The notes under the pieces are model-generated. The model searched no databases and had not been told where the DNA came from. It was given only the letters and a program-made list of their open reading frames with translations. Both the position numbers and the translations under genes were made by a program. Positions 1 to 51,574 of a stretch of DNA of 51,574 nucleotides are shown piece by piece. The stretch covers positions 1-51,574 of the forward strand of contig CAYIFW010000002.1 in assembly GCA_964362795.1 (NCBI GenBank). Direction: 5' to 3'. Within the stretch, counting starts at the first letter, position 1. Each line of letters opens with the position of its first letter. The stretch comes from an uncultured Planctomycetales bacterium (GTDB lineage: Bacteria > Omnitrophota > Gorgyraeia > Gygaellales > Profunditerraquicolaceae).

Positions 1-19
1 CATAAGGGGGATAAAAAGA

Positions 20-409
20 ATGGCCACAAAAGATAAGGCAAAAAAGAAAAAGATTGCCCGAGGCGTAACCAGTGGTATCGCCCATATTCAGGCAAGTTTT
101 AATAATACGATTATTACTATAACGGATAAGCAGGGTAATGTCCTGGCCTGGAGTGCTCCGGGCACAGTCGGTTATAGTGGTTCTAAAAAATCTACTCCTT
201 TTGCCGCGCAAATTGCAGCAACTGATGCTGCTAGAAAAGCTAAGGAAGTAGGGGTAAAGGAATTGGAAGTTTATGTGAAGGGGCCGGGTTTTGGCAGAGA
301 ATCGGCGATCCGGGCGCTTCAGGCAGCGGGATTGGTTGTAACTTTAATAAAAGATGTTACCCCTATCCCTCATAATGGTTGCCGTCCCAAGAAGAAAAGG
401 AGAGTTTAA
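20..409 (+). CDS. rpsK: 30S ribosomal protein S11
   Basis: 129-aa ORF with S11-typical [18 protein letters not shown] and C-terminal basic tail. SD AAGGGGG lies upstream. Canonical order rpsK-rpsD-rpoA-rplQ follows. Confidence 0.97.
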
Positions 410-412
410 TTT

Positions 413-1042
413 ATGGGCCGTTATACTGGTGCAGTTTGCAGGTTATGCCGTAGGCAGGGTGAAAAATTATTTTTAAAGGGAACCAGGTGTCAGACGGAAA
501 AATGCGCGGCTAATAAAAGAGCGTATCCGCCGGGACAGCATGGACAAGGCAGGAGGCAAAAACTTTCTAATTACGGCCTGCAGCTAAAAGAAAAGCAAAA
601 AGTTAAAAGAATTTACGGAGTTATGGAAAAACAGTTCCGTATATATTTTAAGATTGCTTCTAAGACTAAAGGCGTAACCGGTAAAGTTCTTTTGCAGTTA
701 TTAGAGCGCAGGCTGGACAATGTAATCTTTCGTATGGGATTAGGCACTTCTCGCGCGCAAGCTCGTCAGGTTGTCAGGCATAATATGGTTGCGGTTAATT
801 CGCGCAGAGTTAATATTCCGTCGTTTTTAGTGGCTAAGGATGACGTAGTTGAGATTAAGACTAAAGATAAAGCTAAGATTAAACTTAAAGATAATCTTGA
901 ACTTTCTAAGGAGAGAACTGTTCCTAGCTGGTTGGCATTTAATTTGGCCGAGATGAAAGCAACGGTTTTAAGGCTTCCTGAAAAAGGCGATATCCAGCAG
1001 CAGATCCAGGAGCAGTTGATCGTCGAGTTGTATTCCAAGTAA
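413..1042 (+). CDS. rpsD: 30S ribosomal protein S4
   Basis: 209 aa starting MGRYTGAVCRLCRR, with an S4 RNA-binding domain (RLDNVIFRMGL..SRAQARQ). Confidence 0.97.
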   Translation: MGRYTGAVCRLCRRQGEKLFLKGTRCQTEKCAANKRAYPPGQHGQGRRQKLSNYGLQLKEKQKVKRIYGVMEKQFRIYFKIASKTKGVTGKVLLQLLERRLDNVIFRMGLGTSRAQARQVVRHNMVAVNSRRVNIPSFLVAKDDVVEIKTKDKAKIKLKDNLELSKERTVPSWLAFNLAEMKATVLRLPEKGDIQQQIQEQLIVELYSK

Positions 1043-1078
1043 TAAAGTTTGGAATTTTATTAAATATAAGGGGGTAAA

Positions 1079-2071
1079 ATGGGAATAAAATGGAGAGATT
1101 TTCAGTTTCCTAAGAAACTTGAATGCGATGAGTCAACCTACAGTGAAACCTACGGAAAATTCCAGGCCGCTCCTTTTGAAAGAGGATATGGCGTAACCTT
1201 AGGTAACTCCTTAAGAAGAGTCTTACTTTCATCTATCGAAGGCAGCGCGGTGAGCGCGATTAAAATTGCCGGAGTAAGCCATGAATTTTCCACAATTCCG
1301 GGAGTGCTGGAGGATGTTCCGGAGATTATTTTGAATATCAAAAGTTTAGTTTTAAATTCTCATTCCAAAATTCCTAAAACGATTTATCTTAAAGCGGATA
1401 AAAAGGGTGAGGTTAAGGCTAAGGATATCCAAACGGATGAGACAATCGAAATTATTAATCCGGAACTTCATATTGCTACTTTGACTAAAGATACTAAGCT
1501 TAATATTGAGATGGAGGTATCCCGCGGTAGAGGCTATGTTCCGGCTGAAATTAATAATAAAGAGGATAAGGTTGCTGGTTTTATCGCCGTTGACTCGGTG
1601 TTTACTCCGATTAAAAAGATCAATTATTTTGTCGAGAATACCCGCGTCGGACAGCGCACGGATTACGATAAGCTGATTATTGAGATTTGGACTAATGGCA
1701 GCATTAATCCTAAAGACGCCCTGCTTTACGGCTCAAATATTTTACAGAGGCATTTAGATATCTTCGTAAGTTTCGGCCAGCTACCTGAGGATATCGCCGA
1801 AGAAGAGCCGGAGATGACTAAAGAGGACACGGCTTTATATGAGAAATTACGGTTGCCGATCTCCGAACTTGAGCTTTCAGTGAGGAGCTCTAACTGTTTA
1901 AGAGAAGCCGGAATTAAGAGTATCGCTGATTTGGTGAAAAGAAGCGAAGACGAGATGCTCAACTTTAAGAATTTCGGCAAGAAATCTCTTACTGAAATTC
2001 AGGAGTTGCTGATGGGCATGGGGATCAGTTTAGGGATGCAGGTTGATCCTAAGAAAATAAAGAAGGGTTAA
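1079..2071 (+). CDS. rpoA: DNA-directed RNA polymerase alpha subunit
   Basis: 330 aa with N-terminal dimerisation domain (LGNSLRRVLLSSIEG) and C-terminal domain (LELSVRSSNCLREAGI..FGKKSL). Position is the alpha operon. Confidence 0.97.
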   Translation: MGIKWRDFQFPKKLECDESTYSETYGKFQAAPFERGYGVTLGNSLRRVLLSSIEGSAVSAIKIAGVSHEFSTIPGVLEDVPEIILNIKSLVLNSHSKIPKTIYLKADKKGEVKAKDIQTDETIEIINPELHIATLTKDTKLNIEMEVSRGRGYVPAEINNKEDKVAGFIAVDSVFTPIKKINYFVENTRVGQRTDYDKLIIEIWTNGSINPKDALLYGSNILQRHLDIFVSFGQLPEDIAEEEPEMTKEDTALYEKLRLPISELELSVRSSNCLREAGIKSIADLVKRSEDEMLNFKNFGKKSLTEIQELLMGMGISLGMQVDPKKIKKG

Positions 2072-2076
2072 ATAAA

Positions 2077-2646
2077 ATGAGACATGCAAAAAAAAGAATG
2101 CAGCTAGGGCGTTTTACCAGCTGGCATGATGCGACAATAAAAAGTTTGGCTAAAAATATGGTTATTTGTCAGAGTATTAAAACTACTTTGATCCGGGCCA
2201 AAGCCTCAAAACAAATGATCGAGAAGCTTATTACTTTATCTAAGAAAAATACGCTTTTTGCCCGCAGGCAGGCGCAAAGAGTTTTAGGTGAGCATAAGCT
2301 GGTAAACCTGCTTTTTAATGAAATCGGGCCGAGATTTGCCGGCCGCTCCAGCGGTTTTACCAGGATTATTCCTTTGGGTAGGCGCCGCGGGGATAATGCG
2401 GAAATGGCGATCTTTGAGCTTACCGAATTAAAGAAAAAAGAACCCAAAAAGGTAAAAAAAGGTAAAGAAGATAAAATCCAGCCGGCCCCGGAAACTAAAG
2501 AAGTCGGCCAGGATAAAGCAGCTTTAGAGCCAAAGAAAGAAACTAAAATACCGGCTAAAGATAATCCGCTAGATGAGAAGAAGCCGCAGAAGAAGTTTAT
2601 GGGCGGTTTAAGGACCATATTTAGAAAGAAAAGTGATTCTTTGTAA
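2077..2646 (+). CDS. rplQ: 50S ribosomal protein L17 with Lys/Glu/Pro-rich C-terminal extension
   Basis: N-terminal ~120 aa is L17-like (MRHAKKRMQLGR...GFTRIIPLGRRRGDNAEMAIFEL). It is followed by a low-complexity tail of about 65 aa. Confidence 0.93.
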   Translation: MRHAKKRMQLGRFTSWHDATIKSLAKNMVICQSIKTTLIRAKASKQMIEKLITLSKKNTLFARRQAQRVLGEHKLVNLLFNEIGPRFAGRSSGFTRIIPLGRRRGDNAEMAIFELTELKKKEPKKVKKGKEDKIQPAPETKEVGQDKAALEPKKETKIPAKDNPLDEKKPQKKFMGGLRTIFRKKSDSL

Positions 2647-2662
2647 ATAAAGAAAAACTTTT

Positions 2663-3838
2663 ATGAAAATAGATACTAGGCTTGCTGAGCGCCTAAAAAA
2701 AATAAATCCTTCTTCAACGCTGGCGATAACCTCCAAAGCCAAGAAGCTCAAAAGCGAGGGCAAGGATATTGTTAATTTTGCCGCCGGAGAGCCGGATTTT
2801 GACACCCCCGATTTTATTAAAGTTGCTGCGATACAGGCAATAAATTCAGGATTCACCAAGTATACTCCTACCACAGGTATCCCGGATTTAAAAAAACTTA
2901 TTTGTCAGAAATTTAAAAAAGATAATTCTTTAGAGTATGCTCCGGACCAGATTATTGTTTCCAACGGAGCAAAGCACAGTATTTTTAACGCGTTGATGGT
3001 GCTTTTGAATCCTAAAGATGAGGTGCTTATCCCTTTGCCTTATTGGGTCAGCTACCCGGAGATGGTCAATCTCTGCGAAGGGATTCCGCGCTTTATTAAA
3101 ACCACTGCGGAGAATAATTTTAAAATATCCGCAGCCGACCTTTCCAAGCATGTCAGCGCAAAAACTAAAGTTCTTATTCTGAATAGCCCGTCAAATCCCT
3201 GTGGTTCGGTTTATACCCATGAGGATCTGGAAGCAATCGCTAGAATTTGCGTTAGTAAGAATATTTTTGTGATTAGCGATGAGATTTATGAAAAGATTAT
3301 TTTTGATGGTTTAAAGCATAGTTCAATTGCCAGCTTAAATAAAGATATTTATGATTTAACCATTACGGTTAATGGTTTGTCTAAAAGCCATTCAATGACC
3401 GGCTGGCGTATCGGCTACCTTGGCGCTCCTAGCGATGTGGCGTGCGCTATCTCTAATCTACAGGATCATTCTACTTCTAATCCAAATTCTATCGCCCAGA
3501 AGGCAGCGGTCGCGGCACTTAGCGCTCCGGAAGATTTTACGCATAAATTATGTTTGGAGTTTTTAAAACGCCGAGATTACCTGGCTCAAAGATTAAAACA
3601 AATTAAAAATTTAAGTTTTTTTATGCCGCAAGGCGCGTTTTATATATTTTGTGATATATCCGAAACTAAGCTTGATTCTTTGACTTTTGCCAAGCGCCTG
3701 CTGGAGGAAGAGTTTGTCAGCTTGATCCCCGGATGCAGTTTTGGCATGGATGACCATATAAGAATAAGTTTTGCCACGAGTATGGAGGAATTGCAAAAAG
3801 GTATGGACAGGTTAGAGAAATGGGTGGCTAAGCTATGA
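2663..3838 (+). CDS. Class I/II pyridoxal-phosphate aminotransferase (aspartate aminotransferase-like)
   Basis: 391 aa with NSPSNPCG, SDEIYEKI and the PLP-lysine context NGLSKSHSMTGWRIGY. Confidence 0.87.
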   Translation: MKIDTRLAERLKKINPSSTLAITSKAKKLKSEGKDIVNFAAGEPDFDTPDFIKVAAIQAINSGFTKYTPTTGIPDLKKLICQKFKKDNSLEYAPDQIIVSNGAKHSIFNALMVLLNPKDEVLIPLPYWVSYPEMVNLCEGIPRFIKTTAENNFKISAADLSKHVSAKTKVLILNSPSNPCGSVYTHEDLEAIARICVSKNIFVISDEIYEKIIFDGLKHSSIASLNKDIYDLTITVNGLSKSHSMTGWRIGYLGAPSDVACAISNLQDHSTSNPNSIAQKAAVAALSAPEDFTHKLCLEFLKRRDYLAQRLKQIKNLSFFMPQGAFYIFCDISETKLDSLTFAKRLLEEEFVSLIPGCSFGMDDHIRISFATSMEELQKGMDRLEKWVAKL

Positions 3839-5091
3839 GGCCCCAGACTATTGCGGAAAAGATACTAAGCGCGCATTCCGCCAAGCCGCTGTTTGCCGGT
3901 GATTTTGCGGTTTGCAAAGTAGATTTTGCTTTCGGCCAGGATGGTACCTCATCGATAATTATCGACCGGATTAAAGAGTTAGGCGTAAAAAAATTAAAAA
4001 CTAAATTTTGCATGGTAATTGACCATAGCGCGCCAAGCCCCAGCGAAGGGGTTTCCCGGGTGCATAAAAAGATGCGTGATTTTTCGCAGGTTTTTAAGAC
4101 GGAGATTTTTGATATCGGCTGCGGCGTCTGTCATCAGATTATTCCTGAATCCGGGAATGCTTTACCCGGAGATTTAATTTTGGGAGCCGATTCACATACC
4201 TGTACTTACGGGGCACTCGGCGCATTTTCTACCGGGGTAGGCTCTACGGATTTAGCCATAGCTTTAGCTACCGGAAAGAATTGGTTTAAGGTTCCGGCTA
4301 CTATAAAAATTATTATTAAAGGCAAGTTACCTCAAGGCGTTTTTGCCAAAGATGTAATTCTGTATATAATCGGTCAAATTAAAAGTGACGGGGCAACTTA
4401 TAAAGCAGTTGAATTTTGCGGCCCGGTGATTAATAATATGGATATGGACGGCCGTTTTACGATTGCCAATATGCTGGTTGAGATGGGGGCAAAGTGCGGT
4501 TTTATGCCGGTTGATAAAAAAACCGTTGCCTGGATAAGCGCCGAAGCCGGTAAAAATAAGCGCTTGAAGAAAATTTTCGCAGACCCCGGAGCTATTTATG
4601 AAAATGTTTATGAATTCGATATCTCTAAGCTTAAACCGATGGTTTCCCTGCCGCATAGCGTGGATAATGTCGTTCCGGCGGTTTCTTTAAAGAAAGTTAA
4701 AATCGATGAAGCTTTTCTGGGAACTTGTACTAACGGCAGGATTGAGGATTTTAAAGAGGCGGCAAAGATTTTAAATAAACGTAAAGTTTCTGCAAAAGTT
4801 AAATTAATTATCGCTCCCAGCTCGCGCAAGGTTTATTTACAGGCTTTAAAGCTGGGTTTAGTTGAAATATTTATCAAGGCCGGCGCGGTCATTGTCGCTC
4901 CGGGTTGCGGGCCTTGCGTGGGTACGCACAACGGAATTCCCAGTGACGGGGAGGTTGTAATCTCAACGGCTAACCGTAATTTTAAAGGCAGAATGGGGAA
5001 TCCTGCGGCATTTATTTATCTGGCTTCTCCGGCTACGGTTGCGGCTTCAGCGTTGACCGGTTTTATTACTGATCCTCGAGTTTATTCTTAA
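3835..5091 (+). CDS. leuC: Aconitase-family dehydratase large subunit (3-isopropylmalate / homoaconitate dehydratase, LeuC/HacA type)
   Basis: 418 aa with GADSHTCTYGALGAF, GTCTNGRIEDF and PGCGPCVG Fe-S ligand motifs. ATGA-type overlap with the upstream gene. Substrate specificity cannot be read from the sequence. Confidence 0.85.
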   Translation: MRPQTIAEKILSAHSAKPLFAGDFAVCKVDFAFGQDGTSSIIIDRIKELGVKKLKTKFCMVIDHSAPSPSEGVSRVHKKMRDFSQVFKTEIFDIGCGVCHQIIPESGNALPGDLILGADSHTCTYGALGAFSTGVGSTDLAIALATGKNWFKVPATIKIIIKGKLPQGVFAKDVILYIIGQIKSDGATYKAVEFCGPVINNMDMDGRFTIANMLVEMGAKCGFMPVDKKTVAWISAEAGKNKRLKKIFADPGAIYENVYEFDISKLKPMVSLPHSVDNVVPAVSLKKVKIDEAFLGTCTNGRIEDFKEAAKILNKRKVSAKVKLIIAPSSRKVYLQALKLGLVEIFIKAGAVIVAPGCGPCVGTHNGIPSDGEVVISTANRNFKGRMGNPAAFIYLASPATVAASALTGFITDPRVYS

Positions 5092-5117
5092 TAAGTTAAG
5101 TCAAACGGAGGTATCCT

Positions 5118-6164
5118 ATGGAAATTCGTGATTTGCTTTTGATGTGTATTGATAAGGGCGCTTCGGATTTACATATTACGGAAAATGAGCCTCCGATATT
5201 GCGTATCGACGGTAGGTTATCGCGCACAGCTTTAGAGAAATTAGATAAGCCGAGCCTTAAGAAAATGATTCATACCGTGCTTTCTAATTCGCAGAAGGAG
5301 ATTTTTGAGCGCGAACTGGAGCTGGATTTTTCTTTGGCTCTTCCGGGCTTAGACCGCTTCCGCGTGAACGTTCATTTGCAAAAAGGAACGGTTGAGGCAG
5401 CTTTCCGCCGGATTCCACTGGAAATACCTACTGTAGCAAAATTAGGTTTGCCGAAAATTATCAGTGAATTGGCGCGTAAGGCCAATGGTTTAGTTTTAGT
5501 AACCGGCCCTACCGGCATGGGGAAAACTACGACTCTGGCGGCGATGATCGATCTGATCAACAGTGAACGGGAATGCATGATTACCTGTATTGAGGATCCG
5601 ATCGAGTTTATTTATACCAATAAAAAAAGCGTAGTTAAACAGCGCGAAGTTTATGCCGATACGCATTCTTTTGCCGATGCCCTGCGCCATGCCCTGCGCC
5701 AGGACCCTAATGTTATCGTAGTCGGAGAGATGCGCGATTTAGAAACTATTTCTACCGCTTTAACTGCCGCTGAGACCGGCCACCTTGTTTTAGCTACTTT
5801 GCATACTCCGGATGCTCCGCAAACTATTTCCCGGATTATCGATGTTTTTCCTCCGCATCAGCAGACCCAGGTTAAATTACAACTTTCGGATTGTTTGCAG
5901 GGAGTAGTTTCACAGCTCCTGCTTCCGCATGCATCCGGAACGGGTAGGGTGCTGGCTACGGAGATCATGATTGCAACTTCCAGTATCCGGAATCTTATCC
6001 GCGAACAGCAGATTGAGCAGATTCCCACCATGATGCAGACCGGTTTGCAATATGGTATGAACACCATGGATAGCTGTCTTAAAGAATTGACTCAGAAGGG
6101 ATTAATTACTTTGGATGCGGCGATGTCTAAGGTGAAGAATCGGGAAGAATTTAAACAACTATGA
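5118..6164 (+). CDS. pilT: Type IV pilus retraction ATPase PilT
   Basis: 348 aa with Walker A GPTGMGKTTT, the IEDPIEF Asp box, Walker B VIVVGEMRD and the His box LVLATLHT. SD GGAGG lies upstream. Confidence 0.92.
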   Translation: MEIRDLLLMCIDKGASDLHITENEPPILRIDGRLSRTALEKLDKPSLKKMIHTVLSNSQKEIFERELELDFSLALPGLDRFRVNVHLQKGTVEAAFRRIPLEIPTVAKLGLPKIISELARKANGLVLVTGPTGMGKTTTLAAMIDLINSERECMITCIEDPIEFIYTNKKSVVKQREVYADTHSFADALRHALRQDPNVIVVGEMRDLETISTALTAAETGHLVLATLHTPDAPQTISRIIDVFPPHQQTQVKLQLSDCLQGVVSQLLLPHASGTGRVLATEIMIATSSIRNLIREQQIEQIPTMMQTGLQYGMNTMDSCLKELTQKGLITLDAAMSKVKNREEFKQL

Positions 6165-6661
6165 GTATCATCGGTACTAGCGTAAAATTAGGGGATAATA
6201 TTAATACGGATTTTATTATCTCCGGAAGGTATAAGTTTGCTATTACCGATATGAAGGAATTGGCCAAGCATATTATGGAGGATATTGATCCGAATTTTCC
6301 TCAAAAGATTGTTCCGGGCAAAACCGTCATTGTTGCCGGTAATAACTTCGGCATGGGTTCTAGCCGGGAACAGGCGCCTCTGGTCATTAAAGAAGCCGGG
6401 ATTGTCGCGGTTTTATCGCCGCAATTTGCGCGCATATTTTTCCGCAATAGTTTTAACATCGGATTATTGTTGATTGAAACCGATACTAGTAAAATTGATG
6501 AGCATGATCAGTTGGAGATTGATTTAAGCCAAGGCCTGGTAAGAAATTTAACTAAAATGATTGATTTAAAGATTAAGCTTTTGCCTGAATTTATGCAGAA
6601 TCTCTTAAGCGAGGGCGGTATAGTTAATTATTATAAAAAACACGGAGAACTTAAAATTTAA
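6161..6661 (+). CDS. leuD: Aconitase-family dehydratase small subunit (LeuD/HacB type)
   Basis: 166 aa with GDNINTDFII and GNNFGMGSSREQAP motifs. Start overlaps the pilT stop (ATGA). Confidence 0.85.
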   Translation: MSIIGTSVKLGDNINTDFIISGRYKFAITDMKELAKHIMEDIDPNFPQKIVPGKTVIVAGNNFGMGSSREQAPLVIKEAGIVAVLSPQFARIFFRNSFNIGLLLIETDTSKIDEHDQLEIDLSQGLVRNLTKMIDLKIKLLPEFMQNLLSEGGIVNYYKKHGELKI

Positions 6662-7750
6662 ATGAAGCACAGAATAACTTTGATTCCCGGTGACGGAATT
6701 GGCCAGGAAGTTTCTCTGGCTGCTTGCCGTTGTATTGAGGCTGCCGGAGTAGACATCAAGTGGGATAAGGTATTAGCCGGAAGTGATGCTTTAGAGAAAA
6801 CCGGAGAGCTTCTGCCGCAAAGCGTATTAGATTCAGTGCGGGCCAATAAAGTTGCCCTTAAAGGGCCGATTACCACGCCTATTGGCACCGGATTCCGCTC
6901 GGTGAACGTAGCGATTAGGCAGGCTTTGGATCTTTATGCCTGCGTGCGTCCGGCAAAAAGTTATACAGGAGTTAAGAGTGTTTTTAAGAATATTGACCTG
7001 GTTATTATCAGGGAGAACAGCGAAGATCTTTATGCCGGAATTGAGTATGCAGAGGGAAAAACTGAAACTAAGAATTTAATTGCTCAGATTCAGAAAGATA
7101 CCCGGAAGCTGATCCGTCAGGATTCCGGAATTACGATTAAGGCTATCTCTAAATTTGCCTCCGAAAGAATCGTCCGTTTCGCTTTTGAATATGCTCTAAA
7201 GAATAACCGTAAAAAAGTAACCTGTGTGCATAAAGCAAATATCATGAAATTTACTGACGGGTTATTTTTAAAGGTTGCCCGGGAGGTCGCGCAAAGTTAT
7301 AGCGGAAAAATAATTTTTGATGAGGCCATCGTTGATAATATGACGATGCAATTGGTGCAGAAGCCGCATAATTACGATGTTCTGGTTTTACCTAATCTTT
7401 ACGGAGATATTATTTCTGATCTCTGCGCCGGTTTAGTCGGTGGTTTAGGGATTGCACCCGGGGCCAACATCGGAAACGAATTGGCGGTATTTGAAGCCGT
7501 GCATGGATCGGCGCCGAAATATAAAGGGCTGAATAAGGTTAATCCGGCGGCAATGATTTTATCCGGAGTTTTAATGTTGCGTCATATTAATGAAGCTAAA
7601 GCGGCAGATAGATTAGAAGAGGCGGTAAAAGAGGTGGTTGCCGAAGGTAAATTCGTAACTTATGACTTAAAAGCTGATCCGTTAGATCCTGGCGCCGTAG
7701 GCACTGCGCAGATGGCGGATGCGATTATCGGTAAATTAAAGAGAGCTTAA
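6662..7750 (+). CDS. Isocitrate/isopropylmalate dehydrogenase family protein (NAD-IDH-like)
   Basis: 362 aa with ITLIPGDGIGQEV, NLYGDIISDLCAGLVGGLGIAPGANIG and FEAVHGSAP. Confidence 0.87.
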   Translation: MKHRITLIPGDGIGQEVSLAACRCIEAAGVDIKWDKVLAGSDALEKTGELLPQSVLDSVRANKVALKGPITTPIGTGFRSVNVAIRQALDLYACVRPAKSYTGVKSVFKNIDLVIIRENSEDLYAGIEYAEGKTETKNLIAQIQKDTRKLIRQDSGITIKAISKFASERIVRFAFEYALKNNRKKVTCVHKANIMKFTDGLFLKVAREVAQSYSGKIIFDEAIVDNMTMQLVQKPHNYDVLVLPNLYGDIISDLCAGLVGGLGIAPGANIGNELAVFEAVHGSAPKYKGLNKVNPAAMILSGVLMLRHINEAKAADRLEEAVKEVVAEGKFVTYDLKADPLDPGAVGTAQMADAIIGKLKRA

Positions 7751-7753
7751 CTA

Positions 7754-8674
7754 ATGAAAATCAGCGTTATCGGTGCAGGCAATGTAGGCAGCTTAACGGC
7801 AATGCGCATCGCTCAAGATGGATTAGGCGATGTTTTACTTATTGATGTAGTTAAGGGATTAGCGCATGGCAAGGCGTTGGATTTAGAGGATGCCCGGGCG
7901 CTTTTAAAATGTAATTATAATATTTCCGGCAGTGATGATATTACCCGGATTAAGGATTCCGATATTGTGGTGGTTACTGCCGGCCTGGCGCGTAAACCCG
8001 GGATGAGCCGCGAAGAATTATTGCTCAAGAATGCTCAAATTTTAAAAGAGGTATGTTTAAAGATTAAAGAGCTGGCAAAAAAAGCAATTGTTATCGTGGT
8101 AACCAACCCCTTGGATATTATGACTCTTTATGCTTTAAAGATCACCGGTTTTAAGCCGGAAAGACTTTTTGGCATGGGGATTAGTTTGGATACTGCCAGA
8201 TTCGCTAATTTAATTGCCGCGGAATTAAATTTACCGGTTACGGATATTGAAGCATTGGTCATTGGCGCTCACGGAGAAGCCATGCTTCCTTTACCGGGTT
8301 TTTCAAAAATTAAAGGCGTAGCTTTGGATGAGTTTCTAAATGAGGAAAAAATTAACTCCTTAGTCAGCCGTACTGTCGCCAGAGGCGCTGAAATTGTGGC
8401 CAATCTCGGCACCGGTAGCGCATTCTTTGCTCCTTCAGCGGCAATTGCTGGAATCGTTAAAGCAATCGTAAAAGATGAGAAGCGCACCCTGGGATTATGC
8501 GCTTATCTGGATGGCCAGTACGGAATTAAAGATAGCTGCATCGGTGTTCCTTGCCGTTTAGGCAAGAATGGTATCGAACAGATTATTGAATTGAATCTTT
8601 TAGCTGAAGAGAAGGCTCGGCTGATCAAATCAGCCCAACTTGTGGCCCAGGCTCAAGCGCAATTAATTGCTTAA
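7754..8674 (+). CDS. mdh: Malate dehydrogenase (LDH-like family)
   Basis: 306 aa with Rossmann motif KISVIGAGNVG, the GLARKPGMSREELL substrate loop carrying Arg, and catalytic GAHG. Confidence 0.9.
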   Translation: MKISVIGAGNVGSLTAMRIAQDGLGDVLLIDVVKGLAHGKALDLEDARALLKCNYNISGSDDITRIKDSDIVVVTAGLARKPGMSREELLLKNAQILKEVCLKIKELAKKAIVIVVTNPLDIMTLYALKITGFKPERLFGMGISLDTARFANLIAAELNLPVTDIEALVIGAHGEAMLPLPGFSKIKGVALDEFLNEEKINSLVSRTVARGAEIVANLGTGSAFFAPSAAIAGIVKAIVKDEKRTLGLCAYLDGQYGIKDSCIGVPCRLGKNGIEQIIELNLLAEEKARLIKSAQLVAQAQAQLIA

Positions 8675-8683
8675 ATCAAACCT

Positions 8684-9967
8684 ATGTATGATCTGGCCGT
8701 CATCGGAGCAGGTTGGGCGGGATTTAACGCTGCTCAAAGAGCAAAAGATCTTAAGCTTAAAGTTTGCCTTATTGAATCGGCTAAAATCGGCGGAACCTGC
8801 CTTAATCACGGATGCATTCCTACCAAGGTATTAATTGCCTGCGCTAAAGCATTTTCTCTGGCTGAAAAATCATCTGTTTTTGGCATAGAGTTAGAAAACC
8901 TGCGGGTTAATTTCGTAAAAATCCAAGCCAGGAAAAATAAGATTGTGGACCAGCTTGCTCAGGGCATGAAAGCCAGGCTGGCAGGAATTGATTTCATTAA
9001 TTCAGGCGCCCAACTTGTTTCTCCTCAGGAGATAAAAGTTGACGGCCGCTTAATTAATGCTAAGTTCATACTTATTGCCAGCGGAAGCCGCCCGGTTGGA
9101 TTAACAGATTTAGAATTCGATCAAGAAAAAATAATCTCTAGCGACCAGGCTCTGGAGTTAACCGAGATCCCGCAGTCTTTATTAATCATCGGGGCAGGGG
9201 TGATTGGTTGTGAATTTGCCAGCCTTTTTTCTATTCTGGGAAGCAAGGTAACTCTAGCTGAGAAAATGCCGCATCTTTTACCGGAACAGGATCAAGACCT
9301 GGCGCGAAAATTAGAAGTTATTTTTAAGAAAAAATCCATTCAAGTAATTACCGGCGCTGATGTCAGCGCGATTAAGCCGCAGGATTATTCACGGGTTATA
9401 GTTTGCGTAGGAAGAGCTTCTAATATTGCCGGCCTGGGATTGGAAAATTTAGGGATAAAATTAGAGAACGGTAGAATTGGGGTCGATGATTATCTTAAAA
9501 CCAGTGTTGCTAATATCTATGCGGCAGGGGATTGTGCTTCTAGAATAATGCTGGCTCATTATGCTGCTTATCAGGGGATAACGGCAGTTGAAAATATGGT
9601 TTCTAATAATAAACATAAAGCAAATAACCCGGTCGTTCCTGCCTGTATATTTACGCAGCCGCAGTTGGCAAGCGTAGGTTTAAATGAAGACGCTGCAATG
9701 GCAGCCGGTTTAGCGGTTAAAGTCGGCAAATTTGATTTTCGCGCCAGCGGCGCGGCTTGGATTATCGATGAAACTGAAGGTTTCATTAAGGTTATTAGTA
9801 ACGGCCAAACTCAGGAAGTAATCGGCGCTAGCATTATCGGCCCGTTGGCTAGTGAATTAATTGCAATTTTTTCAATGGCAGTTTCTCTGCATTTGACGCT
9901 TAGCCAAATCCGCGCGATCATCTTTGCCCATCCTACTCTTGCGGAATCAATTCATGAAATTTCTTAA
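8684..9967 (+). CDS. lpdA: Dihydrolipoyl dehydrogenase-like flavoprotein disulfide reductase
   Basis: 427 aa with FAD motif VIGAGWAG, redox disulfide GGTCLNHGCIPTK, NAD motif IIGAGVIGCEF and C-terminal HAHPTLAE. Confidence 0.85.
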   Translation: MYDLAVIGAGWAGFNAAQRAKDLKLKVCLIESAKIGGTCLNHGCIPTKVLIACAKAFSLAEKSSVFGIELENLRVNFVKIQARKNKIVDQLAQGMKARLAGIDFINSGAQLVSPQEIKVDGRLINAKFILIASGSRPVGLTDLEFDQEKIISSDQALELTEIPQSLLIIGAGVIGCEFASLFSILGSKVTLAEKMPHLLPEQDQDLARKLEVIFKKKSIQVITGADVSAIKPQDYSRVIVCVGRASNIAGLGLENLGIKLENGRIGVDDYLKTSVANIYAAGDCASRIMLAHYAAYQGITAVENMVSNNKHKANNPVVPACIFTQPQLASVGLNEDAAMAAGLAVKVGKFDFRASGAAWIIDETEGFIKVISNGQTQEVIGASIIGPLASELIAIFSMAVSLHLTLSQIRAIIFAHPTLAESIHEIS

Positions 9968-9984
9968 GCTATCGGGAGGGTTTT

Positions 9985-10221
9985 ATGTTTGAAGTTGTTT
10001 TACCGGAATTAGGAGAAGGTGTTACTAAAGCTACCCTGACATATTGGTTTTTTAAGGCCGGCCAGAAAGTAAATCAGAATGATGAGTTGGTTGAGCTGAC
10101 TACTGATAAATCTACTTTTAACCTGCCCAGTCCTTGTACCGGAATAATCTCTAAAATAATTTATAGTGAAGGTGATACTGTCGCGGTCGGCCAGGTATTA
10201 GCCCAGATTGCCGAAGAATAG
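9985..10221 (+). CDS. Stand-alone lipoyl/biotinyl attachment domain protein
   Basis: 78 aa with the E2-type lipoyl-domain pattern PELGEGVTKATL...VELTTDKSTFNLPSP..G.I. No E2 catalytic domain follows. Confidence 0.75.
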   Translation: MFEVVLPELGEGVTKATLTYWFFKAGQKVNQNDELVELTTDKSTFNLPSPCTGIISKIIYSEGDTVAVGQVLAQIAEE

Positions 10222-10230
10222 CCATTTTTC

Positions 10231-10259
10231 TTGACAATGTATGGTTTCTCTAGTATATA
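10231..10259 (+). promoter_or_regulatory. Candidate sigma-70 promoter (TTGACA - 17 nt - TATATA)
   Basis: Consensus -35 at 10231-10236 and TATATA at 10254-10259, inside the only 74-nt gap in this region, upstream of the HTH gene. Confidence 0.45.
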
Positions 10260-10295
10260 TATGATTATCGTAGATATGCTTGAGAGCAAGGAGTA

Positions 10296-10502
10296 ATGAT
10301 GGTTAATTATAAAGAAATTATGACGGCAAAAGAGGTGGCGCGGTATTTAAGCATTCATCCGCTCACCGTGCATAAATATGCCCGGGCAGGAAAGATTCCG
10401 GCGTTTAAGATCGGCACGGATTGGCGTTTTCATAAAAAATATATCGAAGAATGGATCCATCAGAAATTAACTTCTAATACAGGCAGGGGCAATGGCAATT
10501 GA
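10296..10502 (+). CDS. Excisionase/MerR-superfamily helix-turn-helix DNA-binding protein
   Basis: 68 aa with MTAKEVARYLSIHPLTVHKYARAGKIPAFKIGTDWRF, typical of Xis-family HTH_17. The second ATG at 10299 has better SD spacing. Confidence 0.8.
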   Translation: MMVNYKEIMTAKEVARYLSIHPLTVHKYARAGKIPAFKIGTDWRFHKKYIEEWIHQKLTSNTGRGNGN

Positions 10503-11658
10503 TTATAAAAAAGAGTTAGAAAGCGCAGCCAGGAATATGATCCTGGTTCACGATCCGGATTCTTTGATTAAGATGATCGTGCGTATGATGGTCCAAAAGG
10601 CAAAAATTTCCCATGCCAGTTTCTTTTTGTACAATAAGGAAAAACAGGGATATCTGCTTACGGTTTCCAAAGGTTCTTTGGCTAAGAAAGTTCCTTTGGA
10701 TTTAATTTGTATTGATAAAGATGATGTGTTGATCCGTTTTTTCAAAGAGCATCAGAGCATCCTTATTTTTGGCCGGGATGCCTTGCTTTATGAACAGGCG
10801 CGCCTGGCGTTAAAAAACGAAAAGTTAAAGAAGGAAACAGCGCAGCAGTTGGGCCAGGTCCTCTATCAAATGCAGCTTTTAGAAACTGATGTTTGTATCC
10901 CTAGTTATTTTCGCGACCAGTTGCTGGGTTTGTTATTTTTAGGCAGGAAAAATAATAATCGAAAATTTATTGATGAGGAGCTGGATTTTTTCATCGCGCT
11001 TAATTCTAACGCGGCAATGGCGATTAGGAATGCCCAGTTATTCAAGGAATTGGAAAGTGAATTAGATCATAAACATCAGCTTTTTGTACGTACGACCATT
11101 GCCTTAGCCGCGGCGATTGAAGCCAAAGATCATTATACTCATGGCCATACTACCCGGGTGACTAACATAAGTATTGAGATTGCCAAAAGGATCGGGCATA
11201 AGTCCAAAAATAATTTTGATGAAAAGTTTCTGGAGAATTTACATATTGCTAGCCTCTTGCATGATATCGGTAAAATCGGAGTGCCGGAGCATATTTTAAA
11301 TAAAAGAAGCGCTCTTACTGTTGGAGAACGCAACCGGATTCAAGACCATCCGATGATCGGAGTCGGTATTTTAAAGCCGATTAAAGAGTTGGAGGGTTCA
11401 ATTCTGGGGGTTAAATATCACCATGAGCGGTTTGATGGCCAGGGTTACCCTGAAGGTTTAAAAGGGGAGCAGATTCCTTTGGTTGCCTCGATAATTTCCG
11501 TAGCGGATTCTTTCGACGCTATGAGCACTGACCGGCCCTACCGGTTGGCTTTGGATAAAAAGGATGCGATTAATGAAATAAGTTCTTTACGTGGCCGGCA
11601 GTTTTGTCCTCGCGTTACCGATACATTTCTTGAACTCTGCAAGGAAGGTAAAATCTAG
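10492..11658 (+). CDS. GAF domain / HD-GYP domain protein (probable c-di-GMP phosphodiesterase)
   Basis: 388 aa. The N-terminal half is GAF-like. The C-terminal half has HYTHGHTTRV, LHDIGKIGVP and HHERFDGQGYPEGL (HD-GYP). Confidence 0.88.
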   Translation: MAIDYKKELESAARNMILVHDPDSLIKMIVRMMVQKAKISHASFFLYNKEKQGYLLTVSKGSLAKKVPLDLICIDKDDVLIRFFKEHQSILIFGRDALLYEQARLALKNEKLKKETAQQLGQVLYQMQLLETDVCIPSYFRDQLLGLLFLGRKNNNRKFIDEELDFFIALNSNAAMAIRNAQLFKELESELDHKHQLFVRTTIALAAAIEAKDHYTHGHTTRVTNISIEIAKRIGHKSKNNFDEKFLENLHIASLLHDIGKIGVPEHILNKRSALTVGERNRIQDHPMIGVGILKPIKELEGSILGVKYHHERFDGQGYPEGLKGEQIPLVASIISVADSFDAMSTDRPYRLALDKKDAINEISSLRGRQFCPRVTDTFLELCKEGKI

Positions 11659-11665
11659 TCCTCTT

Positions 11666-12781
11666 ATGCGAGCTAAACGTATAATTTTAATGTATATCTC
11701 TGAAGTTTCCGGGCATCGCAGCGCCACGCTGGCCATTGAAAAAGCGCTCAAGGAATTGCGGCCGGATACAGAAATTTTAAATATTAACGCTTTTAATTAT
11801 ACCAATCCTATATCTGAGAAAGTAATTAACCGGATTTATATGGAGGTAATTAAGCATACCCCGAAATTATGGGATTATCTCTATGATAATCCCAGCGTAG
11901 TTAAGGGGCTTGAAAATATCAAACGCCATGTTCATAAATCAAACTCTCCCAAGCTTAAAAAACTTTTTGATAGTTTTAATCCGGATTTAGTTGTTTGCAC
12001 TCAGGCATTCCCCTGCGGAATGGTTGCTGATTATAAAAAAACTTATAAAGTAAATTTACCGCTGGTAGCGGTCTTAACGGATTATATTCCGCACGCTTAT
12101 TGGGTCTATGATACGGTGGATTATTATATTACTCCTTCGGAAGATGTGTCGGCTCGCCTGGAGAAGAAAGGGGTTGGAGCTCAAAAGATTAGATCTTACG
12201 GGATCCCGTTTGACCATAAGTTTAATCAAAAGCAAAGTAGTGGAAGTATCTTTGGTAAATTGAAATTAAATCCTAAAAAGCCGGTGGTCTTAATTATGGG
12301 CGGAGGCCAGGGATTAGGGCCGATTAAAACTATTGTTAAATCTCTGGAAAAAAGTAAGCATGATATTAGCGAGTTGATCGTTGCCGGGACGAATAAAAAA
12401 TTATTCAATTCGCTTAAGCGCAAAGTTAAACATTATAAAAAAGATATCCATTTGTTTGGTTTCCTGCAGAATATTCATGAATTAATGCGTATTGCCAGTG
12501 TAATTATTTCTAAGCCGGGGGGAGTCACTACCGCCGAAGTTCTCAGCATGGGCTTACCGATGATCATTGTTAAGCCGATTCCCGGCCAGGAGATTAATAA
12601 TACGAATTTCTTAACCCATAAAGGGGCAGCCATTAAGATAGATGAGCCAAAAGAGGTCTATCAGATTATCGACGAGCTGCTAGAAAATAAAACCAAATTA
12701 GAGCAACTTAAAAGCGCAGCTTTAAAAATTGCCAAACCTGAAGCCAGTATGGATGTCGCCAAGCTTCTTTTGAGCCTATAA
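11666..12781 (+). CDS. Diacylglycerol glycosyltransferase (MGDG-synthase-like N-domain plus GT28 C-domain)
   Basis: Start moved to ATG 11666 (MRAKRIILMYISEVSGHRSA), just after the upstream stop. C-terminal SKPGGVTTAEVLSMGLPMI..PIPGQE is GT28-like. Confidence 0.83.
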   Translation: MRAKRIILMYISEVSGHRSATLAIEKALKELRPDTEILNINAFNYTNPISEKVINRIYMEVIKHTPKLWDYLYDNPSVVKGLENIKRHVHKSNSPKLKKLFDSFNPDLVVCTQAFPCGMVADYKKTYKVNLPLVAVLTDYIPHAYWVYDTVDYYITPSEDVSARLEKKGVGAQKIRSYGIPFDHKFNQKQSSGSIFGKLKLNPKKPVVLIMGGGQGLGPIKTIVKSLEKSKHDISELIVAGTNKKLFNSLKRKVKHYKKDIHLFGFLQNIHELMRIASVIISKPGGVTTAEVLSMGLPMIIVKPIPGQEINNTNFLTHKGAAIKIDEPKEVYQIIDELLENKTKLEQLKSAALKIAKPEASMDVAKLLLSL

Positions 12782-12784
12782 ATC

Positions 12785-13642
12785 GTGTTAAATCATTATC
12801 TCTACCGTTTCGGACAATTCATCGCGTTAAATTTACCCCTGAAATTTGTTTATGGTTTTGCCGTATTTTTAGCCGACCTGCGTTATCTCTTCGTATTCCG
12901 CGACCGGAGATTTGTTAGAGCTAATTTACAAATTATTCTTCCTCATAAATCTATCAAAGAATTACGTAAAATTAGTCGAATGGTTTTTCGGAATTTTGCT
13001 AAATACTTAGTAGATTTTTTCCGTTTCGAGAAACTTGACCTTGAATATATAAATAAAAATGTAAAGCTAGAAAATATGCATAATTTTGACCAGGCTCTGG
13101 CTAAAGGTAAGGGTGTGATTGTGCTGACGGCGCATCTGGGTAATTGGGAACTTGGGGGAGTAGTTATTGCGCAATTAGGGTATCCTTTCTGGGTTGTCGC
13201 TCTGCCGCATAAAAATAAAAAAGTTAATGATTTTTTTGACGCGCAAAGAAATAGAAAAGGGGTTAAAGTTATTGCCATGGGTAAGGCTGTGAGAAGCTGC
13301 ATCTCTGAAATCAAAAAAAATCATATGGTGGCTTTGGTGGGAGACCGGGATTTTACCGAAAAAGGTATTGTCTTGGATTTCTTCGGAAAACCCACGCATC
13401 TTCCCGAAGGGCCGGCAGCGTTAAGTTTAATGACCGGAGCCTCAATTGTTCCCGGGTTTATGTTTAGGAATCCGGATGACTCTTTTACCTTGAGGATAGA
13501 AAAATCAATCGAATTTATTCCTTCCGGAGATAAGGAAAAGGATTTAGCTGGGCTGATTACTGTTTATAATCAAGTGCTCCAAGATTATATCCGTAAATAT
13601 CCCGAACAATGGTATGTTTTTCGTAAATTTTGGGTTAAATAA
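12785..13642 (+). CDS. Lipid A biosynthesis (LpxL/HtrB)-family lysophospholipid acyltransferase
   Basis: 285 aa with GTG start, HLGNWE catalytic motif and C-terminal YPEQWYVFRKFW. Confidence 0.85.
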   Translation: MLNHYLYRFGQFIALNLPLKFVYGFAVFLADLRYLFVFRDRRFVRANLQIILPHKSIKELRKISRMVFRNFAKYLVDFFRFEKLDLEYINKNVKLENMHNFDQALAKGKGVIVLTAHLGNWELGGVVIAQLGYPFWVVALPHKNKKVNDFFDAQRNRKGVKVIAMGKAVRSCISEIKKNHMVALVGDRDFTEKGIVLDFFGKPTHLPEGPAALSLMTGASIVPGFMFRNPDDSFTLRIEKSIEFIPSGDKEKDLAGLITVYNQVLQDYIRKYPEQWYVFRKFWVK

Positions 13643-13644
13643 TT

Positions 13645-14322
13645 ATGCGTACTTGTGTAGTTATCCCGACTTATAATGAATCTAAAGCAATTTCCGGGCT
13701 GATCGAACAAATAACCAAATTGGGCCTGGAGGTAATTGTAGTTGATGATGGATCAGCCGATGCTACGGCGCGTATTGCTACTGCCAGCGGGGCTAAAGTT
13801 TTACGTAATGATTCCAATATCGGTAAGGGAGCGTCTTTAATTAAGGGGTATAATTTTGCTCTTGCCCAGGGATTCGACGCTGTGATTAGCATGGATGGAG
13901 ATGGCCAGCATTCCTGCGAGGATATTAGGTCATTTATCCATAAGGCTGAAGCTTTCCCCAAAGCCATTATTGTGGGTAATCGAATGGCCTCAACCCAAGA
14001 GATGCCATTTTTACGGATTATGACCAATCGTTTTATGTCCAGGTTGATCTCATTAATTACTAAACAGTATATTCCGGATACGCAATGCGGGTTCCGTTTG
14101 ATAAGAAAAGAAATCCTGCAGAAATTGAATTTAGCGACATCTAAATATGAGATTGATTCTGAAGTTTTAATTAAGGCAGCCCGTTTAGGTTTTAAGATTG
14201 AATCTATCCCGGTAGAAACAATTTATGCGGGCCAAAAAAGCCAAATTAATCCTTTTGTGGATACTTTGAGATTTTTGCGTTTTATTATTTTGGAGTTTAT
14301 ACGGGGGCCTAAGCATGCTTAG
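13645..14322 (+). CDS. Family 2 glycosyltransferase (polyprenyl-phosphate glycosyltransferase-like)
   Basis: 225 aa with VVIPTYNE, VVDDGSADAT, DGDGQH and CGFR motifs. Confidence 0.88.
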   Translation: MRTCVVIPTYNESKAISGLIEQITKLGLEVIVVDDGSADATARIATASGAKVLRNDSNIGKGASLIKGYNFALAQGFDAVISMDGDGQHSCEDIRSFIHKAEAFPKAIIVGNRMASTQEMPFLRIMTNRFMSRLISLITKQYIPDTQCGFRLIRKEILQKLNLATSKYEIDSEVLIKAARLGFKIESIPVETIYAGQKSQINPFVDTLRFLRFIILEFIRGPKHA

Positions 14323-14812
14323 TACTATTTTACACTGGTTAAAGGGATTGCCGCAAGAACAAGTCGTGATGATTGTTGGCGCTCTGCCGGTGTCGGAACT
14401 AAGAGGAGCAATACCATTAGCGATATCATTCGGCATGCCCTTGGCTAAGGCTTTTTGGCTTTCGGTTTTAGGTAATTGTATTATTGTGGCCCCGGCGCTT
14501 TTTCTTTTTCAACCGGTCACGGATTTCTTGAGAAAATTTAAAATATGGTCCCGATTTTTTGATTGGGTTTTTGCCAGGACGAAGAAAAACTCGGATGCGA
14601 TTCAGAAGTATGAGGCTCTGGGTTTGGCTATCTTTGTAGCGATTCCTCTTCCGATGACCGGGGTCTGGAGCGGGGTAATCGCGGCCTCTTTATTTAAGAT
14701 CCGTTTTCGCTACGCGTTTTTAGCGATTATCGCCGGCGTATTTTGCGCGGGCCTGATTGTTGCCTCTTTATGCGGTTTAGGCATGTTAACTTTTAAGGCG
14801 GTTTCAGGATGA
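14315..14812 (+). CDS. Small integral membrane protein (COG2426 / small multidrug export-like family)
   Basis: 165 aa with 4-5 predicted TM segments and the LPVSELRGAIPLAI motif I associate with that family. Overlaps the upstream stop. Confidence 0.62.
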   Translation: MLSTILHWLKGLPQEQVVMIVGALPVSELRGAIPLAISFGMPLAKAFWLSVLGNCIIVAPALFLFQPVTDFLRKFKIWSRFFDWVFARTKKNSDAIQKYEALGLAIFVAIPLPMTGVWSGVIAASLFKIRFRYAFLAIIAGVFCAGLIVASLCGLGMLTFKAVSG

Positions 14813-14959
14813 TCCAGGTTTATACAGGTAATGGTAAGGGTAAGACGACTGCGGCCTTAGGAAATTATTGTAAAGAGAAAATACCGGGTAGTTATTCTGG
14901 ATGAAATTAAAGCTATTGACAAATTATTGCTGGGTGTTAAAGTAATTAAAGAATTTTAA
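14809..14959 (+). pseudogene. cobO: Degraded cob(I)yrinic acid a,c-diamide adenosyltransferase (CobO/BtuR) remnant
   Basis: Frame 1 reads MIQVYTGNGKGKTTAALG (CobO P-loop), then stops after 31 codons. Frame 2 from 14885 reads RVVILDEIKAIDKLLLGVKVIKEF* (CobO Walker-B region). About 110 internal codons are missing. Confidence 0.72.
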
Positions 14960-14961
14960 AG

Positions 14962-15120
14962 ATATAGGTTAAGGGAAATCCGTTGGCCGTAAGGCTTATG
15001 AAAGCGGATGCGGTCCCGCCGCTGTAAGGGTAGACGAAAGCTGCTAGTATGTCACCATCGAAAAGATGGTAAGACGGCAGCAAGTAGGTTTAAAACCTAA
15101 GCCAGAAGACCTGCCTATAT
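14962..15120 (+). promoter_or_regulatory. Cobalamin (AdoCbl) riboswitch aptamer 1
   Basis: P1 pairs ATATAGG with CCTATAT. Conserved blocks present: GGTTAAGGGAAATCC, GCGGTCCCGCCGCTGTAAGGG, GTCACCATCG..GATGGTAAGAC and the B12 box AGCCAGAAGACCTGCC (15100-15116). Confidence 0.88.
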
Positions 15121-15164
15121 AAGAGTAATGCCTCGTGGAATGGGCCAAGAAATATTTGGGTGCG

Positions 15165-15197
15165 ACCCGTCAGGCAAAAGTTGACGGGTTTTTTGTT
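15165..15197 (+). terminator. Intrinsic terminator (expression platform of riboswitch 1)
   Basis: ACCCGTCA - 9-nt loop - TGACGGGT followed by TTTTTGTTT, about 20 nt upstream of the cobC start. Confidence 0.8.
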
Positions 15198-15216
15198 TAT
15201 TTTAGGGTGCGAATAA

Positions 15217-15810
15217 ATGACGACAAAATTAATTTTGATCAGGCATGGCCAGACTGGCTGGAATTTAAAAAAACGTTATAGCGGTTTTATCGATATCGCG
15301 CTTAATACGCAAGGCCGTAAACAAGCCCGCAAACTTGGCAAACGGCTAAAGGATGAGAAAATCCACAGGGTTTATTCTAGCGACCGGATTCGCGCGCTTC
15401 AAACTGCAAGAATACTTTTTAAGCGCGCCGATATAGGAATAGTCCCGGATTTACGGGAGATGCATTTCGGCGCTTTTGAGGGTATGACTTATAATGAAAT
15501 TATGGCGAAGTATCCCGTTGTTTATAAAAAGTGGTTGTGTAATCCCTTCGCTATTACTATTCCTAAAGGGGAATCATTAGCTGATTTTCAGAAAAGGGTA
15601 GTTGTCGCTTTTAAAAAAATTGTTTTTTCCAATAAAAATAAGACAGCCGCAATAGTCTGCCATGGAGGCACCATTAGTATATTTATCAGTCATATAGCGA
15701 AAACAAAAAAATTCTGGGAACAGATCCCATCTTCGGCTTCTTTAAGCATTATTGAGTATAAGAGAAATAAGGCCAATATCCGGCTCTTAAACGATACGTC
15801 GCATCTCTAA
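15217..15810 (+). CDS. cobC: Alpha-ribazole phosphatase (histidine phosphatase family)
   Basis: 197 aa with the LILIRHGQTGWN catalytic motif. First gene after the B12 riboswitch, immediately upstream of cobU/T/S. Confidence 0.82.
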   Translation: MTTKLILIRHGQTGWNLKKRYSGFIDIALNTQGRKQARKLGKRLKDEKIHRVYSSDRIRALQTARILFKRADIGIVPDLREMHFGAFEGMTYNEIMAKYPVVYKKWLCNPFAITIPKGESLADFQKRVVVAFKKIVFSNKNKTAAIVCHGGTISIFISHIAKTKKFWEQIPSSASLSIIEYKRNKANIRLLNDTSHL

Positions 15811-15812
15811 TT

Positions 15813-16337
15813 ATGGGGAACATTACTTTTATTATTGGCGGCTCAAGGAGCGGCAAAAGCGCGTACGCCTTAGAATTGGCTAAAAAAAGCGGCCGCCGCC
15901 GGGTAGCTTTTATCGCTACCTGCGCTGTTTCTTCTGATAGCGAGATGAAAAAACGTATTATGCTGCATAAAAAGAGCCGGCCAAAACACTGGAAGACTTT
16001 TGAAGATACCGCGGACTTACCTTTATTGTTAAAACAGATCGGGGGAAAGTTTGAAGTTGTTATTATAGATTGTTTGACGCTTTTGGTATCAGGCTTTATG
16101 TTAAAAGGCAATAAAGAAAGTGTGATAAGAAATAAGGTTAATCGAATTTTAAAAATATTACAGAGGGCAAAAGCAAAAACGATTATAGTTTCAAATGAGG
16201 TGGGTTTAGGTATTGTTCCGGATAACCGCATAGCTCGCGATTTCCGGGATATAGCAGGCAGGGTAAATCAGATTGCCGCCAGTAATTCCGATAAAGTGTT
16301 TTTTTTAGTCTCTGGCCTACCATTGAGGATAAAATGA
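15813..16337 (+). CDS. cobU: Adenosylcobinamide kinase / adenosylcobinamide-phosphate guanylyltransferase
   Basis: 174 aa with P-loop GGSRSGKS, then IDCLT..L and VSNEVG motifs. Confidence 0.92.
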   Translation: MGNITFIIGGSRSGKSAYALELAKKSGRRRVAFIATCAVSSDSEMKKRIMLHKKSRPKHWKTFEDTADLPLLLKQIGGKFEVVIIDCLTLLVSGFMLKGNKESVIRNKVNRILKILQRAKAKTIIVSNEVGLGIVPDNRIARDFRDIAGRVNQIAASNSDKVFFLVSGLPLRIK

Positions 16338-17389
16338 TCAAAGACATTACTAAAAAAATAATTAAGATTGATCAGGAGCTTATAAAAAAAACGCAGGACA
16401 GGCTTGATAACCTTACTAAACCGCAAGGCTCTCTTGGTAGGCTTGAAGAGCTAGCCAAGCTTATTGTAGGTATAACTGGCAAAGAGAGCCCTGAATTTTC
16501 CAATAAAGTTATTTTTACTTTAGTTTCCGACCACGGTGTCTGTGAAGAAAGAGTGAGTGCTTTCCCGCAAGAAGTTACCGCGCAGATGGTCTATAATTTT
16601 TTAAGCGGGGGCGCCGGGATAAATGTCTTAGCTAAACACATCGGTGCCCGGGTGGTAGTGGCAGATGTAGGTGTGGCAGCTGATTTAAAAGCGCACCCCA
16701 ATCTTATAATTAGAAAAATAAATTATGGCACCAAGAATATGGCGCGCGAATCGGCAATGACAAGGGCTGAGGCGATTAAGTCCATTGAAACCGGAATTGA
16801 GATATTTGAAGCGGAATTTAAAAACGGTATTGATATTATCGGTACAGGAGAGATGGGGATAGCTAATACTACCGCCTCAAGCGCCATAACTGCGCTCTTT
16901 ACCAAGAGAAGCGTTGAGGATGTTGTGGGCAGGGGCACAGGGATTGATGATAGCGCATTAGAAAATAAAATCAGGGTGATCAATACCGCTTTAAAGATTA
17001 ATGATCCTGATTCCAGTGATGCGATAGATGTTTTAGGTAAGGTTGGAGGTTTTGAGATCGGAGGTTTAGCCGGTATAATTCTGGCAGCATCTTCGCGCAG
17101 GATCCCCGTGGTAATTGATGGGTTTATTTCCGCAGCTAGCGCGTTAATCGCCTACGGCATTGAGCCGAAAGTAAAAGAATATATGATTGCCGCCCATAAT
17201 TCAGTGGAAAAGGGGCATAAAGCTATCCTTGATTATTTAGGGCTAGAGGCGCTTTTGGATTTAAAGATGCGTTTAGGCGAGGGAACAGGCGCATGTCTTG
17301 GAATAGGTTTAGCTGAGGCAGCAATTAAAATTTTAACACAAATGAACACATTCGAATCTGCCAAGGTTTCGGAAAAGATAAAATCATGA
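16334..17389 (+). CDS. cobT: Nicotinate-nucleotide--dimethylbenzimidazole phosphoribosyltransferase
   Basis: 351 aa with LTKPQGSLGRLEEL, GEMGIANTT and LGEGTGA motifs. Confidence 0.93.
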   Translation: MIKDITKKIIKIDQELIKKTQDRLDNLTKPQGSLGRLEELAKLIVGITGKESPEFSNKVIFTLVSDHGVCEERVSAFPQEVTAQMVYNFLSGGAGINVLAKHIGARVVVADVGVAADLKAHPNLIIRKINYGTKNMARESAMTRAEAIKSIETGIEIFEAEFKNGIDIIGTGEMGIANTTASSAITALFTKRSVEDVVGRGTGIDDSALENKIRVINTALKINDPDSSDAIDVLGKVGGFEIGGLAGIILAASSRRIPVVIDGFISAASALIAYGIEPKVKEYMIAAHNSVEKGHKAILDYLGLEALLDLKMRLGEGTGACLGIGLAEAAIKILTQMNTFESAKVSEKIKS

Positions 17390-18123
17390 CAAGCTTCATT
17401 GATGCCGTGCAGTTTTTAACTATATTTCGTTTTCGTAATGATAGGAAATCTTGTCCTGCTTCCAGCGCTATTTGTTTTCCTTTTGTCGGCGCATTCTTAG
17501 GCGTAATACTTATTGTTTTAAATGAGGTCCTGACAAAAGTATTTCCTGAATTGTTGGTTAACTTGATTTTGGTTACTGTATCGATTATCTTGACGGGAGC
17601 GCTACACCTGGACGGTTTGGCAGATACCTGTGATGCCTTCTTCAGTGGCAAGAACAGGGATGATAAGTTATTGATTATGCGCGACCCGCATAAAGGGACA
17701 TTTGGGGTGCTGGGGTTAAGTATTGTTATTTTATTTAAAATAAACCTGCTTGCGCTTATTCCGGTAAACCTTAAGGATACAGCTATATTTTTAATGATGG
17801 TTTTTTCTCGCTATAGCCTGAATATCGGGATAGGTTTTTTTCCGTATGCCAGAGAACAGGGTAAGGCGAATATTTTCTTTGAAGGCAAAAAGTATAAAAA
17901 TCTTCTGCTGGCTACCTTGATAACATTAGTTTTAGCAAGCCTTACTTTTCGGGCTGTAACTTACATAGTTTTTCTTCTAATCATCATTTTTAGTTTATTA
18001 ATGAATAAGATATTCAAAGGGGTACTTGGCGGAATTACCGGGGATACAATAGGTGCGTTATGCGAGTTAACGGAAATAATTACCCTTTTGGCAATATTCG
18101 GCTTGTCAACATTCTACGTATAA
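17386..18123 (+). CDS. cobS: Adenosylcobinamide-GDP ribazoletransferase (cobalamin synthase)
   Basis: 245 aa polytopic membrane protein with HLDGLADTCDA and GGITGDTIGA motifs. Confidence 0.92.
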   Translation: MTSFIDAVQFLTIFRFRNDRKSCPASSAICFPFVGAFLGVILIVLNEVLTKVFPELLVNLILVTVSIILTGALHLDGLADTCDAFFSGKNRDDKLLIMRDPHKGTFGVLGLSIVILFKINLLALIPVNLKDTAIFLMMVFSRYSLNIGIGFFPYAREQGKANIFFEGKKYKNLLLATLITLVLASLTFRAVTYIVFLLIIIFSLLMNKIFKGVLGGITGDTIGALCELTEIITLLAIFGLSTFYV

Positions 18124-18125
18124 AT

Positions 18126-19202
18126 ATGTTATCCGGACACGGTGGTAATATTAGAGAGGTTTCTAAAGCGCGCGGTATTCCTGAGGTTAAGCTTATTGAT
18201 TTCAGTAGTAATGTTAATCCGCTTGGATTTAGCCCAAAAATAAGGCATTTAGGCGCCGAGTTTGCTGGAATAATCCGCCGCTATCCTGATCCTGAATGCG
18301 TAGCCTTGCGTTCGGGGTTATCCGGCTATCTAGGTGTTAGTACTGATAATATTTTGGCAGGCAACGGCTCAAACGAATTGATTCATTTAGTTCCTCGAGC
18401 GCTGAACTGTTCTTCGGCGTTAATCTATAAGCCGGCATTTTGCGAATACGAATTAAGCGTTAAAATTGCTAAAGGCAAGCCATATTTTTTATTCGCGCGT
18501 GAAGAAAATGGATTCACTTTTGATATCGAAGAGGCCTTTACGTATGTAAAAAAAGTGGAGATGATTATTTTGTGCAATCCAAATAATCCTACCGGCAATC
18601 TGCTAAAGAAAGACGCGCTTCTGGAATTAGCCGCTTATTGCGCTAAAAATAAAACCTACCTGTTTATCGACGAAGTATTTATGGAATTTACCGATGATGA
18701 GAATAGTTATTCACTAAAAAATATGGTTACAAAGAATAAATACCTTTTGATTTTAAGAAGCCTGACAAAGTTTTTTAGCCTTGCGGGTTTAAGGATCGGT
18801 TATTTGCTGGCGGATAAAAATTTAATCAAAAAAATCAGCTTGCTTCAGCCGACTTGGTCAATAAACGGCTTAGCGCAGGAGATAGCGTTAAGGAGCCTGT
18901 CTGACGCAAAATTCATCAAAAAAAGTAAGGAATATATTATACGAGAAAGGGATTTTTTGTTTAGCCGCCTTAAGCGGATTAGGGGGATTTATCCGTATTA
19001 TCCCAACGCCAATTTCATATTTTGTAAAATTCTGGATAAGCGTTTGAATTCCGGTTTACTGTATTTGCGTCTGTTAAGATCCGGTATCCTGATTAGGGAT
19101 TGCAGTAATTTTGACGGGTTGGATAACCGTTTTTTCAGGATAGCCGTAAGGAAGCATCAGGATAACCTTCATCTTTTGAATAAATTACAAAATATCATTT
19201 AA
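18126..19202 (+). CDS. cobD: Threonine-phosphate decarboxylase (class II aminotransferase fold)
   Basis: Start moved to ATG 18126 (MLSGHGGNI...), 3 nt after the cobS stop. NPNNPTG and the SLTKFFSLAGLRIGY PLP-lysine context are present. Confidence 0.88.
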   Translation: MLSGHGGNIREVSKARGIPEVKLIDFSSNVNPLGFSPKIRHLGAEFAGIIRRYPDPECVALRSGLSGYLGVSTDNILAGNGSNELIHLVPRALNCSSALIYKPAFCEYELSVKIAKGKPYFLFAREENGFTFDIEEAFTYVKKVEMIILCNPNNPTGNLLKKDALLELAAYCAKNKTYLFIDEVFMEFTDDENSYSLKNMVTKNKYLLILRSLTKFFSLAGLRIGYLLADKNLIKKISLLQPTWSINGLAQEIALRSLSDAKFIKKSKEYIIRERDFLFSRLKRIRGIYPYYPNANFIFCKILDKRLNSGLLYLRLLRSGILIRDCSNFDGLDNRFFRIAVRKHQDNLHLLNKLQNII

Positions 19203-20725
19203 TGAAAACACGCGTATTACAAATTTGCGGGACAGGTTCAGGGGTGGGAAAAAGCGTAATCGTAACCGCTTTGTGCCGGATATTTTTACAAGACGGATAT
19301 AAAGTTTGCCCTTTTAAGGCGCAGAATATGTCGTTGAATTCTTTCGTTACATCCGGAGGCGCGGAGATGGGCAGGGCGCAGGTAACTCAAGCTTTGTCCT
19401 GCCGGATACTGCCGCATGCCGATATGAATCCTGTTTTACTTAAACCGATGACTGATATTGGATCACAGGTAATTGTTCAAGGTAGACCCGTAGGAAATAA
19501 AACTGCAAGGCAGTATCAACAGAAAAATTATAAACAGCAGCTATTCCTGAAGGTAAAAGAATCATTCGGACGCCTGAAAAAGGAATATAACATGCTTGTT
19601 ATTGAGGGTGCGGGAAGCCCTGCCGAAATTAATTTAAAAAGACATGATATCGTAAACCTGAAGATGGCCGCTTACGCCAAGGCGCCGGTTATTCTGCTTG
19701 GAGATATTGATAAAGGAGGGGTATTCGCCTCTTTGGTTGGCACGCTTCAACTGCTTGATAAAGGAGAGCGGCGCCTGATCAAAGGTTTTATCATTAATAA
19801 GTTTCGCGGAGACAAGTCCCTGTTAAAATCCGGTATCCGTTTTCTGGAAAGAAAAACAAAAAAACCCGTTTTGGGTGTAATTCCGTATTTTAAGGATATC
19901 ACGATGCCGGAAGAAGATTCGGTTGCCCTTGATGGGTTAGCCAAGAAGGCGCAATATTATCAACGGGTTAAAGGCGCCATAAAAATAACTATAATTCAGC
20001 TGCCGCATATATCCAATTTTACGGATTTTGATGCTTTTAAAAGAGAGCCGGATATTTCTTTGGATTATATTGATGACGCCAGCCGATTTGATAATCCTGA
20101 CTTGATAATTATCCCGGGAACAAAGAATACAATCGAGGATTTAATTTGGCTTAAAGATTCCGGATTAGCCGATAAAATAATATCAGCGCTTAAGCGTAAA
20201 GAGCCGGCTTTTGTAGCCGGCATTTGCGGCGGTTACCAGATCTTGGGGAAAAAGATTTACGATACTTACGCGGTCGAATCAAAAAAGAAACAGATTAATG
20301 GTTTGGGGATACTTCCAACCGTAACTTTTCTGGAAAAAGATAAGGTACTTACTCAGGTGCGGGCCAGGGAAGTTAGTTCAGGGTTAGAAGTTTTTGGTTA
20401 TGAGATTCATCACGGGCGCAGCCGTAATCTTGGCGGCTACCAACCGGCTTTTCAAATTACTGAACGTGCCGGAAAGCGGGTTAAAGATTTTGACGGGGTT
20501 CTGGCGGACAGAAAAAATATCCTGGGGACCTATATTCACGGGTTATTTGACGCGGATAATTTCAGGAGAGATTTTCTTAACCGTATCAGGGTTAAAAAGG
20601 GGTGGCTTGCGTTAAATAATGCGGTATCTACTAATCTTAATACGGAATTTGAGAGGCTTGCGGATCTGGTTCGAAAAAATATCGATATGAAATTATTATA
20701 TAAAATTTTAAAGGCAGGAATTTAA
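19202..20725 (+). CDS. cobQ: Cobyric acid synthase
   Basis: 507 aa with GTGSGVGKS, EGAGSPAEINL, and a C-terminal GATase domain carrying GICGGYQILG and HG. Confidence 0.95.
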   Translation: MKTRVLQICGTGSGVGKSVIVTALCRIFLQDGYKVCPFKAQNMSLNSFVTSGGAEMGRAQVTQALSCRILPHADMNPVLLKPMTDIGSQVIVQGRPVGNKTARQYQQKNYKQQLFLKVKESFGRLKKEYNMLVIEGAGSPAEINLKRHDIVNLKMAAYAKAPVILLGDIDKGGVFASLVGTLQLLDKGERRLIKGFIINKFRGDKSLLKSGIRFLERKTKKPVLGVIPYFKDITMPEEDSVALDGLAKKAQYYQRVKGAIKITIIQLPHISNFTDFDAFKREPDISLDYIDDASRFDNPDLIIIPGTKNTIEDLIWLKDSGLADKIISALKRKEPAFVAGICGGYQILGKKIYDTYAVESKKKQINGLGILPTVTFLEKDKVLTQVRAREVSSGLEVFGYEIHHGRSRNLGGYQPAFQITERAGKRVKDFDGVLADRKNILGTYIHGLFDADNFRRDFLNRIRVKKGWLALNNAVSTNLNTEFERLADLVRKNIDMKLLYKILKAGI

Positions 20726-20728
20726 ACT

Positions 20729-21682
20729 ATGGAATATCGGGTATTGGCTGTTTTGCTTGCTTATCTGCTGGATTTAGTTTTTGGCGACCCCCAATGGAGT
20801 TGGCATCCTGTGCGTATTATCGGCAGGTTAATTGCAAAATCGGAAATCCCCCTTTATAAGAGCAGATTCAATAAAAGGTTATCCGGTTTTTTGCTAGTGA
20901 TTTTAGTTATCGGTATCACGGTTATTGGTGTTTTTCTTATTCTTAAAATAAGCAGGCTAATTCATGCGTATCTTTATTCCATCACCTATGTATTATTGAT
21001 ATATTTCGCGTTGGCAGCCAAGTCTTTAGCTGCGGAGGCAGGTAAGGTTTATAAGGCGTTAAGAAAAAACGATATTATACAGGCAAGGAAGAGTTTGTCG
21101 ATGATAGTTGCTCGCGATACCGAAGCCTTAGAAGAGCCGCAGGTTATCCGGGCAACCGTTGAAACCGTTGCAGAAAGCACAATGGACGGGATAATCTCGC
21201 CGTTGTTCTACGTATTTTTAGGCGGGCCGGTTTTGCTTTGGGCCTACAAGGCAATTAACACTTTAGATTCAATGGTTGGCTACCGTGATGATAAATATAT
21301 GTTTTTTGGCAGGGCCGCGGCAAAAATAGACGCGATAGCAAATTTTATCCCTGCTAAGATTACCTGTTTTTTTCTTTTGATTGCAGGCTATTGCTGCGGC
21401 AAATACCGCAGAAACTCTTGGTTATGGCTTAGGAGGTATTTTTTTAAAGGCAAGGAATATAACAGCGAAGCAACCGAGGCAGTTATGGCGTCGGCATTAG
21501 GTATCCGTTTAGGCGGCATAAATTTTTATAATTCTATCCAAGCGCGTAAAAACTTTATCGGTGATGATACCTATCCCCTAAAGATAACGCATATCAAGGA
21601 GAGTATTAGAATCGCCTATGTGGCATCGGGATTATGCCTGGCGATGAGCATATTGTTTGTTTTCTTAACCGGAGGGAGGTGA
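20729..21682 (+). CDS. cbiB: Adenosylcobinamide-phosphate synthase
   Basis: 317 aa membrane protein with LDLVFGDPQW..HPVRIIG and TLDSMVGYRDDKY motifs. Confidence 0.93.
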   Translation: MEYRVLAVLLAYLLDLVFGDPQWSWHPVRIIGRLIAKSEIPLYKSRFNKRLSGFLLVILVIGITVIGVFLILKISRLIHAYLYSITYVLLIYFALAAKSLAAEAGKVYKALRKNDIIQARKSLSMIVARDTEALEEPQVIRATVETVAESTMDGIISPLFYVFLGGPVLLWAYKAINTLDSMVGYRDDKYMFFGRAAAKIDAIANFIPAKITCFFLLIAGYCCGKYRRNSWLWLRRYFFKGKEYNSEATEAVMASALGIRLGGINFYNSIQARKNFIGDDTYPLKITHIKESIRIAYVASGLCLAMSILFVFLTGGR

Positions 21683-21685
21683 AAA

Positions 21686-21838
21686 ATGCAAAAGAAGAGC
21701 CTTAAACGCAGTACTAAAAAAGCGGGTGCGGCAAAATCCGATAGCCTAGCTTACCGGCTTAAATGCGCCAAGACTGCTAATGGATTATCGCATTTTGTGA
21801 TGTATGGGGATGCCCCGAAAGGAAAAACGCTGGTATAA
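21686..21838 (+). CDS. Unannotated 50-aa basic peptide ORF (MQKKSLKRSTKKAGAAKSDSLAYRLKCAKTANGLSHFVMYGDAPKGKTLV)
   Basis: Absent from the ORF track, presumably because it is shorter than about 60 aa. ATG lies 6 nt after a GGAGGGAGG SD and 4 nt after the cbiB stop. It sits directly upstream of a radical SAM/SPASM gene. No family recognised. Confidence 0.45.
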   Translation: MQKKSLKRSTKKAGAAKSDSLAYRLKCAKTANGLSHFVMYGDAPKGKTLV

Positions 21839-21843
21839 TGCAT

Positions 21844-21903
21844 AAATAGGGACAGCGACTATTTTTCTGCGACTCTTTAAATAAATAGTCGCTGTCCCTA
21901 TTT
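21844..21903. repeat. Perfect 21-bp inverted repeat (hairpin) with 18-nt loop
   Basis: AAATAGGGACAGCGACTATTT (21844-21864) is the exact reverse complement of AAATAGTCGCTGTCCCTATTT (21883-21903). It lies between the peptide ORF and the radical SAM gene. Confidence 0.92.
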
Positions 21904-21920
21904 AAAAAGGAGAAACTAAA

Positions 21921-23276
21921 TTGGATAATGAATTGAGTATTTGGAAGGATGGCCGTAATAACTCTATACTTTTAGACGCGGATAACGCATTTTGGGCGCT
22001 AAACGGTAATAACGCAGACGGCTCCATCAAAATTGCCGGTAATGTTTTATCTCTCTATGAAAATATCAGGAATAATCTGGATACCCAGATGCAGGATTTC
22101 AGGTTTAGCGCTAACCTGACCGCTCTTTACATTGACCCTACGGATAAGTGTAACGCAAATTGCCCGTATTGTTATATACCCAGCCGCATCCGTAAAAATG
22201 GCAGGTCAATGACCAGGAAAGAACTATTTTTTATATTAGATCAGGCAGCCGTATATTTTCGTAAACTTAAAAGGAAAGCGGTGATTATCTTTCATGCCGC
22301 GGAGCCCCTCTTGGTCAAGGACATAATATTTGAGGCGATAAAAAAATACAACAGGGAATTTAAATTCGGTTTACAGACAAACGCCTCGTTATTAAAAAAA
22401 GAAGATGTTGAATTTTTGAAGAAATTTAATGTCGGCGTGGGTATTTCTTTGGATTATCATTCCCAGCAGATAAATAACCGGTTGCGTCCGTTGGATAATA
22501 AAGGCGGGAATTTTAAAGCGGCAATTCAGGCGATTGATTGGTTTAACGGCTACGAGGGCTTGAATGTCATTACTACTATTACCAAGCTTAATGTTGCAGG
22601 CCTGCCTAAGATTGTAGAGTTCTTGCATAAGAGAAAAGTGGCTTGTGTATTGCTTAATCCGGTCAGGCTTACGCAGAAATATAGCCGTGTCTTAAAGCCG
22701 GATGAAACATTGATGGCAAAATATTTCATCAAAGCTGTGGATAAAGCGATAGAATTATCAAAAAAATCAGTCAATAGGATAATTATCGGAAATTTTACCA
22801 ATACTATTTTAGCTATCGTTGCTCCCGTTGCCCGCAGGTTAATGTGCGATATCTCCCCTTGCGGAGGCGCCAGGTGTTTTTTAACGATTACCGCTAAAGG
22901 CGAGATGATTCCTTGCGGTGAGTTCATCGGATTAAAGGGGTTTTCCGGAGGCAATGTTTTTGCCAAAACCAGTATCCAGCAGGCCATGCGGTCAAAACCA
23001 TTTAAAATAATCCGGGAAAGGTTTGTAGAAAAGATAGACGAATGCAAAGTTTGCGTTTTGCGTAATATTTGCGGAGCGCCGTGTCCGGCAGAGCTGCATT
23101 CCTTAGGCAATATGTATCAAAAGGCAGTGTTCTGTGAATTCTATAAAAAAGTTATAAACTATGCTTTTAAATTAATTGCCCAAGGAGAAGAAAAATATTG
23201 TTTTAGGAAGGGCGGATTGAATAATCTTAAATATGAATACAAATTATCCTCGGATACTTTTAGCAGGCACAAATAG
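21921..23276 (+). CDS. Radical SAM / SPASM-domain protein with ~55-aa N-terminal extension
   Basis: CNANCPYC (CX3CX2C) is present. The C-terminus has a full SPASM Cys set (MCDISPCGGARCFLTITAKGEMIPCGEF ... CKVCVLRNICGAPCPAE). The TTG start at 21921 has SD GGAG 8 nt upstream. The first ATG is at 22089. N-terminal ILLDADNAFWALNGN is faintly PqqD/RRE-like. Confidence 0.88.
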   Translation: MDNELSIWKDGRNNSILLDADNAFWALNGNNADGSIKIAGNVLSLYENIRNNLDTQMQDFRFSANLTALYIDPTDKCNANCPYCYIPSRIRKNGRSMTRKELFFILDQAAVYFRKLKRKAVIIFHAAEPLLVKDIIFEAIKKYNREFKFGLQTNASLLKKEDVEFLKKFNVGVGISLDYHSQQINNRLRPLDNKGGNFKAAIQAIDWFNGYEGLNVITTITKLNVAGLPKIVEFLHKRKVACVLLNPVRLTQKYSRVLKPDETLMAKYFIKAVDKAIELSKKSVNRIIIGNFTNTILAIVAPVARRLMCDISPCGGARCFLTITAKGEMIPCGEFIGLKGFSGGNVFAKTSIQQAMRSKPFKIIRERFVEKIDECKVCVLRNICGAPCPAELHSLGNMYQKAVFCEFYKKVINYAFKLIAQGEEKYCFRKGGLNNLKYEYKLSSDTFSRHK

Positions 23277-24621
23277 CCGGGTAGGCAAGACTACTCTTAC
23301 AATGGGGCTTATCTCGGCGCTTAAAAAACGCGGATTAACGGTTCAGCCGTTTAAGGCAGGCCCTGATTATATTGACTCATCGTATCATGGTTATGTATCA
23401 GGCCGAAGCTGCAGAAACCTTGATACTTGGATGCTTTCTAGGGATACCGTGCTCGAATTATTCCAGCGCCAGGCAGAGCAAAGTGATATTTCAGTTGTAG
23501 AGGGAGTAATGGGCTTATATGACGGAGTAGCCGCTAAAGAAGAAGGCTCAAGCGCTCATCTGGCAAAGATACTTAAATCACCTGTAATTTTAGTAGTGGA
23601 CGCGCGTTCTTTGTCAAGGAGCGCGGCGGCAGTTGTTTTAGGTTATAAAGAATTTGACAGAGATGTTGACTTAAAAGGAGTTATCCTTAATAATATAGGA
23701 AGCTCCGCGCATTTTCGCAGCGTAAAATATTCTATTGAAAAGACTACGGGTTTAGCCGTGCTGGGATTCTTGCCTAAAGATGAAAACCTGAATCTGCGCG
23801 AGCGGCACTTGGGGTTAATACCGGCGCAGGAAAAAAGGCCCCTGAATGCCTTGCTCAAGACAATAACCCAACTGGTTGAAGACAATATCGATGTCGGTAG
23901 GATTATAGCAATGTCTAGAGGTTCTGCGCAGCTGCCGGATTTTAAACCCAGATTATTTTCTAGGAAAGCCTTACAGCTAAAAGCCAACATTGCTATAGCC
24001 AAGGATGCCGCGTTTAATTTTTATTATCAGGATAATTTGGATCTTCTCTCTTATTACGGCGCTAAATTAAGCGAATTTAGCCCGCTAAAAGATAAGGCGT
24101 TACCGGCAGGCGTAAATGGCATTTATATCGGAGGAGGTTTTCCGGAATTATTCGCTCGTCGATTAGCCAAGAATATTGCTTTAAAAAATGATATTTTAAG
24201 GCGCTCCAGAGAGGGCATGCCGGTTTATGCCGAATGCGGCGGCCTGATGTATTTGATGAAAAATATCGTTAATTGCCGGAATAAAAATTTTGCTATGACA
24301 GGAGTATTTGATTCTTCGGTTAAGCTGGGAAGCAAGTTATCGGCATTAGGTTACGTTAATATAAAAGTTATTAAGAATAATATTTTAAGCGAAAAAAATA
24401 CCAGGGCCAGGGCGCATGTATTTCATTGGTCATACTTAGAGAAGCTGCCCGGAAAAACTAATTTTGCCTACTGCCTCAGGAAGAATGGAAGAATTATCGA
24501 TGATGGTTTTTTAAAATGGAATGTTTTGGCAAGCTATGCCCATCTGCATTTCGCAGCTTACCCAAAATTTGCCAAAAATTTTATACACAACTGCCAAACA
24601 TATGCGCAAAAAAATCAATGA
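23233..24621 (+). CDS. cbiA: Cobyrinic acid a,c-diamide synthase
   Basis: 462 aa with AGTNSRVGKTT, EGVMGLYDG, and a GATase domain carrying YAECGGLMYL. Overlaps the radical SAM 3' end by 44 nt. Confidence 0.93.
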   Translation: MNTNYPRILLAGTNSRVGKTTLTMGLISALKKRGLTVQPFKAGPDYIDSSYHGYVSGRSCRNLDTWMLSRDTVLELFQRQAEQSDISVVEGVMGLYDGVAAKEEGSSAHLAKILKSPVILVVDARSLSRSAAAVVLGYKEFDRDVDLKGVILNNIGSSAHFRSVKYSIEKTTGLAVLGFLPKDENLNLRERHLGLIPAQEKRPLNALLKTITQLVEDNIDVGRIIAMSRGSAQLPDFKPRLFSRKALQLKANIAIAKDAAFNFYYQDNLDLLSYYGAKLSEFSPLKDKALPAGVNGIYIGGGFPELFARRLAKNIALKNDILRRSREGMPVYAECGGLMYLMKNIVNCRNKNFAMTGVFDSSVKLGSKLSALGYVNIKVIKNNILSEKNTRARAHVFHWSYLEKLPGKTNFAYCLRKNGRIIDDGFLKWNVLASYAHLHFAAYPKFAKNFIHNCQTYAQKNQ

Positions 24622-25255
24622 AATTCGGATATTAAGGATAAATAAAAGTTGCGCCTATTTTTCCTGTCACAAGGGTTTAGAGGATTGCACCTTTTGTTAT
24701 TGTCCGTTTTATCCCTGTAAAGACCAGGCTCGGGGTGAATTTATATTTACCAAGAATAAAAAAAAGATTTGGTCATGCCTGGATTGTTCTTGGATACATA
24801 AGAAAAAAAATGTGGATAATATTTTCAAGCTCGTCCGTCTGAGCAATATAAATCCGCGTAAATCCAACCAGAAATTAAAAACTAAAAATACGGGGATAAT
24901 TATCTTAGGCCATGGCTCGAAATTAAAGAAGGCAAACAATTCTTTGTGTGAAGTTGTAAAAGAAATAAAAAAACACGGCCTTGAAGTTGTCGAGCCGGCA
25001 TACCTGCAATTGCATAAGCCGGTTTTGCATAAAAGCGTAAGCAGGCTCATCGCCAAAGGCTGCCGAAATATAATCATTGTTCCGTTTTTCCTTTTTATGG
25101 GCAATCATGTAAAAAGGGACGTGCCTAAGATAATTATGAAGGAAAAGAAATTTTATCCCGGAGTTAATTTTATCTATACCAGGAATATCGGCTCGGATAA
25201 TAGGATAACTGACATAGTTTTGGATTGCCTAAGAGAGGTTTTGCAATGCGCGTAG
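24602..25255 (+). CDS. cbiX: Small CbiX-type sirohydrochlorin cobaltochelatase fused to an N-terminal cysteine-rich small domain
   Basis: Start taken at ATG 24602. The N-terminus CAYFSCH..CTFCYCPFYPC...WSCLDCSWIH matches the Cys-rich small domain (Pfam zf-like, from memory). The C-terminal ~120 aa (GIIILGHGS...IIIVPFFLFMGNHV) is CbiX-S-like. Confidence 0.78.
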   Translation: MRKKINEIRILRINKSCAYFSCHKGLEDCTFCYCPFYPCKDQARGEFIFTKNKKKIWSCLDCSWIHKKKNVDNIFKLVRLSNINPRKSNQKLKTKNTGIIILGHGSKLKKANNSLCEVVKEIKKHGLEVVEPAYLQLHKPVLHKSVSRLIAKGCRNIIIVPFFLFMGNHVKRDVPKIIMKEKKFYPGVNFIYTRNIGSDNRITDIVLDCLREVLQCA

Positions 25256-25896
25256 AGAGAAATCCGAGGCTGATTGAAAATAAAAGTTTTGCCATAATCG
25301 AGCGGCTGCTGCCGGATTTAAAATTGCCGCGTTCGGAAAAAGAAATATTAAAACGGGTTATTCATGCTACAACCGAGTTGGATTACGCCAAAGATTTAGT
25401 TTTTGGCCCCCGGGCAGTAAAAGCAGGAATAGCTGCGATCAAAAACGGCAGGGATATAATCTGTGACGTGAGCATGGTTGAGGCAGGTATCAATAAGAAA
25501 TCCCTATCTCAATTCGGCGCGAAGGTTATTTGTTCTATCAATGATAAGGACGTAGTAAGAGAGGCGGGCCAATTAGGAATAGCCAAGGCGATTGTCGCGA
25601 TGCGTAAGAGCAGCCGCTTAATGAACGGCGCGATAATTGTGGTCGGTAATGCTCCGACCGCTCTTTTTGAAATTTGCGATTTAGTCAAAAAAGGCCGGGT
25701 AAAGCCGGCTTTAATAATTGGTGTGCCGGTTGGTTTTGTGGGCGCCGTAGAATCCAAAAAATATTTAACTTCCATAAATATCCCGCATATAACCAATCGT
25801 TCTAAGCGCGGCGGAAGCAGCGTGGCGGCGGCAATTACGAATGCCATGTTGAAATTGGCAGAAAGGAGGGTAGCTGATAAAAAGCAGTCGTATTAA
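25246..25896 (+). CDS. cbiC: Cobalt-precorrin-8 methylmutase
   Basis: Start taken at ATG 25246. Motifs VIHATTELDY, IVVGNAPTAL and GVPVGFVGA are present. Confidence 0.92.
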   Translation: MRVERNPRLIENKSFAIIERLLPDLKLPRSEKEILKRVIHATTELDYAKDLVFGPRAVKAGIAAIKNGRDIICDVSMVEAGINKKSLSQFGAKVICSINDKDVVREAGQLGIAKAIVAMRKSSRLMNGAIIVVGNAPTALFEICDLVKKGRVKPALIIGVPVGFVGAVESKKYLTSINIPHITNRSKRGGSSVAAAITNAMLKLAERRVADKKQSY

Positions 25897-25916
25897 AAAT
25901 AACTGACAAAAATAAT

Positions 25917-26064
25917 GGAATGAATAAGCGGAAAATGAGGTGAAAATCCTCTACTATCCGGTAACTGTGATGGAAACGAAAGCTAATTTATCCACTGTCT
26001 TTTATATAAATAAGGCGGGAAGGATGGCGAGTAGGCAGTCCTAAGTCAGGAGACCTTTCATTCC
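25917..26064 (+). promoter_or_regulatory. Cobalamin riboswitch aptamer 2
   Basis: P1 pairs GGAATGAA with TTCATTCC. Conserved blocks present: GGAAAATGAGGTGAAAATCCT, CCGGTAACTGT, TCCACTGT...GGGAAGG and the B12 box AAGTCAGGAGACCTT. No terminator follows. SD AAGGAGG is at 26075-26081. Confidence 0.85.
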
Positions 26065-26086
26065 GAAAATCCCCAAGGAGGAAAAA

Positions 26087-27007
26087 ATGGAAAAGTCCGC
26101 GATACTATTGTTTCTGTTTTTAATAATGTCTATATCGTTTGCGCATGGAGAGGATAAAGAGCTTGATCCTGTTTGGGGCCCGCCTTCGGCAGGGCCTGTA
26201 ACTACTTGGACAGCTCCTCTTTGCGGAAAGAGAAAATTTGTTGTTCAGCCGTTCTTTTTTTATAACAGGGCACGGGGAAGCTTTAATTCAGATGGGCATT
26301 ATGATTCCCTGCCTAAAGGCGATAAAAAATACCAATATCAGGAGCAGCTTTTTGCACAATACGGAGTTACTGACAGACTTGAAATTGATGGGCAGATAGT
26401 TTATCAGGAGAATTACATAAAGCAGGATGGTGTTAGTGCGCATGCGCAAGGTTTTGGCGATAGCTATCTTTTTCTCAGGTATTGCGCTTTGGAAGAGAAA
26501 GACTGGTTTCCTCATATAACAGGGTTATTTCAGCTCAAAATGCCCGCAGGCAAGTATGAAGACGCCGACCCTGATAAATTAGGAGCGGATTTAATGGGCG
26601 CAACATCCGGAGGAGGTTCGTGGGATCAGGGATTCGGAGTTGCTTTAACCAAAAGAATAAAGCCGTTCGTTTTTCACGCTGACACGATATACAGTTTTCC
26701 GCAACAAGTGTCTGTTGATGGAGCAAAGACGCGTTACGCGAATTATCTTAATTATGACTTCGGAATAGAATATTTTCTACCGAAAGGTTTCAATCTCATG
26801 TTCGAAGCCAATGGATTTTTACAGGGAGACAGAAGGGAAGATGGGAGGAAGACTCCCCATTCGAATGTTAATTATCTTACCCTTTCTCCCGGTATCGGAT
26901 GGTCAAGCGATAAAATTCAAACCTTGATAGCGTATCAGCGCGTAGTGGCGGGAACGAACACCGACGCCAATGATTCGGTGGTTGTAACTTGCGTGTATGC
27001 GTTTTAA
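26087..27007 (+). CDS. Outer-membrane beta-barrel protein (resembles the MetA-pathway/phenol-degradation-like transporter family)
   Basis: 306 aa with signal peptide ...SISFAHG/ED, alternating amphipathic strands, a GFGDSYLF motif and a C-terminal YAF typical of OMPs. First gene after riboswitch 2. Confidence 0.68.
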   Translation: MEKSAILLFLFLIMSISFAHGEDKELDPVWGPPSAGPVTTWTAPLCGKRKFVVQPFFFYNRARGSFNSDGHYDSLPKGDKKYQYQEQLFAQYGVTDRLEIDGQIVYQENYIKQDGVSAHAQGFGDSYLFLRYCALEEKDWFPHITGLFQLKMPAGKYEDADPDKLGADLMGATSGGGSWDQGFGVALTKRIKPFVFHADTIYSFPQQVSVDGAKTRYANYLNYDFGIEYFLPKGFNLMFEANGFLQGDRREDGRKTPHSNVNYLTLSPGIGWSSDKIQTLIAYQRVVAGTNTDANDSVVVTCVYAF

Positions 27008-27069
27008 GGAAAAATATAGGCTTTTTAATATAGAGCATAAAGGGGCGCATAAATAAAAGGAGGATGAAG

Positions 27070-28113
27070 ATGAGAACGCATAAAAAAAGGCTATTTTCAA
27101 TTTTAGTTGTATTGTTTTTTGTATTTTTCATTACTCAAAAAGCATATGCAATGCACATTTCAGAAGGGATCTTGCCTCTTAAATGGGCAGGGTTGTGGTT
27201 TCTGGTAGCAATTCCCTTTCTCATCAAAGGTATTTTTGATATAAAGAAGAAGGCAAGCTTAACCCCGAGCTTTAAGCCTCTTTTAGGGTTAATAGGAGCG
27301 CTAATTTTTGTTATCTCCTGCATGCCGATACCGGTGCCAACTGCGGGAACTTGTTCTCATCCCGCCGGCACAGGGATATCGGCCATCTTAATCGGCCCGA
27401 TTATGAGCATATTTGTAACTTCCATTGCTCTTCTTATTCAGGCCCTATTTTTGGCGCATGGCGGGATAACTACCTGGGGGGCAGACATTGTATCTATGGG
27501 GATAGCAGGTTCATTTGCTGCTTTTATAGCATTTAAAATATTAAGAAAGTTTAACGTTTCTTTATTTCTTTCCGGATTTGTAGCCGGACTATTGGCGGAT
27601 TGGGCTACCTATATCACGACTTCTTTTGAATTGGCCTCGGCTCTTCACGGAAGTAAACCGATATTTTCACTTTTTTCTACTATTCTGGTCGCTTTTATCC
27701 CTACTCAACTGCCTTTAGGTATACTAGAAGGATTTTTAACCGGGGGAATGATTGTTTTTGTGTATAAGAGAAGGCCGGACATTTTAGCTTCTTTGGGGGT
27801 GGTAAAAGAGAATGGCGAACGTATCATAAAAGGTGGAGCCAAGATTATTGGTATTCTATTGATATCGTTATTTTTGTTCGCTAACAGCCATTCTGTATTT
27901 GCCGGAGAAAGCGCCAAATGGAGCGGAGTAGATGAGAGCGTGGTGGAAAAGGTTGCCGAAGAACATGGCCGGAGCGCCTGGACGCCATTTATCAATACTG
28001 ATCAAGGCGATTTACTGCTTTTCGTTTTTCTGTTAGCGGGAGCAGCAGGCGGATTTGTAATGGGTTATAATTTCCGAAAGCTGTTTGCAAAAAAACAGGA
28101 TGAAAAATGTTGA
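27070..28113 (+). CDS. cbiM: Cobalt ECF transporter substrate component, CbiM fused to a CbiN-like C-terminal module
   Basis: Signal-like leader ...ITQKAYA directly precedes MHISEGILP (the conserved CbiM mature N-terminus). The C-terminal ~90 aa (SGVDESVVEKVAEEHG..WTPFI..GDLLLFVFLLAGAAGGFVMGY) is CbiN-like. The ATG at 27070 has better SD spacing than 27064. Confidence 0.87.
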   Translation: MRTHKKRLFSILVVLFFVFFITQKAYAMHISEGILPLKWAGLWFLVAIPFLIKGIFDIKKKASLTPSFKPLLGLIGALIFVISCMPIPVPTAGTCSHPAGTGISAILIGPIMSIFVTSIALLIQALFLAHGGITTWGADIVSMGIAGSFAAFIAFKILRKFNVSLFLSGFVAGLLADWATYITTSFELASALHGSKPIFSLFSTILVAFIPTQLPLGILEGFLTGGMIVFVYKRRPDILASLGVVKENGERIIKGGAKIIGILLISLFLFANSHSVFAGESAKWSGVDESVVEKVAEEHGRSAWTPFINTDQGDLLLFVFLLAGAAGGFVMGYNFRKLFAKKQDEKC

Positions 28114-28883
28114 TTGAAGTATTTAGCGATTGTTTCGCGCAGAGGAAAAATTATCTGACCGAAGTAGATACAAGAGCAAAAATGCTTTTTGTGGCTACGG
28201 CTATAAGCATAATACTTTTATCGCAACACGCTTACGCGCCATTGGTTATCTTTTTTTTATCTTTAGTTTTCCTTTTGAGTATCAGGATCCCGGCTAAGGT
28301 TGTTTTGATTAGATTGGTTACTCCTTTGGGCCTGGCGGGTATGGTTTTTCTTATGCAGATATTTTTTTACGGGGTGACACCTATTGTCAGATTTAATCTT
28401 TGGGGAATGCATCTGATAGGATATAAGGAAGGGCTGCTAAGTGGATCATTAATTATGGCAAAGGTTATCGGGGCTACTTCTTTAGTCGTATTTTTATCTA
28501 TGACGACACCGGTAAATAAGTTGTTTAATGCAGCCCGATGGTTTAAGCTGCCTAATACTTGGATTGAAACAGCCATGTTTACTTATCGCTATATATTTGT
28601 TTTGTTAGAAGACGTGATAATCATCAGAGACGCTCAGAAAATACGTTTAGGATATAAGGGAGTGATGAGAAGCTTAAAGTCTTTAGGTGAATTAGCCGGA
28701 ACAGCTCTGATCAGGGCATATGATCAATCTTTATCAATCTATGAAGCAATGGTATCGCGTGGTTATAATGAAAAAATGTTTATTACCTACACAGGAAAAT
28801 TTAAATGCGCAGATATGCTGGCATCTTTTATATTCGTTGCTATTCTAACATTGCTATTGGCCTTAAATATTTATTTTAAATGA
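28107..28883 (+). CDS. cbiQ: Cobalt ECF transporter T component
   Basis: 258 aa polytopic membrane protein with conserved ARG-type motifs (RDAQKIRLG / ALIRAYDQS). Sits between cbiM and cbiO. Confidence 0.87.
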   Translation: MLIEVFSDCFAQRKNYLTEVDTRAKMLFVATAISIILLSQHAYAPLVIFFLSLVFLLSIRIPAKVVLIRLVTPLGLAGMVFLMQIFFYGVTPIVRFNLWGMHLIGYKEGLLSGSLIMAKVIGATSLVVFLSMTTPVNKLFNAARWFKLPNTWIETAMFTYRYIFVLLEDVIIIRDAQKIRLGYKGVMRSLKSLGELAGTALIRAYDQSLSIYEAMVSRGYNEKMFITYTGKFKCADMLASFIFVAILTLLLALNIYFK

Positions 28884-29713
28884 ATACTGCTATTATCGAA
28901 ACAAGGAGCCTTCATTTTATCTATCCCGATGGGGCGCCTGCTTTAAATGATATTGATCTTTCAATTAAAAGAGGCGAGTTTCTGGGGATTTTAGGGGCTA
29001 ATGGCTCTGGTAAAACAACTTTATTAAAATTACTTAACGGATTGCTCAGCGCGACAAAAGGCGAGATTTATTTAGAGAAAGAAAAAATAAGGTCTCTGGA
29101 TAAAGATTTTTTGTTTAGCAGGGTTTGCACGATGTTTCAAAACCCGGATAACCAGTTGTTTTCTCCTACTGTAGGAGAAGATATTGCTTTTGGCCCAACA
29201 AATATGGGGCTTACCGCGGAAGAAGTAAAAGAACGGGTAGATTATGCCCTTAATGCGGTAGGGCTGCCGGAATTCTTTGCTAGGGCAATCCACAATTTAA
29301 GCTTTGGCGAGAAAAAAAGAATCTGTTTGGCCGGGGTTTTGGCAATGGGGCCAGAGGTAATGTTATTAGATGAACCGACTTCTTGCCTGGATCCAATGGG
29401 AGTTAGTTCGATTATGCGGCTATTAAAGAAGTTAAATCAAGAAAAGGGAATAACAATGGTTATGGCTACGCACTCCGTGGATTTAGTGCCTTTGTTTATC
29501 GACCGTGTAATTATATTAAATAAAGGAAAAATTATACTTAGCGGGAAACCGGAAGAAATTTTTGCTCAACCCCAGGTGATCAGAAATGCTAAATTGAGAT
29601 TGCCCCGTATAGGGCATTTATTTGAGATTTTGAAGAAAAAAGACGGATTTGATATTAAGGGGTTACCGCTTACCATCGGGCAGGCAAGGGAAGAATTGAG
29701 GCAAATGAAATGA
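28880..29713 (+). CDS. cbiO: Cobalt ECF transporter ATPase
   Basis: 277 aa with Walker A GANGSGKTT, signature LSFGEKKR and Walker B LLDEPT. Confidence 0.92.
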   Translation: MNTAIIETRSLHFIYPDGAPALNDIDLSIKRGEFLGILGANGSGKTTLLKLLNGLLSATKGEIYLEKEKIRSLDKDFLFSRVCTMFQNPDNQLFSPTVGEDIAFGPTNMGLTAEEVKERVDYALNAVGLPEFFARAIHNLSFGEKKRICLAGVLAMGPEVMLLDEPTSCLDPMGVSSIMRLLKKLNQEKGITMVMATHSVDLVPLFIDRVIILNKGKIILSGKPEEIFAQPQVIRNAKLRLPRIGHLFEILKKKDGFDIKGLPLTIGQAREELRQMK

Positions 29714-30783
29714 ATTCAGCCGGGTTAAGAAAAGGTTTTACTACCGGAACCTGCGCGCAGGCAGCGGCAAAAGGCGCTTGTATTATGTTGACGCAGCGTA
29801 AACAGCTTGGCCGTGTTGAGGTAATTACTCCTTCGGGCGTAAAATTATCTATTCGCCTTATTGATCAGGAGATCGGAGATGATTTTGCCAAATGCGCGGT
29901 GGTAAAAGACGCCGGTAGCGATCCGGATATAACCAATGGCGCCAAAATCTGCGCCGAGGTAAAATTTTTTAAAGGAGAAGGTGTAAAAATAAAAGGCGGT
30001 AAAGGCGTAGGCAGGGCTACTTTGCCGGGGTTAGCTGTAAGTGTGGGTGAGTGGGCGATTAACCCGACGCCAAGAAGGATGATTTTAGGCGAGGTATCCA
30101 GATTCCTTCCGCAAGAAAAAGGGATTGAGGTAACGATAAGCGTTCCGGATGGAGAAAGGCTGGCAAAAAAAACTTTTAACCCGAAACTTGGGATAGCCGG
30201 CGGAATATCGATTATCGGCACAACCGGTATTGTGGAGCCGAAATCACTCGATGCCTACAAGGCAACCCTTGCTCTGCAATTGGATGTTCTGAAAGCGCAG
30301 GGGTATAATGATCCGGTATTTGTTTTAGGCTATGTAGGAGAGGCCTTCTGTAAAGATAAATTAAAATTAAAAAAAGGTTCTATGATAAAAATAGGTGACC
30401 ATATCGGCTTTATACTTAAGGAGTGCGTGAAGAGAAAAATAAAAAAAGTTTTATTAGCCGGGCATATCGGTAAGCTCATTAAATTAACCAGCGGCCAGTT
30501 TAACACTCATTGTGATTTCGGAGACAACCGGCTCGATTCTATCGCTGGTTATGCCGCTTCTTGCGGGGCGGATAAGAAGCTTGTCGTTAAAATTTTGTGT
30601 CAGAAAACAGCCGAGGCAGTTATACCGATTTTAAGAGAGGTGGAATTGGCCGATGCGGTATTTATGAGGATAGCCGCGGATGTGTCAAATAAATGCAGGG
30701 AATTTGTAAAAGGCAAAGTTGCCGTAAGTTGTAGTTTGCTTTCATTAACCGGAGAGCTCTTAGCTAAAACGGATGGGTTATAA
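29710..30783 (+). CDS. cbiD: Cobalt-precorrin-5B (C1)-methyltransferase
   Basis: 357 aa with LRKGFTTGTCAQAAAKGA, DAGSDPDITNG and GTTGIVEP motifs. Confidence 0.93.
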   Translation: MNSAGLRKGFTTGTCAQAAAKGACIMLTQRKQLGRVEVITPSGVKLSIRLIDQEIGDDFAKCAVVKDAGSDPDITNGAKICAEVKFFKGEGVKIKGGKGVGRATLPGLAVSVGEWAINPTPRRMILGEVSRFLPQEKGIEVTISVPDGERLAKKTFNPKLGIAGGISIIGTTGIVEPKSLDAYKATLALQLDVLKAQGYNDPVFVLGYVGEAFCKDKLKLKKGSMIKIGDHIGFILKECVKRKIKKVLLAGHIGKLIKLTSGQFNTHCDFGDNRLDSIAGYAASCGADKKLVVKILCQKTAEAVIPILREVELADAVFMRIAADVSNKCREFVKGKVAVSCSLLSLTGELLAKTDGL

Positions 30784-32116
30784 GGTGTATATTATCGGCG
30801 CAGGCCCCGGGCAGAAAGATTATATTCTTCCGGTTGCCAGGCCTTATATTGAAAAGGCTGATTGTTTAATCGGAGCCAAGCGGCTCCTGAGCTTATTCCA
30901 TAATCACGGGAAGAAGGAAATAATCTTTGACGGGCATCCGGGTAAGGTTATCTCCTATGTTAAGCGTTTTAAAAACAAAGAGCGTATTGTTATCCTTGTT
31001 TCCGGGGATCCGGGTATGTACAGCCCTTTGGAAAAGATCTCCCAGGTGTTTAAGAAAAACGAATACGCTGTGATTCCGGGAATAAGCACGCTACAGCTTG
31101 CTTTTGCCAGAATCGGGCAGAGTTGGTTCGACGCCAAGGTTATCAGTCTTCATGGCAGAAAAATAGATAATTTTGCGGATAAGATCAGCCCGTATCCGAA
31201 AATATTTCTGTTAACCGATGCGTCATTTTCTCCGGATAAAATCGCTGCGCATTTGCTTAAGGAGGGCGTAGAGAACAGGCGAGCAGTTGTTCTGGAGAAT
31301 CTTTCTTATGCGAATGAAAAAATTTTAGATACTGATCTTAAGCATCTGGCAAAGAAAAAAGGTTTTGGTTTATGCGTGATGATAATTGAGGCAAAACTCA
31401 AGAAATCTCCTAAGCTATATGGCATTGGGCTTGGGCCGGGAGACCCTAAACTAGTTACTCTGAAAGCAAAAGAGATACTCGATAAGGTTGATATTGTCTT
31501 TGCGCCAAAAGGCAGTGAGGACGGCTCTTCATTGGCGCGCTCAATAGTTGAAGCAGTTACAGAAACGCAGAAAAATTTCGTGGAGTTGACCTTTCCCATG
31601 ACAACGGATAAAACTCTTCTTGACAAATATTGGATGGATGCCGCGCGCATGATAGCGCAAGAGATACACAAAGGAAAAGAAGCTGCTTTTGTTACTATCG
31701 GAGACCCGTTTATTTACAGCACCTATACCTATCTTTTAAGGACATTAAAACGTAATTTTAAAGGTATTGATGTGGAGACTATTCCTGGCGTAAGCGCTTT
31801 TAACGCGGCTTCTTGCCGGCTGCAATTTCCGCTTGTTGAAGGCCGCCAAAAATTGGCAGTTGTGCCGGTTACAGGGGATTTAAAAGCTGTGAGGCAGGCG
31901 CTTGAGGAATTCGAGACGGTTGTGTTAATGAAAGTCGGCGCGAAATTAAATAAGGTGGTTTGCCTTTTAAAAGAAATGGGGTTAGTGAATAATGCTGTTT
32001 TGATAAGCCGCGTAGGGCATAGAGACGAGAGGATAATTCGTAATCTGGCTTTGTTTCGGAATAAAAAGGCAGGGTATTTATCCGTAATTTTAGTAAGAAA
32101 GGATTTCAAGAGATGA
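30773..32116 (+). CDS. Fusion of CbiE (cobalt-precorrin-7 C5-methyltransferase) and CbiL (cobalt-factor II C20-methyltransferase) domains
   Basis: 447 aa with two TP-methylase domains. N-terminal half: VYIIGAGPGQKDYILP..SGDPGMYS. C-terminal half: LYGIGLGPGDPKLVTLKA...FPMT...IGDPFIYSTY...IPGVSAF. Confidence 0.82.
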   Translation: MGYKVYIIGAGPGQKDYILPVARPYIEKADCLIGAKRLLSLFHNHGKKEIIFDGHPGKVISYVKRFKNKERIVILVSGDPGMYSPLEKISQVFKKNEYAVIPGISTLQLAFARIGQSWFDAKVISLHGRKIDNFADKISPYPKIFLLTDASFSPDKIAAHLLKEGVENRRAVVLENLSYANEKILDTDLKHLAKKKGFGLCVMIIEAKLKKSPKLYGIGLGPGDPKLVTLKAKEILDKVDIVFAPKGSEDGSSLARSIVEAVTETQKNFVELTFPMTTDKTLLDKYWMDAARMIAQEIHKGKEAAFVTIGDPFIYSTYTYLLRTLKRNFKGIDVETIPGVSAFNAASCRLQFPLVEGRQKLAVVPVTGDLKAVRQALEEFETVVLMKVGAKLNKVVCLLKEMGLVNNAVLISRVGHRDERIIRNLALFRNKKAGYLSVILVRKDFKR

Positions 32117-32868
32117 TGGTATATTTTATCGGCGCCGGGCCCGGAGACCCTGAACTATTAACGCTAAAGGCAAAAAAGATAATTCAGGCTAGCTCAATTA
32201 TTATTTATGCCGGCTCGCTGATTAATAAGGATATTTTAAAAATCGCGCCCAGGAAAGCCTTGCGTTATGATTCCAGTAAAATGGCTCTGGAAGAAGTTTT
32301 AGCGATAATGCAGAAGGAGAAACTTTCAAAAAAAATAATCGCGCGGGTTCATAGCGGAGATCCTTCGCTATACGGGGCAATACAAGAGCAGATTTCTTGG
32401 TGCCGGAAAGAAAATGTTCCTTATCAGGTTATTCCCGGGGTTAGTTCTTTTTGCGCGGCTGCTGCTGCTCTGGAGCAGGAACTGACTCTCCCGGGTATAG
32501 CTCAGACCGTTATAATCAGCCGCCTTTGCGGAAGGACAAAAGTTCCGAAAAAAGAGGATTTAGGGAAGTTAGCTTTGATTAAAGCAACGTTGGTAATATT
32601 TTTAAGTGTAGATAAGATTAGACAGGTGGTAAGGCAGCTTCGTTGCGGCTATAGTAATGATACGCCGGCAGCTGTTGTTTATCGCGCCAGTTGGCCTGAT
32701 GAGTTGATTGTGCGGGGAACGCTTAAAGATATTACGGCTAAGGTTAAGCAGGCAGGTATTAAGAAACAGGCGCTTATATTTGTCGGTGAGGTGTTCGGCA
32801 AAAAGGAGTTTGAAATGAGTAAGCTCTATGATAAGAATTTTTCACATTTATACAGAAGAAAAAAATGA
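32113..32868 (+). CDS. cbiF: Cobalt-precorrin-4 (C11)-methyltransferase
   Basis: 251 aa with VYFIGAGPGDPELLTLKA, HSGDPSLYGA and IPGVSSF. Confidence 0.93.
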   Translation: MMVYFIGAGPGDPELLTLKAKKIIQASSIIIYAGSLINKDILKIAPRKALRYDSSKMALEEVLAIMQKEKLSKKIIARVHSGDPSLYGAIQEQISWCRKENVPYQVIPGVSSFCAAAAALEQELTLPGIAQTVIISRLCGRTKVPKKEDLGKLALIKATLVIFLSVDKIRQVVRQLRCGYSNDTPAAVVYRASWPDELIVRGTLKDITAKVKQAGIKKQALIFVGEVFGKKEFEMSKLYDKNFSHLYRRKK

Positions 32869-33611
32869 AGATCGCGATAATCGCTATAAATAAAGAAGGC
32901 TTAAATTTAGCAAAAAAATTAAAAGCCGGTTTTCCCAATGCTGAAATTTTTTCTAAACGGACGCCCGACAAAACCGGGTTAAAAAATTTAGTGGAGCGGG
33001 CCTTTGGCGAATATGAAGGTTTAATATTTATCGCGGCGTTTGGTATCATTGTTCGTCTCATTGGGCCTTTGGCAAAAGATAAGTTAAGCGATCCTGCGGT
33101 CGTAGGAATAGACTCCGCGGGCCGTTTTGCCATTAGTGTCCTTTCCGGGCATGAAGGCGGGGCAAATAATTTGGCATTTCTTGCGGCAGCGTGTCTGGGG
33201 GCTATACCGGTAGTAACGACAGGAAGAGAAGTGCATAAAAAATTTATTGTCGGGATAGGCTCAAGGAGAGGCATTAATGCCGAGCAAGTTAAGCTGGCGT
33301 TGCGGCGCGCATTGAAAAAGAAAAAAATCAGATTAAACGAAGTTCGTTTGGCAGCTACAATTGACCTTAAGAAGGATGAACGGGGGTTATTAAAGGCGTG
33401 CGCTGATTTGCAGCTGCCTTTAGTTTTTATTTCAAAAGGCGAGATTAAAAATTTTGAAGGCGGCGTATCCAAATCAAATGCAGCCCGGCGCCATTTGGGT
33501 GTGAATGGGGTTTGCCAGCCCTGCGCCTTATTGGCGGGAAGGAGGACAAAATTAATTCTAAAAAAAGAGATTTTCGACGGCGTAACAGTAGCAATTGCCC
33601 AGGAAAACTAA
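32865..33611 (+). CDS. cbiG: Cobalt-precorrin-5A hydrolase (short form)
   Basis: 248 aa with an N-terminal CbiG-N-like region (IAIIAINKEG..LAKKL) and a C-terminal CbiG-C region (GIGSRRG...LATIDLKKDE..L). Shorter than the ~330-aa forms I remember. Confidence 0.83.
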   Translation: MKIAIIAINKEGLNLAKKLKAGFPNAEIFSKRTPDKTGLKNLVERAFGEYEGLIFIAAFGIIVRLIGPLAKDKLSDPAVVGIDSAGRFAISVLSGHEGGANNLAFLAAACLGAIPVVTTGREVHKKFIVGIGSRRGINAEQVKLALRRALKKKKIRLNEVRLAATIDLKKDERGLLKACADLQLPLVFISKGEIKNFEGGVSKSNAARRHLGVNGVCQPCALLAGRRTKLILKKEIFDGVTVAIAQEN

Positions 33612-34351
33612 ATATCGTTGGTATCGGGCCTGGAGACTTATCTCAATTAAGCAAGAGCGCTTATGATGCCATAATCGAATCTCAGGTAATCGTAGGATAC
33701 ACTACCTATATAAAACTTTTAGGTAAATTAATAGCGGATAAGGAAATTATTTCTTCCGGGATGACTCAGGAGATTGTCCGCGCAAACAAGGCAATCGAAA
33801 AAGCGCTTGCGGGTAAAATTGTTTGCGTGATCTCAAGCGGAGACCCGGGAATTTATGGTATGGCTGGGCTTATATTAGAGCTTTTAAAAAAAAGCGATAT
33901 AGAAAAGCTGCGGATAGAGATTATTCCCGGCATAACCGCGGCATCTGCTTGCGCAAGCCTTTTAGGCGCTCCACTGGCGCAGGATTTTGTTGTTATCTCT
34001 TTAAGCGACCTTTTGGTTACGCGTAAGGAAATTGAAAGAAAACTAAAATACGCTGTAAGGGCTGATTTTGTGGTTGTTCTCTATAATCCAAAAAGTAAGA
34101 GTAGGATTAAGCCGCTTGAGCGAGCATGGAGTATTATCAGTCAATACAGATCCGCTCAAACACCCGTGGGGATAGTCAGGAATGCTTATAGAGATTATCA
34201 ATATTTAAGGGTAACACAGCTTAAGAATGTAGGCCGGATAAAGGATATCGATATGGCTACGACAATTATTATCGGTAATTCACGGACGTATGTTAAAGGA
34301 AGATATATGATTACCAGCCGGGGTTATGATATAAAAAATGTTTTTCGATAA
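33512..34351 (+). CDS. cbiH: Cobalt-factor III (C17)-methyltransferase
   Basis: LNIVGIGPGD...SSGDPGIYGMA...IPGITAA identifies CbiH. The conserved domain starts near 33608. The only canonical in-frame start is TTG 33512, inside cbiG, so the true start is uncertain. Confidence 0.86.
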   Translation: MPALRLIGGKEDKINSKKRDFRRRNSSNCPGKLNIVGIGPGDLSQLSKSAYDAIIESQVIVGYTTYIKLLGKLIADKEIISSGMTQEIVRANKAIEKALAGKIVCVISSGDPGIYGMAGLILELLKKSDIEKLRIEIIPGITAASACASLLGAPLAQDFVVISLSDLLVTRKEIERKLKYAVRADFVVVLYNPKSKSRIKPLERAWSIISQYRSAQTPVGIVRNAYRDYQYLRVTQLKNVGRIKDIDMATTIIIGNSRTYVKGRYMITSRGYDIKNVFR

Positions 34352-35042
34352 AGTATTTAGAATCACGTTTTTAATTTCTGTCCTTACTCATGGACTGGTC
34401 CTTTTACAGGCTACAAACCTCAATCCTTTTCTTCCTGCGCCGAAAAAGCAAGATATCGAAGTACGTTATATTAAAAAAAATCCCGATACTAAGTCTCCGC
34501 TTGAGGTTTCTTCCCGACCAGGCCAGCAAAGATCTCTTTCTAAGCCTAGCCCTTTTTTAAATCTGGACTCTAAAATTATTACCGGCAACCGGGTTCCTCC
34601 GCCGTATATTGAGCAGAGCAATGCTTATAAGCCGCAAGGCGTGCTGCCGAATAAACCATCAGGAATACCTAAGCCGACCTTTGCCAGCCCGGATCTAGTC
34701 GCGATAAAAAGAAAGATTGCTCTACCTCCGATACAGATGGCCAAGATCGATAATCCCAGCTACATAACTTACTATCAGATCGTCAGGGAGAAGATCCGCC
34801 GCAGTGCCTATCAAAATTACACTCAGAATGAGATCGGAGAGGTGTATATTTCTTTTATTATCTCTTACGATGGCTATATCAAAGATGTACGTTTAATTGA
34901 AGACAAAACAAACGCCAATGATTATCTAAAAAGCATTGCCTTAAAAAGCGTTAAATTTGCCTCGCCATTTCCCAATTTCCCCAAAGAGCTGGATTATCCC
35001 CAGCTATCTTTTAATATCATAATTTCTTTTGAAATAGAATAA
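34338..35042 (+). CDS. TonB-family energy transducer-like protein
   Basis: 234 aa with an N-terminal TM segment (ITFLISVLTHGLVLL), a Pro-rich linker and a C-terminal TonB_C-like fold (GEVYISFIISYDGYIKDVRLIE...ASPFPNFP). Confidence 0.75.
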   Translation: MFFDKVFRITFLISVLTHGLVLLQATNLNPFLPAPKKQDIEVRYIKKNPDTKSPLEVSSRPGQQRSLSKPSPFLNLDSKIITGNRVPPPYIEQSNAYKPQGVLPNKPSGIPKPTFASPDLVAIKRKIALPPIQMAKIDNPSYITYYQIVREKIRRSAYQNYTQNEIGEVYISFIISYDGYIKDVRLIEDKTNANDYLKSIALKSVKFASPFPNFPKELDYPQLSFNIIISFEIE

Positions 35043-35208
35043 AATCAAAAATCAAAATTATTATTGATTTAACAAGATTAACATTATAAAATGGAAAGAA
35101 TAATTGAGAAGGTTCTTATGATGTCGGCCTATAGTTTTATGAGTTGGCGTTTTCTGCGCCGCCCCATAATTCTACAGTAACCTTTTAAGGCCAAATAAAT
35201 ACTAACTT

Positions 35209-36240
35209 ATGTCCGAACCAACATTCACAAATAGTTTTACACAGCGCATCGAAACCTTAAACAAAAAAGAAATACTGCCGAAGTATTTTAAGGCCCCTAT
35301 TTTTGGGCTTTGGGAATTAACCAATAAATGCAACCTTTCCTGTGTACATTGTTATTACAACGCTAATTCCAAGCCCTCCTCAGCGGAATTTAGCACTTCT
35401 GAAGCCCTTGAGATTGCCCGTCAGTTGGGAGAGTTGGGGGTATTCGAGGTTTACCTTACCGGTGGTGAAGCATTGCTGCGCGAGGACTGGGCGAAGATCG
35501 TCAGCAAGTTAAGGGAATACAATATACAGGTCGGTATTATTACCAATGGCACCTTGGTAGATGAGGCAGCGGCAGAAGAGATTGCGCGGCTTAAGGTAAA
35601 GTGGGTGCAGATTAGCATTGACGGCTCAACAGCTGAAATTCATGAAAAAGCGAGAGGCTTGGCAGGGAGTTGGGAAAAATCCGTCGCTGCGGTAAAACTC
35701 CTTAAAAATAAGGGCGTGCGCGTGCATGTTTCCTTTGTGCCTTCCAGCGTAAATTATTTTGATGTAGGTAATGTAATTAGGCTGTGCGCGGAAATGGGCC
35801 TGGAATATTTTGTCACGGATATGCTGGTCTTGACCGGCCGGGCTGCCTTGAATTCTGCTTCGATTGCCCTCAGTGATAAACAGTATACCGAATTTTTTAA
35901 ATCACTGGATGAGTCGGCCAAGAAATATTCTGATAAAATGAGAATCATCGCTCCCTCTCCGGAAAAACAGGTCTTAAAGACTTACCTTAGCGTGCGTTCG
36001 GCGGCGCCCAATATCTGGTGCATCATTACCCCCGAAGCAACCTTGAGGCTCGATCTCCTGCTGCCTTTCACCTACGGTAATTTACGTAAGCAGCCGATAA
36101 AGCAAATTTGGGGAGAATACTTGAAGGAAGGCTGGAGGAGGCCGGAAGTAGTTTCCTTTATAAAGAAATATGAACAGCTGAAGGATTTGATTGCAGAGAG
36201 GACTATTCCATATGTCACGGAAGATATCCATTATGAGTAA
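35209..36240 (+). CDS. Radical SAM protein, PqqE/MftC-like architecture but lacking auxiliary-cluster cysteines
   Basis: 343 aa with CNLSCVHC (CX3CX2C), GGEALL and IDG. The C-terminal region IWCIITPEATLRLDLLLPFTYGNLRKQPIKQIW resembles the start of a SPASM/twitch domain. The whole protein has only 5 Cys, 3 of them in the SAM cluster. No obvious SD precedes the start. Confidence 0.85.
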   Translation: MSEPTFTNSFTQRIETLNKKEILPKYFKAPIFGLWELTNKCNLSCVHCYYNANSKPSSAEFSTSEALEIARQLGELGVFEVYLTGGEALLREDWAKIVSKLREYNIQVGIITNGTLVDEAAAEEIARLKVKWVQISIDGSTAEIHEKARGLAGSWEKSVAAVKLLKNKGVRVHVSFVPSSVNYFDVGNVIRLCAEMGLEYFVTDMLVLTGRAALNSASIALSDKQYTEFFKSLDESAKKYSDKMRIIAPSPEKQVLKTYLSVRSAAPNIWCIITPEATLRLDLLLPFTYGNLRKQPIKQIWGEYLKEGWRRPEVVSFIKKYEQLKDLIAERTIPYVTEDIHYE

Positions 36241-36505
36241 ACCCAGGATAGCTCCTAATTTACGCTGGAGAGTGGATGGTGAAAACGACCAGATTGTAAT
36301 CGTACATAAGGATGATTTTGCGCTGCCCCGAATATTAAATCCGGTTGCCGCTAAGATTTTCCACCTTTGTGATGGCAATAATACCATTGAGGCAATCGCG
36401 GAGAAAGTAGCAGGGGAATTTGAGATTGCGGATTTCTCAATTCTTTTATCTGAAGTCAGCGAATGCGCGCGTTTATTTGTTGAAAAAGGGATATTGGAAG
36501 AATAA
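36233..36505 (+). CDS. PqqD-family peptide chaperone (RRE domain)
   Basis: Start taken at ATG 36233, overlapping the radical SAM stop (ATGAGTAA). The 90 aa read ...LPRILNPVAAKIFHLCDGNNTIEAIAEKVAGEFEI...VSECARLFVEKGILEE, the classic PqqD pattern. Confidence 0.85.
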   Translation: MSKPRIAPNLRWRVDGENDQIVIVHKDDFALPRILNPVAAKIFHLCDGNNTIEAIAEKVAGEFEIADFSILLSEVSECARLFVEKGILEE

Positions 36506-36527
36506 AACTAAGAGGGAGGTGTTGAGA

Positions 36528-36668
36528 TGAGTGAGATTAGATCGACCATGATACCTGAGAGCCGGAAGATCAAAAAGGGGAAAGGTTTAAAAAAATATGT
36601 TTCACCCGAATCGGTTTCAATGGAGGCGTTTGCATTAAAGACTGCTGTTGGTGTTTCGCCCGCGTTGA
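36528..36668 (+). CDS. Unannotated 46-aa peptide ORF (MSEIRSTMIPESRKIKKGKGLKKYVSPESVSMEAFALKTAVGVSPR)
   Basis: Absent from the ORF track. A strong SD GGGAGG lies 7 nt upstream of the ATG. The ORF sits 22 nt after the PqqD stop and 46 nt before the prenyltransferase start. No family recognised. Confidence 0.45.
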
Positions 36669-36714
36669 AAAAAGAAGATAATTACATTGTTTCAACCTTA
36701 TTTTAACTTAATCA

Positions 36715-37665
36715 ATGCCGGTTAAGATTCGGCGGCTTATTTCTCAGTCGCCTACAAAAACGGTTTATGCCTGGCTTAAGGTTTTAGGCCCGCCATTTAT
36801 CTTGTTGACCGTGGTTTTAACTCTGTTGGGTACGGCGATAGCCTATAACCAGGGGTGTTTTAACCTCGGTTTATTTTTGGCGGTTTTAACTGGTTCGGCT
36901 TGTATACATTTCGGCGCTAGCTGCCTGAATGACTATTTTGACTTTTTGGGTGGAACCGATAATATCAATGAAACCGTTACGCCATACAGCGGCGGCTCAC
37001 GCGTCATACAGGAGAACCTGATCGAGCCGCAAACTTTGCTCAAGGCGGGTATCGGGCTATTGAGCACGGGCGCGCTCATCGGCCTGGTTTTAACCGTTCT
37101 TTGCGGCTGGCCAGTATTGGTTTTGGGTATAATCGGGATATTTTTGGCTGTCGGCTATGTCGAGCCGCGGGTTAATCTTTCCGCCAGGGGTTTAGGCGAA
37201 TTAGCTGTGGTTTTAGGTTTTGGCCCGCTTTTGGTAAGCGGCGCGTATTATGCGCAGGTCCGACATTTTGACAAGGTTTCTTTATTTGCCGGTGTGATTA
37301 CGGGTATCCTTGCCGGTTTGGTCCTGTGGATAAACGAAATTCCGGATTTTGAAGCAGACGATAAGACCGGTAAAAAAAATCTGGTAGTGCGTTTGGGTAA
37401 AAAAAGCTCCTCGCTAATCTTTATCTGGCTGCAACCGGCCGCTTTTGCGCTTACTTTGATAGGCCTGGCAATAAAAATCTTTCCCTTATCATGCGTTTTG
37501 GTTTTTTTGAGCGCTCCACTTAGCTTTCGAGGGGCAAAGACAGCGCATAAAAACTATATGGATGTTCAGAAACTGCTTCCCGCTAATGCTTCAGCAATCG
37601 CGCTGGTCATTGTTTTTTCTTTGCTTATGTCTTGTGGTTTTATTTTAGATAAGGTTTTTAGGTAG
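36715..37665 (+). CDS. UbiA-superfamily aromatic prenyltransferase, MenA-like
   Basis: 316 aa with 8-9 TM segments, first Asp-rich motif NDYFDFLGGTD and second motif NEIPDFEADDKTGKKNLVVRLG, as in 1,4-dihydroxy-2-naphthoate polyprenyltransferases. Confidence 0.85.
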   Translation: MPVKIRRLISQSPTKTVYAWLKVLGPPFILLTVVLTLLGTAIAYNQGCFNLGLFLAVLTGSACIHFGASCLNDYFDFLGGTDNINETVTPYSGGSRVIQENLIEPQTLLKAGIGLLSTGALIGLVLTVLCGWPVLVLGIIGIFLAVGYVEPRVNLSARGLGELAVVLGFGPLLVSGAYYAQVRHFDKVSLFAGVITGILAGLVLWINEIPDFEADDKTGKKNLVVRLGKKSSSLIFIWLQPAAFALTLIGLAIKIFPLSCVLVFLSAPLSFRGAKTAHKNYMDVQKLLPANASAIALVIVFSLLMSCGFILDKVFR

Positions 37666-37757
37666 AGTGCGTTTTAGATTCAGTCATTTTGGTATCATCC
37701 TATAAATTATATCTTTCTGTTGTAACCTTTAATTCCCACCATTGCCTGCCGTTATTA

Positions 37758-37786
37758 TTGACACTTTTTTAAAAAAATGGTATATT
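37758..37786 (+). promoter_or_regulatory. Candidate sigma-70 promoter with extended -10 (TTGACA - 17 nt - TATATT, with a TG dinucleotide 1 nt upstream of the -10)
   Basis: TTGACA at 37758-37763 and TGGTATATT at 37778-37786, about 40 nt upstream of rpsU. Confidence 0.55.
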
Positions 37787-37824
37787 AATTATCTTAAAAT
37801 CCAATAGGAAAGGAGATGATTATA

Positions 37825-37986
37825 TTGACTCAAGTTGAAGTAAAAAGAGATGAATCTTTTGAATCTGCTTTGCGCCGTTTTAAGAAAAAGATCGAGCAGG
37901 AAGGAATTTTGCGGGAAGTCCGCGACCGTAAACATTACGAGAAACCCAGCGAACGCAAGAGAAAAAAAGCTAAAGCTAGAAAATAA
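37825..37986 (+). CDS. rpsU: 30S ribosomal protein S21
   Basis: Absent from the ORF track. A TTG start (SD AGGAG 9 nt upstream) gives (M)[52 protein letters not shown], a typical S21. An in-frame ATG at 37816 is too close to the SD. Confidence 0.9.
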
Positions 37987-37988
37987 GT

Positions 37989-38813
37989 ATGGCGGCTCAA
38001 GTTAATCTTCGTAAGAGCGTTGTATCCGGACAATTTTATCCATCAAATGCCGAAGGACTTATTACTTTGATTGCTTCTTTTGCTGATAAGCGAGCGCAAA
38101 AGATCGATTGTCTGGGCGCTGTTCTTCCGCATGCCGGGTATATCTATTCCGGGAGAGTTGCCACGCAGACAGTTTCCGGAATTAAGATTAAGGAAAATGT
38201 CGTTCTTTTGGGGCCGAATCACACCGGCCAAGGCGCTGTTTTTAGCCTAATGACACAAGGCTCCTGGCAAACTCCTTTAGGAGAGGTAGAAATTAATTCT
38301 AAACTGGCAGGTTTATTTCTAAAAAAATGCCGGTATCTGGAAAATGATGTGCTGGCACATTTGGATGAGCACTCTTTGGAAGTAGAACTGCCCATATTAC
38401 AGTACTTTAGCCAAGATTTTAAAATTGTTCCGATTGCCATGATGACTGATGATTTGTCTAGGCTTAGTGAGGTGGCGCAAAGTTTGGCCGAAGTAATTAT
38501 TGAGAATAATCTTAAAAGTTCAACGCTGTTGATTGCTTCAAGCGATATGACTCATTATGAGTCGCAGAAAAGCGCGCAAAGAAAAGATGCTTTAGCGATT
38601 GAGGCGATAGTTGCTTTGGATGAATATAAGTTAGAAGCACAAATTAAGAAGTTAGGCCTTTCGATGTGTGGTTTTGCTCCGGTGGCGGTTTTAATCAAAA
38701 CAGCCAAGCTTCTCGGGGCTCAGGGTGCTAAATTAATTAAATATCAAACTAGCGGTGAAGCTACGGGTGACTCCAGTAGTGTCGTAGGCTATGCCGGAAT
38801 TACAATTTATTAA
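37989..38813 (+). CDS. MEMO1-family protein (AmmeMemoRadiSam system protein B)
   Basis: 274 aa with SGQFYPSN, LPHAGYIYSG, GPNHTG and SSDMTHYE motifs. Confidence 0.88.
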   Translation: MAAQVNLRKSVVSGQFYPSNAEGLITLIASFADKRAQKIDCLGAVLPHAGYIYSGRVATQTVSGIKIKENVVLLGPNHTGQGAVFSLMTQGSWQTPLGEVEINSKLAGLFLKKCRYLENDVLAHLDEHSLEVELPILQYFSQDFKIVPIAMMTDDLSRLSEVAQSLAEVIIENNLKSSTLLIASSDMTHYESQKSAQRKDALAIEAIVALDEYKLEAQIKKLGLSMCGFAPVAVLIKTAKLLGAQGAKLIKYQTSGEATGDSSSVVGYAGITIY

Positions 38814-38816
38814 ATT

Positions 38817-39164
38817 ATGGATGAGATTAAAAAGAAAATTGATGATACTTGGAAAGAGAATGTAGAGAAAGAAAAGCAACAGGAGCCTGTGAAAGATGAA
38901 TTTGTTCCTCCGGTAGCAGATTTTAAATTTTTTATCACCACTTTAACTTTGCAAGCCTCTATTGCCTTGGGGCATATGGCCAATCCGTCGACCGGTAAAA
39001 CCGAAAAGGACCCTGTCCAGGCAAAATTTCTTATTGATACATTAGCTATGTTGCAGGAGAAGACCAAGGGAAATCTTACTCCAGAGGAAGCAGATTTATT
39101 AGAAAACTTGCTTTATGAATTAAGGGTTGCTTATTTGGCAAAAGACCAGGAGAAATCAAAATGA
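38817..39164 (+). CDS. DUF1844-family protein
   Basis: 115 aa with FFITTLTLQASIALG...NP.TGK...D..QAKFLIDTLAMLQEKTKGNL..EE, as I remember for DUF1844. Confidence 0.72.
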   Translation: MDEIKKKIDDTWKENVEKEKQQEPVKDEFVPPVADFKFFITTLTLQASIALGHMANPSTGKTEKDPVQAKFLIDTLAMLQEKTKGNLTPEEADLLENLLYELRVAYLAKDQEKSK

Positions 39165-39313
39165 TTGATAAAGAGCTGCTGGATATATTGGCTTGCCCTG
39201 CTTGCAAGGCCGATGTGGAGTTAATAGAAAATAAAATTGTTTGTAAGAAATGCGGTAAAAAATACCCGGTGCGCCAGGGAATTCCGGTAATGTTAATTGA
39301 CGAGGCAGAATAA
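39161..39313 (+). CDS. Trm112/YcaR (UPF0434)-family zinc-ribbon protein
   Basis: Absent from the ORF track. 50 aa: [21 protein letters not shown]...[28 protein letters not shown] overlap with the upstream gene. Confidence 0.82.
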
Positions 39314-39753
39314 TGAAAGTATTAGTTATTCACGGCCCTAATTTGAATCTTTTGGGGACAAGGGAGCCGGCAGTTTATGGGAGCGTAACTTTAGCCAAGA
39401 TTAACCAGATGCTTAAGATCCAGGCTAAGAAAGCTAAGATTTCTCTGGTGATTAAACAATCCAACCATGAAGGCGCGATTGTAGATTTGATCGGTAAAGC
39501 GAAGATTAATAAATTTCAAGGTATTTTAATTAACCCTGCCGCTTATACGCATACCAGCGTAGCCGTACGCGATGCTGTAGCCGCCTGCGGATTAAACGTT
39601 GTCGAAGTACATCTTTCTAATATTTATTCCCGCGAGGAGTTTAGGCATAAATCACTGATTAGCCCGGTAGCCAGCGGCACAATCTTAGGGTTTGGCGCCA
39701 AAAGCTACGCGTTAGGTTTAGATGCCCTGCTGGATTTAATCAATAAAAAATGA
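39313..39753 (+). CDS. aroQ: Type II 3-dehydroquinate dehydratase
   Basis: 146 aa with [34 protein letters not shown] and VEVHLSNI. Confidence 0.95.
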
Positions 39754-40811
39754 ATTATCGTTTAAAAAGCATATATTCTGTGTTAAAGCAGAGAAGGCTG
39801 GATGCTTTACTGGTAACTTGGCCGGCGAATATCTCATATTTGACGCAAGCGCTAAGCCGCGATTCCTATCTTTTAGTTTCTCCGCCAGAGAATATTTATT
39901 TTACTGATTCCCGTTATACTGAAGAAGCCAGGATTTTTCTTAAGGGTAACGCGCAGCTTAAAGAGTGTAATGGCTCGGCATTTGGGCAGATTGCTAAATC
40001 AATCCTTGGTTTAAAGTTAAAAAAAGTAGGTTTTGAGGAGAGGTATCTGCCGTTTGCGGAATTAAGCAAGGTTAAGGAATACGCGCCAGGAAAATTTGAT
40101 TTAATTCCTACCCATAGTCTAGTTGAAGACAAAAGAGCTATTAAAGACTCTCAGGAGATTGACAAACTACGCCAAGCCGCCGACATTACTGCTTTGGCCC
40201 TAGAGCATATTCAGCAGTATTTGGTTCCGGGGGTAAAGGAACTAGAAATTGTCGGAGAGCTTGAGCGCTTTATCAGGTATCAGGGTGCCAGAGCTGCCGC
40301 ATTTGATATAATCGTGGCCAGTGGCCCGAATTCCAGCCAACCGCACCATTCTTCCGGAGAAAGAAAGCTTAAAGACAATGAACCCGTGCTTATCGATCTG
40401 GGAGTTGATTACCAGGGGTATAAATCTGACTTGACAAGGGTTTTCTTTTTGGGTAAAATAAATATTCTTGCGCGTAAGGTCTATGCTATTGTTCTCGGCG
40501 CTCAGGAAGCGGCGATTAAAAGAATCCGTCCTGGCGCAGAAATGGCTGAAATTGATAGGGTTGCGCGAGCTTATATCGCTAAAAAAGGTTACGGAAAATA
40601 TTTTACCCATAATCTCGGACACGGATTTGGTTTAGAGGTACATGAAGATCCCAGAATCTCCGGTAATGAAGCCAGCGCGGTTAAACCCGGGATGACTTTT
40701 ACGGTAGAACCGGGAGTATATTTGCCCGGTAAATTCGGAATAAGAATTGAGGATATGGTCTTAATCACCAGGAAAGGGTGCGAGGTGTTAAGTGGCTCTG
40801 TCAATAAATGA
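39750..40811 (+). CDS. pepP: Xaa-Pro aminopeptidase (M24B)
   Basis: 353 aa with a creatinase-like N-domain, and metal ligands in [28 protein letters not shown] and EPG..IRIED. Confidence 0.9.
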
Positions 40812-41358
40812 GATCAAATCAGGGGTAACGATTTTAGTCGAAGGCAATGTCTATGTTTGTCTTGACGCTCAACATGTCAAACCCGGTAAGGGCGCGGCTT
40901 TTGTGCGGGCGCGCCTGCGTAACATGAAAAATAATAATATTCATGAGAAAACTTTTCGCGGAGACGATAAGATTGAACAGGCATTTATCGAGGAACGTAA
41001 ATTACAATACCAGTATTCCAGCGGCGGGATGTTTCATTTTATGGATACCGAGAATTTTGAAGAGATTGCCATAACCCAGGAGAGTGTCGGTGATAGTGCT
41101 AAACTTCTAAAGGACAACCTGGAAATTCAGGGCTATTTTTATGAGGGGGAGACCTTATCCATAACTTTACCTAATTTTATTGAGTTCAATATTATAGAGA
41201 CTGAGCCGGGTATAAAAGGTGATTCATCCAAAAGCGGGAATAAACCTGCTACAGTGGATACCGGAGCGATTATTCAGGTCCCTTTATTTATTAATTTGGG
41301 TGATAAGATTAAAGTAGATACGCGTACCGGTGGCACTTATGTTGAGAGGATTAATTAA
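40792..41358 (+). CDS. efp: Elongation factor P
   Basis: 188 aa with GTG start, and the KPGKGAAFVRARLRN loop carrying the modified Lys. Confidence 0.95.
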   Translation: MALSINEIKSGVTILVEGNVYVCLDAQHVKPGKGAAFVRARLRNMKNNNIHEKTFRGDDKIEQAFIEERKLQYQYSSGGMFHFMDTENFEEIAITQESVGDSAKLLKDNLEIQGYFYEGETLSITLPNFIEFNIIETEPGIKGDSSKSGNKPATVDTGAIIQVPLFINLGDKIKVDTRTGGTYVERIN

Positions 41359-41814
41359 ATGAATATTAAAGAAATCAAAGAGATGATTAATTTGATGAAT
41401 GAAAACGGTTTGGCAGAGCTTGAGGTTGAGAAGGATGATATGCGTATCCGGCTTAAGAAAACAGCCAGTGGTTTTGAAAGTTTCGAGGGGCCGCTGGTTT
41501 TGCAAGGCCAGGGCGCAGTTAATCAGCCTAAGCCCGTAAGTGCGCAGGAGCCTGTAGAGAAGAGCGAAATTAAAACCGTTGAAATTAAATCTCCGATGGT
41601 AGGGACTTTTTACCGTTCACCGAATCCGGAGGCTCCCGCTTACGCGGAGGTCGGCCAAATTATTGAGCCGGGTCAGGTGATTTGTATTATTGAAGCGATG
41701 AAGTTGATGAATGAGATAAAATCGGAGATTAAGGGTAAAATCCTGGAAGTATTGGTAGATAACGCTGAGCCGGTAGAATTTGGCCAGCCTTTGTTTCTTA
41801 TCGAGCCGCTTTAG
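41359..41814 (+). CDS. accB: Biotin carboxyl carrier protein of acetyl-CoA carboxylase
   Basis: 151 aa with the biotinylation motif IIEAMKLMNEI. Confidence 0.94.
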   Translation: MNIKEIKEMINLMNENGLAELEVEKDDMRIRLKKTASGFESFEGPLVLQGQGAVNQPKPVSAQEPVEKSEIKTVEIKSPMVGTFYRSPNPEAPAYAEVGQIIEPGQVICIIEAMKLMNEIKSEIKGKILEVLVDNAEPVEFGQPLFLIEPL

Positions 41815-41837
41815 AAGTGTACTCCTCGCTTAACCAT

Positions 41838-41863
41838 GAGAAAATTTCTTTAGAAATTTTCTC
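41838..41863 (+). repeat. 11-bp perfect hairpin inside the accB-accC spacer
   Basis: GAGAAAATTTC - TTTA - GAAATTTTCTC. Part of a 117-nt spacer with further competing pairings (see findings). Confidence 0.8.
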
Positions 41864-41931
41864 CTAAGCCGGGATTAACTCGCGCGTTAACTTACTAACA
41901 TTAACGTGTTCGTAAGTTAAGCGCTCATAAA

Positions 41932-43293
41932 ATGTTTTCTAAGATTCTCATTGCTAATCGAGGCGAGATCGCCTTAAGAATAATTCGTGCCTGTCATGAG
42001 ATGGGCATCCGCACTGTGGCTGTCTACTCTCAGGCGGATCGCAATAGTTTGCATGTACGTTTTGCCGATGAAGCAATCTGTATCGGCCAGGCATCCTCCA
42101 GTAACAGTTATTTAAATATTCCCGCGATTATTAGTGCTGCTGAAATTACCGATGTCGAAGCTATTCATCCGGGGTATGGATTTTTAGCTGAGAATGCTCA
42201 CTTTGCCGAAATATGCCAATCTTGTAAGATTACCTTTATCGGCCCGACTCCTGAAAATATGCGCCTGATGGGAGACAAAATGGCGGCGCGTAACACAATG
42301 CAGAAGGCAGGCCTGCCGATTGTTCCCGGAAGCCGCGCAATTATAAAAAATAAAGAAGAGGCGCTTAAGACGGCTAAGTCAATTGGTTACCCCATAATTA
42401 TCAAAGCGGCTGCCGGCGGCGGCGGCAAGGGGATGCGCATTTGCCATAATGATTTAACTTTAGTCTCCAGTTTATTAACCGCTCAAACCGAAGCCGAAGC
42501 TAATTTCGGAAATTCCAGCGTTTACATTGAAAAATATATTGAAAGGCCGCGCCATATTGAAGTTCAGATTATTGCCGATTCTTCCGGGCATATTATTCAG
42601 CTTGGTGAAAGAGACTGCAGTATTCAGCGAAGGCATCAGAAATTGCTGGAAGAGTCTCCGTCTCCTGCGGTAGACAGCAAGATGCGCCGCAGGCTGGGAG
42701 AATTAGTTTTAAAAGGAATGAAATCTATAGGTTATGTTTCCTGCGGAACGATTGAGTTCTTACTGGATGAGAAAACCGGCAATTTTTATTTCATGGAGAT
42801 GAATACTCGCATTCAGGTGGAGCATCCGGTTACCGAAATGGTCAGCGGTATCGACCTGATCAAGGAACAGATCCGCGTAGCCGCCGGAGAGAAACTTAAA
42901 TTTACCCAGGATAGTATCCAGCTTAGGGGAGCCTCAATTGAATGCCGGATCAATGCCGAGGATCCGGATAATAATTTTATGCCTTGCCCCGGAAAGATTG
43001 AAACTTTAATCCTTCCCGGTGGCCCGAATGTGCGCGTGGATACGCATATTTACGCCGGTTATGAAATCTCTCCTTATTATGATTCTTTGGTGGCCAAGAT
43101 CATTGTTCATGGCGCTAACCGCCAGGAAGCAATCAAAACTATGCGCCGGGCTTTAGCTGAATTTTATATTGCCCCGATTAAAACCACGGCGCCGTTTCAT
43201 CTTAAGTTAATGGACAATCCTTTATTTAGAAAGGGTGATATTTCGACGCATTTTGTGCAGGATCTTTTGGCTAATGAAGGGAAGGCGGGATAG
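41932..43293 (+). CDS. accC: Biotin carboxylase
   Basis: 453 aa starting [17 protein letters not shown], with an ATP-grasp core ([22 protein letters not shown]). Confidence 0.96.
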
Positions 43294-43647
43294 ATGAACC
43301 GTGATGAATCAAGAAATGATCTAGGAGTGGTCAGGATTCACAAGAATGTAATTTCCTCCATCTCTTCGATAGCGGCCCTGGAGATCGAAGGGGTTAAAAG
43401 TGTGGGTAAGAATTTAAAGAGCAGTTTGCTGGAAGTTATCGGACAGAAATCTTTCTCGGCGATTAAAGTGGATATCTCTAAGAATGAAGAAGTAAGGGTG
43501 GAAGTCCCTTTGATAATTAAATATGGTTATAATATTCCTGAGGTCGCTGGCCGGGTCCAGGAAAATGTCCGCCAGGCGCTGGAAAAAATGAGCAATCTTA
43601 CTTTAAAAGATATTAATATAAATGTGCGGGGTATAGAAAGGGGCTAG
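43294..43647 (+). CDS. Asp23/Gls24-family envelope stress protein
   Basis: 117 aa with the pattern ..VRIHKNVISSISSIAALEIEGV. Confidence 0.86.
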   Translation: MNRDESRNDLGVVRIHKNVISSISSIAALEIEGVKSVGKNLKSSLLEVIGQKSFSAIKVDISKNEEVRVEVPLIIKYGYNIPEVAGRVQENVRQALEKMSNLTLKDININVRGIERG

Positions 43648-43649
43648 CT

Positions 43650-44258
43650 ATGAGATTTCTTACCGTATTAGGAATTGTATTTTATGCGGCGGCGATTATT
43701 GTCATCGGTTTGGTTTTTATTGCATTTTCATTAAATTTGTTGTTGCCCCAAGATATTAATAATTTGCTTACTTTTGCCCAGAGCAACCAGAATACCCGAA
43801 TCGTTATCGGATTAAGCGGCGTGCTTTTAATTTTAATCAGCATATCATTCGCTCAGATTATTTTAGGCAAATTCCAGAGAGAGCGCACAATTGCTTTTGC
43901 TACATCCAGCGGCCAGGTGACTATTTCTCTTTCGGCGGTGGAGGATTTAATCCGTCGGCTCGCTGGGATAATTCCTGAGGTAAAAGAATTAAGGCCGAAT
44001 GTTGTCGCCAATAAAAAGGGCATTATCGTCGATATGCGCGTAGTTTTACGGAGCGAGGCAAATATTCCCGAGCTCACCAGCCGCCTGCAGGATATTGCTA
44101 AATCTAAAATTCAGGAGGTCCTGGGCCTGGAAGAGCAGATCATTATTAAAATTCACGTGGCTAAGATCGTGCATGATGAAAAAGATAATCGTAAGAAAAA
44201 AGATTCTGATAAAGATGATTTCTCAACAATACCGTTTAGCGGGTATGGACGGGTTTAA
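43650..44258 (+). CDS. Membrane protein, probable Asp23 membrane anchor (AmaP-like)
   Basis: 202 aa with two N-terminal TM helices and an Asp23-like soluble segment. Immediately downstream of Asp23, as in amaP-asp23 loci. Confidence 0.58.
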   Translation: MRFLTVLGIVFYAAAIIVIGLVFIAFSLNLLLPQDINNLLTFAQSNQNTRIVIGLSGVLLILISISFAQIILGKFQRERTIAFATSSGQVTISLSAVEDLIRRLAGIIPEVKELRPNVVANKKGIIVDMRVVLRSEANIPELTSRLQDIAKSKIQEVLGLEEQIIIKIHVAKIVHDEKDNRKKKDSDKDDFSTIPFSGYGRV

Positions 44259-44273
44259 GAAAGGAATAAGGAG

Positions 44274-45305
44274 ATGTTAAAGATAGGTATTTTAACAGGT
44301 GGAGGGGATTGTCCGGGGCTAAATCCTGTTATTCGGGCAGTTGTGCGTAAAGCGTTGTTGGAAGGTTATGAAATCGTTGGAATTAAAAATGGTTGGAAAG
44401 GTCTAGTTGAAAATGACACAATGCGTTTAGATATTAATATTGTATCCGGTATTCTGCCCAAAGGTGGCACAATTTTAGGCACCAGCCGCACTAATCCTTA
44501 TAAAAAAGAAGGCGATTTGCAAAAGGTTAAGGATAATTTTAAGAAAATGGGTTTAGATGCTTTGGTTGCAGTTGGCGGCGAAGACACTTTGGGAGTTGCT
44601 TCTAAACTGGTTAAAGACGGTATCCCGAATATTGTGGGAGTTCCTAAAACTATTGATAATGATTTATCGGCTACAGATTATACTTTTGGTTTTGATACGG
44701 CTTTAAATGTAGCGATGGAATGTATCGACCGCTTGCATACTACCGCTGAAAGCCATCATCGGATTATGGTGGCCGAAGTTATGGGTAGGCATGCCGGTTG
44801 GATTGCTCTGGAGGCGGGTATTGCCGGGGGAGCGGATGTAATTTTGATTCCGGAAATTCCGATTGATCTGGATGAGGTTTGCAATGTAATTAAGAAGAGG
44901 CATGCGCGAGGCAAGACTTTTAGTATCGTTGTAGTCTCTGAAGGCGCGCAGTTTAAAGGACAGGATCTGGTGCTGCAGGAAAAAAAGCTGGATGCTTTCG
45001 GCCATGTTCGGCTGGGCGGCGTAGGGGAGGAATTAGCCGCGCATATTGAAAAACGCACTGGTTATGAAACTAGAGTTAGTGTTCTGGGCCACATCCAAAG
45101 AGGCGGTTCACCGACTGCTTTTGACCGCGTATTGGGTACCCGTTTTGGGGTCAAGGCCGTGGAGTTGATTAAGAATAAAAAATTCGGCAGAATGGTAGCT
45201 TTAGCCGGCATTAAAATTATTGACGTATCTTTAGATGATGCGGTGAAGGCTTTAAAAACGGTGGATATGGAGCTTTACGATATTGCCAAAGTATTTTTTG
45301 GCTAA
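44274..45305 (+). CDS. pfk: 6-phosphofructokinase (signature residues suggest the PPi-dependent type)
   Basis: 343 aa with GILTGGGDCPGLN, GGEDTLG, PKTIDNDL and MGRHAGWIA. Confidence 0.92.
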   Translation: MLKIGILTGGGDCPGLNPVIRAVVRKALLEGYEIVGIKNGWKGLVENDTMRLDINIVSGILPKGGTILGTSRTNPYKKEGDLQKVKDNFKKMGLDALVAVGGEDTLGVASKLVKDGIPNIVGVPKTIDNDLSATDYTFGFDTALNVAMECIDRLHTTAESHHRIMVAEVMGRHAGWIALEAGIAGGADVILIPEIPIDLDEVCNVIKKRHARGKTFSIVVVSEGAQFKGQDLVLQEKKLDAFGHVRLGGVGEELAAHIEKRTGYETRVSVLGHIQRGGSPTAFDRVLGTRFGVKAVELIKNKKFGRMVALAGIKIIDVSLDDAVKALKTVDMELYDIAKVFFG

Positions 45306-45362
45306 GGTGTGGGCACCCGACGATAACCGGTATTGCGTCGGTGTCCTCCACGTGGAGGAAAA

Positions 45363-45941
45363 ATGCGCGAAAGAATAAAAGATATACTTTTAGAAAGTAT
45401 CCAGGTTAAAGAAGAAATTTTACGTAACCAGGTTGAATCTATTTATAATATCGCTCACTTGATGATAGATTGCCTGAGGAAGGATGGCAAGGTAATCGTG
45501 TTTGGTAATGGCGGCTCAGCCAGCGACAGTCAGCATATTGCCGCCGAACTTGTCGGGCGTTTTAAAAAGGACCGTTCTCCGTTAGCCGGTATTGCTTTGA
45601 CCACCAATACGTCAATACTTACTTCTTTGGCTAATGATTATGGTTATGATGTAGTTTTTTCTAGGCAGGTTGAAGCTTTAGGTAAGAAGAATGATGTAGT
45701 TTTAGGTATATCTACCAGCGGAAAAGCTAAAAACGTAGCTTTAGGAATTAAACAAGCTAAAAAGATGGGGATTAAAACCGTAGCCTTAAGCGGGGGAGAT
45801 GGCGGGGATATCGTAAAATTGGCGGATGTATCTTTAGTGGTCCCGTCTAAGGTAACTGCCAGAATCCAGGAAGCGCACATTACTATTGCCCACATAATAT
45901 GCGAAATGATCGAACAGGAACTTTGTCAGGAACAAAAATAA
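45363..45941 (+). CDS. gmhA: D-sedoheptulose-7-phosphate isomerase
   Basis: Start taken at ATG 45363 (SD GGAGG 4-5 nt upstream). SIS domain with FGNGGSASDSQHIAAELVGRF and ISTSGKAKNV. Confidence 0.92.
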   Translation: MRERIKDILLESIQVKEEILRNQVESIYNIAHLMIDCLRKDGKVIVFGNGGSASDSQHIAAELVGRFKKDRSPLAGIALTTNTSILTSLANDYGYDVVFSRQVEALGKKNDVVLGISTSGKAKNVALGIKQAKKMGIKTVALSGGDGGDIVKLADVSLVVPSKVTARIQEAHITIAHIICEMIEQELCQEQK

Positions 45942-46405
45942 TTTCGCTTTCCAGTCTTAAACGTAAGGTTAGGGCTCTTAAGCAAAAAGGCAAGCGCATC
46001 GTTTTTACTAACGGTTGCTTCGATCTTTTGCATTTTGGCCATGTTAAATACCTGCAAGACGCTAAGCGCAAAGGTGATTATTTAATCGTAGCCGTAAATA
46101 GCGATACCTCAATTAAAAAAATTAAAGCTAAAGGCAGGCCGGTTATCGGCCAATCTGACCGCTTAAAGACGATCGCCGCTTTATCTAGTGTAGATTTTAC
46201 GCTTTTATTTAGCCAGGATACGCCGCTTAAGCTAATTAAAGCGCTTAAGCCGGATATTTTAATCAAAGGCGCCGACTGGAGCAAAGAAAAAATCGTGGGT
46301 GCGGATTTTGTGCAAAGTTACGGTGGCCGGGTTGAGACCGTAAAATTAGTTAAGAACCGATCCACTAGCGCATTGATCGAAAAAATTGTCAAAAATTTCT
46401 CATAA
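45899..46405 (+). CDS. D-glycero-beta-D-manno-heptose-1-phosphate adenylyltransferase (RfaE domain II only)
   Basis: 168 aa cytidylyltransferase fold with VFTNGCFDLLHFGHVKYL and VAVNSD. Start is uncertain (ATG 45899 or TTG 45923) and overlaps the gmhA 3' end. Confidence 0.87.
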   Translation: MRNDRTGTLSGTKIISLSSLKRKVRALKQKGKRIVFTNGCFDLLHFGHVKYLQDAKRKGDYLIVAVNSDTSIKKIKAKGRPVIGQSDRLKTIAALSSVDFTLLFSQDTPLKLIKALKPDILIKGADWSKEKIVGADFVQSYGGRVETVKLVKNRSTSALIEKIVKNFS

Positions 46406-46829
46406 AAATAATATTTACCGCATCATTGATGCTAACCTGAACCGGGCCAAAGAGGGCTTACGCGTTTGCGAAGAGATAACCCGGTTTATTTTGGATAACC
46501 ATAAATTTACAGCTCTTTTTAAGAAATTCAGGCATCAGCTTGACGGGGATGCCCGTAAAATTTATCCGGTTGTGATTTTGCTTAGGCAACGCAGGAGTGA
46601 TACTGATGTGGGAAGATTCAATTCCAGCGGCGAGCTCAAGCGTAGTAACTGTAAGGATATCTTTGGGGCTAATATTCAAAGGGTTAAGGAATCTTTGCGC
46701 GTTCTGGAAGAATTTAGTAAATTAACCGATCCTTTGGCTGCTAAAAGTTTTAAACAGCTTAGGTATAAAGTTTATGAAATCGAGAAAGCGTCTTTTAAAG
46801 AAATCTCAGCTTTATCTGATTCTCGATAA
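46386..46829 (+). CDS. Protein resembling the N-terminal accessory domain found on some ThiE proteins (ThiD2-like)
   Basis: 147 aa with YRIIDANLNRAKEGLRVCEE and NIQRVKESLRVLEEFSKL repeats. The 3' end overlaps thiE by 56 nt in another frame. Family assignment is from memory. Confidence 0.5.
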   Translation: MSKISHKNNIYRIIDANLNRAKEGLRVCEEITRFILDNHKFTALFKKFRHQLDGDARKIYPVVILLRQRRSDTDVGRFNSSGELKRSNCKDIFGANIQRVKESLRVLEEFSKLTDPLAAKSFKQLRYKVYEIEKASFKEISALSDSR

Positions 46830-47409
46830 GCCGACGCTAGCTAAGCGTTCTTTAAAAAGTATTTATTCCGCTGTATCCGGCGGCAGGCTCGGTTTGATTC
46901 AATTGAGGGATAAGCGATCGGCTAAATCCGAGGTATTGAGTTTAGCGGTTAAACTTTCTCAGCGCCTGAGCAAGACTAAAACGCTCTTTATAGTTAACGA
47001 TTATCTTGATCTGGCTGTTGCCAGCGGCGCCGATGGCCTGCATTTGGGCCAAACAGATATGCCGCTAAAGCAGGCCAGAAAAATATTAGGTAAGGATTAT
47101 ATAATCGGAATCTCTTGTCATAATTTTGCCCAGGCTTTAAAAGCTCAAAAGCAAGGGGCAGATTATATTGGTATCGGGCCGGTCTATGCTACGGCTACCA
47201 AGCCTGAATACAAGCCGATAGGTTTAGAAATATTGCGCCAGCTCAAAGATAAAATAAAAATTCCTTATTTTGCTATCGGGGATATTGGCTTAAAGAATGT
47301 TAAAGAGATTATTGCTGCCGGGGCAAAACGTATCGCGGTTTGCCGGGAAATTTTAAAAGCCAAAGATCCCAAAGCAGTGGCGAATCAATTATTTAAGAAC
47401 TTAAAATAA
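46774..47409 (+). CDS. thiE: Thiamine-phosphate synthase
   Basis: 211 aa with LYLILD, IQLRDK, GADGLHLGQ, GPVYATATKP and FAIGDI motifs. Confidence 0.92.
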   Translation: MKSRKRLLKKSQLYLILDKPTLAKRSLKSIYSAVSGGRLGLIQLRDKRSAKSEVLSLAVKLSQRLSKTKTLFIVNDYLDLAVASGADGLHLGQTDMPLKQARKILGKDYIIGISCHNFAQALKAQKQGADYIGIGPVYATATKPEYKPIGLEILRQLKDKIKIPYFAIGDIGLKNVKEIIAAGAKRIAVCREILKAKDPKAVANQLFKNLK

Positions 47410-48714
47410 ATGACACAATTAGAATCCGCTAAAAAAAATATAATTACACCGCTGCTGCGCCGCGTTGCCCGCTTGGAAGGGCTAACTTGTAGCGCGCTGA
47501 TGCGCCTGGTGGCCCAAGGCAAGGTAGTTATCCCTTTAAATATCAATCATAAAATAAAAAAACCCTGCGCGGTAGGCAGCACTCTTTCCACTAAAATTAA
47601 TGCGAATATCGGTACCTCTACCGATGAATCTAAGCTTACGGAAGAAATTAAGAAATTAAAAGTAGCTATAAAACATGGCGCCGATGCGCTAATGGATTTA
47701 AGTGTCGGTGGCAATCTTGCTAAAATAAGGCAGGCGGTTTTAAAATATTCCAGCGTCCCGGTAGGCACGGTTCCGGTTTATGAAGTCGCGGTTAACGCTC
47801 AGGAAAAAAATAAAAATTTTCTTAAGTTTAACGCTCAGGATATGCTGGCTATTTTGGAGAAACAAGCCAAGCAGGGGGTGGATTTTTTTACCATCCATAG
47901 CGGGGTAACCCAAGCCAGCTTAAAGATTTTAGAAAAACAAAAAAGATTGATGGGGGTGGTTTCGCGCGGGGGCGCAATTATTGCCAGCTGGATAAAATAT
48001 CATAAACAGGAAAATCCTTTTTATTCGCACTTCGATGCTATTTTGGATATCGCTTATAAATACGATGTAACTTTAAGTTTGGGCGATGGGTTAAGGCCGG
48101 GTTCGATTTTAGATGCTACGGATAAAGCCCAGATTGCTGAGCTAAAAATTTTAGGAAAATTGGCTAAACGCGCCTGGGCCAGGGGTGTTCAGGTAATGAT
48201 TGAGGGGCCGGGCCATGTTCCGCTAGATCAGATTGAAAAAAATATCGCTTTAGAGAAAAAATATTGCTCTGGCGCGCCTTTTTATGTTTTAGGGCCGCTG
48301 GTTACCGATGTTGCCCCGGGGTATGACCATATTACCTCGGCAATCGGAGGAGCAATCGCCGCCAGTTGCGGAGCGGATTTTCTTTGTTATGTCACACCTG
48401 CCGAGCACCTGCGCCATCCCACGCTTAGCGACGTGCGCGAAGGAGTAATTGCCAGCCGGATTGCCGCTCATGCCGGAGATTTAATTAAACGCAAGAAGAT
48501 TGCCATTGAATGGGATCGCAATATATCAATTGCCCGAAGAGCCCGGGATTGGAAAAAACAGATTCAGCTATCGATTAATCCGGATAAGGCCAGAGAGTAT
48601 CGCTTGAGTAGCAAGCCTAAGCTTGCAAAAGTGTGTACGATGTGCGGGGATTATTGCTCGATCAAGTTGATGGATGAGTGCCTGCCTGCCGGCAGGCAGG
48701 TTTTGCGAGCGTAG
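47410..48714 (+). CDS. thiC: Phosphomethylpyrimidine synthase
   Basis: 434 aa with IGTS, DLSVGG, EGPGHVP, LVTD.APGYDHI and the C-terminal Fe-S motif CTMCGDYCS. The last 10 nt overlap tRNA-Gly. Confidence 0.95.
   Translation: MTQLESAKKNIITPLLRRVARLEGLTCSALMRLVAQGKVVIPLNINHKIKKPCAVGSTLSTKINANIGTSTDESKLTEEIKKLKVAIKHGADALMDLSVGGNLAKIRQAVLKYSSVPVGTVPVYEVAVNAQEKNKNFLKFNAQDMLAILEKQAKQGVDFFTIHSGVTQASLKILEKQKRLMGVVSRGGAIIASWIKYHKQENPFYSHFDAILDIAYKYDVTLSLGDGLRPGSILDATDKAQIAELKILGKLAKRAWARGVQVMIEGPGHVPLDQIEKNIALEKKYCSGAPFYVLGPLVTDVAPGYDHITSAIGGAIAASCGADFLCYVTPAEHLRHPTLSDVREGVIASRIAAHAGDLIKRKKIAIEWDRNISIARRARDWKKQIQLSINPDKAREYRLSSKPKLAKVCTMCGDYCSIKLMDECLPAGRQVLRA
48681..48700. repeat. Perfect 20-nt palindrome CCTGCCTGCCGGCAGGCAGG followed by TTTT
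   Basis: Read directly. It lies inside the last codons of thiC, 4 nt before the tRNA 5' end. A near copy is at 48795-48816. Confidence 0.85.
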
Positions 48715-48775
48715 TTCAGTGGCAGAACACTAGCTTCCCAAGCTAGATATGGGAGTTCGATTCTCCTCGCTCGCT
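48705..48775 (+). tRNA. tRNA-Gly (anticodon CCC)
   Basis: Manual fold. Acceptor stem GCGAGCG/CGCTCGC, D arm GTTC-AGTGGCA-GAAC, anticodon arm CTAGC-TTCCCAA-GCTAG, 4-nt variable loop, T arm GGGAG-TTCGATT-CTCCT. No encoded CCA. Confidence 0.92.
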
Positions 48776-48794
48776 TTAAATAATTGTGGCGGTT

Positions 48795-48816
48795 CCCTGC
48801 CTGACGGCAGTCAGGG
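48795..48816. repeat. Imperfect palindrome CCCTGCCTGACGGCAGTCAGGG (second copy of the element at 48681)
   Basis: Shares CCTGCCTG-CGGCAG-CAGG with the first copy. Located 20 nt downstream of the tRNA. Confidence 0.7.
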
Positions 48817-48843
48817 ATTCCGCTCACCCGCTTATAGATCAAG

Positions 48844-49503
48844 ATGAAGAGTATTATTATAATATTTATAGTTTTAATGCTTGCCGGATGCGCGACGCAG
48901 GCTCCTTATACCGGGCCGGTTTTGCCTGTAGCGACTCAAGCAATTTCAGGTATGCATCATCGGGTAGAGGCAGGCCAGACTCTTTGGACGATATCTAAGC
49001 TTTATAACGTAGATATTGATGAGATCTTATCCGTAAATCATATTTCCGAAGAGGCAAAAATTGAAATAGGGCAGCTGCTTTTAATTCCCGGCCCTAGCAA
49101 GCGGCAGAATATTACGGTTAAATCCGGTGGTGATGATTTTATTTGGCCGCTTAAGGGCAGAGTGATCGCCGGCTTCGGTTTGAATTATCGCAATTTGATG
49201 AATAAAGGAATTAATATTCAGGCCTCAATGGGGGCGCAAGTTTACGCCGCCAGAGCAGGAAGAGTGGTTTTTTGCGCCGATAATTTTGGCAATTTCGGTA
49301 AGATGGTAATTATCGACCATGGAGACGGCTTACGTAGCGTGTATTCCCGGGTTTCCCAAATTTATGCGCGCTTAGGTGATTCCGTGCAAGGTGGCTCGAT
49401 GATCGGCAGTGTCGGAACAAGCACCAGAGATAAGAATAGTTATTTACACTTTGAAATACGCAAAGGCGCAATACCTCAAAATCCGTTATTCTATTTACCA
49501 TGA
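48844..49503 (+). CDS. LysM-domain M23 metallopeptidase lipoprotein (NlpD/EnvC-like)
   Basis: 219 aa with lipobox LMLAGC, LysM region (HRVEAGQTLWTISKLYNV...IGQLLLIP), and an M23 core (GINIQA..G..VYAARAGRV...VIIDHGDGLRSVYS...YLHFEIR). Confidence 0.88.
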   Translation: MKSIIIIFIVLMLAGCATQAPYTGPVLPVATQAISGMHHRVEAGQTLWTISKLYNVDIDEILSVNHISEEAKIEIGQLLLIPGPSKRQNITVKSGGDDFIWPLKGRVIAGFGLNYRNLMNKGINIQASMGAQVYAARAGRVVFCADNFGNFGKMVIIDHGDGLRSVYSRVSQIYARLGDSVQGGSMIGSVGTSTRDKNSYLHFEIRKGAIPQNPLFYLP

Positions 49504-51095
49504 TCAAAGACAGATTTTTCGACCGTAAAAATTATATTCAGATTCTAGAAAAGCGCGTCAGCAGCTTAAAGGAAGGCTACCGGCAGAATATTGCTATTAT
49601 CGGCGAGGAAAATGTCGGCAAAACCAGTATCGTTACTAAGTTTCTAGCCCACTTTTATGATGTGCGGATTATTACTGTTTATTTGGAAGTTCGGCCTGAA
49701 TCTTTGGATGATTTCGCTAAGAGATTCATCGGAGCGTTGCTTTATAATTTTCTTTTAAATAGCGGTTTGCCCTTAAAAGAAGACCTGGATTATCTGATAG
49801 CAAAGTCGGTTAAATTTATACCTGCGACTACGCAAAAGATAAATTTTATATTAACGGAATTAGCGCGTAATAAAAAAATTAATATTGTTACGGAGCTTTT
49901 TGACCTGCCGGAGTTAATTCATCAGGAGACCGGTAAATTTACGGTTTTGTTTCTGGATGAGTTCCATAATCTTGAAAGTTTAGGGGTCAAGAATTTATAC
50001 CGGGAATGGAGTAAGCTGCTGATTGTACAAAAAAATACGCTTTATTGCATCAGTAGTTCTATGATGTTTAAAGCCAGGGTAATTCTTTCTAAGCAGCTTT
50101 CATTGTTATTTGGTAATTTTGAGGTAGTTTGTATTGAGCCTTTTGATATTCATACCAGCGGCCGCTTCCTTGACCAGTACTTGCCTAGCTTAAAGTCAAA
50201 AAGCGGATTAAAAGATTTTATTATTAATTTTACCGGGGGCTATCCGTTGTATCTGGAATTGATTGCGGATGCCTTATCCAAAAAAGATGCTGCCCAGGAC
50301 TTAGCTGATGTTTTAGAAGACCTGTTGTTTAATTCTTCCGGTATTCTCAATCAGAGATTTTCTAACTATATCAAACGTTTTCTAGACCTGGCGGCAAGCA
50401 ATGATTATATTTCGATACTTTATCTGATTGCCAGCGGTCGCAATCGGATCAAGGATATCGCCCACATCTTACATAAACAAAAAAAAGAATTACTCGTTAG
50501 AATTAATTACCTGTTGGAACTTGATGCTATTACCAGAAGCGGGGATTTTCTTAAAGTTAGCGACCGACTATTTGCCTATTGGATGCGTTTTGTGCATCAT
50601 GAAAAGCTGCGTTCATTGTCTTTTGATGCCAAGAATCAAAAAGAAAAATTCCGCGATAATATTGTCGAATTAATCTCGGAGTTTTCCAAGCAGGCTGCCA
50701 ACCCGCTGACTAACCGTATTTTTGAGTTGCTGCATTTATTTGAAGATGACCTGATGCAAATTGAACGTAAAAAAGTCAGGCTTAATCATTTCCGGGAGAT
50801 CAAGCCGCTGGTGTTTAACCACCGTTTTTTAAAAGATGGTTTATTGGGCCGTTCCTCGGAGGCGCTGTGGATCATGGCGATTAAAACGGAGGCGCTTACC
50901 GAGAGTGATATTGCTGATTTTTCTAAAGAGTGTAAAAGATACCATCATAAATCGCAGCGTAAAATTATAATCACCTTAAAAGAAGTTGAGCCTAATGCCC
51001 GTTTAAGGGCGCTTGAGGAAAAAATTTGGACCTGGGATTTAAACAATTTAAACCAGATCCTGGATTTATTTTCTAAACCACGGATAATTGCATGA
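49500..51095 (+). CDS. P-loop ATPase of the archaeal-ATPase/AAA type with winged-helix and an uncharacterised C-terminal domain
   Basis: 531 aa with FFDRKNYIQILEKRV, Walker A GEENVGKTS and Walker B VLFLDEFHNL. A wHTH-like segment (RIKDIAHILHKQKKELLVRINYLLELDAI) is followed by a ~150-aa C-terminal domain. ATGA overlap with the upstream gene. Confidence 0.72.
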   Translation: MIKDRFFDRKNYIQILEKRVSSLKEGYRQNIAIIGEENVGKTSIVTKFLAHFYDVRIITVYLEVRPESLDDFAKRFIGALLYNFLLNSGLPLKEDLDYLIAKSVKFIPATTQKINFILTELARNKKINIVTELFDLPELIHQETGKFTVLFLDEFHNLESLGVKNLYREWSKLLIVQKNTLYCISSSMMFKARVILSKQLSLLFGNFEVVCIEPFDIHTSGRFLDQYLPSLKSKSGLKDFIINFTGGYPLYLELIADALSKKDAAQDLADVLEDLLFNSSGILNQRFSNYIKRFLDLAASNDYISILYLIASGRNRIKDIAHILHKQKKELLVRINYLLELDAITRSGDFLKVSDRLFAYWMRFVHHEKLRSLSFDAKNQKEKFRDNIVELISEFSKQAANPLTNRIFELLHLFEDDLMQIERKKVRLNHFREIKPLVFNHRFLKDGLLGRSSEALWIMAIKTEALTESDIADFSKECKRYHHKSQRKIIITLKEVEPNARLRALEEKIWTWDLNNLNQILDLFSKPRIIA

Positions 51096-51574
51096 AAATC
51101 GGTGTAATTTCGGATACTCATATTCCTGATGTATTTGAGCATATCCCCCAGGTAGTTTTAGATGCTTTTAAGCAGGTGGATATAGTTATGCATGCCGGAG
51201 ATATGGTGAGTTTAGCGGCAGTAGATGAATTAAGAGCGGTTTGCTCAAGAGTTGAAGCTGTATCCGGCAATATGGATTTTCCGGAAGTGGCCAGGAAATT
51301 TCCGCAAAAACAAGTTTTTAGTATTCAGGGTTTTAAGCTGGGCCTTATCCATGGAAGCGGTGCGCCGGTAAATCTTAGAGAGCTTCTTAAGGATGCTTTT
51401 AAAAACGATAAGTGTGATGTTATTATTTTCGGGCATTCGCATCTAGCCATGAACAAGCTTGTGGACGGGGTATTATTTTTTAATCCCGGCAGCGCCACCG
51501 ACGGCCTTTTAGAAGGTAAATCTTACGGAATAATTGAAATAGATAAACAGATTAATGCCAGGATAATTAAAATT
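51092..51574 (+). CDS. YfcE/MJ0936-family metallophosphoesterase (3' end truncated by the window edge)
   Basis: Open frame to the end of the window. MKIGVISDTH, HAGD, GNMD and GHSH motifs are present. ATGA overlap with the ATPase stop. Confidence 0.85.
   Translation, partial: MKIGVISDTHIPDVFEHIPQVVLDAFKQVDIVMHAGDMVSLAAVDELRAVCSRVEAVSGNMDFPEVARKFPQKQVFSIQGFKLGLIHGSGAPVNLRELLKDAFKNDKCDVIIFGHSHLAMNKLVDGVLFFNPGSATDGLLEGKSYGIIEIDKQINARIIKI

Follow-up and report, generated by a model that had tools for sequence, protein, structure and literature searches.

A predicted peptide and radical SAM/SPASM maturase pair of the CbpA/CbpB family in a B12-riboswitch-controlled cobalamin operon

In the CteB/SCIFF and PapB systems, the maturase combines a radical SAM core with a full SPASM domain and a further N-terminal domain, and a small Cys-containing precursor is encoded upstream. 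The first auxiliary cluster of CteB has an open site, which is thought to bind the substrate cysteine. Enzymes of the anSME type act on a single residue, for which either Cys or Ser is accepted. In PqqA/PqqE and MftA/MftC, a very small precursor whose core is extremely conserved is paired with a radical SAM/SPASM enzyme, and pqqA is followed by a stem-loop 3' of the gene that raises its transcript level. AhbC, AhbD and NirJ share the radical SAM/SPASM architecture, lie in genomic association with tetrapyrrole genes and use tetrapyrroles as substrates. Two further curated NCBIfam models, TIGR04163 ("peptide-modifying radical SAM enzyme CbpB") and TIGR04164 (modified peptide precursor CbpA), carry the names rSAM_cobopep and cobo_pep, which suggest that a cobalamin-gene context is a trait of this family. 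No publication on the CbpA/CbpB family was found in the literature searched.

Here, we describe a two-gene unit in a 51.6-kb stretch of DNA, referred to as the window. Judged by its sequence, the pair belongs to the CbpA/CbpB family, with a longer variant of CbpA. The original prediction had located a 50-aa, Lys-rich ORF with a single Cys between cbiB and cbiA, its ATG 6 nt after a Shine-Dalgarno-like stretch, and both are found at the coordinates given below. It had called only the small ORF unannotated and was incomplete in that peptide and enzyme are already curated as TIGR04164 and TIGR04163. The operon has the following features:

14949..15132, + strand: aptamer of cobalamin riboswitch 1, which heads the cbpA/cbpB operon (Rfam RF00174, 72.4 bits, gathering score 31.5)
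15164..15190, + strand: terminator-like stem and T-run directly after aptamer 1 (10-bp stem, then TTTTGTTTAT)
20729-21682: CbiB, upstream neighbour of cbpA
21671..21679, + strand: Shine-Dalgarno-like GGAGGGAGG, 6 nt 5' of the cbpA ATG (direct sequence reading)
21686..21838, + strand: cbpA, predicted precursor peptide of 50 aa (listed ORF, homologues, synteny with cbpB)
21752..21811, + strand: invariant core YRLKCAKTANGLSHFVMYGD of CbpA, residues 23-42 (homologue alignment and codon entropy)
21843..21904, + strand: perfect stem of 22 bp closing a loop of 18 nt (arms 21843-21864 and 21883-21904, 100% complementary)
21908..21912, + strand: AGGAG, ribosome-binding site of cbpB, 8 nt 5' of the TTG start (direct reading)
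21921..23276, + strand: cbpB, predicted radical SAM/SPASM peptide maturase of 451 aa (TIGR04163, Pfam Radical_SAM and SPASM, AF2)
23233-24621: CbiA, downstream neighbour of cbpB
25904-26076: second cobalamin riboswitch

CbpB scores 484.3 bits on TIGR04163, above the equivalog cutoff of 375 set by the curators, and the match spans residues 12-425 of the enzyme and positions 9-425 of the 428 in the profile; a canonical CbpB (P0282) reaches 733.8 bits. The next-best models, PapB (127 bits), DynA (100), HxsB (90) and anSME (90), all describe peptide or protein maturases. NCBI already calls the homologues from Omnitrophota and Nitrospirota CbpB, and the cobalamin context of the family is found here as well, with the pair placed between CbiB and CbiA and 3' of an RF00174 riboswitch. 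Archaeal sister enzymes of about 30% identity were excluded from the family because no GLSH-type peptide is encoded nearby and because they score below the CbpB cutoff (338 and 310 bits for P0289 and P0293, cutoff 375).

The peptide of the window, in turn, falls below the cutoff of TIGR04164 (13.7 bits, E = 0.032, cutoff 35), with a weak match of residues 22-38 to profile positions 3-19 of 25. Weak matches of 11-24 bits are likewise obtained for nine of ten diverse peptides of the window's subtype, and a canonical CbpA of 37 aa, from locus L025, scores 51.6 bits. The window CbpA and the canonical form align over the core A-Y-R-x-K-C-x5-G-L-S-H-Y/F. They also agree in having an enzyme above the equivalog cutoff, the peptide gene directly upstream of it and a cobalamin-operon context, whereas the window peptide differs in its length (50 aa vs 37 aa), its sub-cutoff score, a tail of fixed length and an additional, invariant MYGD block. 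Canonical CbpA was reached via look-ups around distant CbpB representatives; in the profile search for CbpA, the best 120 matches listed were all of the window subtype and none was canonical. Among the best 120 matches in each of two listings, the window-subtype peptide is a "hypothetical protein" or unnamed in public records. Several hundred public sequences make up this subtype, and the curated model TIGR04164 overlooks it entirely.

CbpA (MQKKSLKRSTKKAGAAKSDSLAYRLKCAKTANGLSHFVMYGDAPKGKTLV) contains one Cys and is built from a Lys-rich, variable N-terminal half, the invariant core and a short tail. Its Shine-Dalgarno-like sequence overlaps the final codons of cbiB, whose stop codon occupies 21680-21682. 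Searches returned 268 homologues at E ≤ 0.01 and, when a profile was used, 714 at E ≤ 0.1. At each position of the core, at least 119 of 121 aligned sequences are identical, and the summed entropy at codon positions 1, 2 and 3 is 5.3, 4.7 and 26.6 (20 loci). The coding conservation anticipated for the short ORF is thereby evident: across 121 homologues the core hardly varies, changes fall mainly on third codon positions, and cbpA is a real gene under strong purifying selection. The most widely kept residues are G-L-S/T-H-Y/F, and the minimal family-wide motif reads Y-R-x-K-C-x5-G-L-S-H-Y/F, the window peptide continuing from its Cys as C-A-K-T-A. A single conserved cysteine, Cys27, is present in all family peptides examined except one; in the distant family member L028, the peptide has Ser aligned at this position. 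In 156/156 peptides of the window's subtype, the tail that follows SH[FY] has exactly 13 residues. No signal sequence is present in CbpA. We presume the core to be the region of recognition and modification.

Within CbpB, three regions can be delimited:

21921..22118, + strand: N-terminal domain, about residues 1-66 (AF2 secondary structure, conserved residues)
22149..22172, + strand: CX3CX2C motif (C77, C81, C84) of the radical SAM [4Fe-4S] cluster (invariant in 58 sequences)
22845..23135, + strand: SPASM region, C309 to C405 (invariant Cys, alignment to CteB and anSME)

Pfam assigns residues 73-233 to Radical_SAM (PF04055, 63.6 bits) and residues 314-378 to SPASM (PF13186, 23.4 bits, cutoff 21.5). 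Thirteen positions carry an invariant Cys across 58 sequences (77, 81, 84, 242, 309, 314, 319, 332, 375, 378, 384, 388 and 405), and the SPASM region holds a complete set for two auxiliary clusters. A 451-aa radical SAM enzyme with complete SPASM cysteines had been predicted correctly; its N-terminal extension, put at about 55 aa, has to be lengthened to about 65-70 aa before the radical SAM core. In the AF2 model (pTM 0.76), the N-terminal domain consists of three beta strands and one long helix at pLDDT 64-78. Four of its residues, D19, N22, F24 and W25, are nearly invariant in the 58 sequences, and the domain is common to the archaeal sister families. It is a possible peptide-binding module. 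The likeness of this N-terminus to an RRE, as originally suggested, is weakly backed by the modelled strands and helix; Radical_SAM and SPASM were the sole hits of CbpB in the Pfam scan at E ≤ 0.001, with no PqqD/RRE family among them. The AGGAG preceding cbpB is identical in the closest relative, L024.

The best structural match to the CbpB model is CteB (PDB 5why, E 4e-15), followed by anSME; ChlB is also among the best matches. PapB is the top HMM outside CbpB itself. The core, SPASM domain, N-terminal domain and upstream Cys-containing precursor of the CteB/SCIFF and PapB systems all recur in the window pair, but CbpB stays well below the cutoffs of both (PapB, 127.1 vs 340 bits; SCIFF maturase, 72.3 vs 425). 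Furthermore, CbpA has one conserved Cys where the CteB/SCIFF and PapB precursors have several, the N-terminal domain of CbpB is about 30 residues shorter than that of CteB, and the surrounding genes are B12 genes, unlike those of either system. In the alignment, C319 of CbpB has no Cys at the equivalent position of CteB, whereas anSME resembles CbpB there. A CteB-like mechanism is thus not backed by the alignment, given this cysteine in CbpB and the open site in CteB.

All genes from 15217 to 25896 lie on the + strand, and the widest gap between them is the 82-nt spacer of cbpA and cbpB, in line with the earlier proposal that the pair follows riboswitch 1 without a promoter-sized gap. The genes flanking the pair are exclusively cob or cobalt-transport genes. 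The stem at 15164-15190 probably serves as the expression platform of riboswitch 1. Related loci were drawn from Omnitrophota, Nitrospirota, Planctomycetota, Chloroflexota and one deltaproteobacterial MAG, that is, from four or more phyla. Both associations expected of true orthologues, a link to cob genes and a conserved upstream peptide, are observed: cob genes adjoin the pair in 19/23 loci, with btu genes too in several, and cbpA lies just upstream of cbpB in 19/19 resolvable loci, namely those with enough upstream sequence. The two genes are inherited together as a module, whose insertion point varies, being after CbiB, CobQ, CobU or CobS. At three or four of these 23 loci the cob context is missing, as it is at the distant member L027. 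In L008 and L022, a B12 riboswitch stands directly 5' of cbpA and the pair is the first cistron; in L019, which has no cob neighbours, the 3' half of an L008-type riboswitch precedes cbpA and is cut by the contig end. Neither in the window nor in the related loci inspected does a peptidase, peptide-type exporter or immunity gene lie beside the pair. A gene for a Dph6-like ATP-pyrophosphatase (PF01902) occurs near the pair in six loci and is not present in the 51.6-kb window, and at three loci of Nitrospirota (L001, L002 and L023) cbpB is followed by a small additional radical SAM gene. No CbiJ domain was detected among the operon ORFs scanned. The ORF at 34338-35042 (234 aa) was considered as a hidden CbiJ and rejected, as it matches no Pfam or NCBIfam model and, in the PDB, nothing but a TonB C-terminal domain.

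CbpB is the enzyme most likely to modify CbpA, as far as their pairing and family membership indicate. We consider it probable that CbpB modifies CbpA and that this peptide is under repression by B12 and linked with cobamide metabolism. This corresponds to the first of two hypotheses in the original prediction, that of a precursor and SPASM maturase co-regulated with the B12 genes, for which a chaperone or metallophore had been named as a possible product, and it is favoured by membership in the CbpB family, purifying selection, the constant pairing and the riboswitch-first loci. When cobamide is scarce, read-through of the riboswitch would lead to production of CbpA and CbpB along with the cob enzymes. 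CbpB may then bind the invariant core, possibly via its small N-terminal beta-sheet domain, and cleave SAM; the resulting 5'-deoxyadenosyl radical would abstract a hydrogen from a core residue, leading to one modification. The most likely product would be an intramolecular cross-link via Cys27, a thioether of the sacti or ranthi type, although we offer this chemistry only tentatively. The Ser that replaces Cys27 in the L028 peptide speaks against this residue as the site, and the choice of site is a guess.

Since neither a peptidase nor a peptide-type exporter adjoins the pair in the window and related loci inspected, and CbpA carries no signal sequence, the modified peptide is likely to remain intracellular, where it would serve cobamide synthesis, salvage or cobalt/corrinoid handling and not act as an antibiotic. 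Modified CbpA may even take an active and so far unrecognised part in anaerobic cobamide metabolism, whether by carrying cobalt or corrinoids, by serving as a subunit of a cob enzyme or by giving rise to a small ligand; we regard this as conceivable, with the balance somewhat against it. In that reading, the peptide would be made only under B12 scarcity, given its direct control by B12 riboswitches in several phyla. The anaerobic cobamide pathway is usually regarded as fully enumerated, and a ribosomal, radical-SAM-modified peptide would, if this is true, join it. Irrespective of its role, a peptide/maturase pair is conserved within cob operons of at least four phyla, under the B12 riboswitches of the pathway genes. 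With the true coding sequence, the 20-residue core, the minimal motif, the stem-loop after cbpA and the riboswitch control defined, the system is experimentally tractable now.

An alternative would be a sacrificial role for the peptide, as for PqqA or MftA, in which CbpB would make the first cross-link and unlinked enzymes would excise a cofactor or ligand for cobamide metabolism. The resemblance to PqqA/PqqE and MftA/MftC in tiny precursor, conserved core and type of enzyme may, by analogy, extend to an intracellular role in a metabolic pathway rather than in warfare. A core this invariant across phyla, with no exporter, is what cofactor precursors typically show, unlike antimicrobial peptides; the constant 13-residue tail points the same way, and the Dph6-like protein and the additional radical SAM protein could be accessory enzymes. 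We nevertheless judge a sacrificial role unlikely: neither a peptidase gene nor a tailoring gene is conserved along with the pair, the window offers two genes only among cob genes and lacks the Dph6-like gene, no equivalent of PqqB/C/D or MftB/D/E is found near cbpA and cbpB, and the PqqE and MftC models are outside the 25 best matches of CbpB.

A different chemistry, compatible with the proposed peptide function in all other respects, would be an anSME-like oxidation of Cys27 to C-alpha-formylglycine, resulting in an aldehyde peptide. The place of anSME among the nearest structures and HMMs argues for it, as do C319, which anSME has and CteB is missing, and the Ser at the Cys27 position of the L028 peptide. 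The full conservation of the auxiliary-cluster cysteines is shared with anSME. This Cys-to-Ser exchange is, however, a single sequence. CbpB scores 89.7 bits on the anSME model TIGR03942 against a cutoff of 349.45, so that membership among sulfatase maturases, which would have spoken against the original prediction, is not observed. In addition, CbpA has no sulfatase motif (C/S-x-P/A-x-R), and CbpB differs from anSME in having an N-terminal domain and, by all appearances, a dedicated 50-aa peptide as its substrate. Taken together, an oxidation of this kind is improbable.

The second original hypothesis held that the enzyme acts on a tetrapyrrole and fills a gap in the pathway: CbpB would convert a corrin intermediate in place of a step such as CbiJ or CbiT, with the small ORF as an unrelated small protein or scaffold. 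The embedding of cbpB in cob genes, the missing CbiJ domain and weak matches to AhbC (59.8 bits) and NirJ1 (55 bits) are in its favour. Yet both scores are far under the cutoffs of 650 and also under those of six peptide-maturase models, and the nearest structures are peptide or protein maturases. AhbC, AhbD and NirJ have no partner peptide, whereas CbpA accompanies CbpB in every resolvable locus. Moreover, the pair is found away from corrin-ring genes, among nucleotide-loop genes in L005 and L018, alone behind the riboswitch remnant in L019 and followed by CobT only in L022. We therefore regard a tetrapyrrole substrate as very unlikely. A secreted antimicrobial or signalling RiPP that sits in the cob operon by chance would agree with the classic sactipeptide/ranthipeptide layout of small ORF and SPASM maturase and with the basic N-terminal half of CbpA, but is scarcely credible for a core that is invariant across four or more phyla, where antimicrobial cores diversify, and that lacks a peptide-type exporter, leader peptidase and immunity gene in the window and related loci examined and is recurrently linked to cob genes under direct B12 riboswitch control.

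Returning to the proposed B12-repressed CbpA and its maturase, the two genes are separated by a stem-loop that is perfect, as originally noted, and 22 rather than 21 bp long. It has an MFE of -33.8 kcal/mol (z = -7.7), none of 200 shuffles folds equally well, and it represents the longest inverted repeat of the window. When whole spacers are folded, stem-loops of unrelated sequence appear at the same site 3' of cbpA in 17/20 loci; a fixed 70-nt fold window after the cbpA stop, which under-counts stems spanning more than 70 nt, places 10/20 loci in the lowest 2%. In L024, the closest relative, a different perfect stem replaces the hairpin within flanking DNA that is mostly identical. We postulate that the stem-loop raises the ratio of cbpA to cbpB message, whether it acts as a partial stop or blocks 3' exonucleases, which would supply substrate in excess of enzyme. 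As the U-tract is absent, an effect on transcription remains a proposal; the hairpin was rejected as a canonical intrinsic terminator, with no U-tract 3' of the stem and no entry in the terminator scan. It was also rejected as a dispersed repeat of the window because its sequence occurs there once only. In some loci, the spacer resembles an inserted palindromic element.

The cbpA-cbpB pair is bordered by CobD/CbiB and CbiA within the cob operon, where the small ORF, the hairpin and the radical SAM/SPASM gene are all present as the original prediction described:

14949-15132: riboswitch 1, with a terminator-like stem at 15164-15190
21686-21838, + strand: cbpA, ORF of 50 codons, its ATG 6 nt 3' of GGAGGGAGG and 3 nt past the cbiB stop
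21843-21864 and 21883-21904: hairpin arms, a 22-bp perfect inverted repeat with an 18-nt loop
21921-23276, + strand: cbpB, 451 codons, TTG start 8 nt 3' of AGGAG, Pfam Radical_SAM and SPASM domains
25904-26076: riboswitch 2

From riboswitch 1, the gene order is CobC, CobU, CobT, CobS, CobD, CobQ, CbiB, cbpA, cbpB, CbiA, CbiX and CbiC, and the gaps between 15217 and 25896 do not exceed a few bases, except for the 82-nt spacer containing the hairpin. Riboswitch 2 is followed by an outer-membrane channel, CbiM, CbiQ, CbiO, CbiD, a CbiE-CbiL fusion, and further methylases with CbiG; the transport genes, CbiMQO, are for cobalt. No leader peptidase, peptide exporter or immunity gene was found in the window. 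The end of cbpB runs 44 nt past the predicted cbiA start (23233-23276), and the called genes overlap by 50 nt in L024, the locus most closely related to the window (enzyme 85% identical), suggesting translational coupling of cbpB to the downstream cob genes. The same operon and riboswitch recur in L024, where the 50-aa gene was picked up by the gene caller.

At 484.3 bits, CbpB exceeds the curated equivalog cutoff (375 bits) of the NCBIfam model TIGR04163, "peptide-modifying radical SAM enzyme CbpB". The prediction of a precursor peptide with its maturase was essentially right, and the pair belongs to the curated CbpA/CbpB family, a kind already catalogued. The runner-up models are all peptide or protein maturases, namely PapB (127 bits), DynA (100), HxsB (90) and anSME (90), each far under its own cutoff. 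The competing suggestion of a tetrapyrrole enzyme is not supported, with only 55-60 bits on AhbC and NirJ1 against cutoffs of 650. Since all their family cutoffs are missed, a sactipeptide, ranthipeptide, anSME or AhbD/NirJ identity is rejected. A literature search found no publication on the CbpA/CbpB family; the value of the pair is that a neglected question of B12 biology becomes directly testable.

Homologues with 60-85% identity to CbpB are plentiful in metagenomes, and those named by NCBI are called "CbpB" and come from Omnitrophota and Nitrospirota MAGs. Across an alignment of 58 homologues, C77/C81/C84, C242 and the full SPASM set (C309, 314, 319, 332, 375, 378, 384, 388, 405) are invariant. 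The family is compact: when 1.84 billion representatives were searched exhaustively, no more than a handful of clusters at 50% identity scored above ~350 bits. A sister tier at ~30% identity has the N-terminal module in common; two of its proteins score 310-338 bits on TIGR04163, under the cutoff, and at those looked up no related peptide was found nearby, the contexts being archaeal-looking. In the AlphaFold2 model of CbpB (pTM 0.76), the barrel core is confident, the SPASM part is poorly defined, and the N-terminal module consists of three strands and one long helix (pLDDT 64-78).

The enzyme led to 23 genomic loci, 19 of them with enough readable upstream sequence. A homologous small ORF lies directly 5' of cbpB on the same strand in all 19. 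Within CbpA, every position of residues 23-42 (YRLKCAKTANGLSHFVMYGD), the core, is identical in at least 119 of 121 peptides, while the Lys-rich N-terminal half is variable. In the 60 nt encoding the core (20 loci), summed entropy is 5.3, 4.7 and 26.6 at codon positions 1, 2 and 3; variation is thus nearly confined to third positions, which indicates purifying selection on the protein. These comparisons show the small ORF to be a genuine gene that is partnered with cbpB. All 156 peptides of the window subtype have exactly 13 residues past the SH[FY] motif, with a median leader net charge of +5. Among the best 120 matches in each of two listings, every subtype peptide named at source was a "hypothetical protein".

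The window CbpA matches the peptide model TIGR04164 only weakly (13.7 bits over the core, cutoff 35 bits), as do nine of ten diverse relatives. The 37-aa peptide upstream of the distant CbpB P0282 (733.8 bits on TIGR04163), MKTGMERTQKDVIAYRKKCQASGAGLSHYILMDKKEK, scores 51.6 bits on TIGR04164. The window peptide is therefore a longer variant of canonical CbpA, missed by the curated peptide model: both have A-Y-R-x-K-C-x5-G-L-S-H-Y/F, and the window form is distinguished by an extra invariant MYGD block and a fixed tail. G-L-S/T-H-Y is retained in two further, distant members, one with Ser aligned to Cys27, the otherwise conserved single Cys of CbpA. The Ser-bearing peptide, ...CFRLRSSRRRSGLTHYVEK, is that of locus L028 (326-454), where it lies upstream of a distant CbpB scoring 482 bits on TIGR04163.

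Cob genes adjoin the pair in 19 of the 23 loci, accompanied by btu genes in several, and are missing at four. The insertion point differs (after CbiB, CobQ, CobU or CobS), and cbpAB therefore behaves as a mobile two-gene module kept with cobamide genes. An AdoCbl riboswitch ends 74 nt 5' of cbpA in locus L008, a cobalamin riboswitch precedes cbpA in L022, and the L019 contig, which lacks cob neighbours, begins inside a riboswitch aligning to the 3' half of that in L008. Judging from these upstream elements, the regulatory link to B12 is direct in several genomes. In a deltaproteobacterial MAG (L017, 3892-10266), two U32 peptidase-family genes and an ABC1 kinase, not cob genes, flank the pair. 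A Dph6-like ATP-pyrophosphatase gene (PF01902), absent from the window, lies by or near cbpAB in six loci (L001, 4885-5679; L002, L003, L005, L007, L016) and could be an accessory gene. In Nitrospirota loci L001 (7304-8017), L002 and L023, a small 237-aa radical SAM protein is encoded directly 3' of cbpB, followed by BtuF/C/D-like genes and a CobA adenosyltransferase.

The window hairpin (-33.8 kcal/mol, z = -7.7 versus shuffles) occurs once, and no inverted repeat elsewhere in the 51.6-kb window is as strong. In 17 of 20 loci, whole-spacer folds place a long, strong stem-loop shortly past the cbpA stop codon, with no sequence common to them. In L024, most of the flanking coding DNA, together with the cbpB ribosome-binding site, is the same as in the window (86% identity over the whole aligned stretch), yet a different perfect stem of ~16 bp (z = -5.9) replaces the window hairpin, which argues that selection acts on the structure of the stem-loop and not on its sequence. 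Alternatively, the stem-loops may arise by insertion of mobile palindromic elements, since some spacers are ~300-nt palindromic inserts or contain tandem repeats. Spacers of 300-440 nt occur in L006 (5690-6000), L015 (470-814) and L008 (1912-2353); the first two each contain one very long palindrome, the inserts looking related, and the third has short tandem repeats. No U-tract lies 3' of the window stem, and a terminator scan did not list it. Stem-loops that raise message levels are known at other precursor genes, pqqA and the structural genes of lantibiotics among them. By analogy, the stem-loop here would act as a partial stop or a 3' exonuclease barrier, giving more cbpA message relative to cbpB.

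Beyond family membership, a real and constrained peptide, co-inheritance, B12-riboswitch context and a conserved stem-loop, all of which these comparisons establish, we infer that CbpB would bind the invariant core and install a single radical-mediated modification. Foldseek places the CbpB model nearest to CteB, anSME and ChlB, then TigE, SuiB and SkfB. Given the single conserved Cys and thioether-forming nearest neighbours, a Cys27-based cross-link is our leading guess. An anSME-like oxidation is a live alternative, because CbpB keeps C319, which aligns to a non-Cys position in CteB, one relative has Ser in place of Cys27, and anSME is an equally close structural neighbour. The product most probably stays intracellular, with a role in the synthesis or salvage of cobamides or in handling cobalt or corrinoids; a PQQ-like role as cofactor precursor is possible.

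Elsewhere, the operon ORFs scanned yielded no CbiT or CbiJ domain, and a single 447-aa protein (30773-32116) combines CbiE with CbiL. The CbiX-type chelatase (24521-25255) has an N-terminal Cys-rich small domain (PF04071), and in NCBIfam it scores best against sirohydrochlorin nickelochelatase models, under their cutoffs. Just past the cob cluster lies a second radical SAM gene (35209-36240), followed by a UbiA-family prenyltransferase (36715-37665); the radical SAM product reaches 135 bits on AhbD and 126 bits on NirJ, far short of either cutoff. The first ORF past riboswitch 2 (26087-27007) is an outer-membrane channel of the MetA/phenol-degradation type, and the final ORF of that operon (34338-35042, 234 aa) has no family match except a TonB C-terminal-like stretch; cobalt or corrinoids may be taken up through the two together.

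Follow-up and report, generated by a model that had tools for sequence, protein, structure and literature searches.

A recurrent radical SAM, PqqD, short-peptide and UbiA gene cassette of uncultured Omnitrophota: candidate source of a prenylated, peptide-derived product

Results

The window analysed in this study, meaning the whole stretch of 51,574 nt, carries ribosomal, TCA, lipid A and cobalamin genes, and no quinone or Rnf genes were observed in these 51 kb. All four genes that the original prediction had placed at 35043-37665 were found there, in the order of a radical SAM enzyme (343 aa, 35209-36240), a stand-alone PqqD-type peptide-binding protein, or RiPP recognition element (RRE; 90 aa, 36233-36505), a short peptide (59 aa, 36527-36706) and a MenA-clade UbiA polyprenyltransferase (316 aa, 36715-37665); these genes and all features located below lie on the plus strand. 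The gaps on both sides of the unit, foreseen at about 160 nt, measured 166 nt upstream and 150 nt downstream. The cassette itself contains no protease or peptidase, hydroxylase, oxidase or exporter gene, and a search of 34000-38500, the 166-nt leader included, for riboswitches and other RNAs gave no Rfam match at E 0.1.

Ahead of the first gene, a consensus scan disclosed a promoter-like site (TTGATT, a 17 nt spacer and TAAAAT; 35064-35092) about 115 nt 5' of the radical SAM start. The block TTGATTTAAyAAGrTTAACA..ATAAAATG precedes the cassette in two close relatives as well, L104 and L105, where the flanking genes differ. A mini-ORF of 29 aa (35091-35180), earlier described in a 20-aa version at 35118-35180, does exist at this place, but its candidate role as a precursor did not survive, since it is unconserved, is missing from L104 and L105, and overlaps the conserved promoter. 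The entire mini-ORF stretch is deleted in L104, tblastn matches were confined to copies of the contig studied here (L101-L103), and the first ATG falls within the -10 box of the promoter-like site; the mini-ORF was thus placed outside the system.

The radical SAM enzyme displays the CxxxCxxC cluster motif (CNLSCVHC) together with a GGE motif, matches Pfam Radical_SAM at 2e-28, and harbors exactly the five cysteines that had been counted (C41, C45, C48, C193 and C271). Only C193 and C271 lie outside the cluster, neither of them within a CxxC-type motif; both are near-invariant (at least 90% conserved in the family alignments), with C271 replaced by Gly in one family member. The claim that SPASM auxiliary clusters are lacking was upheld, as PF13186 gave no match even at E 0.1, the auxiliary-cluster cysteines are all absent, and a residual SPASM domain sought with Pfam at E 0.1 was not found. 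The C-terminal domain shows a SPASM/twitch-like fold minus these cysteines, and its beta-hairpin motif ITPxGxxRLD..PFxYGNL fits this fold. Profile matches in the PDB were led by SkfB (5e-32) and PqqE (1e-16), and the AF2 model (pLDDT 84.8) gave SkfB, PqqE and SuiB as the top Foldseek matches. By profile and by fold, the protein therefore groups with these peptide maturases, and the clustering with Mqn enzymes or another named non-peptide family, which had been set out beforehand as speaking against a peptide role, did not occur. MqnC and MqnE are not among the best 25 of the 95 matching NCBIfam families, within which the top matches (AhbD, NirJ, ScmE, WgkB, MftC and SkfB) all score under cut-off; no named NCBIfam family attains its cut-off for this protein (best, 135 bits against 500). 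Membership of the PQQ, mycofactocin, AhbD/NirJ and Mqn families was rejected by the model cut-offs. We consider the enzyme a descendant of the SkfB/PqqE/SPASM branch in which every auxiliary-cluster cysteine has been lost.

PqqD domains are peptide-binding partners of peptide-modifying enzymes. The PqqD gene of the cassette opens with an ATG within ATGAGTAA at the radical SAM stop, so that the two genes overlap as originally described, and its product matches PF05402 with 29 bits (1.3e-6), above the gathering threshold of 23.4. Some gene calls begin instead at the ATG at 36212, giving 97 aa. In every close locus the PqqD gene directly follows that of the radical SAM enzyme, as it does in 56 of the 80 loci of a wider family of relatives at about 30% identity, where a PqqD ORF was present in 62. 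These wider-family loci also encode short, Ala-, Val- and Gly-rich peptides whose Y-x-[KR]-P spacing is that of the cassette peptide. NCBIfam holds no named family for these relatives or for their peptides, and the radical SAM enzyme belongs to this wider, unnamed and usually PqqD-partnered family.

The peptide gene is preceded by the strong Shine-Dalgarno sequence that had been reported, GAGGGAGG, which was read from the sequence at 36512-36519, 7 nt ahead of the ATG at 36527; GGAGG-type sites occupy the same position in nearly all orthologous loci. Two details of the earlier description needed correction: the stop codon is the TAA at 36704-36706, so that the product has 59 rather than 46 residues, and the distance to UbiA is 8 nt rather than 46 nt. 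Alignment of 16-17 distinct orthologues divided the peptide into a variable, Lys/Arg-rich N-terminal part (residues 1-23, 36527-36595) and a conserved part, YVSPESVSMEAFALKTAVGVSPALKKEDNYIVSTLF (residues 24-59 and the stop, 36596-36706), whose 36 residues are nearly invariant and end in STLF or SVLF. The family pattern is Y-x-x-P-x3-[SA]-M-x-x-F-x-x-[KR]-T-A-[VL]-G-[VI]-S-P-A-[LM]-K-K-x3-Y-[IV]-x-S-[TV]-L-F-stop. With 60-77% identity against 40-60% for the enzymes, the peptide is the best-conserved gene of the unit, and the lack of amino-acid conservation that had been named as a possible refutation was not encountered. Differences at codon positions 1, 2 and 3 number 880, 737 and 2720, respectively, and 10 of the 36 core columns combine a single, unchanging amino acid with the use of at least three codons. 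Judged from these sequence comparisons, the coding signature is clear and the peptide is under purifying selection. A peptide of 54-62 aa was found in all 16 informative loci, was called as a gene in all assemblies, and always lies directly after PqqD, including in loci without UbiA. A profile search of 1.84 billion representatives detected only seven real peptide clusters and no relatives outside the lineage; an eighth match, P0258, was discarded as a spurious repeat protein.

For the UbiA enzyme, the 316-aa ORF and the motifs NDYFDFLGGTD and NEIPDFEADD were confirmed as first described, with the MenA-like character; enzymes of this type ordinarily put the lipid tail on vitamin K2. It matches PF01040 at 1.2e-23, passes the TIGR00751 menA model with 114 bits against a cut-off of 102.15, and finds its best PDB match in UBIAD1; the PRK06080 MenA subfamily models all remain far under their cut-offs (best NF004751, 152.8 against 264). 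Its lineage keeps both Asp-rich motifs, has a conserved N-terminal extension, and carries the substitutions R25G, A31L, N69S, F147G, I200A and F209I at positions 87-95% conserved in 62 MenA-like relatives, which are weak evidence because the lineage aligns ambiguously with UBIAD1, a protein that also departs from the outgroup consensus at 200 and 209. Members of at least 49% identity lie behind the trio of radical SAM, PqqD and peptide genes in every locus inspected. The next relative, that of L107 at 46%, has no trio and pairs with a polyprenyl synthase and a geranylgeranyl reductase, and homologues sharing 36-46% identity carry MenA annotations. We conclude that the cassette UbiA is a MenA-type enzyme forming its own lineage, found only behind the trio (12 of 12 loci).

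Recurrence of the radical SAM, PqqD and UbiA triad in other genomes was borne out, the order radical SAM - PqqD - peptide - UbiA being observed in 12 distinct Omnitrophota loci (the window, which is L101, and L001, L083, L084, L089, L090, L097, L098, L104, L105, L106 and L111). In twelve further radical SAM / UbiA pairs the two genes come from contigs of identical length, so that both members of each pair probably lie on one contig. The flanks are unrelated and represent at least six contexts, such as cobalamin genes with rpsU, RND efflux with Fur/FTR1, AAA_14 with a B12 radical SAM gene, Rnf/Nqr-like genes, Rex, and a haem and cytochrome cluster; with one gene order across 12 loci in such contexts, the unit is its own module, as had been proposed. 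In a blind test, the trio was predicted upstream of the UbiA protein P0174 and was found there. The peptide stop and the UbiA start are separated by 3-8 nt in five loci, and in L106 the trio sits between a polyprenyl synthase gene and UbiA. Four sister-clade loci (L085/86, L099/100, L109 and L110) carry the trio without UbiA, which makes UbiA dispensable for the trio. The neighbours of the cassette are often quinone-related, comprising Rnf/Nqr-like complexes with an NqrF-like subunit, polyprenyl synthase, NapC/NirT cytochromes and cytochrome b. No PqqB or PqqC was present at any cassette locus inspected, and no Men or futalosine pathway gene in the window or at any locus inspected. A metagenome scan added only about 10 close loci, mostly short. 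The cassette is known only from uncultured Omnitrophota, a lineage of class Velamenicoccia / GTDB Koll11, and the original statement that no system of this architecture had been described agrees with the searchable literature, in which none was found.

Discussion

Compared with characterized systems, the cassette resembles the SkfB, PqqE and SuiB maturases in its CxxxCxxC radical SAM core, its PqqD-type partner and its adjacent short precursor gene, the best sequence and fold matches being 6efn (5e-32 and 5e-17), 6c8v and 5v1s. It differs from them in having no auxiliary-cluster cysteine and no Pfam SPASM match, and its RRE is a separate protein, whereas those of SkfB and SuiB are N-terminal domains. 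With the PQQ and mycofactocin systems (PqqA/D/E and MftA/B/C) it shares a very short conserved precursor, a PqqD chaperone, a radical SAM enzyme, a C-terminal concentration of peptide conservation and possibly a redox-related genomic context. Against this, the PqqE model TIGR02109 gave 99 bits with a cut-off of 381, TIGR03859 gave 25.5 with 46, and the MftC model TIGR03962 gave 114 with 265; SPASM clusters, PqqB/C/F and MftD/E/F are lacking, a UbiA enzyme stands instead, and both the E-x3-Y motif and a C-terminal GVY are absent from the peptide. The proteusin epimerases work with the radical SAM cluster only, an RRE and one critical Cys as hydrogen donor (PMC8326336). To PoyD and OspD of this group the cassette is similar in combining a radical SAM cluster as its sole cluster with a PqqD partner and near-invariant non-cluster Cys residues (C193 and C271) and, by analogy, in the Ala/Val/Gly-rich peptides of its wider family; it is distinguished by precursors without Nif11/NHLP leaders and by a separate RRE, the proteusin RRE being a C-terminal domain. 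Epimerization by the cassette enzyme would thus be an analogy only.

From the observed genes, families, conservation and linkage, we infer every chemical step of the reading that we favor, tentatively and at somewhat short of an even chance, namely a RiPP-type system with a polyprenylated product. PqqD would bind the peptide, probably via the Y-x-x-P segment, and would then present it to the radical SAM enzyme, which most likely performs a redox-neutral hydrogen abstraction on the conserved core, given that the SAM-cleaving cluster is its sole cluster, joined by a near-invariant cysteine outside it. Epimerization, as by the proteusin enzymes, would be the closest precedent and a cross-link the alternative. 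The prenyltransferase would add a polyprenyl chain at the cytoplasmic face of the membrane, onto the modified peptide or a fragment of it, and the membrane-anchored product would cooperate with the membrane redox machinery of the cell; it may be a lipid-anchored peptide or a cofactor for respiration. It is gene linkage only that suggests prenylation of the peptide, or of a peptide-derived ring, by UbiA. To our knowledge, no UbiA-family enzyme accepts a peptide, and the literature searched gave no counter-example. The outcome, an isoprenoid on a ribosomal peptide, would be shared with the cyanobactin F-family ABBA enzymes and ComQ, which differ in being soluble and in using C5-C15 donors, whereas the cassette UbiA is a polytopic membrane enzyme of the long-chain MenA type. 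Weighing against this RiPP-type reading are the UbiA score above the NCBI MenA equivalog cut-off, the quinone-typical neighbours (polyprenyl synthase, the Nqr-like complex and NapC/NirT), the trio without UbiA in the sister clade, the lack of a protease, hydroxylase or exporter, and the replacement of C271 by Gly in one member.

Several of these observations would also be explained if UbiA were an ordinary MenA, converting 1,4-dihydroxy-2-naphthoate (DHNA), which the cell would either make with genes outside the cassette or salvage from neighbours or hosts, to (demethyl)menaquinone, while the trio formed a separate RiPP-type system, merely co-transcribed or in the same respiratory regulon; we regard this main rival as unlikely, with an appreciable chance all the same. 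The enzyme shares with MenA and UBIAD1 the UbiA fold, both Asp-rich motifs, a TIGR00751 score above cut-off (114 bits against 102) and, sometimes, an adjacent polyprenyl synthase. Its best PDB match, the MenA annotation of its 36-46% homologues, the classic set of UbiA, polyprenyl synthase and geranylgeranyl reductase in L107, the Rnf/Nqr-like (with NqrF-like subunit), NapC/NirT and cytochrome b neighbours and the occurrence of the trio without UbiA all fit such a role. Salvage of quinones or DHNA is documented in bacteria unable to make their own (10.1101/2023.03.13.532228; PMC9704088), which fits as well. What stands against an ordinary MenA is that its lineage is separate and tied to the peptide cassette, lying directly behind the trio in 12 of 12 loci with unrelated flanks, often at 3-8 nt, which would be difficult to account for if no function were shared; the low PRK06080 subfamily scores, the N-terminal extension and the substitutions at positions conserved among MenA-like relatives point the same way. 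The supplement of PMC10066038 lists menA (K02548) in two Omnitrophota genomes of about 93% completeness, of which one is from Velamenicoccia and neither is a known cassette carrier, and lists none of menB/C/D/F, ubiE or mqnA/C/D/E in either; this orphan menA weakens the ordinary-MenA explanation only slightly, because it is compatible with salvage.

The same orphan menA would suit a peptide that, like PqqA and MftA, gives rise to a small redox cofactor. Here the radical SAM enzyme would rework an aromatic residue, housekeeping proteases would excise it, and the MenA-type enzyme would add a polyprenyl tail, giving a quinone-like membrane electron carrier of ribosomal origin. Consistent with this are the conservation of the peptide, which has the pattern of cofactor precursors (an N-terminus that varies, a C-terminal part that does not, and invariant Tyr and Phe residues), the narrow family with no sign of core diversification, the recurrent quinone-using modules next to the cassette, and the position of the trio between polyprenyl synthase and UbiA in L106. 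We nevertheless find it improbable: peptidase, oxidase and hydroxylase genes are missing from the cassette, its genes do not by themselves suggest how Tyr or Phe could become a reversible two-electron carrier, the PqqE and MftC model scores are far under cut-off, and, judging from general knowledge of PqqE and MftC, a radical SAM enzyme without auxiliary clusters seems ill-suited to oxidative chemistry. Equally small is the chance we give to the broader proposal that this Omnitrophota lineage makes a peptide-derived, quinone-like lipid cofactor which replaces menaquinone and feeds Rnf/Nqr-like and NapC/NirT-type complexes. Finally, the 59-aa peptide could be a small protein that stays unmodified and serves, for instance, the prenyltransferase or a membrane complex as a subunit or regulator, with the radical SAM / PqqD pair acting on another substrate. 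This would suit a near-invariant part of 36 residues, more protein-like than a typical RiPP core, but is very improbable given that PqqD domains are known partners of peptide-modifying enzymes, that the peptide always lies right after PqqD, also in loci without UbiA, and that the relatives at about 30% identity too are flanked by PqqD and short peptides.

Should UbiA act on the peptide, as in the RiPP-type reading favored here, it would be the first UbiA-superfamily enzyme to act on a ribosomal peptide and would represent a new mode of RiPP lipidation; should the product be a cofactor, it would add a third way of making a membrane electron carrier. The host phylum, Omnitrophota, consists of ultra-small uncultured bacteria whose quinone metabolism is apparently incomplete. 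Moreover, the radical SAM enzyme defines an unnamed, PqqD-partnered family with lost SPASM cysteines, and its chemistry is of wider interest, since relatives occur among gut Firmicutes of humans and ruminants and among DPANN archaea. The cassette is 2.5 kb in size and self-contained, which makes co-expression tractable.

Results

The cassette was observed on the + strand of the window as four closely packed ORFs, flanked by gaps of 166 nt and 150 nt. These encode a radical SAM protein of 343 aa (35209-36240), a PqqD protein of 90 aa (36233-36505) whose ATG falls within ATGAGTAA, where the radical SAM gene stops, a short peptide of 59 aa (36527-36706) preceded by the Shine-Dalgarno GAGGGAGG, and a UbiA protein of 316 aa (36715-37665) starting 8 nt past the peptide stop. 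The original prediction had given the peptide 46 aa and placed 46 nt between it and the UbiA gene, both of which are wrong; its sequence motifs were read correctly, as were the five cysteines counted in the radical SAM protein. A promoter-like block, TTGATT-N17-TAAAAT (35064-35092), is kept upstream of the radical SAM gene in two close relatives (L104 and L105), and its full pattern, TTGATTTAAyAAGrTTAACA..ATAAAATG, moves with the cassette between genomic contexts. The mini-ORF at 35118-35180, once put forward as an alternative precursor, is missing from both relatives, where this block is what is conserved instead. A separate strong predicted promoter lies ahead of rpsU, downstream of the cassette, and Rfam gave zero matches in the cassette region.

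The window originates from an Omnitrophota genome bin of Hainich groundwater. Outside the cassette it carries genes of ribosomal, TCA-type, lipid A and cobalamin function, and quinone and Rnf genes are absent from it. The + strand holds all the annotated genes examined in positions 1-51574, and each 2-kb bin has a positive GC skew, which fits a long co-directional leading-strand stretch. Immediately 5' of the cassette, a 234-aa ORF (34338-35042) displayed weak TonB C-terminal matches only (E ~0.04) and no family match, and it is not found beside the cassette at other loci.

Recurrence of the genes in other genomes, proposed as a test, was borne out: on inspection of every retrievable locus, the order radical SAM, PqqD, peptide and UbiA was detected in 12 distinct loci, with mutually unrelated flanking genes. 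Cobalamin genes lie upstream and rpsU and Memo downstream in the window and its copy L101; RND efflux genes upstream and Fur and FTR1 downstream in L104; AAA_14 upstream and a B12 radical SAM gene downstream in L105; and Rex upstream and Rnf downstream in L098. L097 and L106 harbor an Rnf/Nqr-like cluster and a polyprenyl synthase, and L111 places the cassette within a haem biosynthesis, NapC/NirT and multihaem cytochrome gene cluster. The radical SAM proteins form a tight family of ~48 clusters (53-93% identity), whose named members are all Omnitrophota, and below which identity drops straight to ~30%. One carrier, RIFCSPHIGHO2_02_FULL_45_21, belongs to the Velamenicoccia, order Gygaellales, and has a genome of 1.3 Mb. 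Assemblies with the cassette include GCA_001805575.1, GCA_030695905.1, GCA_041643075.1, GCA_040960175.1 and the Hainich H43 bin. Twelve more radical SAM/UbiA pairs probably share contigs, because the contigs are equal in size in both hit tables. In a blind test, the first three genes (the trio) were found upstream of the UbiA homologue P0174, as predicted beforehand. The cassette is real, recurrent and undescribed; in the literature searched, no relevant work brought RiPP and radical SAM together with UbiA, or PqqD together with UbiA, which agrees with the original prediction.

Some neighbours were observed in greater detail. Six-gene clusters in Rnf/Nqr order adjoin the cassette in three loci (L097 702-6215, L106 1-5253 and L098 10447-14359), consisting of an RnfC-like gene (Complex1_51K and Fer4) together with RnfD/NqrB, an FMN_bind protein and a pair of Rnf-Nqr subunits; the final gene in L097 and L106 is NqrF-like (TM helix, 2Fe-2S, FAD/NAD domains) in the RnfB position. 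These look like an Rnf/Nqr hybrid. In L111 (8032-11415) a pair of NirD/L-like (AhbA/AhbB-type) genes encloses the inserted cassette, the junctions being 2-nt and overlapping, amid haem biosynthesis, NapC/NirT, multihaem cytochrome, cytochrome b and ResB/CcsA genes. An AhbD/NirJ-like radical SAM/SPASM gene and a DsbA-like gene come right after the cassette UbiA in L106 (8873-9925).

The short ORF is a real gene and, as judged by alignment, the best conserved in the cassette. By tblastn, identity between loci is 60-77% for its C-terminal part, against 40-52% for PqqD, 55-62% for the radical SAM protein and 52-59% for UbiA, and every gene caller calls it. Among 16-17 distinct versions, the N-terminus is variable and Lys/Arg-rich, and the C-terminus is near-invariant: Y-x-x-P-x3-[SA]-M-x-x-F-x-x-[KR]-T-A-[VL]-G-[VI]-S-P-A-[LM]-K-K-x3-Y-[IV]-x-S-[TV]-L-F-stop. 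The region has 880/737/2720 nucleotide differences at codon positions 1/2/3, and 10 of its 36 columns retain a single amino acid through at least three codons. Only seven real clusters were recovered when 1.84 billion representative proteins were searched by profile, which makes this a narrow peptide family.

The cassette enzyme matched Radical_SAM at 2e-28, with no SPASM match at E 0.1, as foreseen from its few cysteines, and its partner matched PqqD at 29 bits (gathering score 23.4). The best named matches (AhbD, NirJ, ScmE, WgkB, MftC, SkfB and PqqE) span the N-terminal barrel only and are all well under their cut-offs. Alignments display the CxxxCxxC and GGE motifs, and outside the cluster motif only C193 and C271 are at least 90% conserved; the C-terminal segment IWCIITPxGxxRLDLLLPFTYGNL follows the SPASM/twitch hairpin pattern with zero hairpin cysteines. 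The nearest solved structures by profile are SkfB (5e-32) and PqqE (1e-16), and an AlphaFold model (pLDDT 84.8) best matched SkfB, PqqE and SuiB, which are peptide maturases and not the Mqn enzymes considered as a contrary outcome. Among peptide-modifying radical SAM enzymes that lack auxiliary clusters, the closest mechanistic parallel, by analogy, is with the proteusin epimerases (PoyD, OspD), which reportedly act with just the radical SAM cluster, an RRE and a single critical Cys (PMC8326336); whatever chemistry the cassette enzyme may perform is inferred throughout.

The wider family at ~30% identity (L003-L079; e.g., L013 7938-9477, L008 7875-9289 and L003 4837-6422) likewise lacks the SPASM cysteines and was found in Aenigmatarchaeota, Selenomonadaceae, Phascolarctobacterium, Lachnospiraceae, Synergistaceae and Holosporaceae; gut Firmicutes are among its carriers. 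A PqqD-like ORF lies within 4 kb in 62 of 80 loci, just downstream in 56 of these. Many loci encode 60-80-aa Ala/Gly/Val-rich peptides, with an N-terminal Y-x-[KR]-P-x-V whose spacing equals that of YVSPESV in the cassette peptide, and no NCBIfam model names these enzymes or their peptides. Given these PqqD-like ORFs, the shared spacing and the missing NCBIfam name, the cassette enzyme is a member of an unnamed, usually PqqD-partnered family, which we infer to modify peptides; the wider group looks like a RiPP family that is still uncharacterised. Upstream, 33 loci encode a YkgJ-like CxxCxxCC protein; fusions of a methyltransferase with PqqD also occur.

Discussion

We consider with good confidence that the trio belongs to a new family of RiPP-type maturation systems. 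As to the prenyltransferase, the best-supported reading, which we hold tentatively and from linkage only, is that the MenA-type enzyme tailors the trio product. The trio precedes UbiA homologues of at least 49% identity in all loci examined; it is absent beside an archaeal homologue of 46% (L107), which adjoins a polyprenyl synthase and a geranylgeranyl reductase, and beside P0187 (41%).

The main rival, an ordinary MenA merely co-transcribed with the trio, is rather unlikely. The cassette UbiA (family match 1.2e-23) scores 114 against TIGR00751 menA, above the cut-off of 102; polyprenyl synthase and clusters ending in an NqrF-like subunit in L097 and L106, Rnf in L098, and the NapC/NirT quinol dehydrogenase, cytochrome b and haem synthesis genes of L111 also favour an ordinary quinone role. 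However, linkage held across unrelated flanks, a spacing of just 3-8 nt between the peptide gene and UbiA in five loci, and the placing of the trio between polyprenyl synthase and UbiA in L106 speak against mere coincidence. Indirect support in the same direction comes from Seymour et al. (PMC10066038), whose supplement records menA (K02548) in two ~93% complete Omnitrophota genomes, one of Velamenicoccia and neither tied to the cassette, and menB/C/D/F, ubiE and mqnA/C/D/E nowhere in the portion of the table covered; the main text places menaquinone pathways only in some Velamenicoccia. Such an orphan menA is equally well explained by DHNA salvage.

The cassette UbiA is under the cut-off for each PRK06080 subfamily model, retains both Asp-rich motifs and has UBIAD1 as its best PDB match. 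Its lineage conserves an N-terminal extension and fixed the substitutions R25G, A31L, N69S, F147G, I200A and F209I, at positions 87-95% conserved in 62 MenA-like relatives. Since UBIAD1 also departs from the MenA-like consensus at some of these positions, they hint only weakly at a changed acceptor. That the product is a peptide-derived, quinone-like cofactor is improbable.

Also in favour of an ordinary quinone role, a sister clade harbors the trio without UbiA (L099 7993-9497, L100, L109 8001-9816 and L110 2056-5701), its peptides ending in ...SRTALGVSPAMKKKENYVVSVLF. Its neighbours include Wzy_C (O-antigen-ligase-like), polysaccharide deacetylase, glycosyltransferases including GT2, carbamoyltransferase and B12-binding radical SAM genes, and this clade may represent another membrane-associated tailoring of the same peptide.
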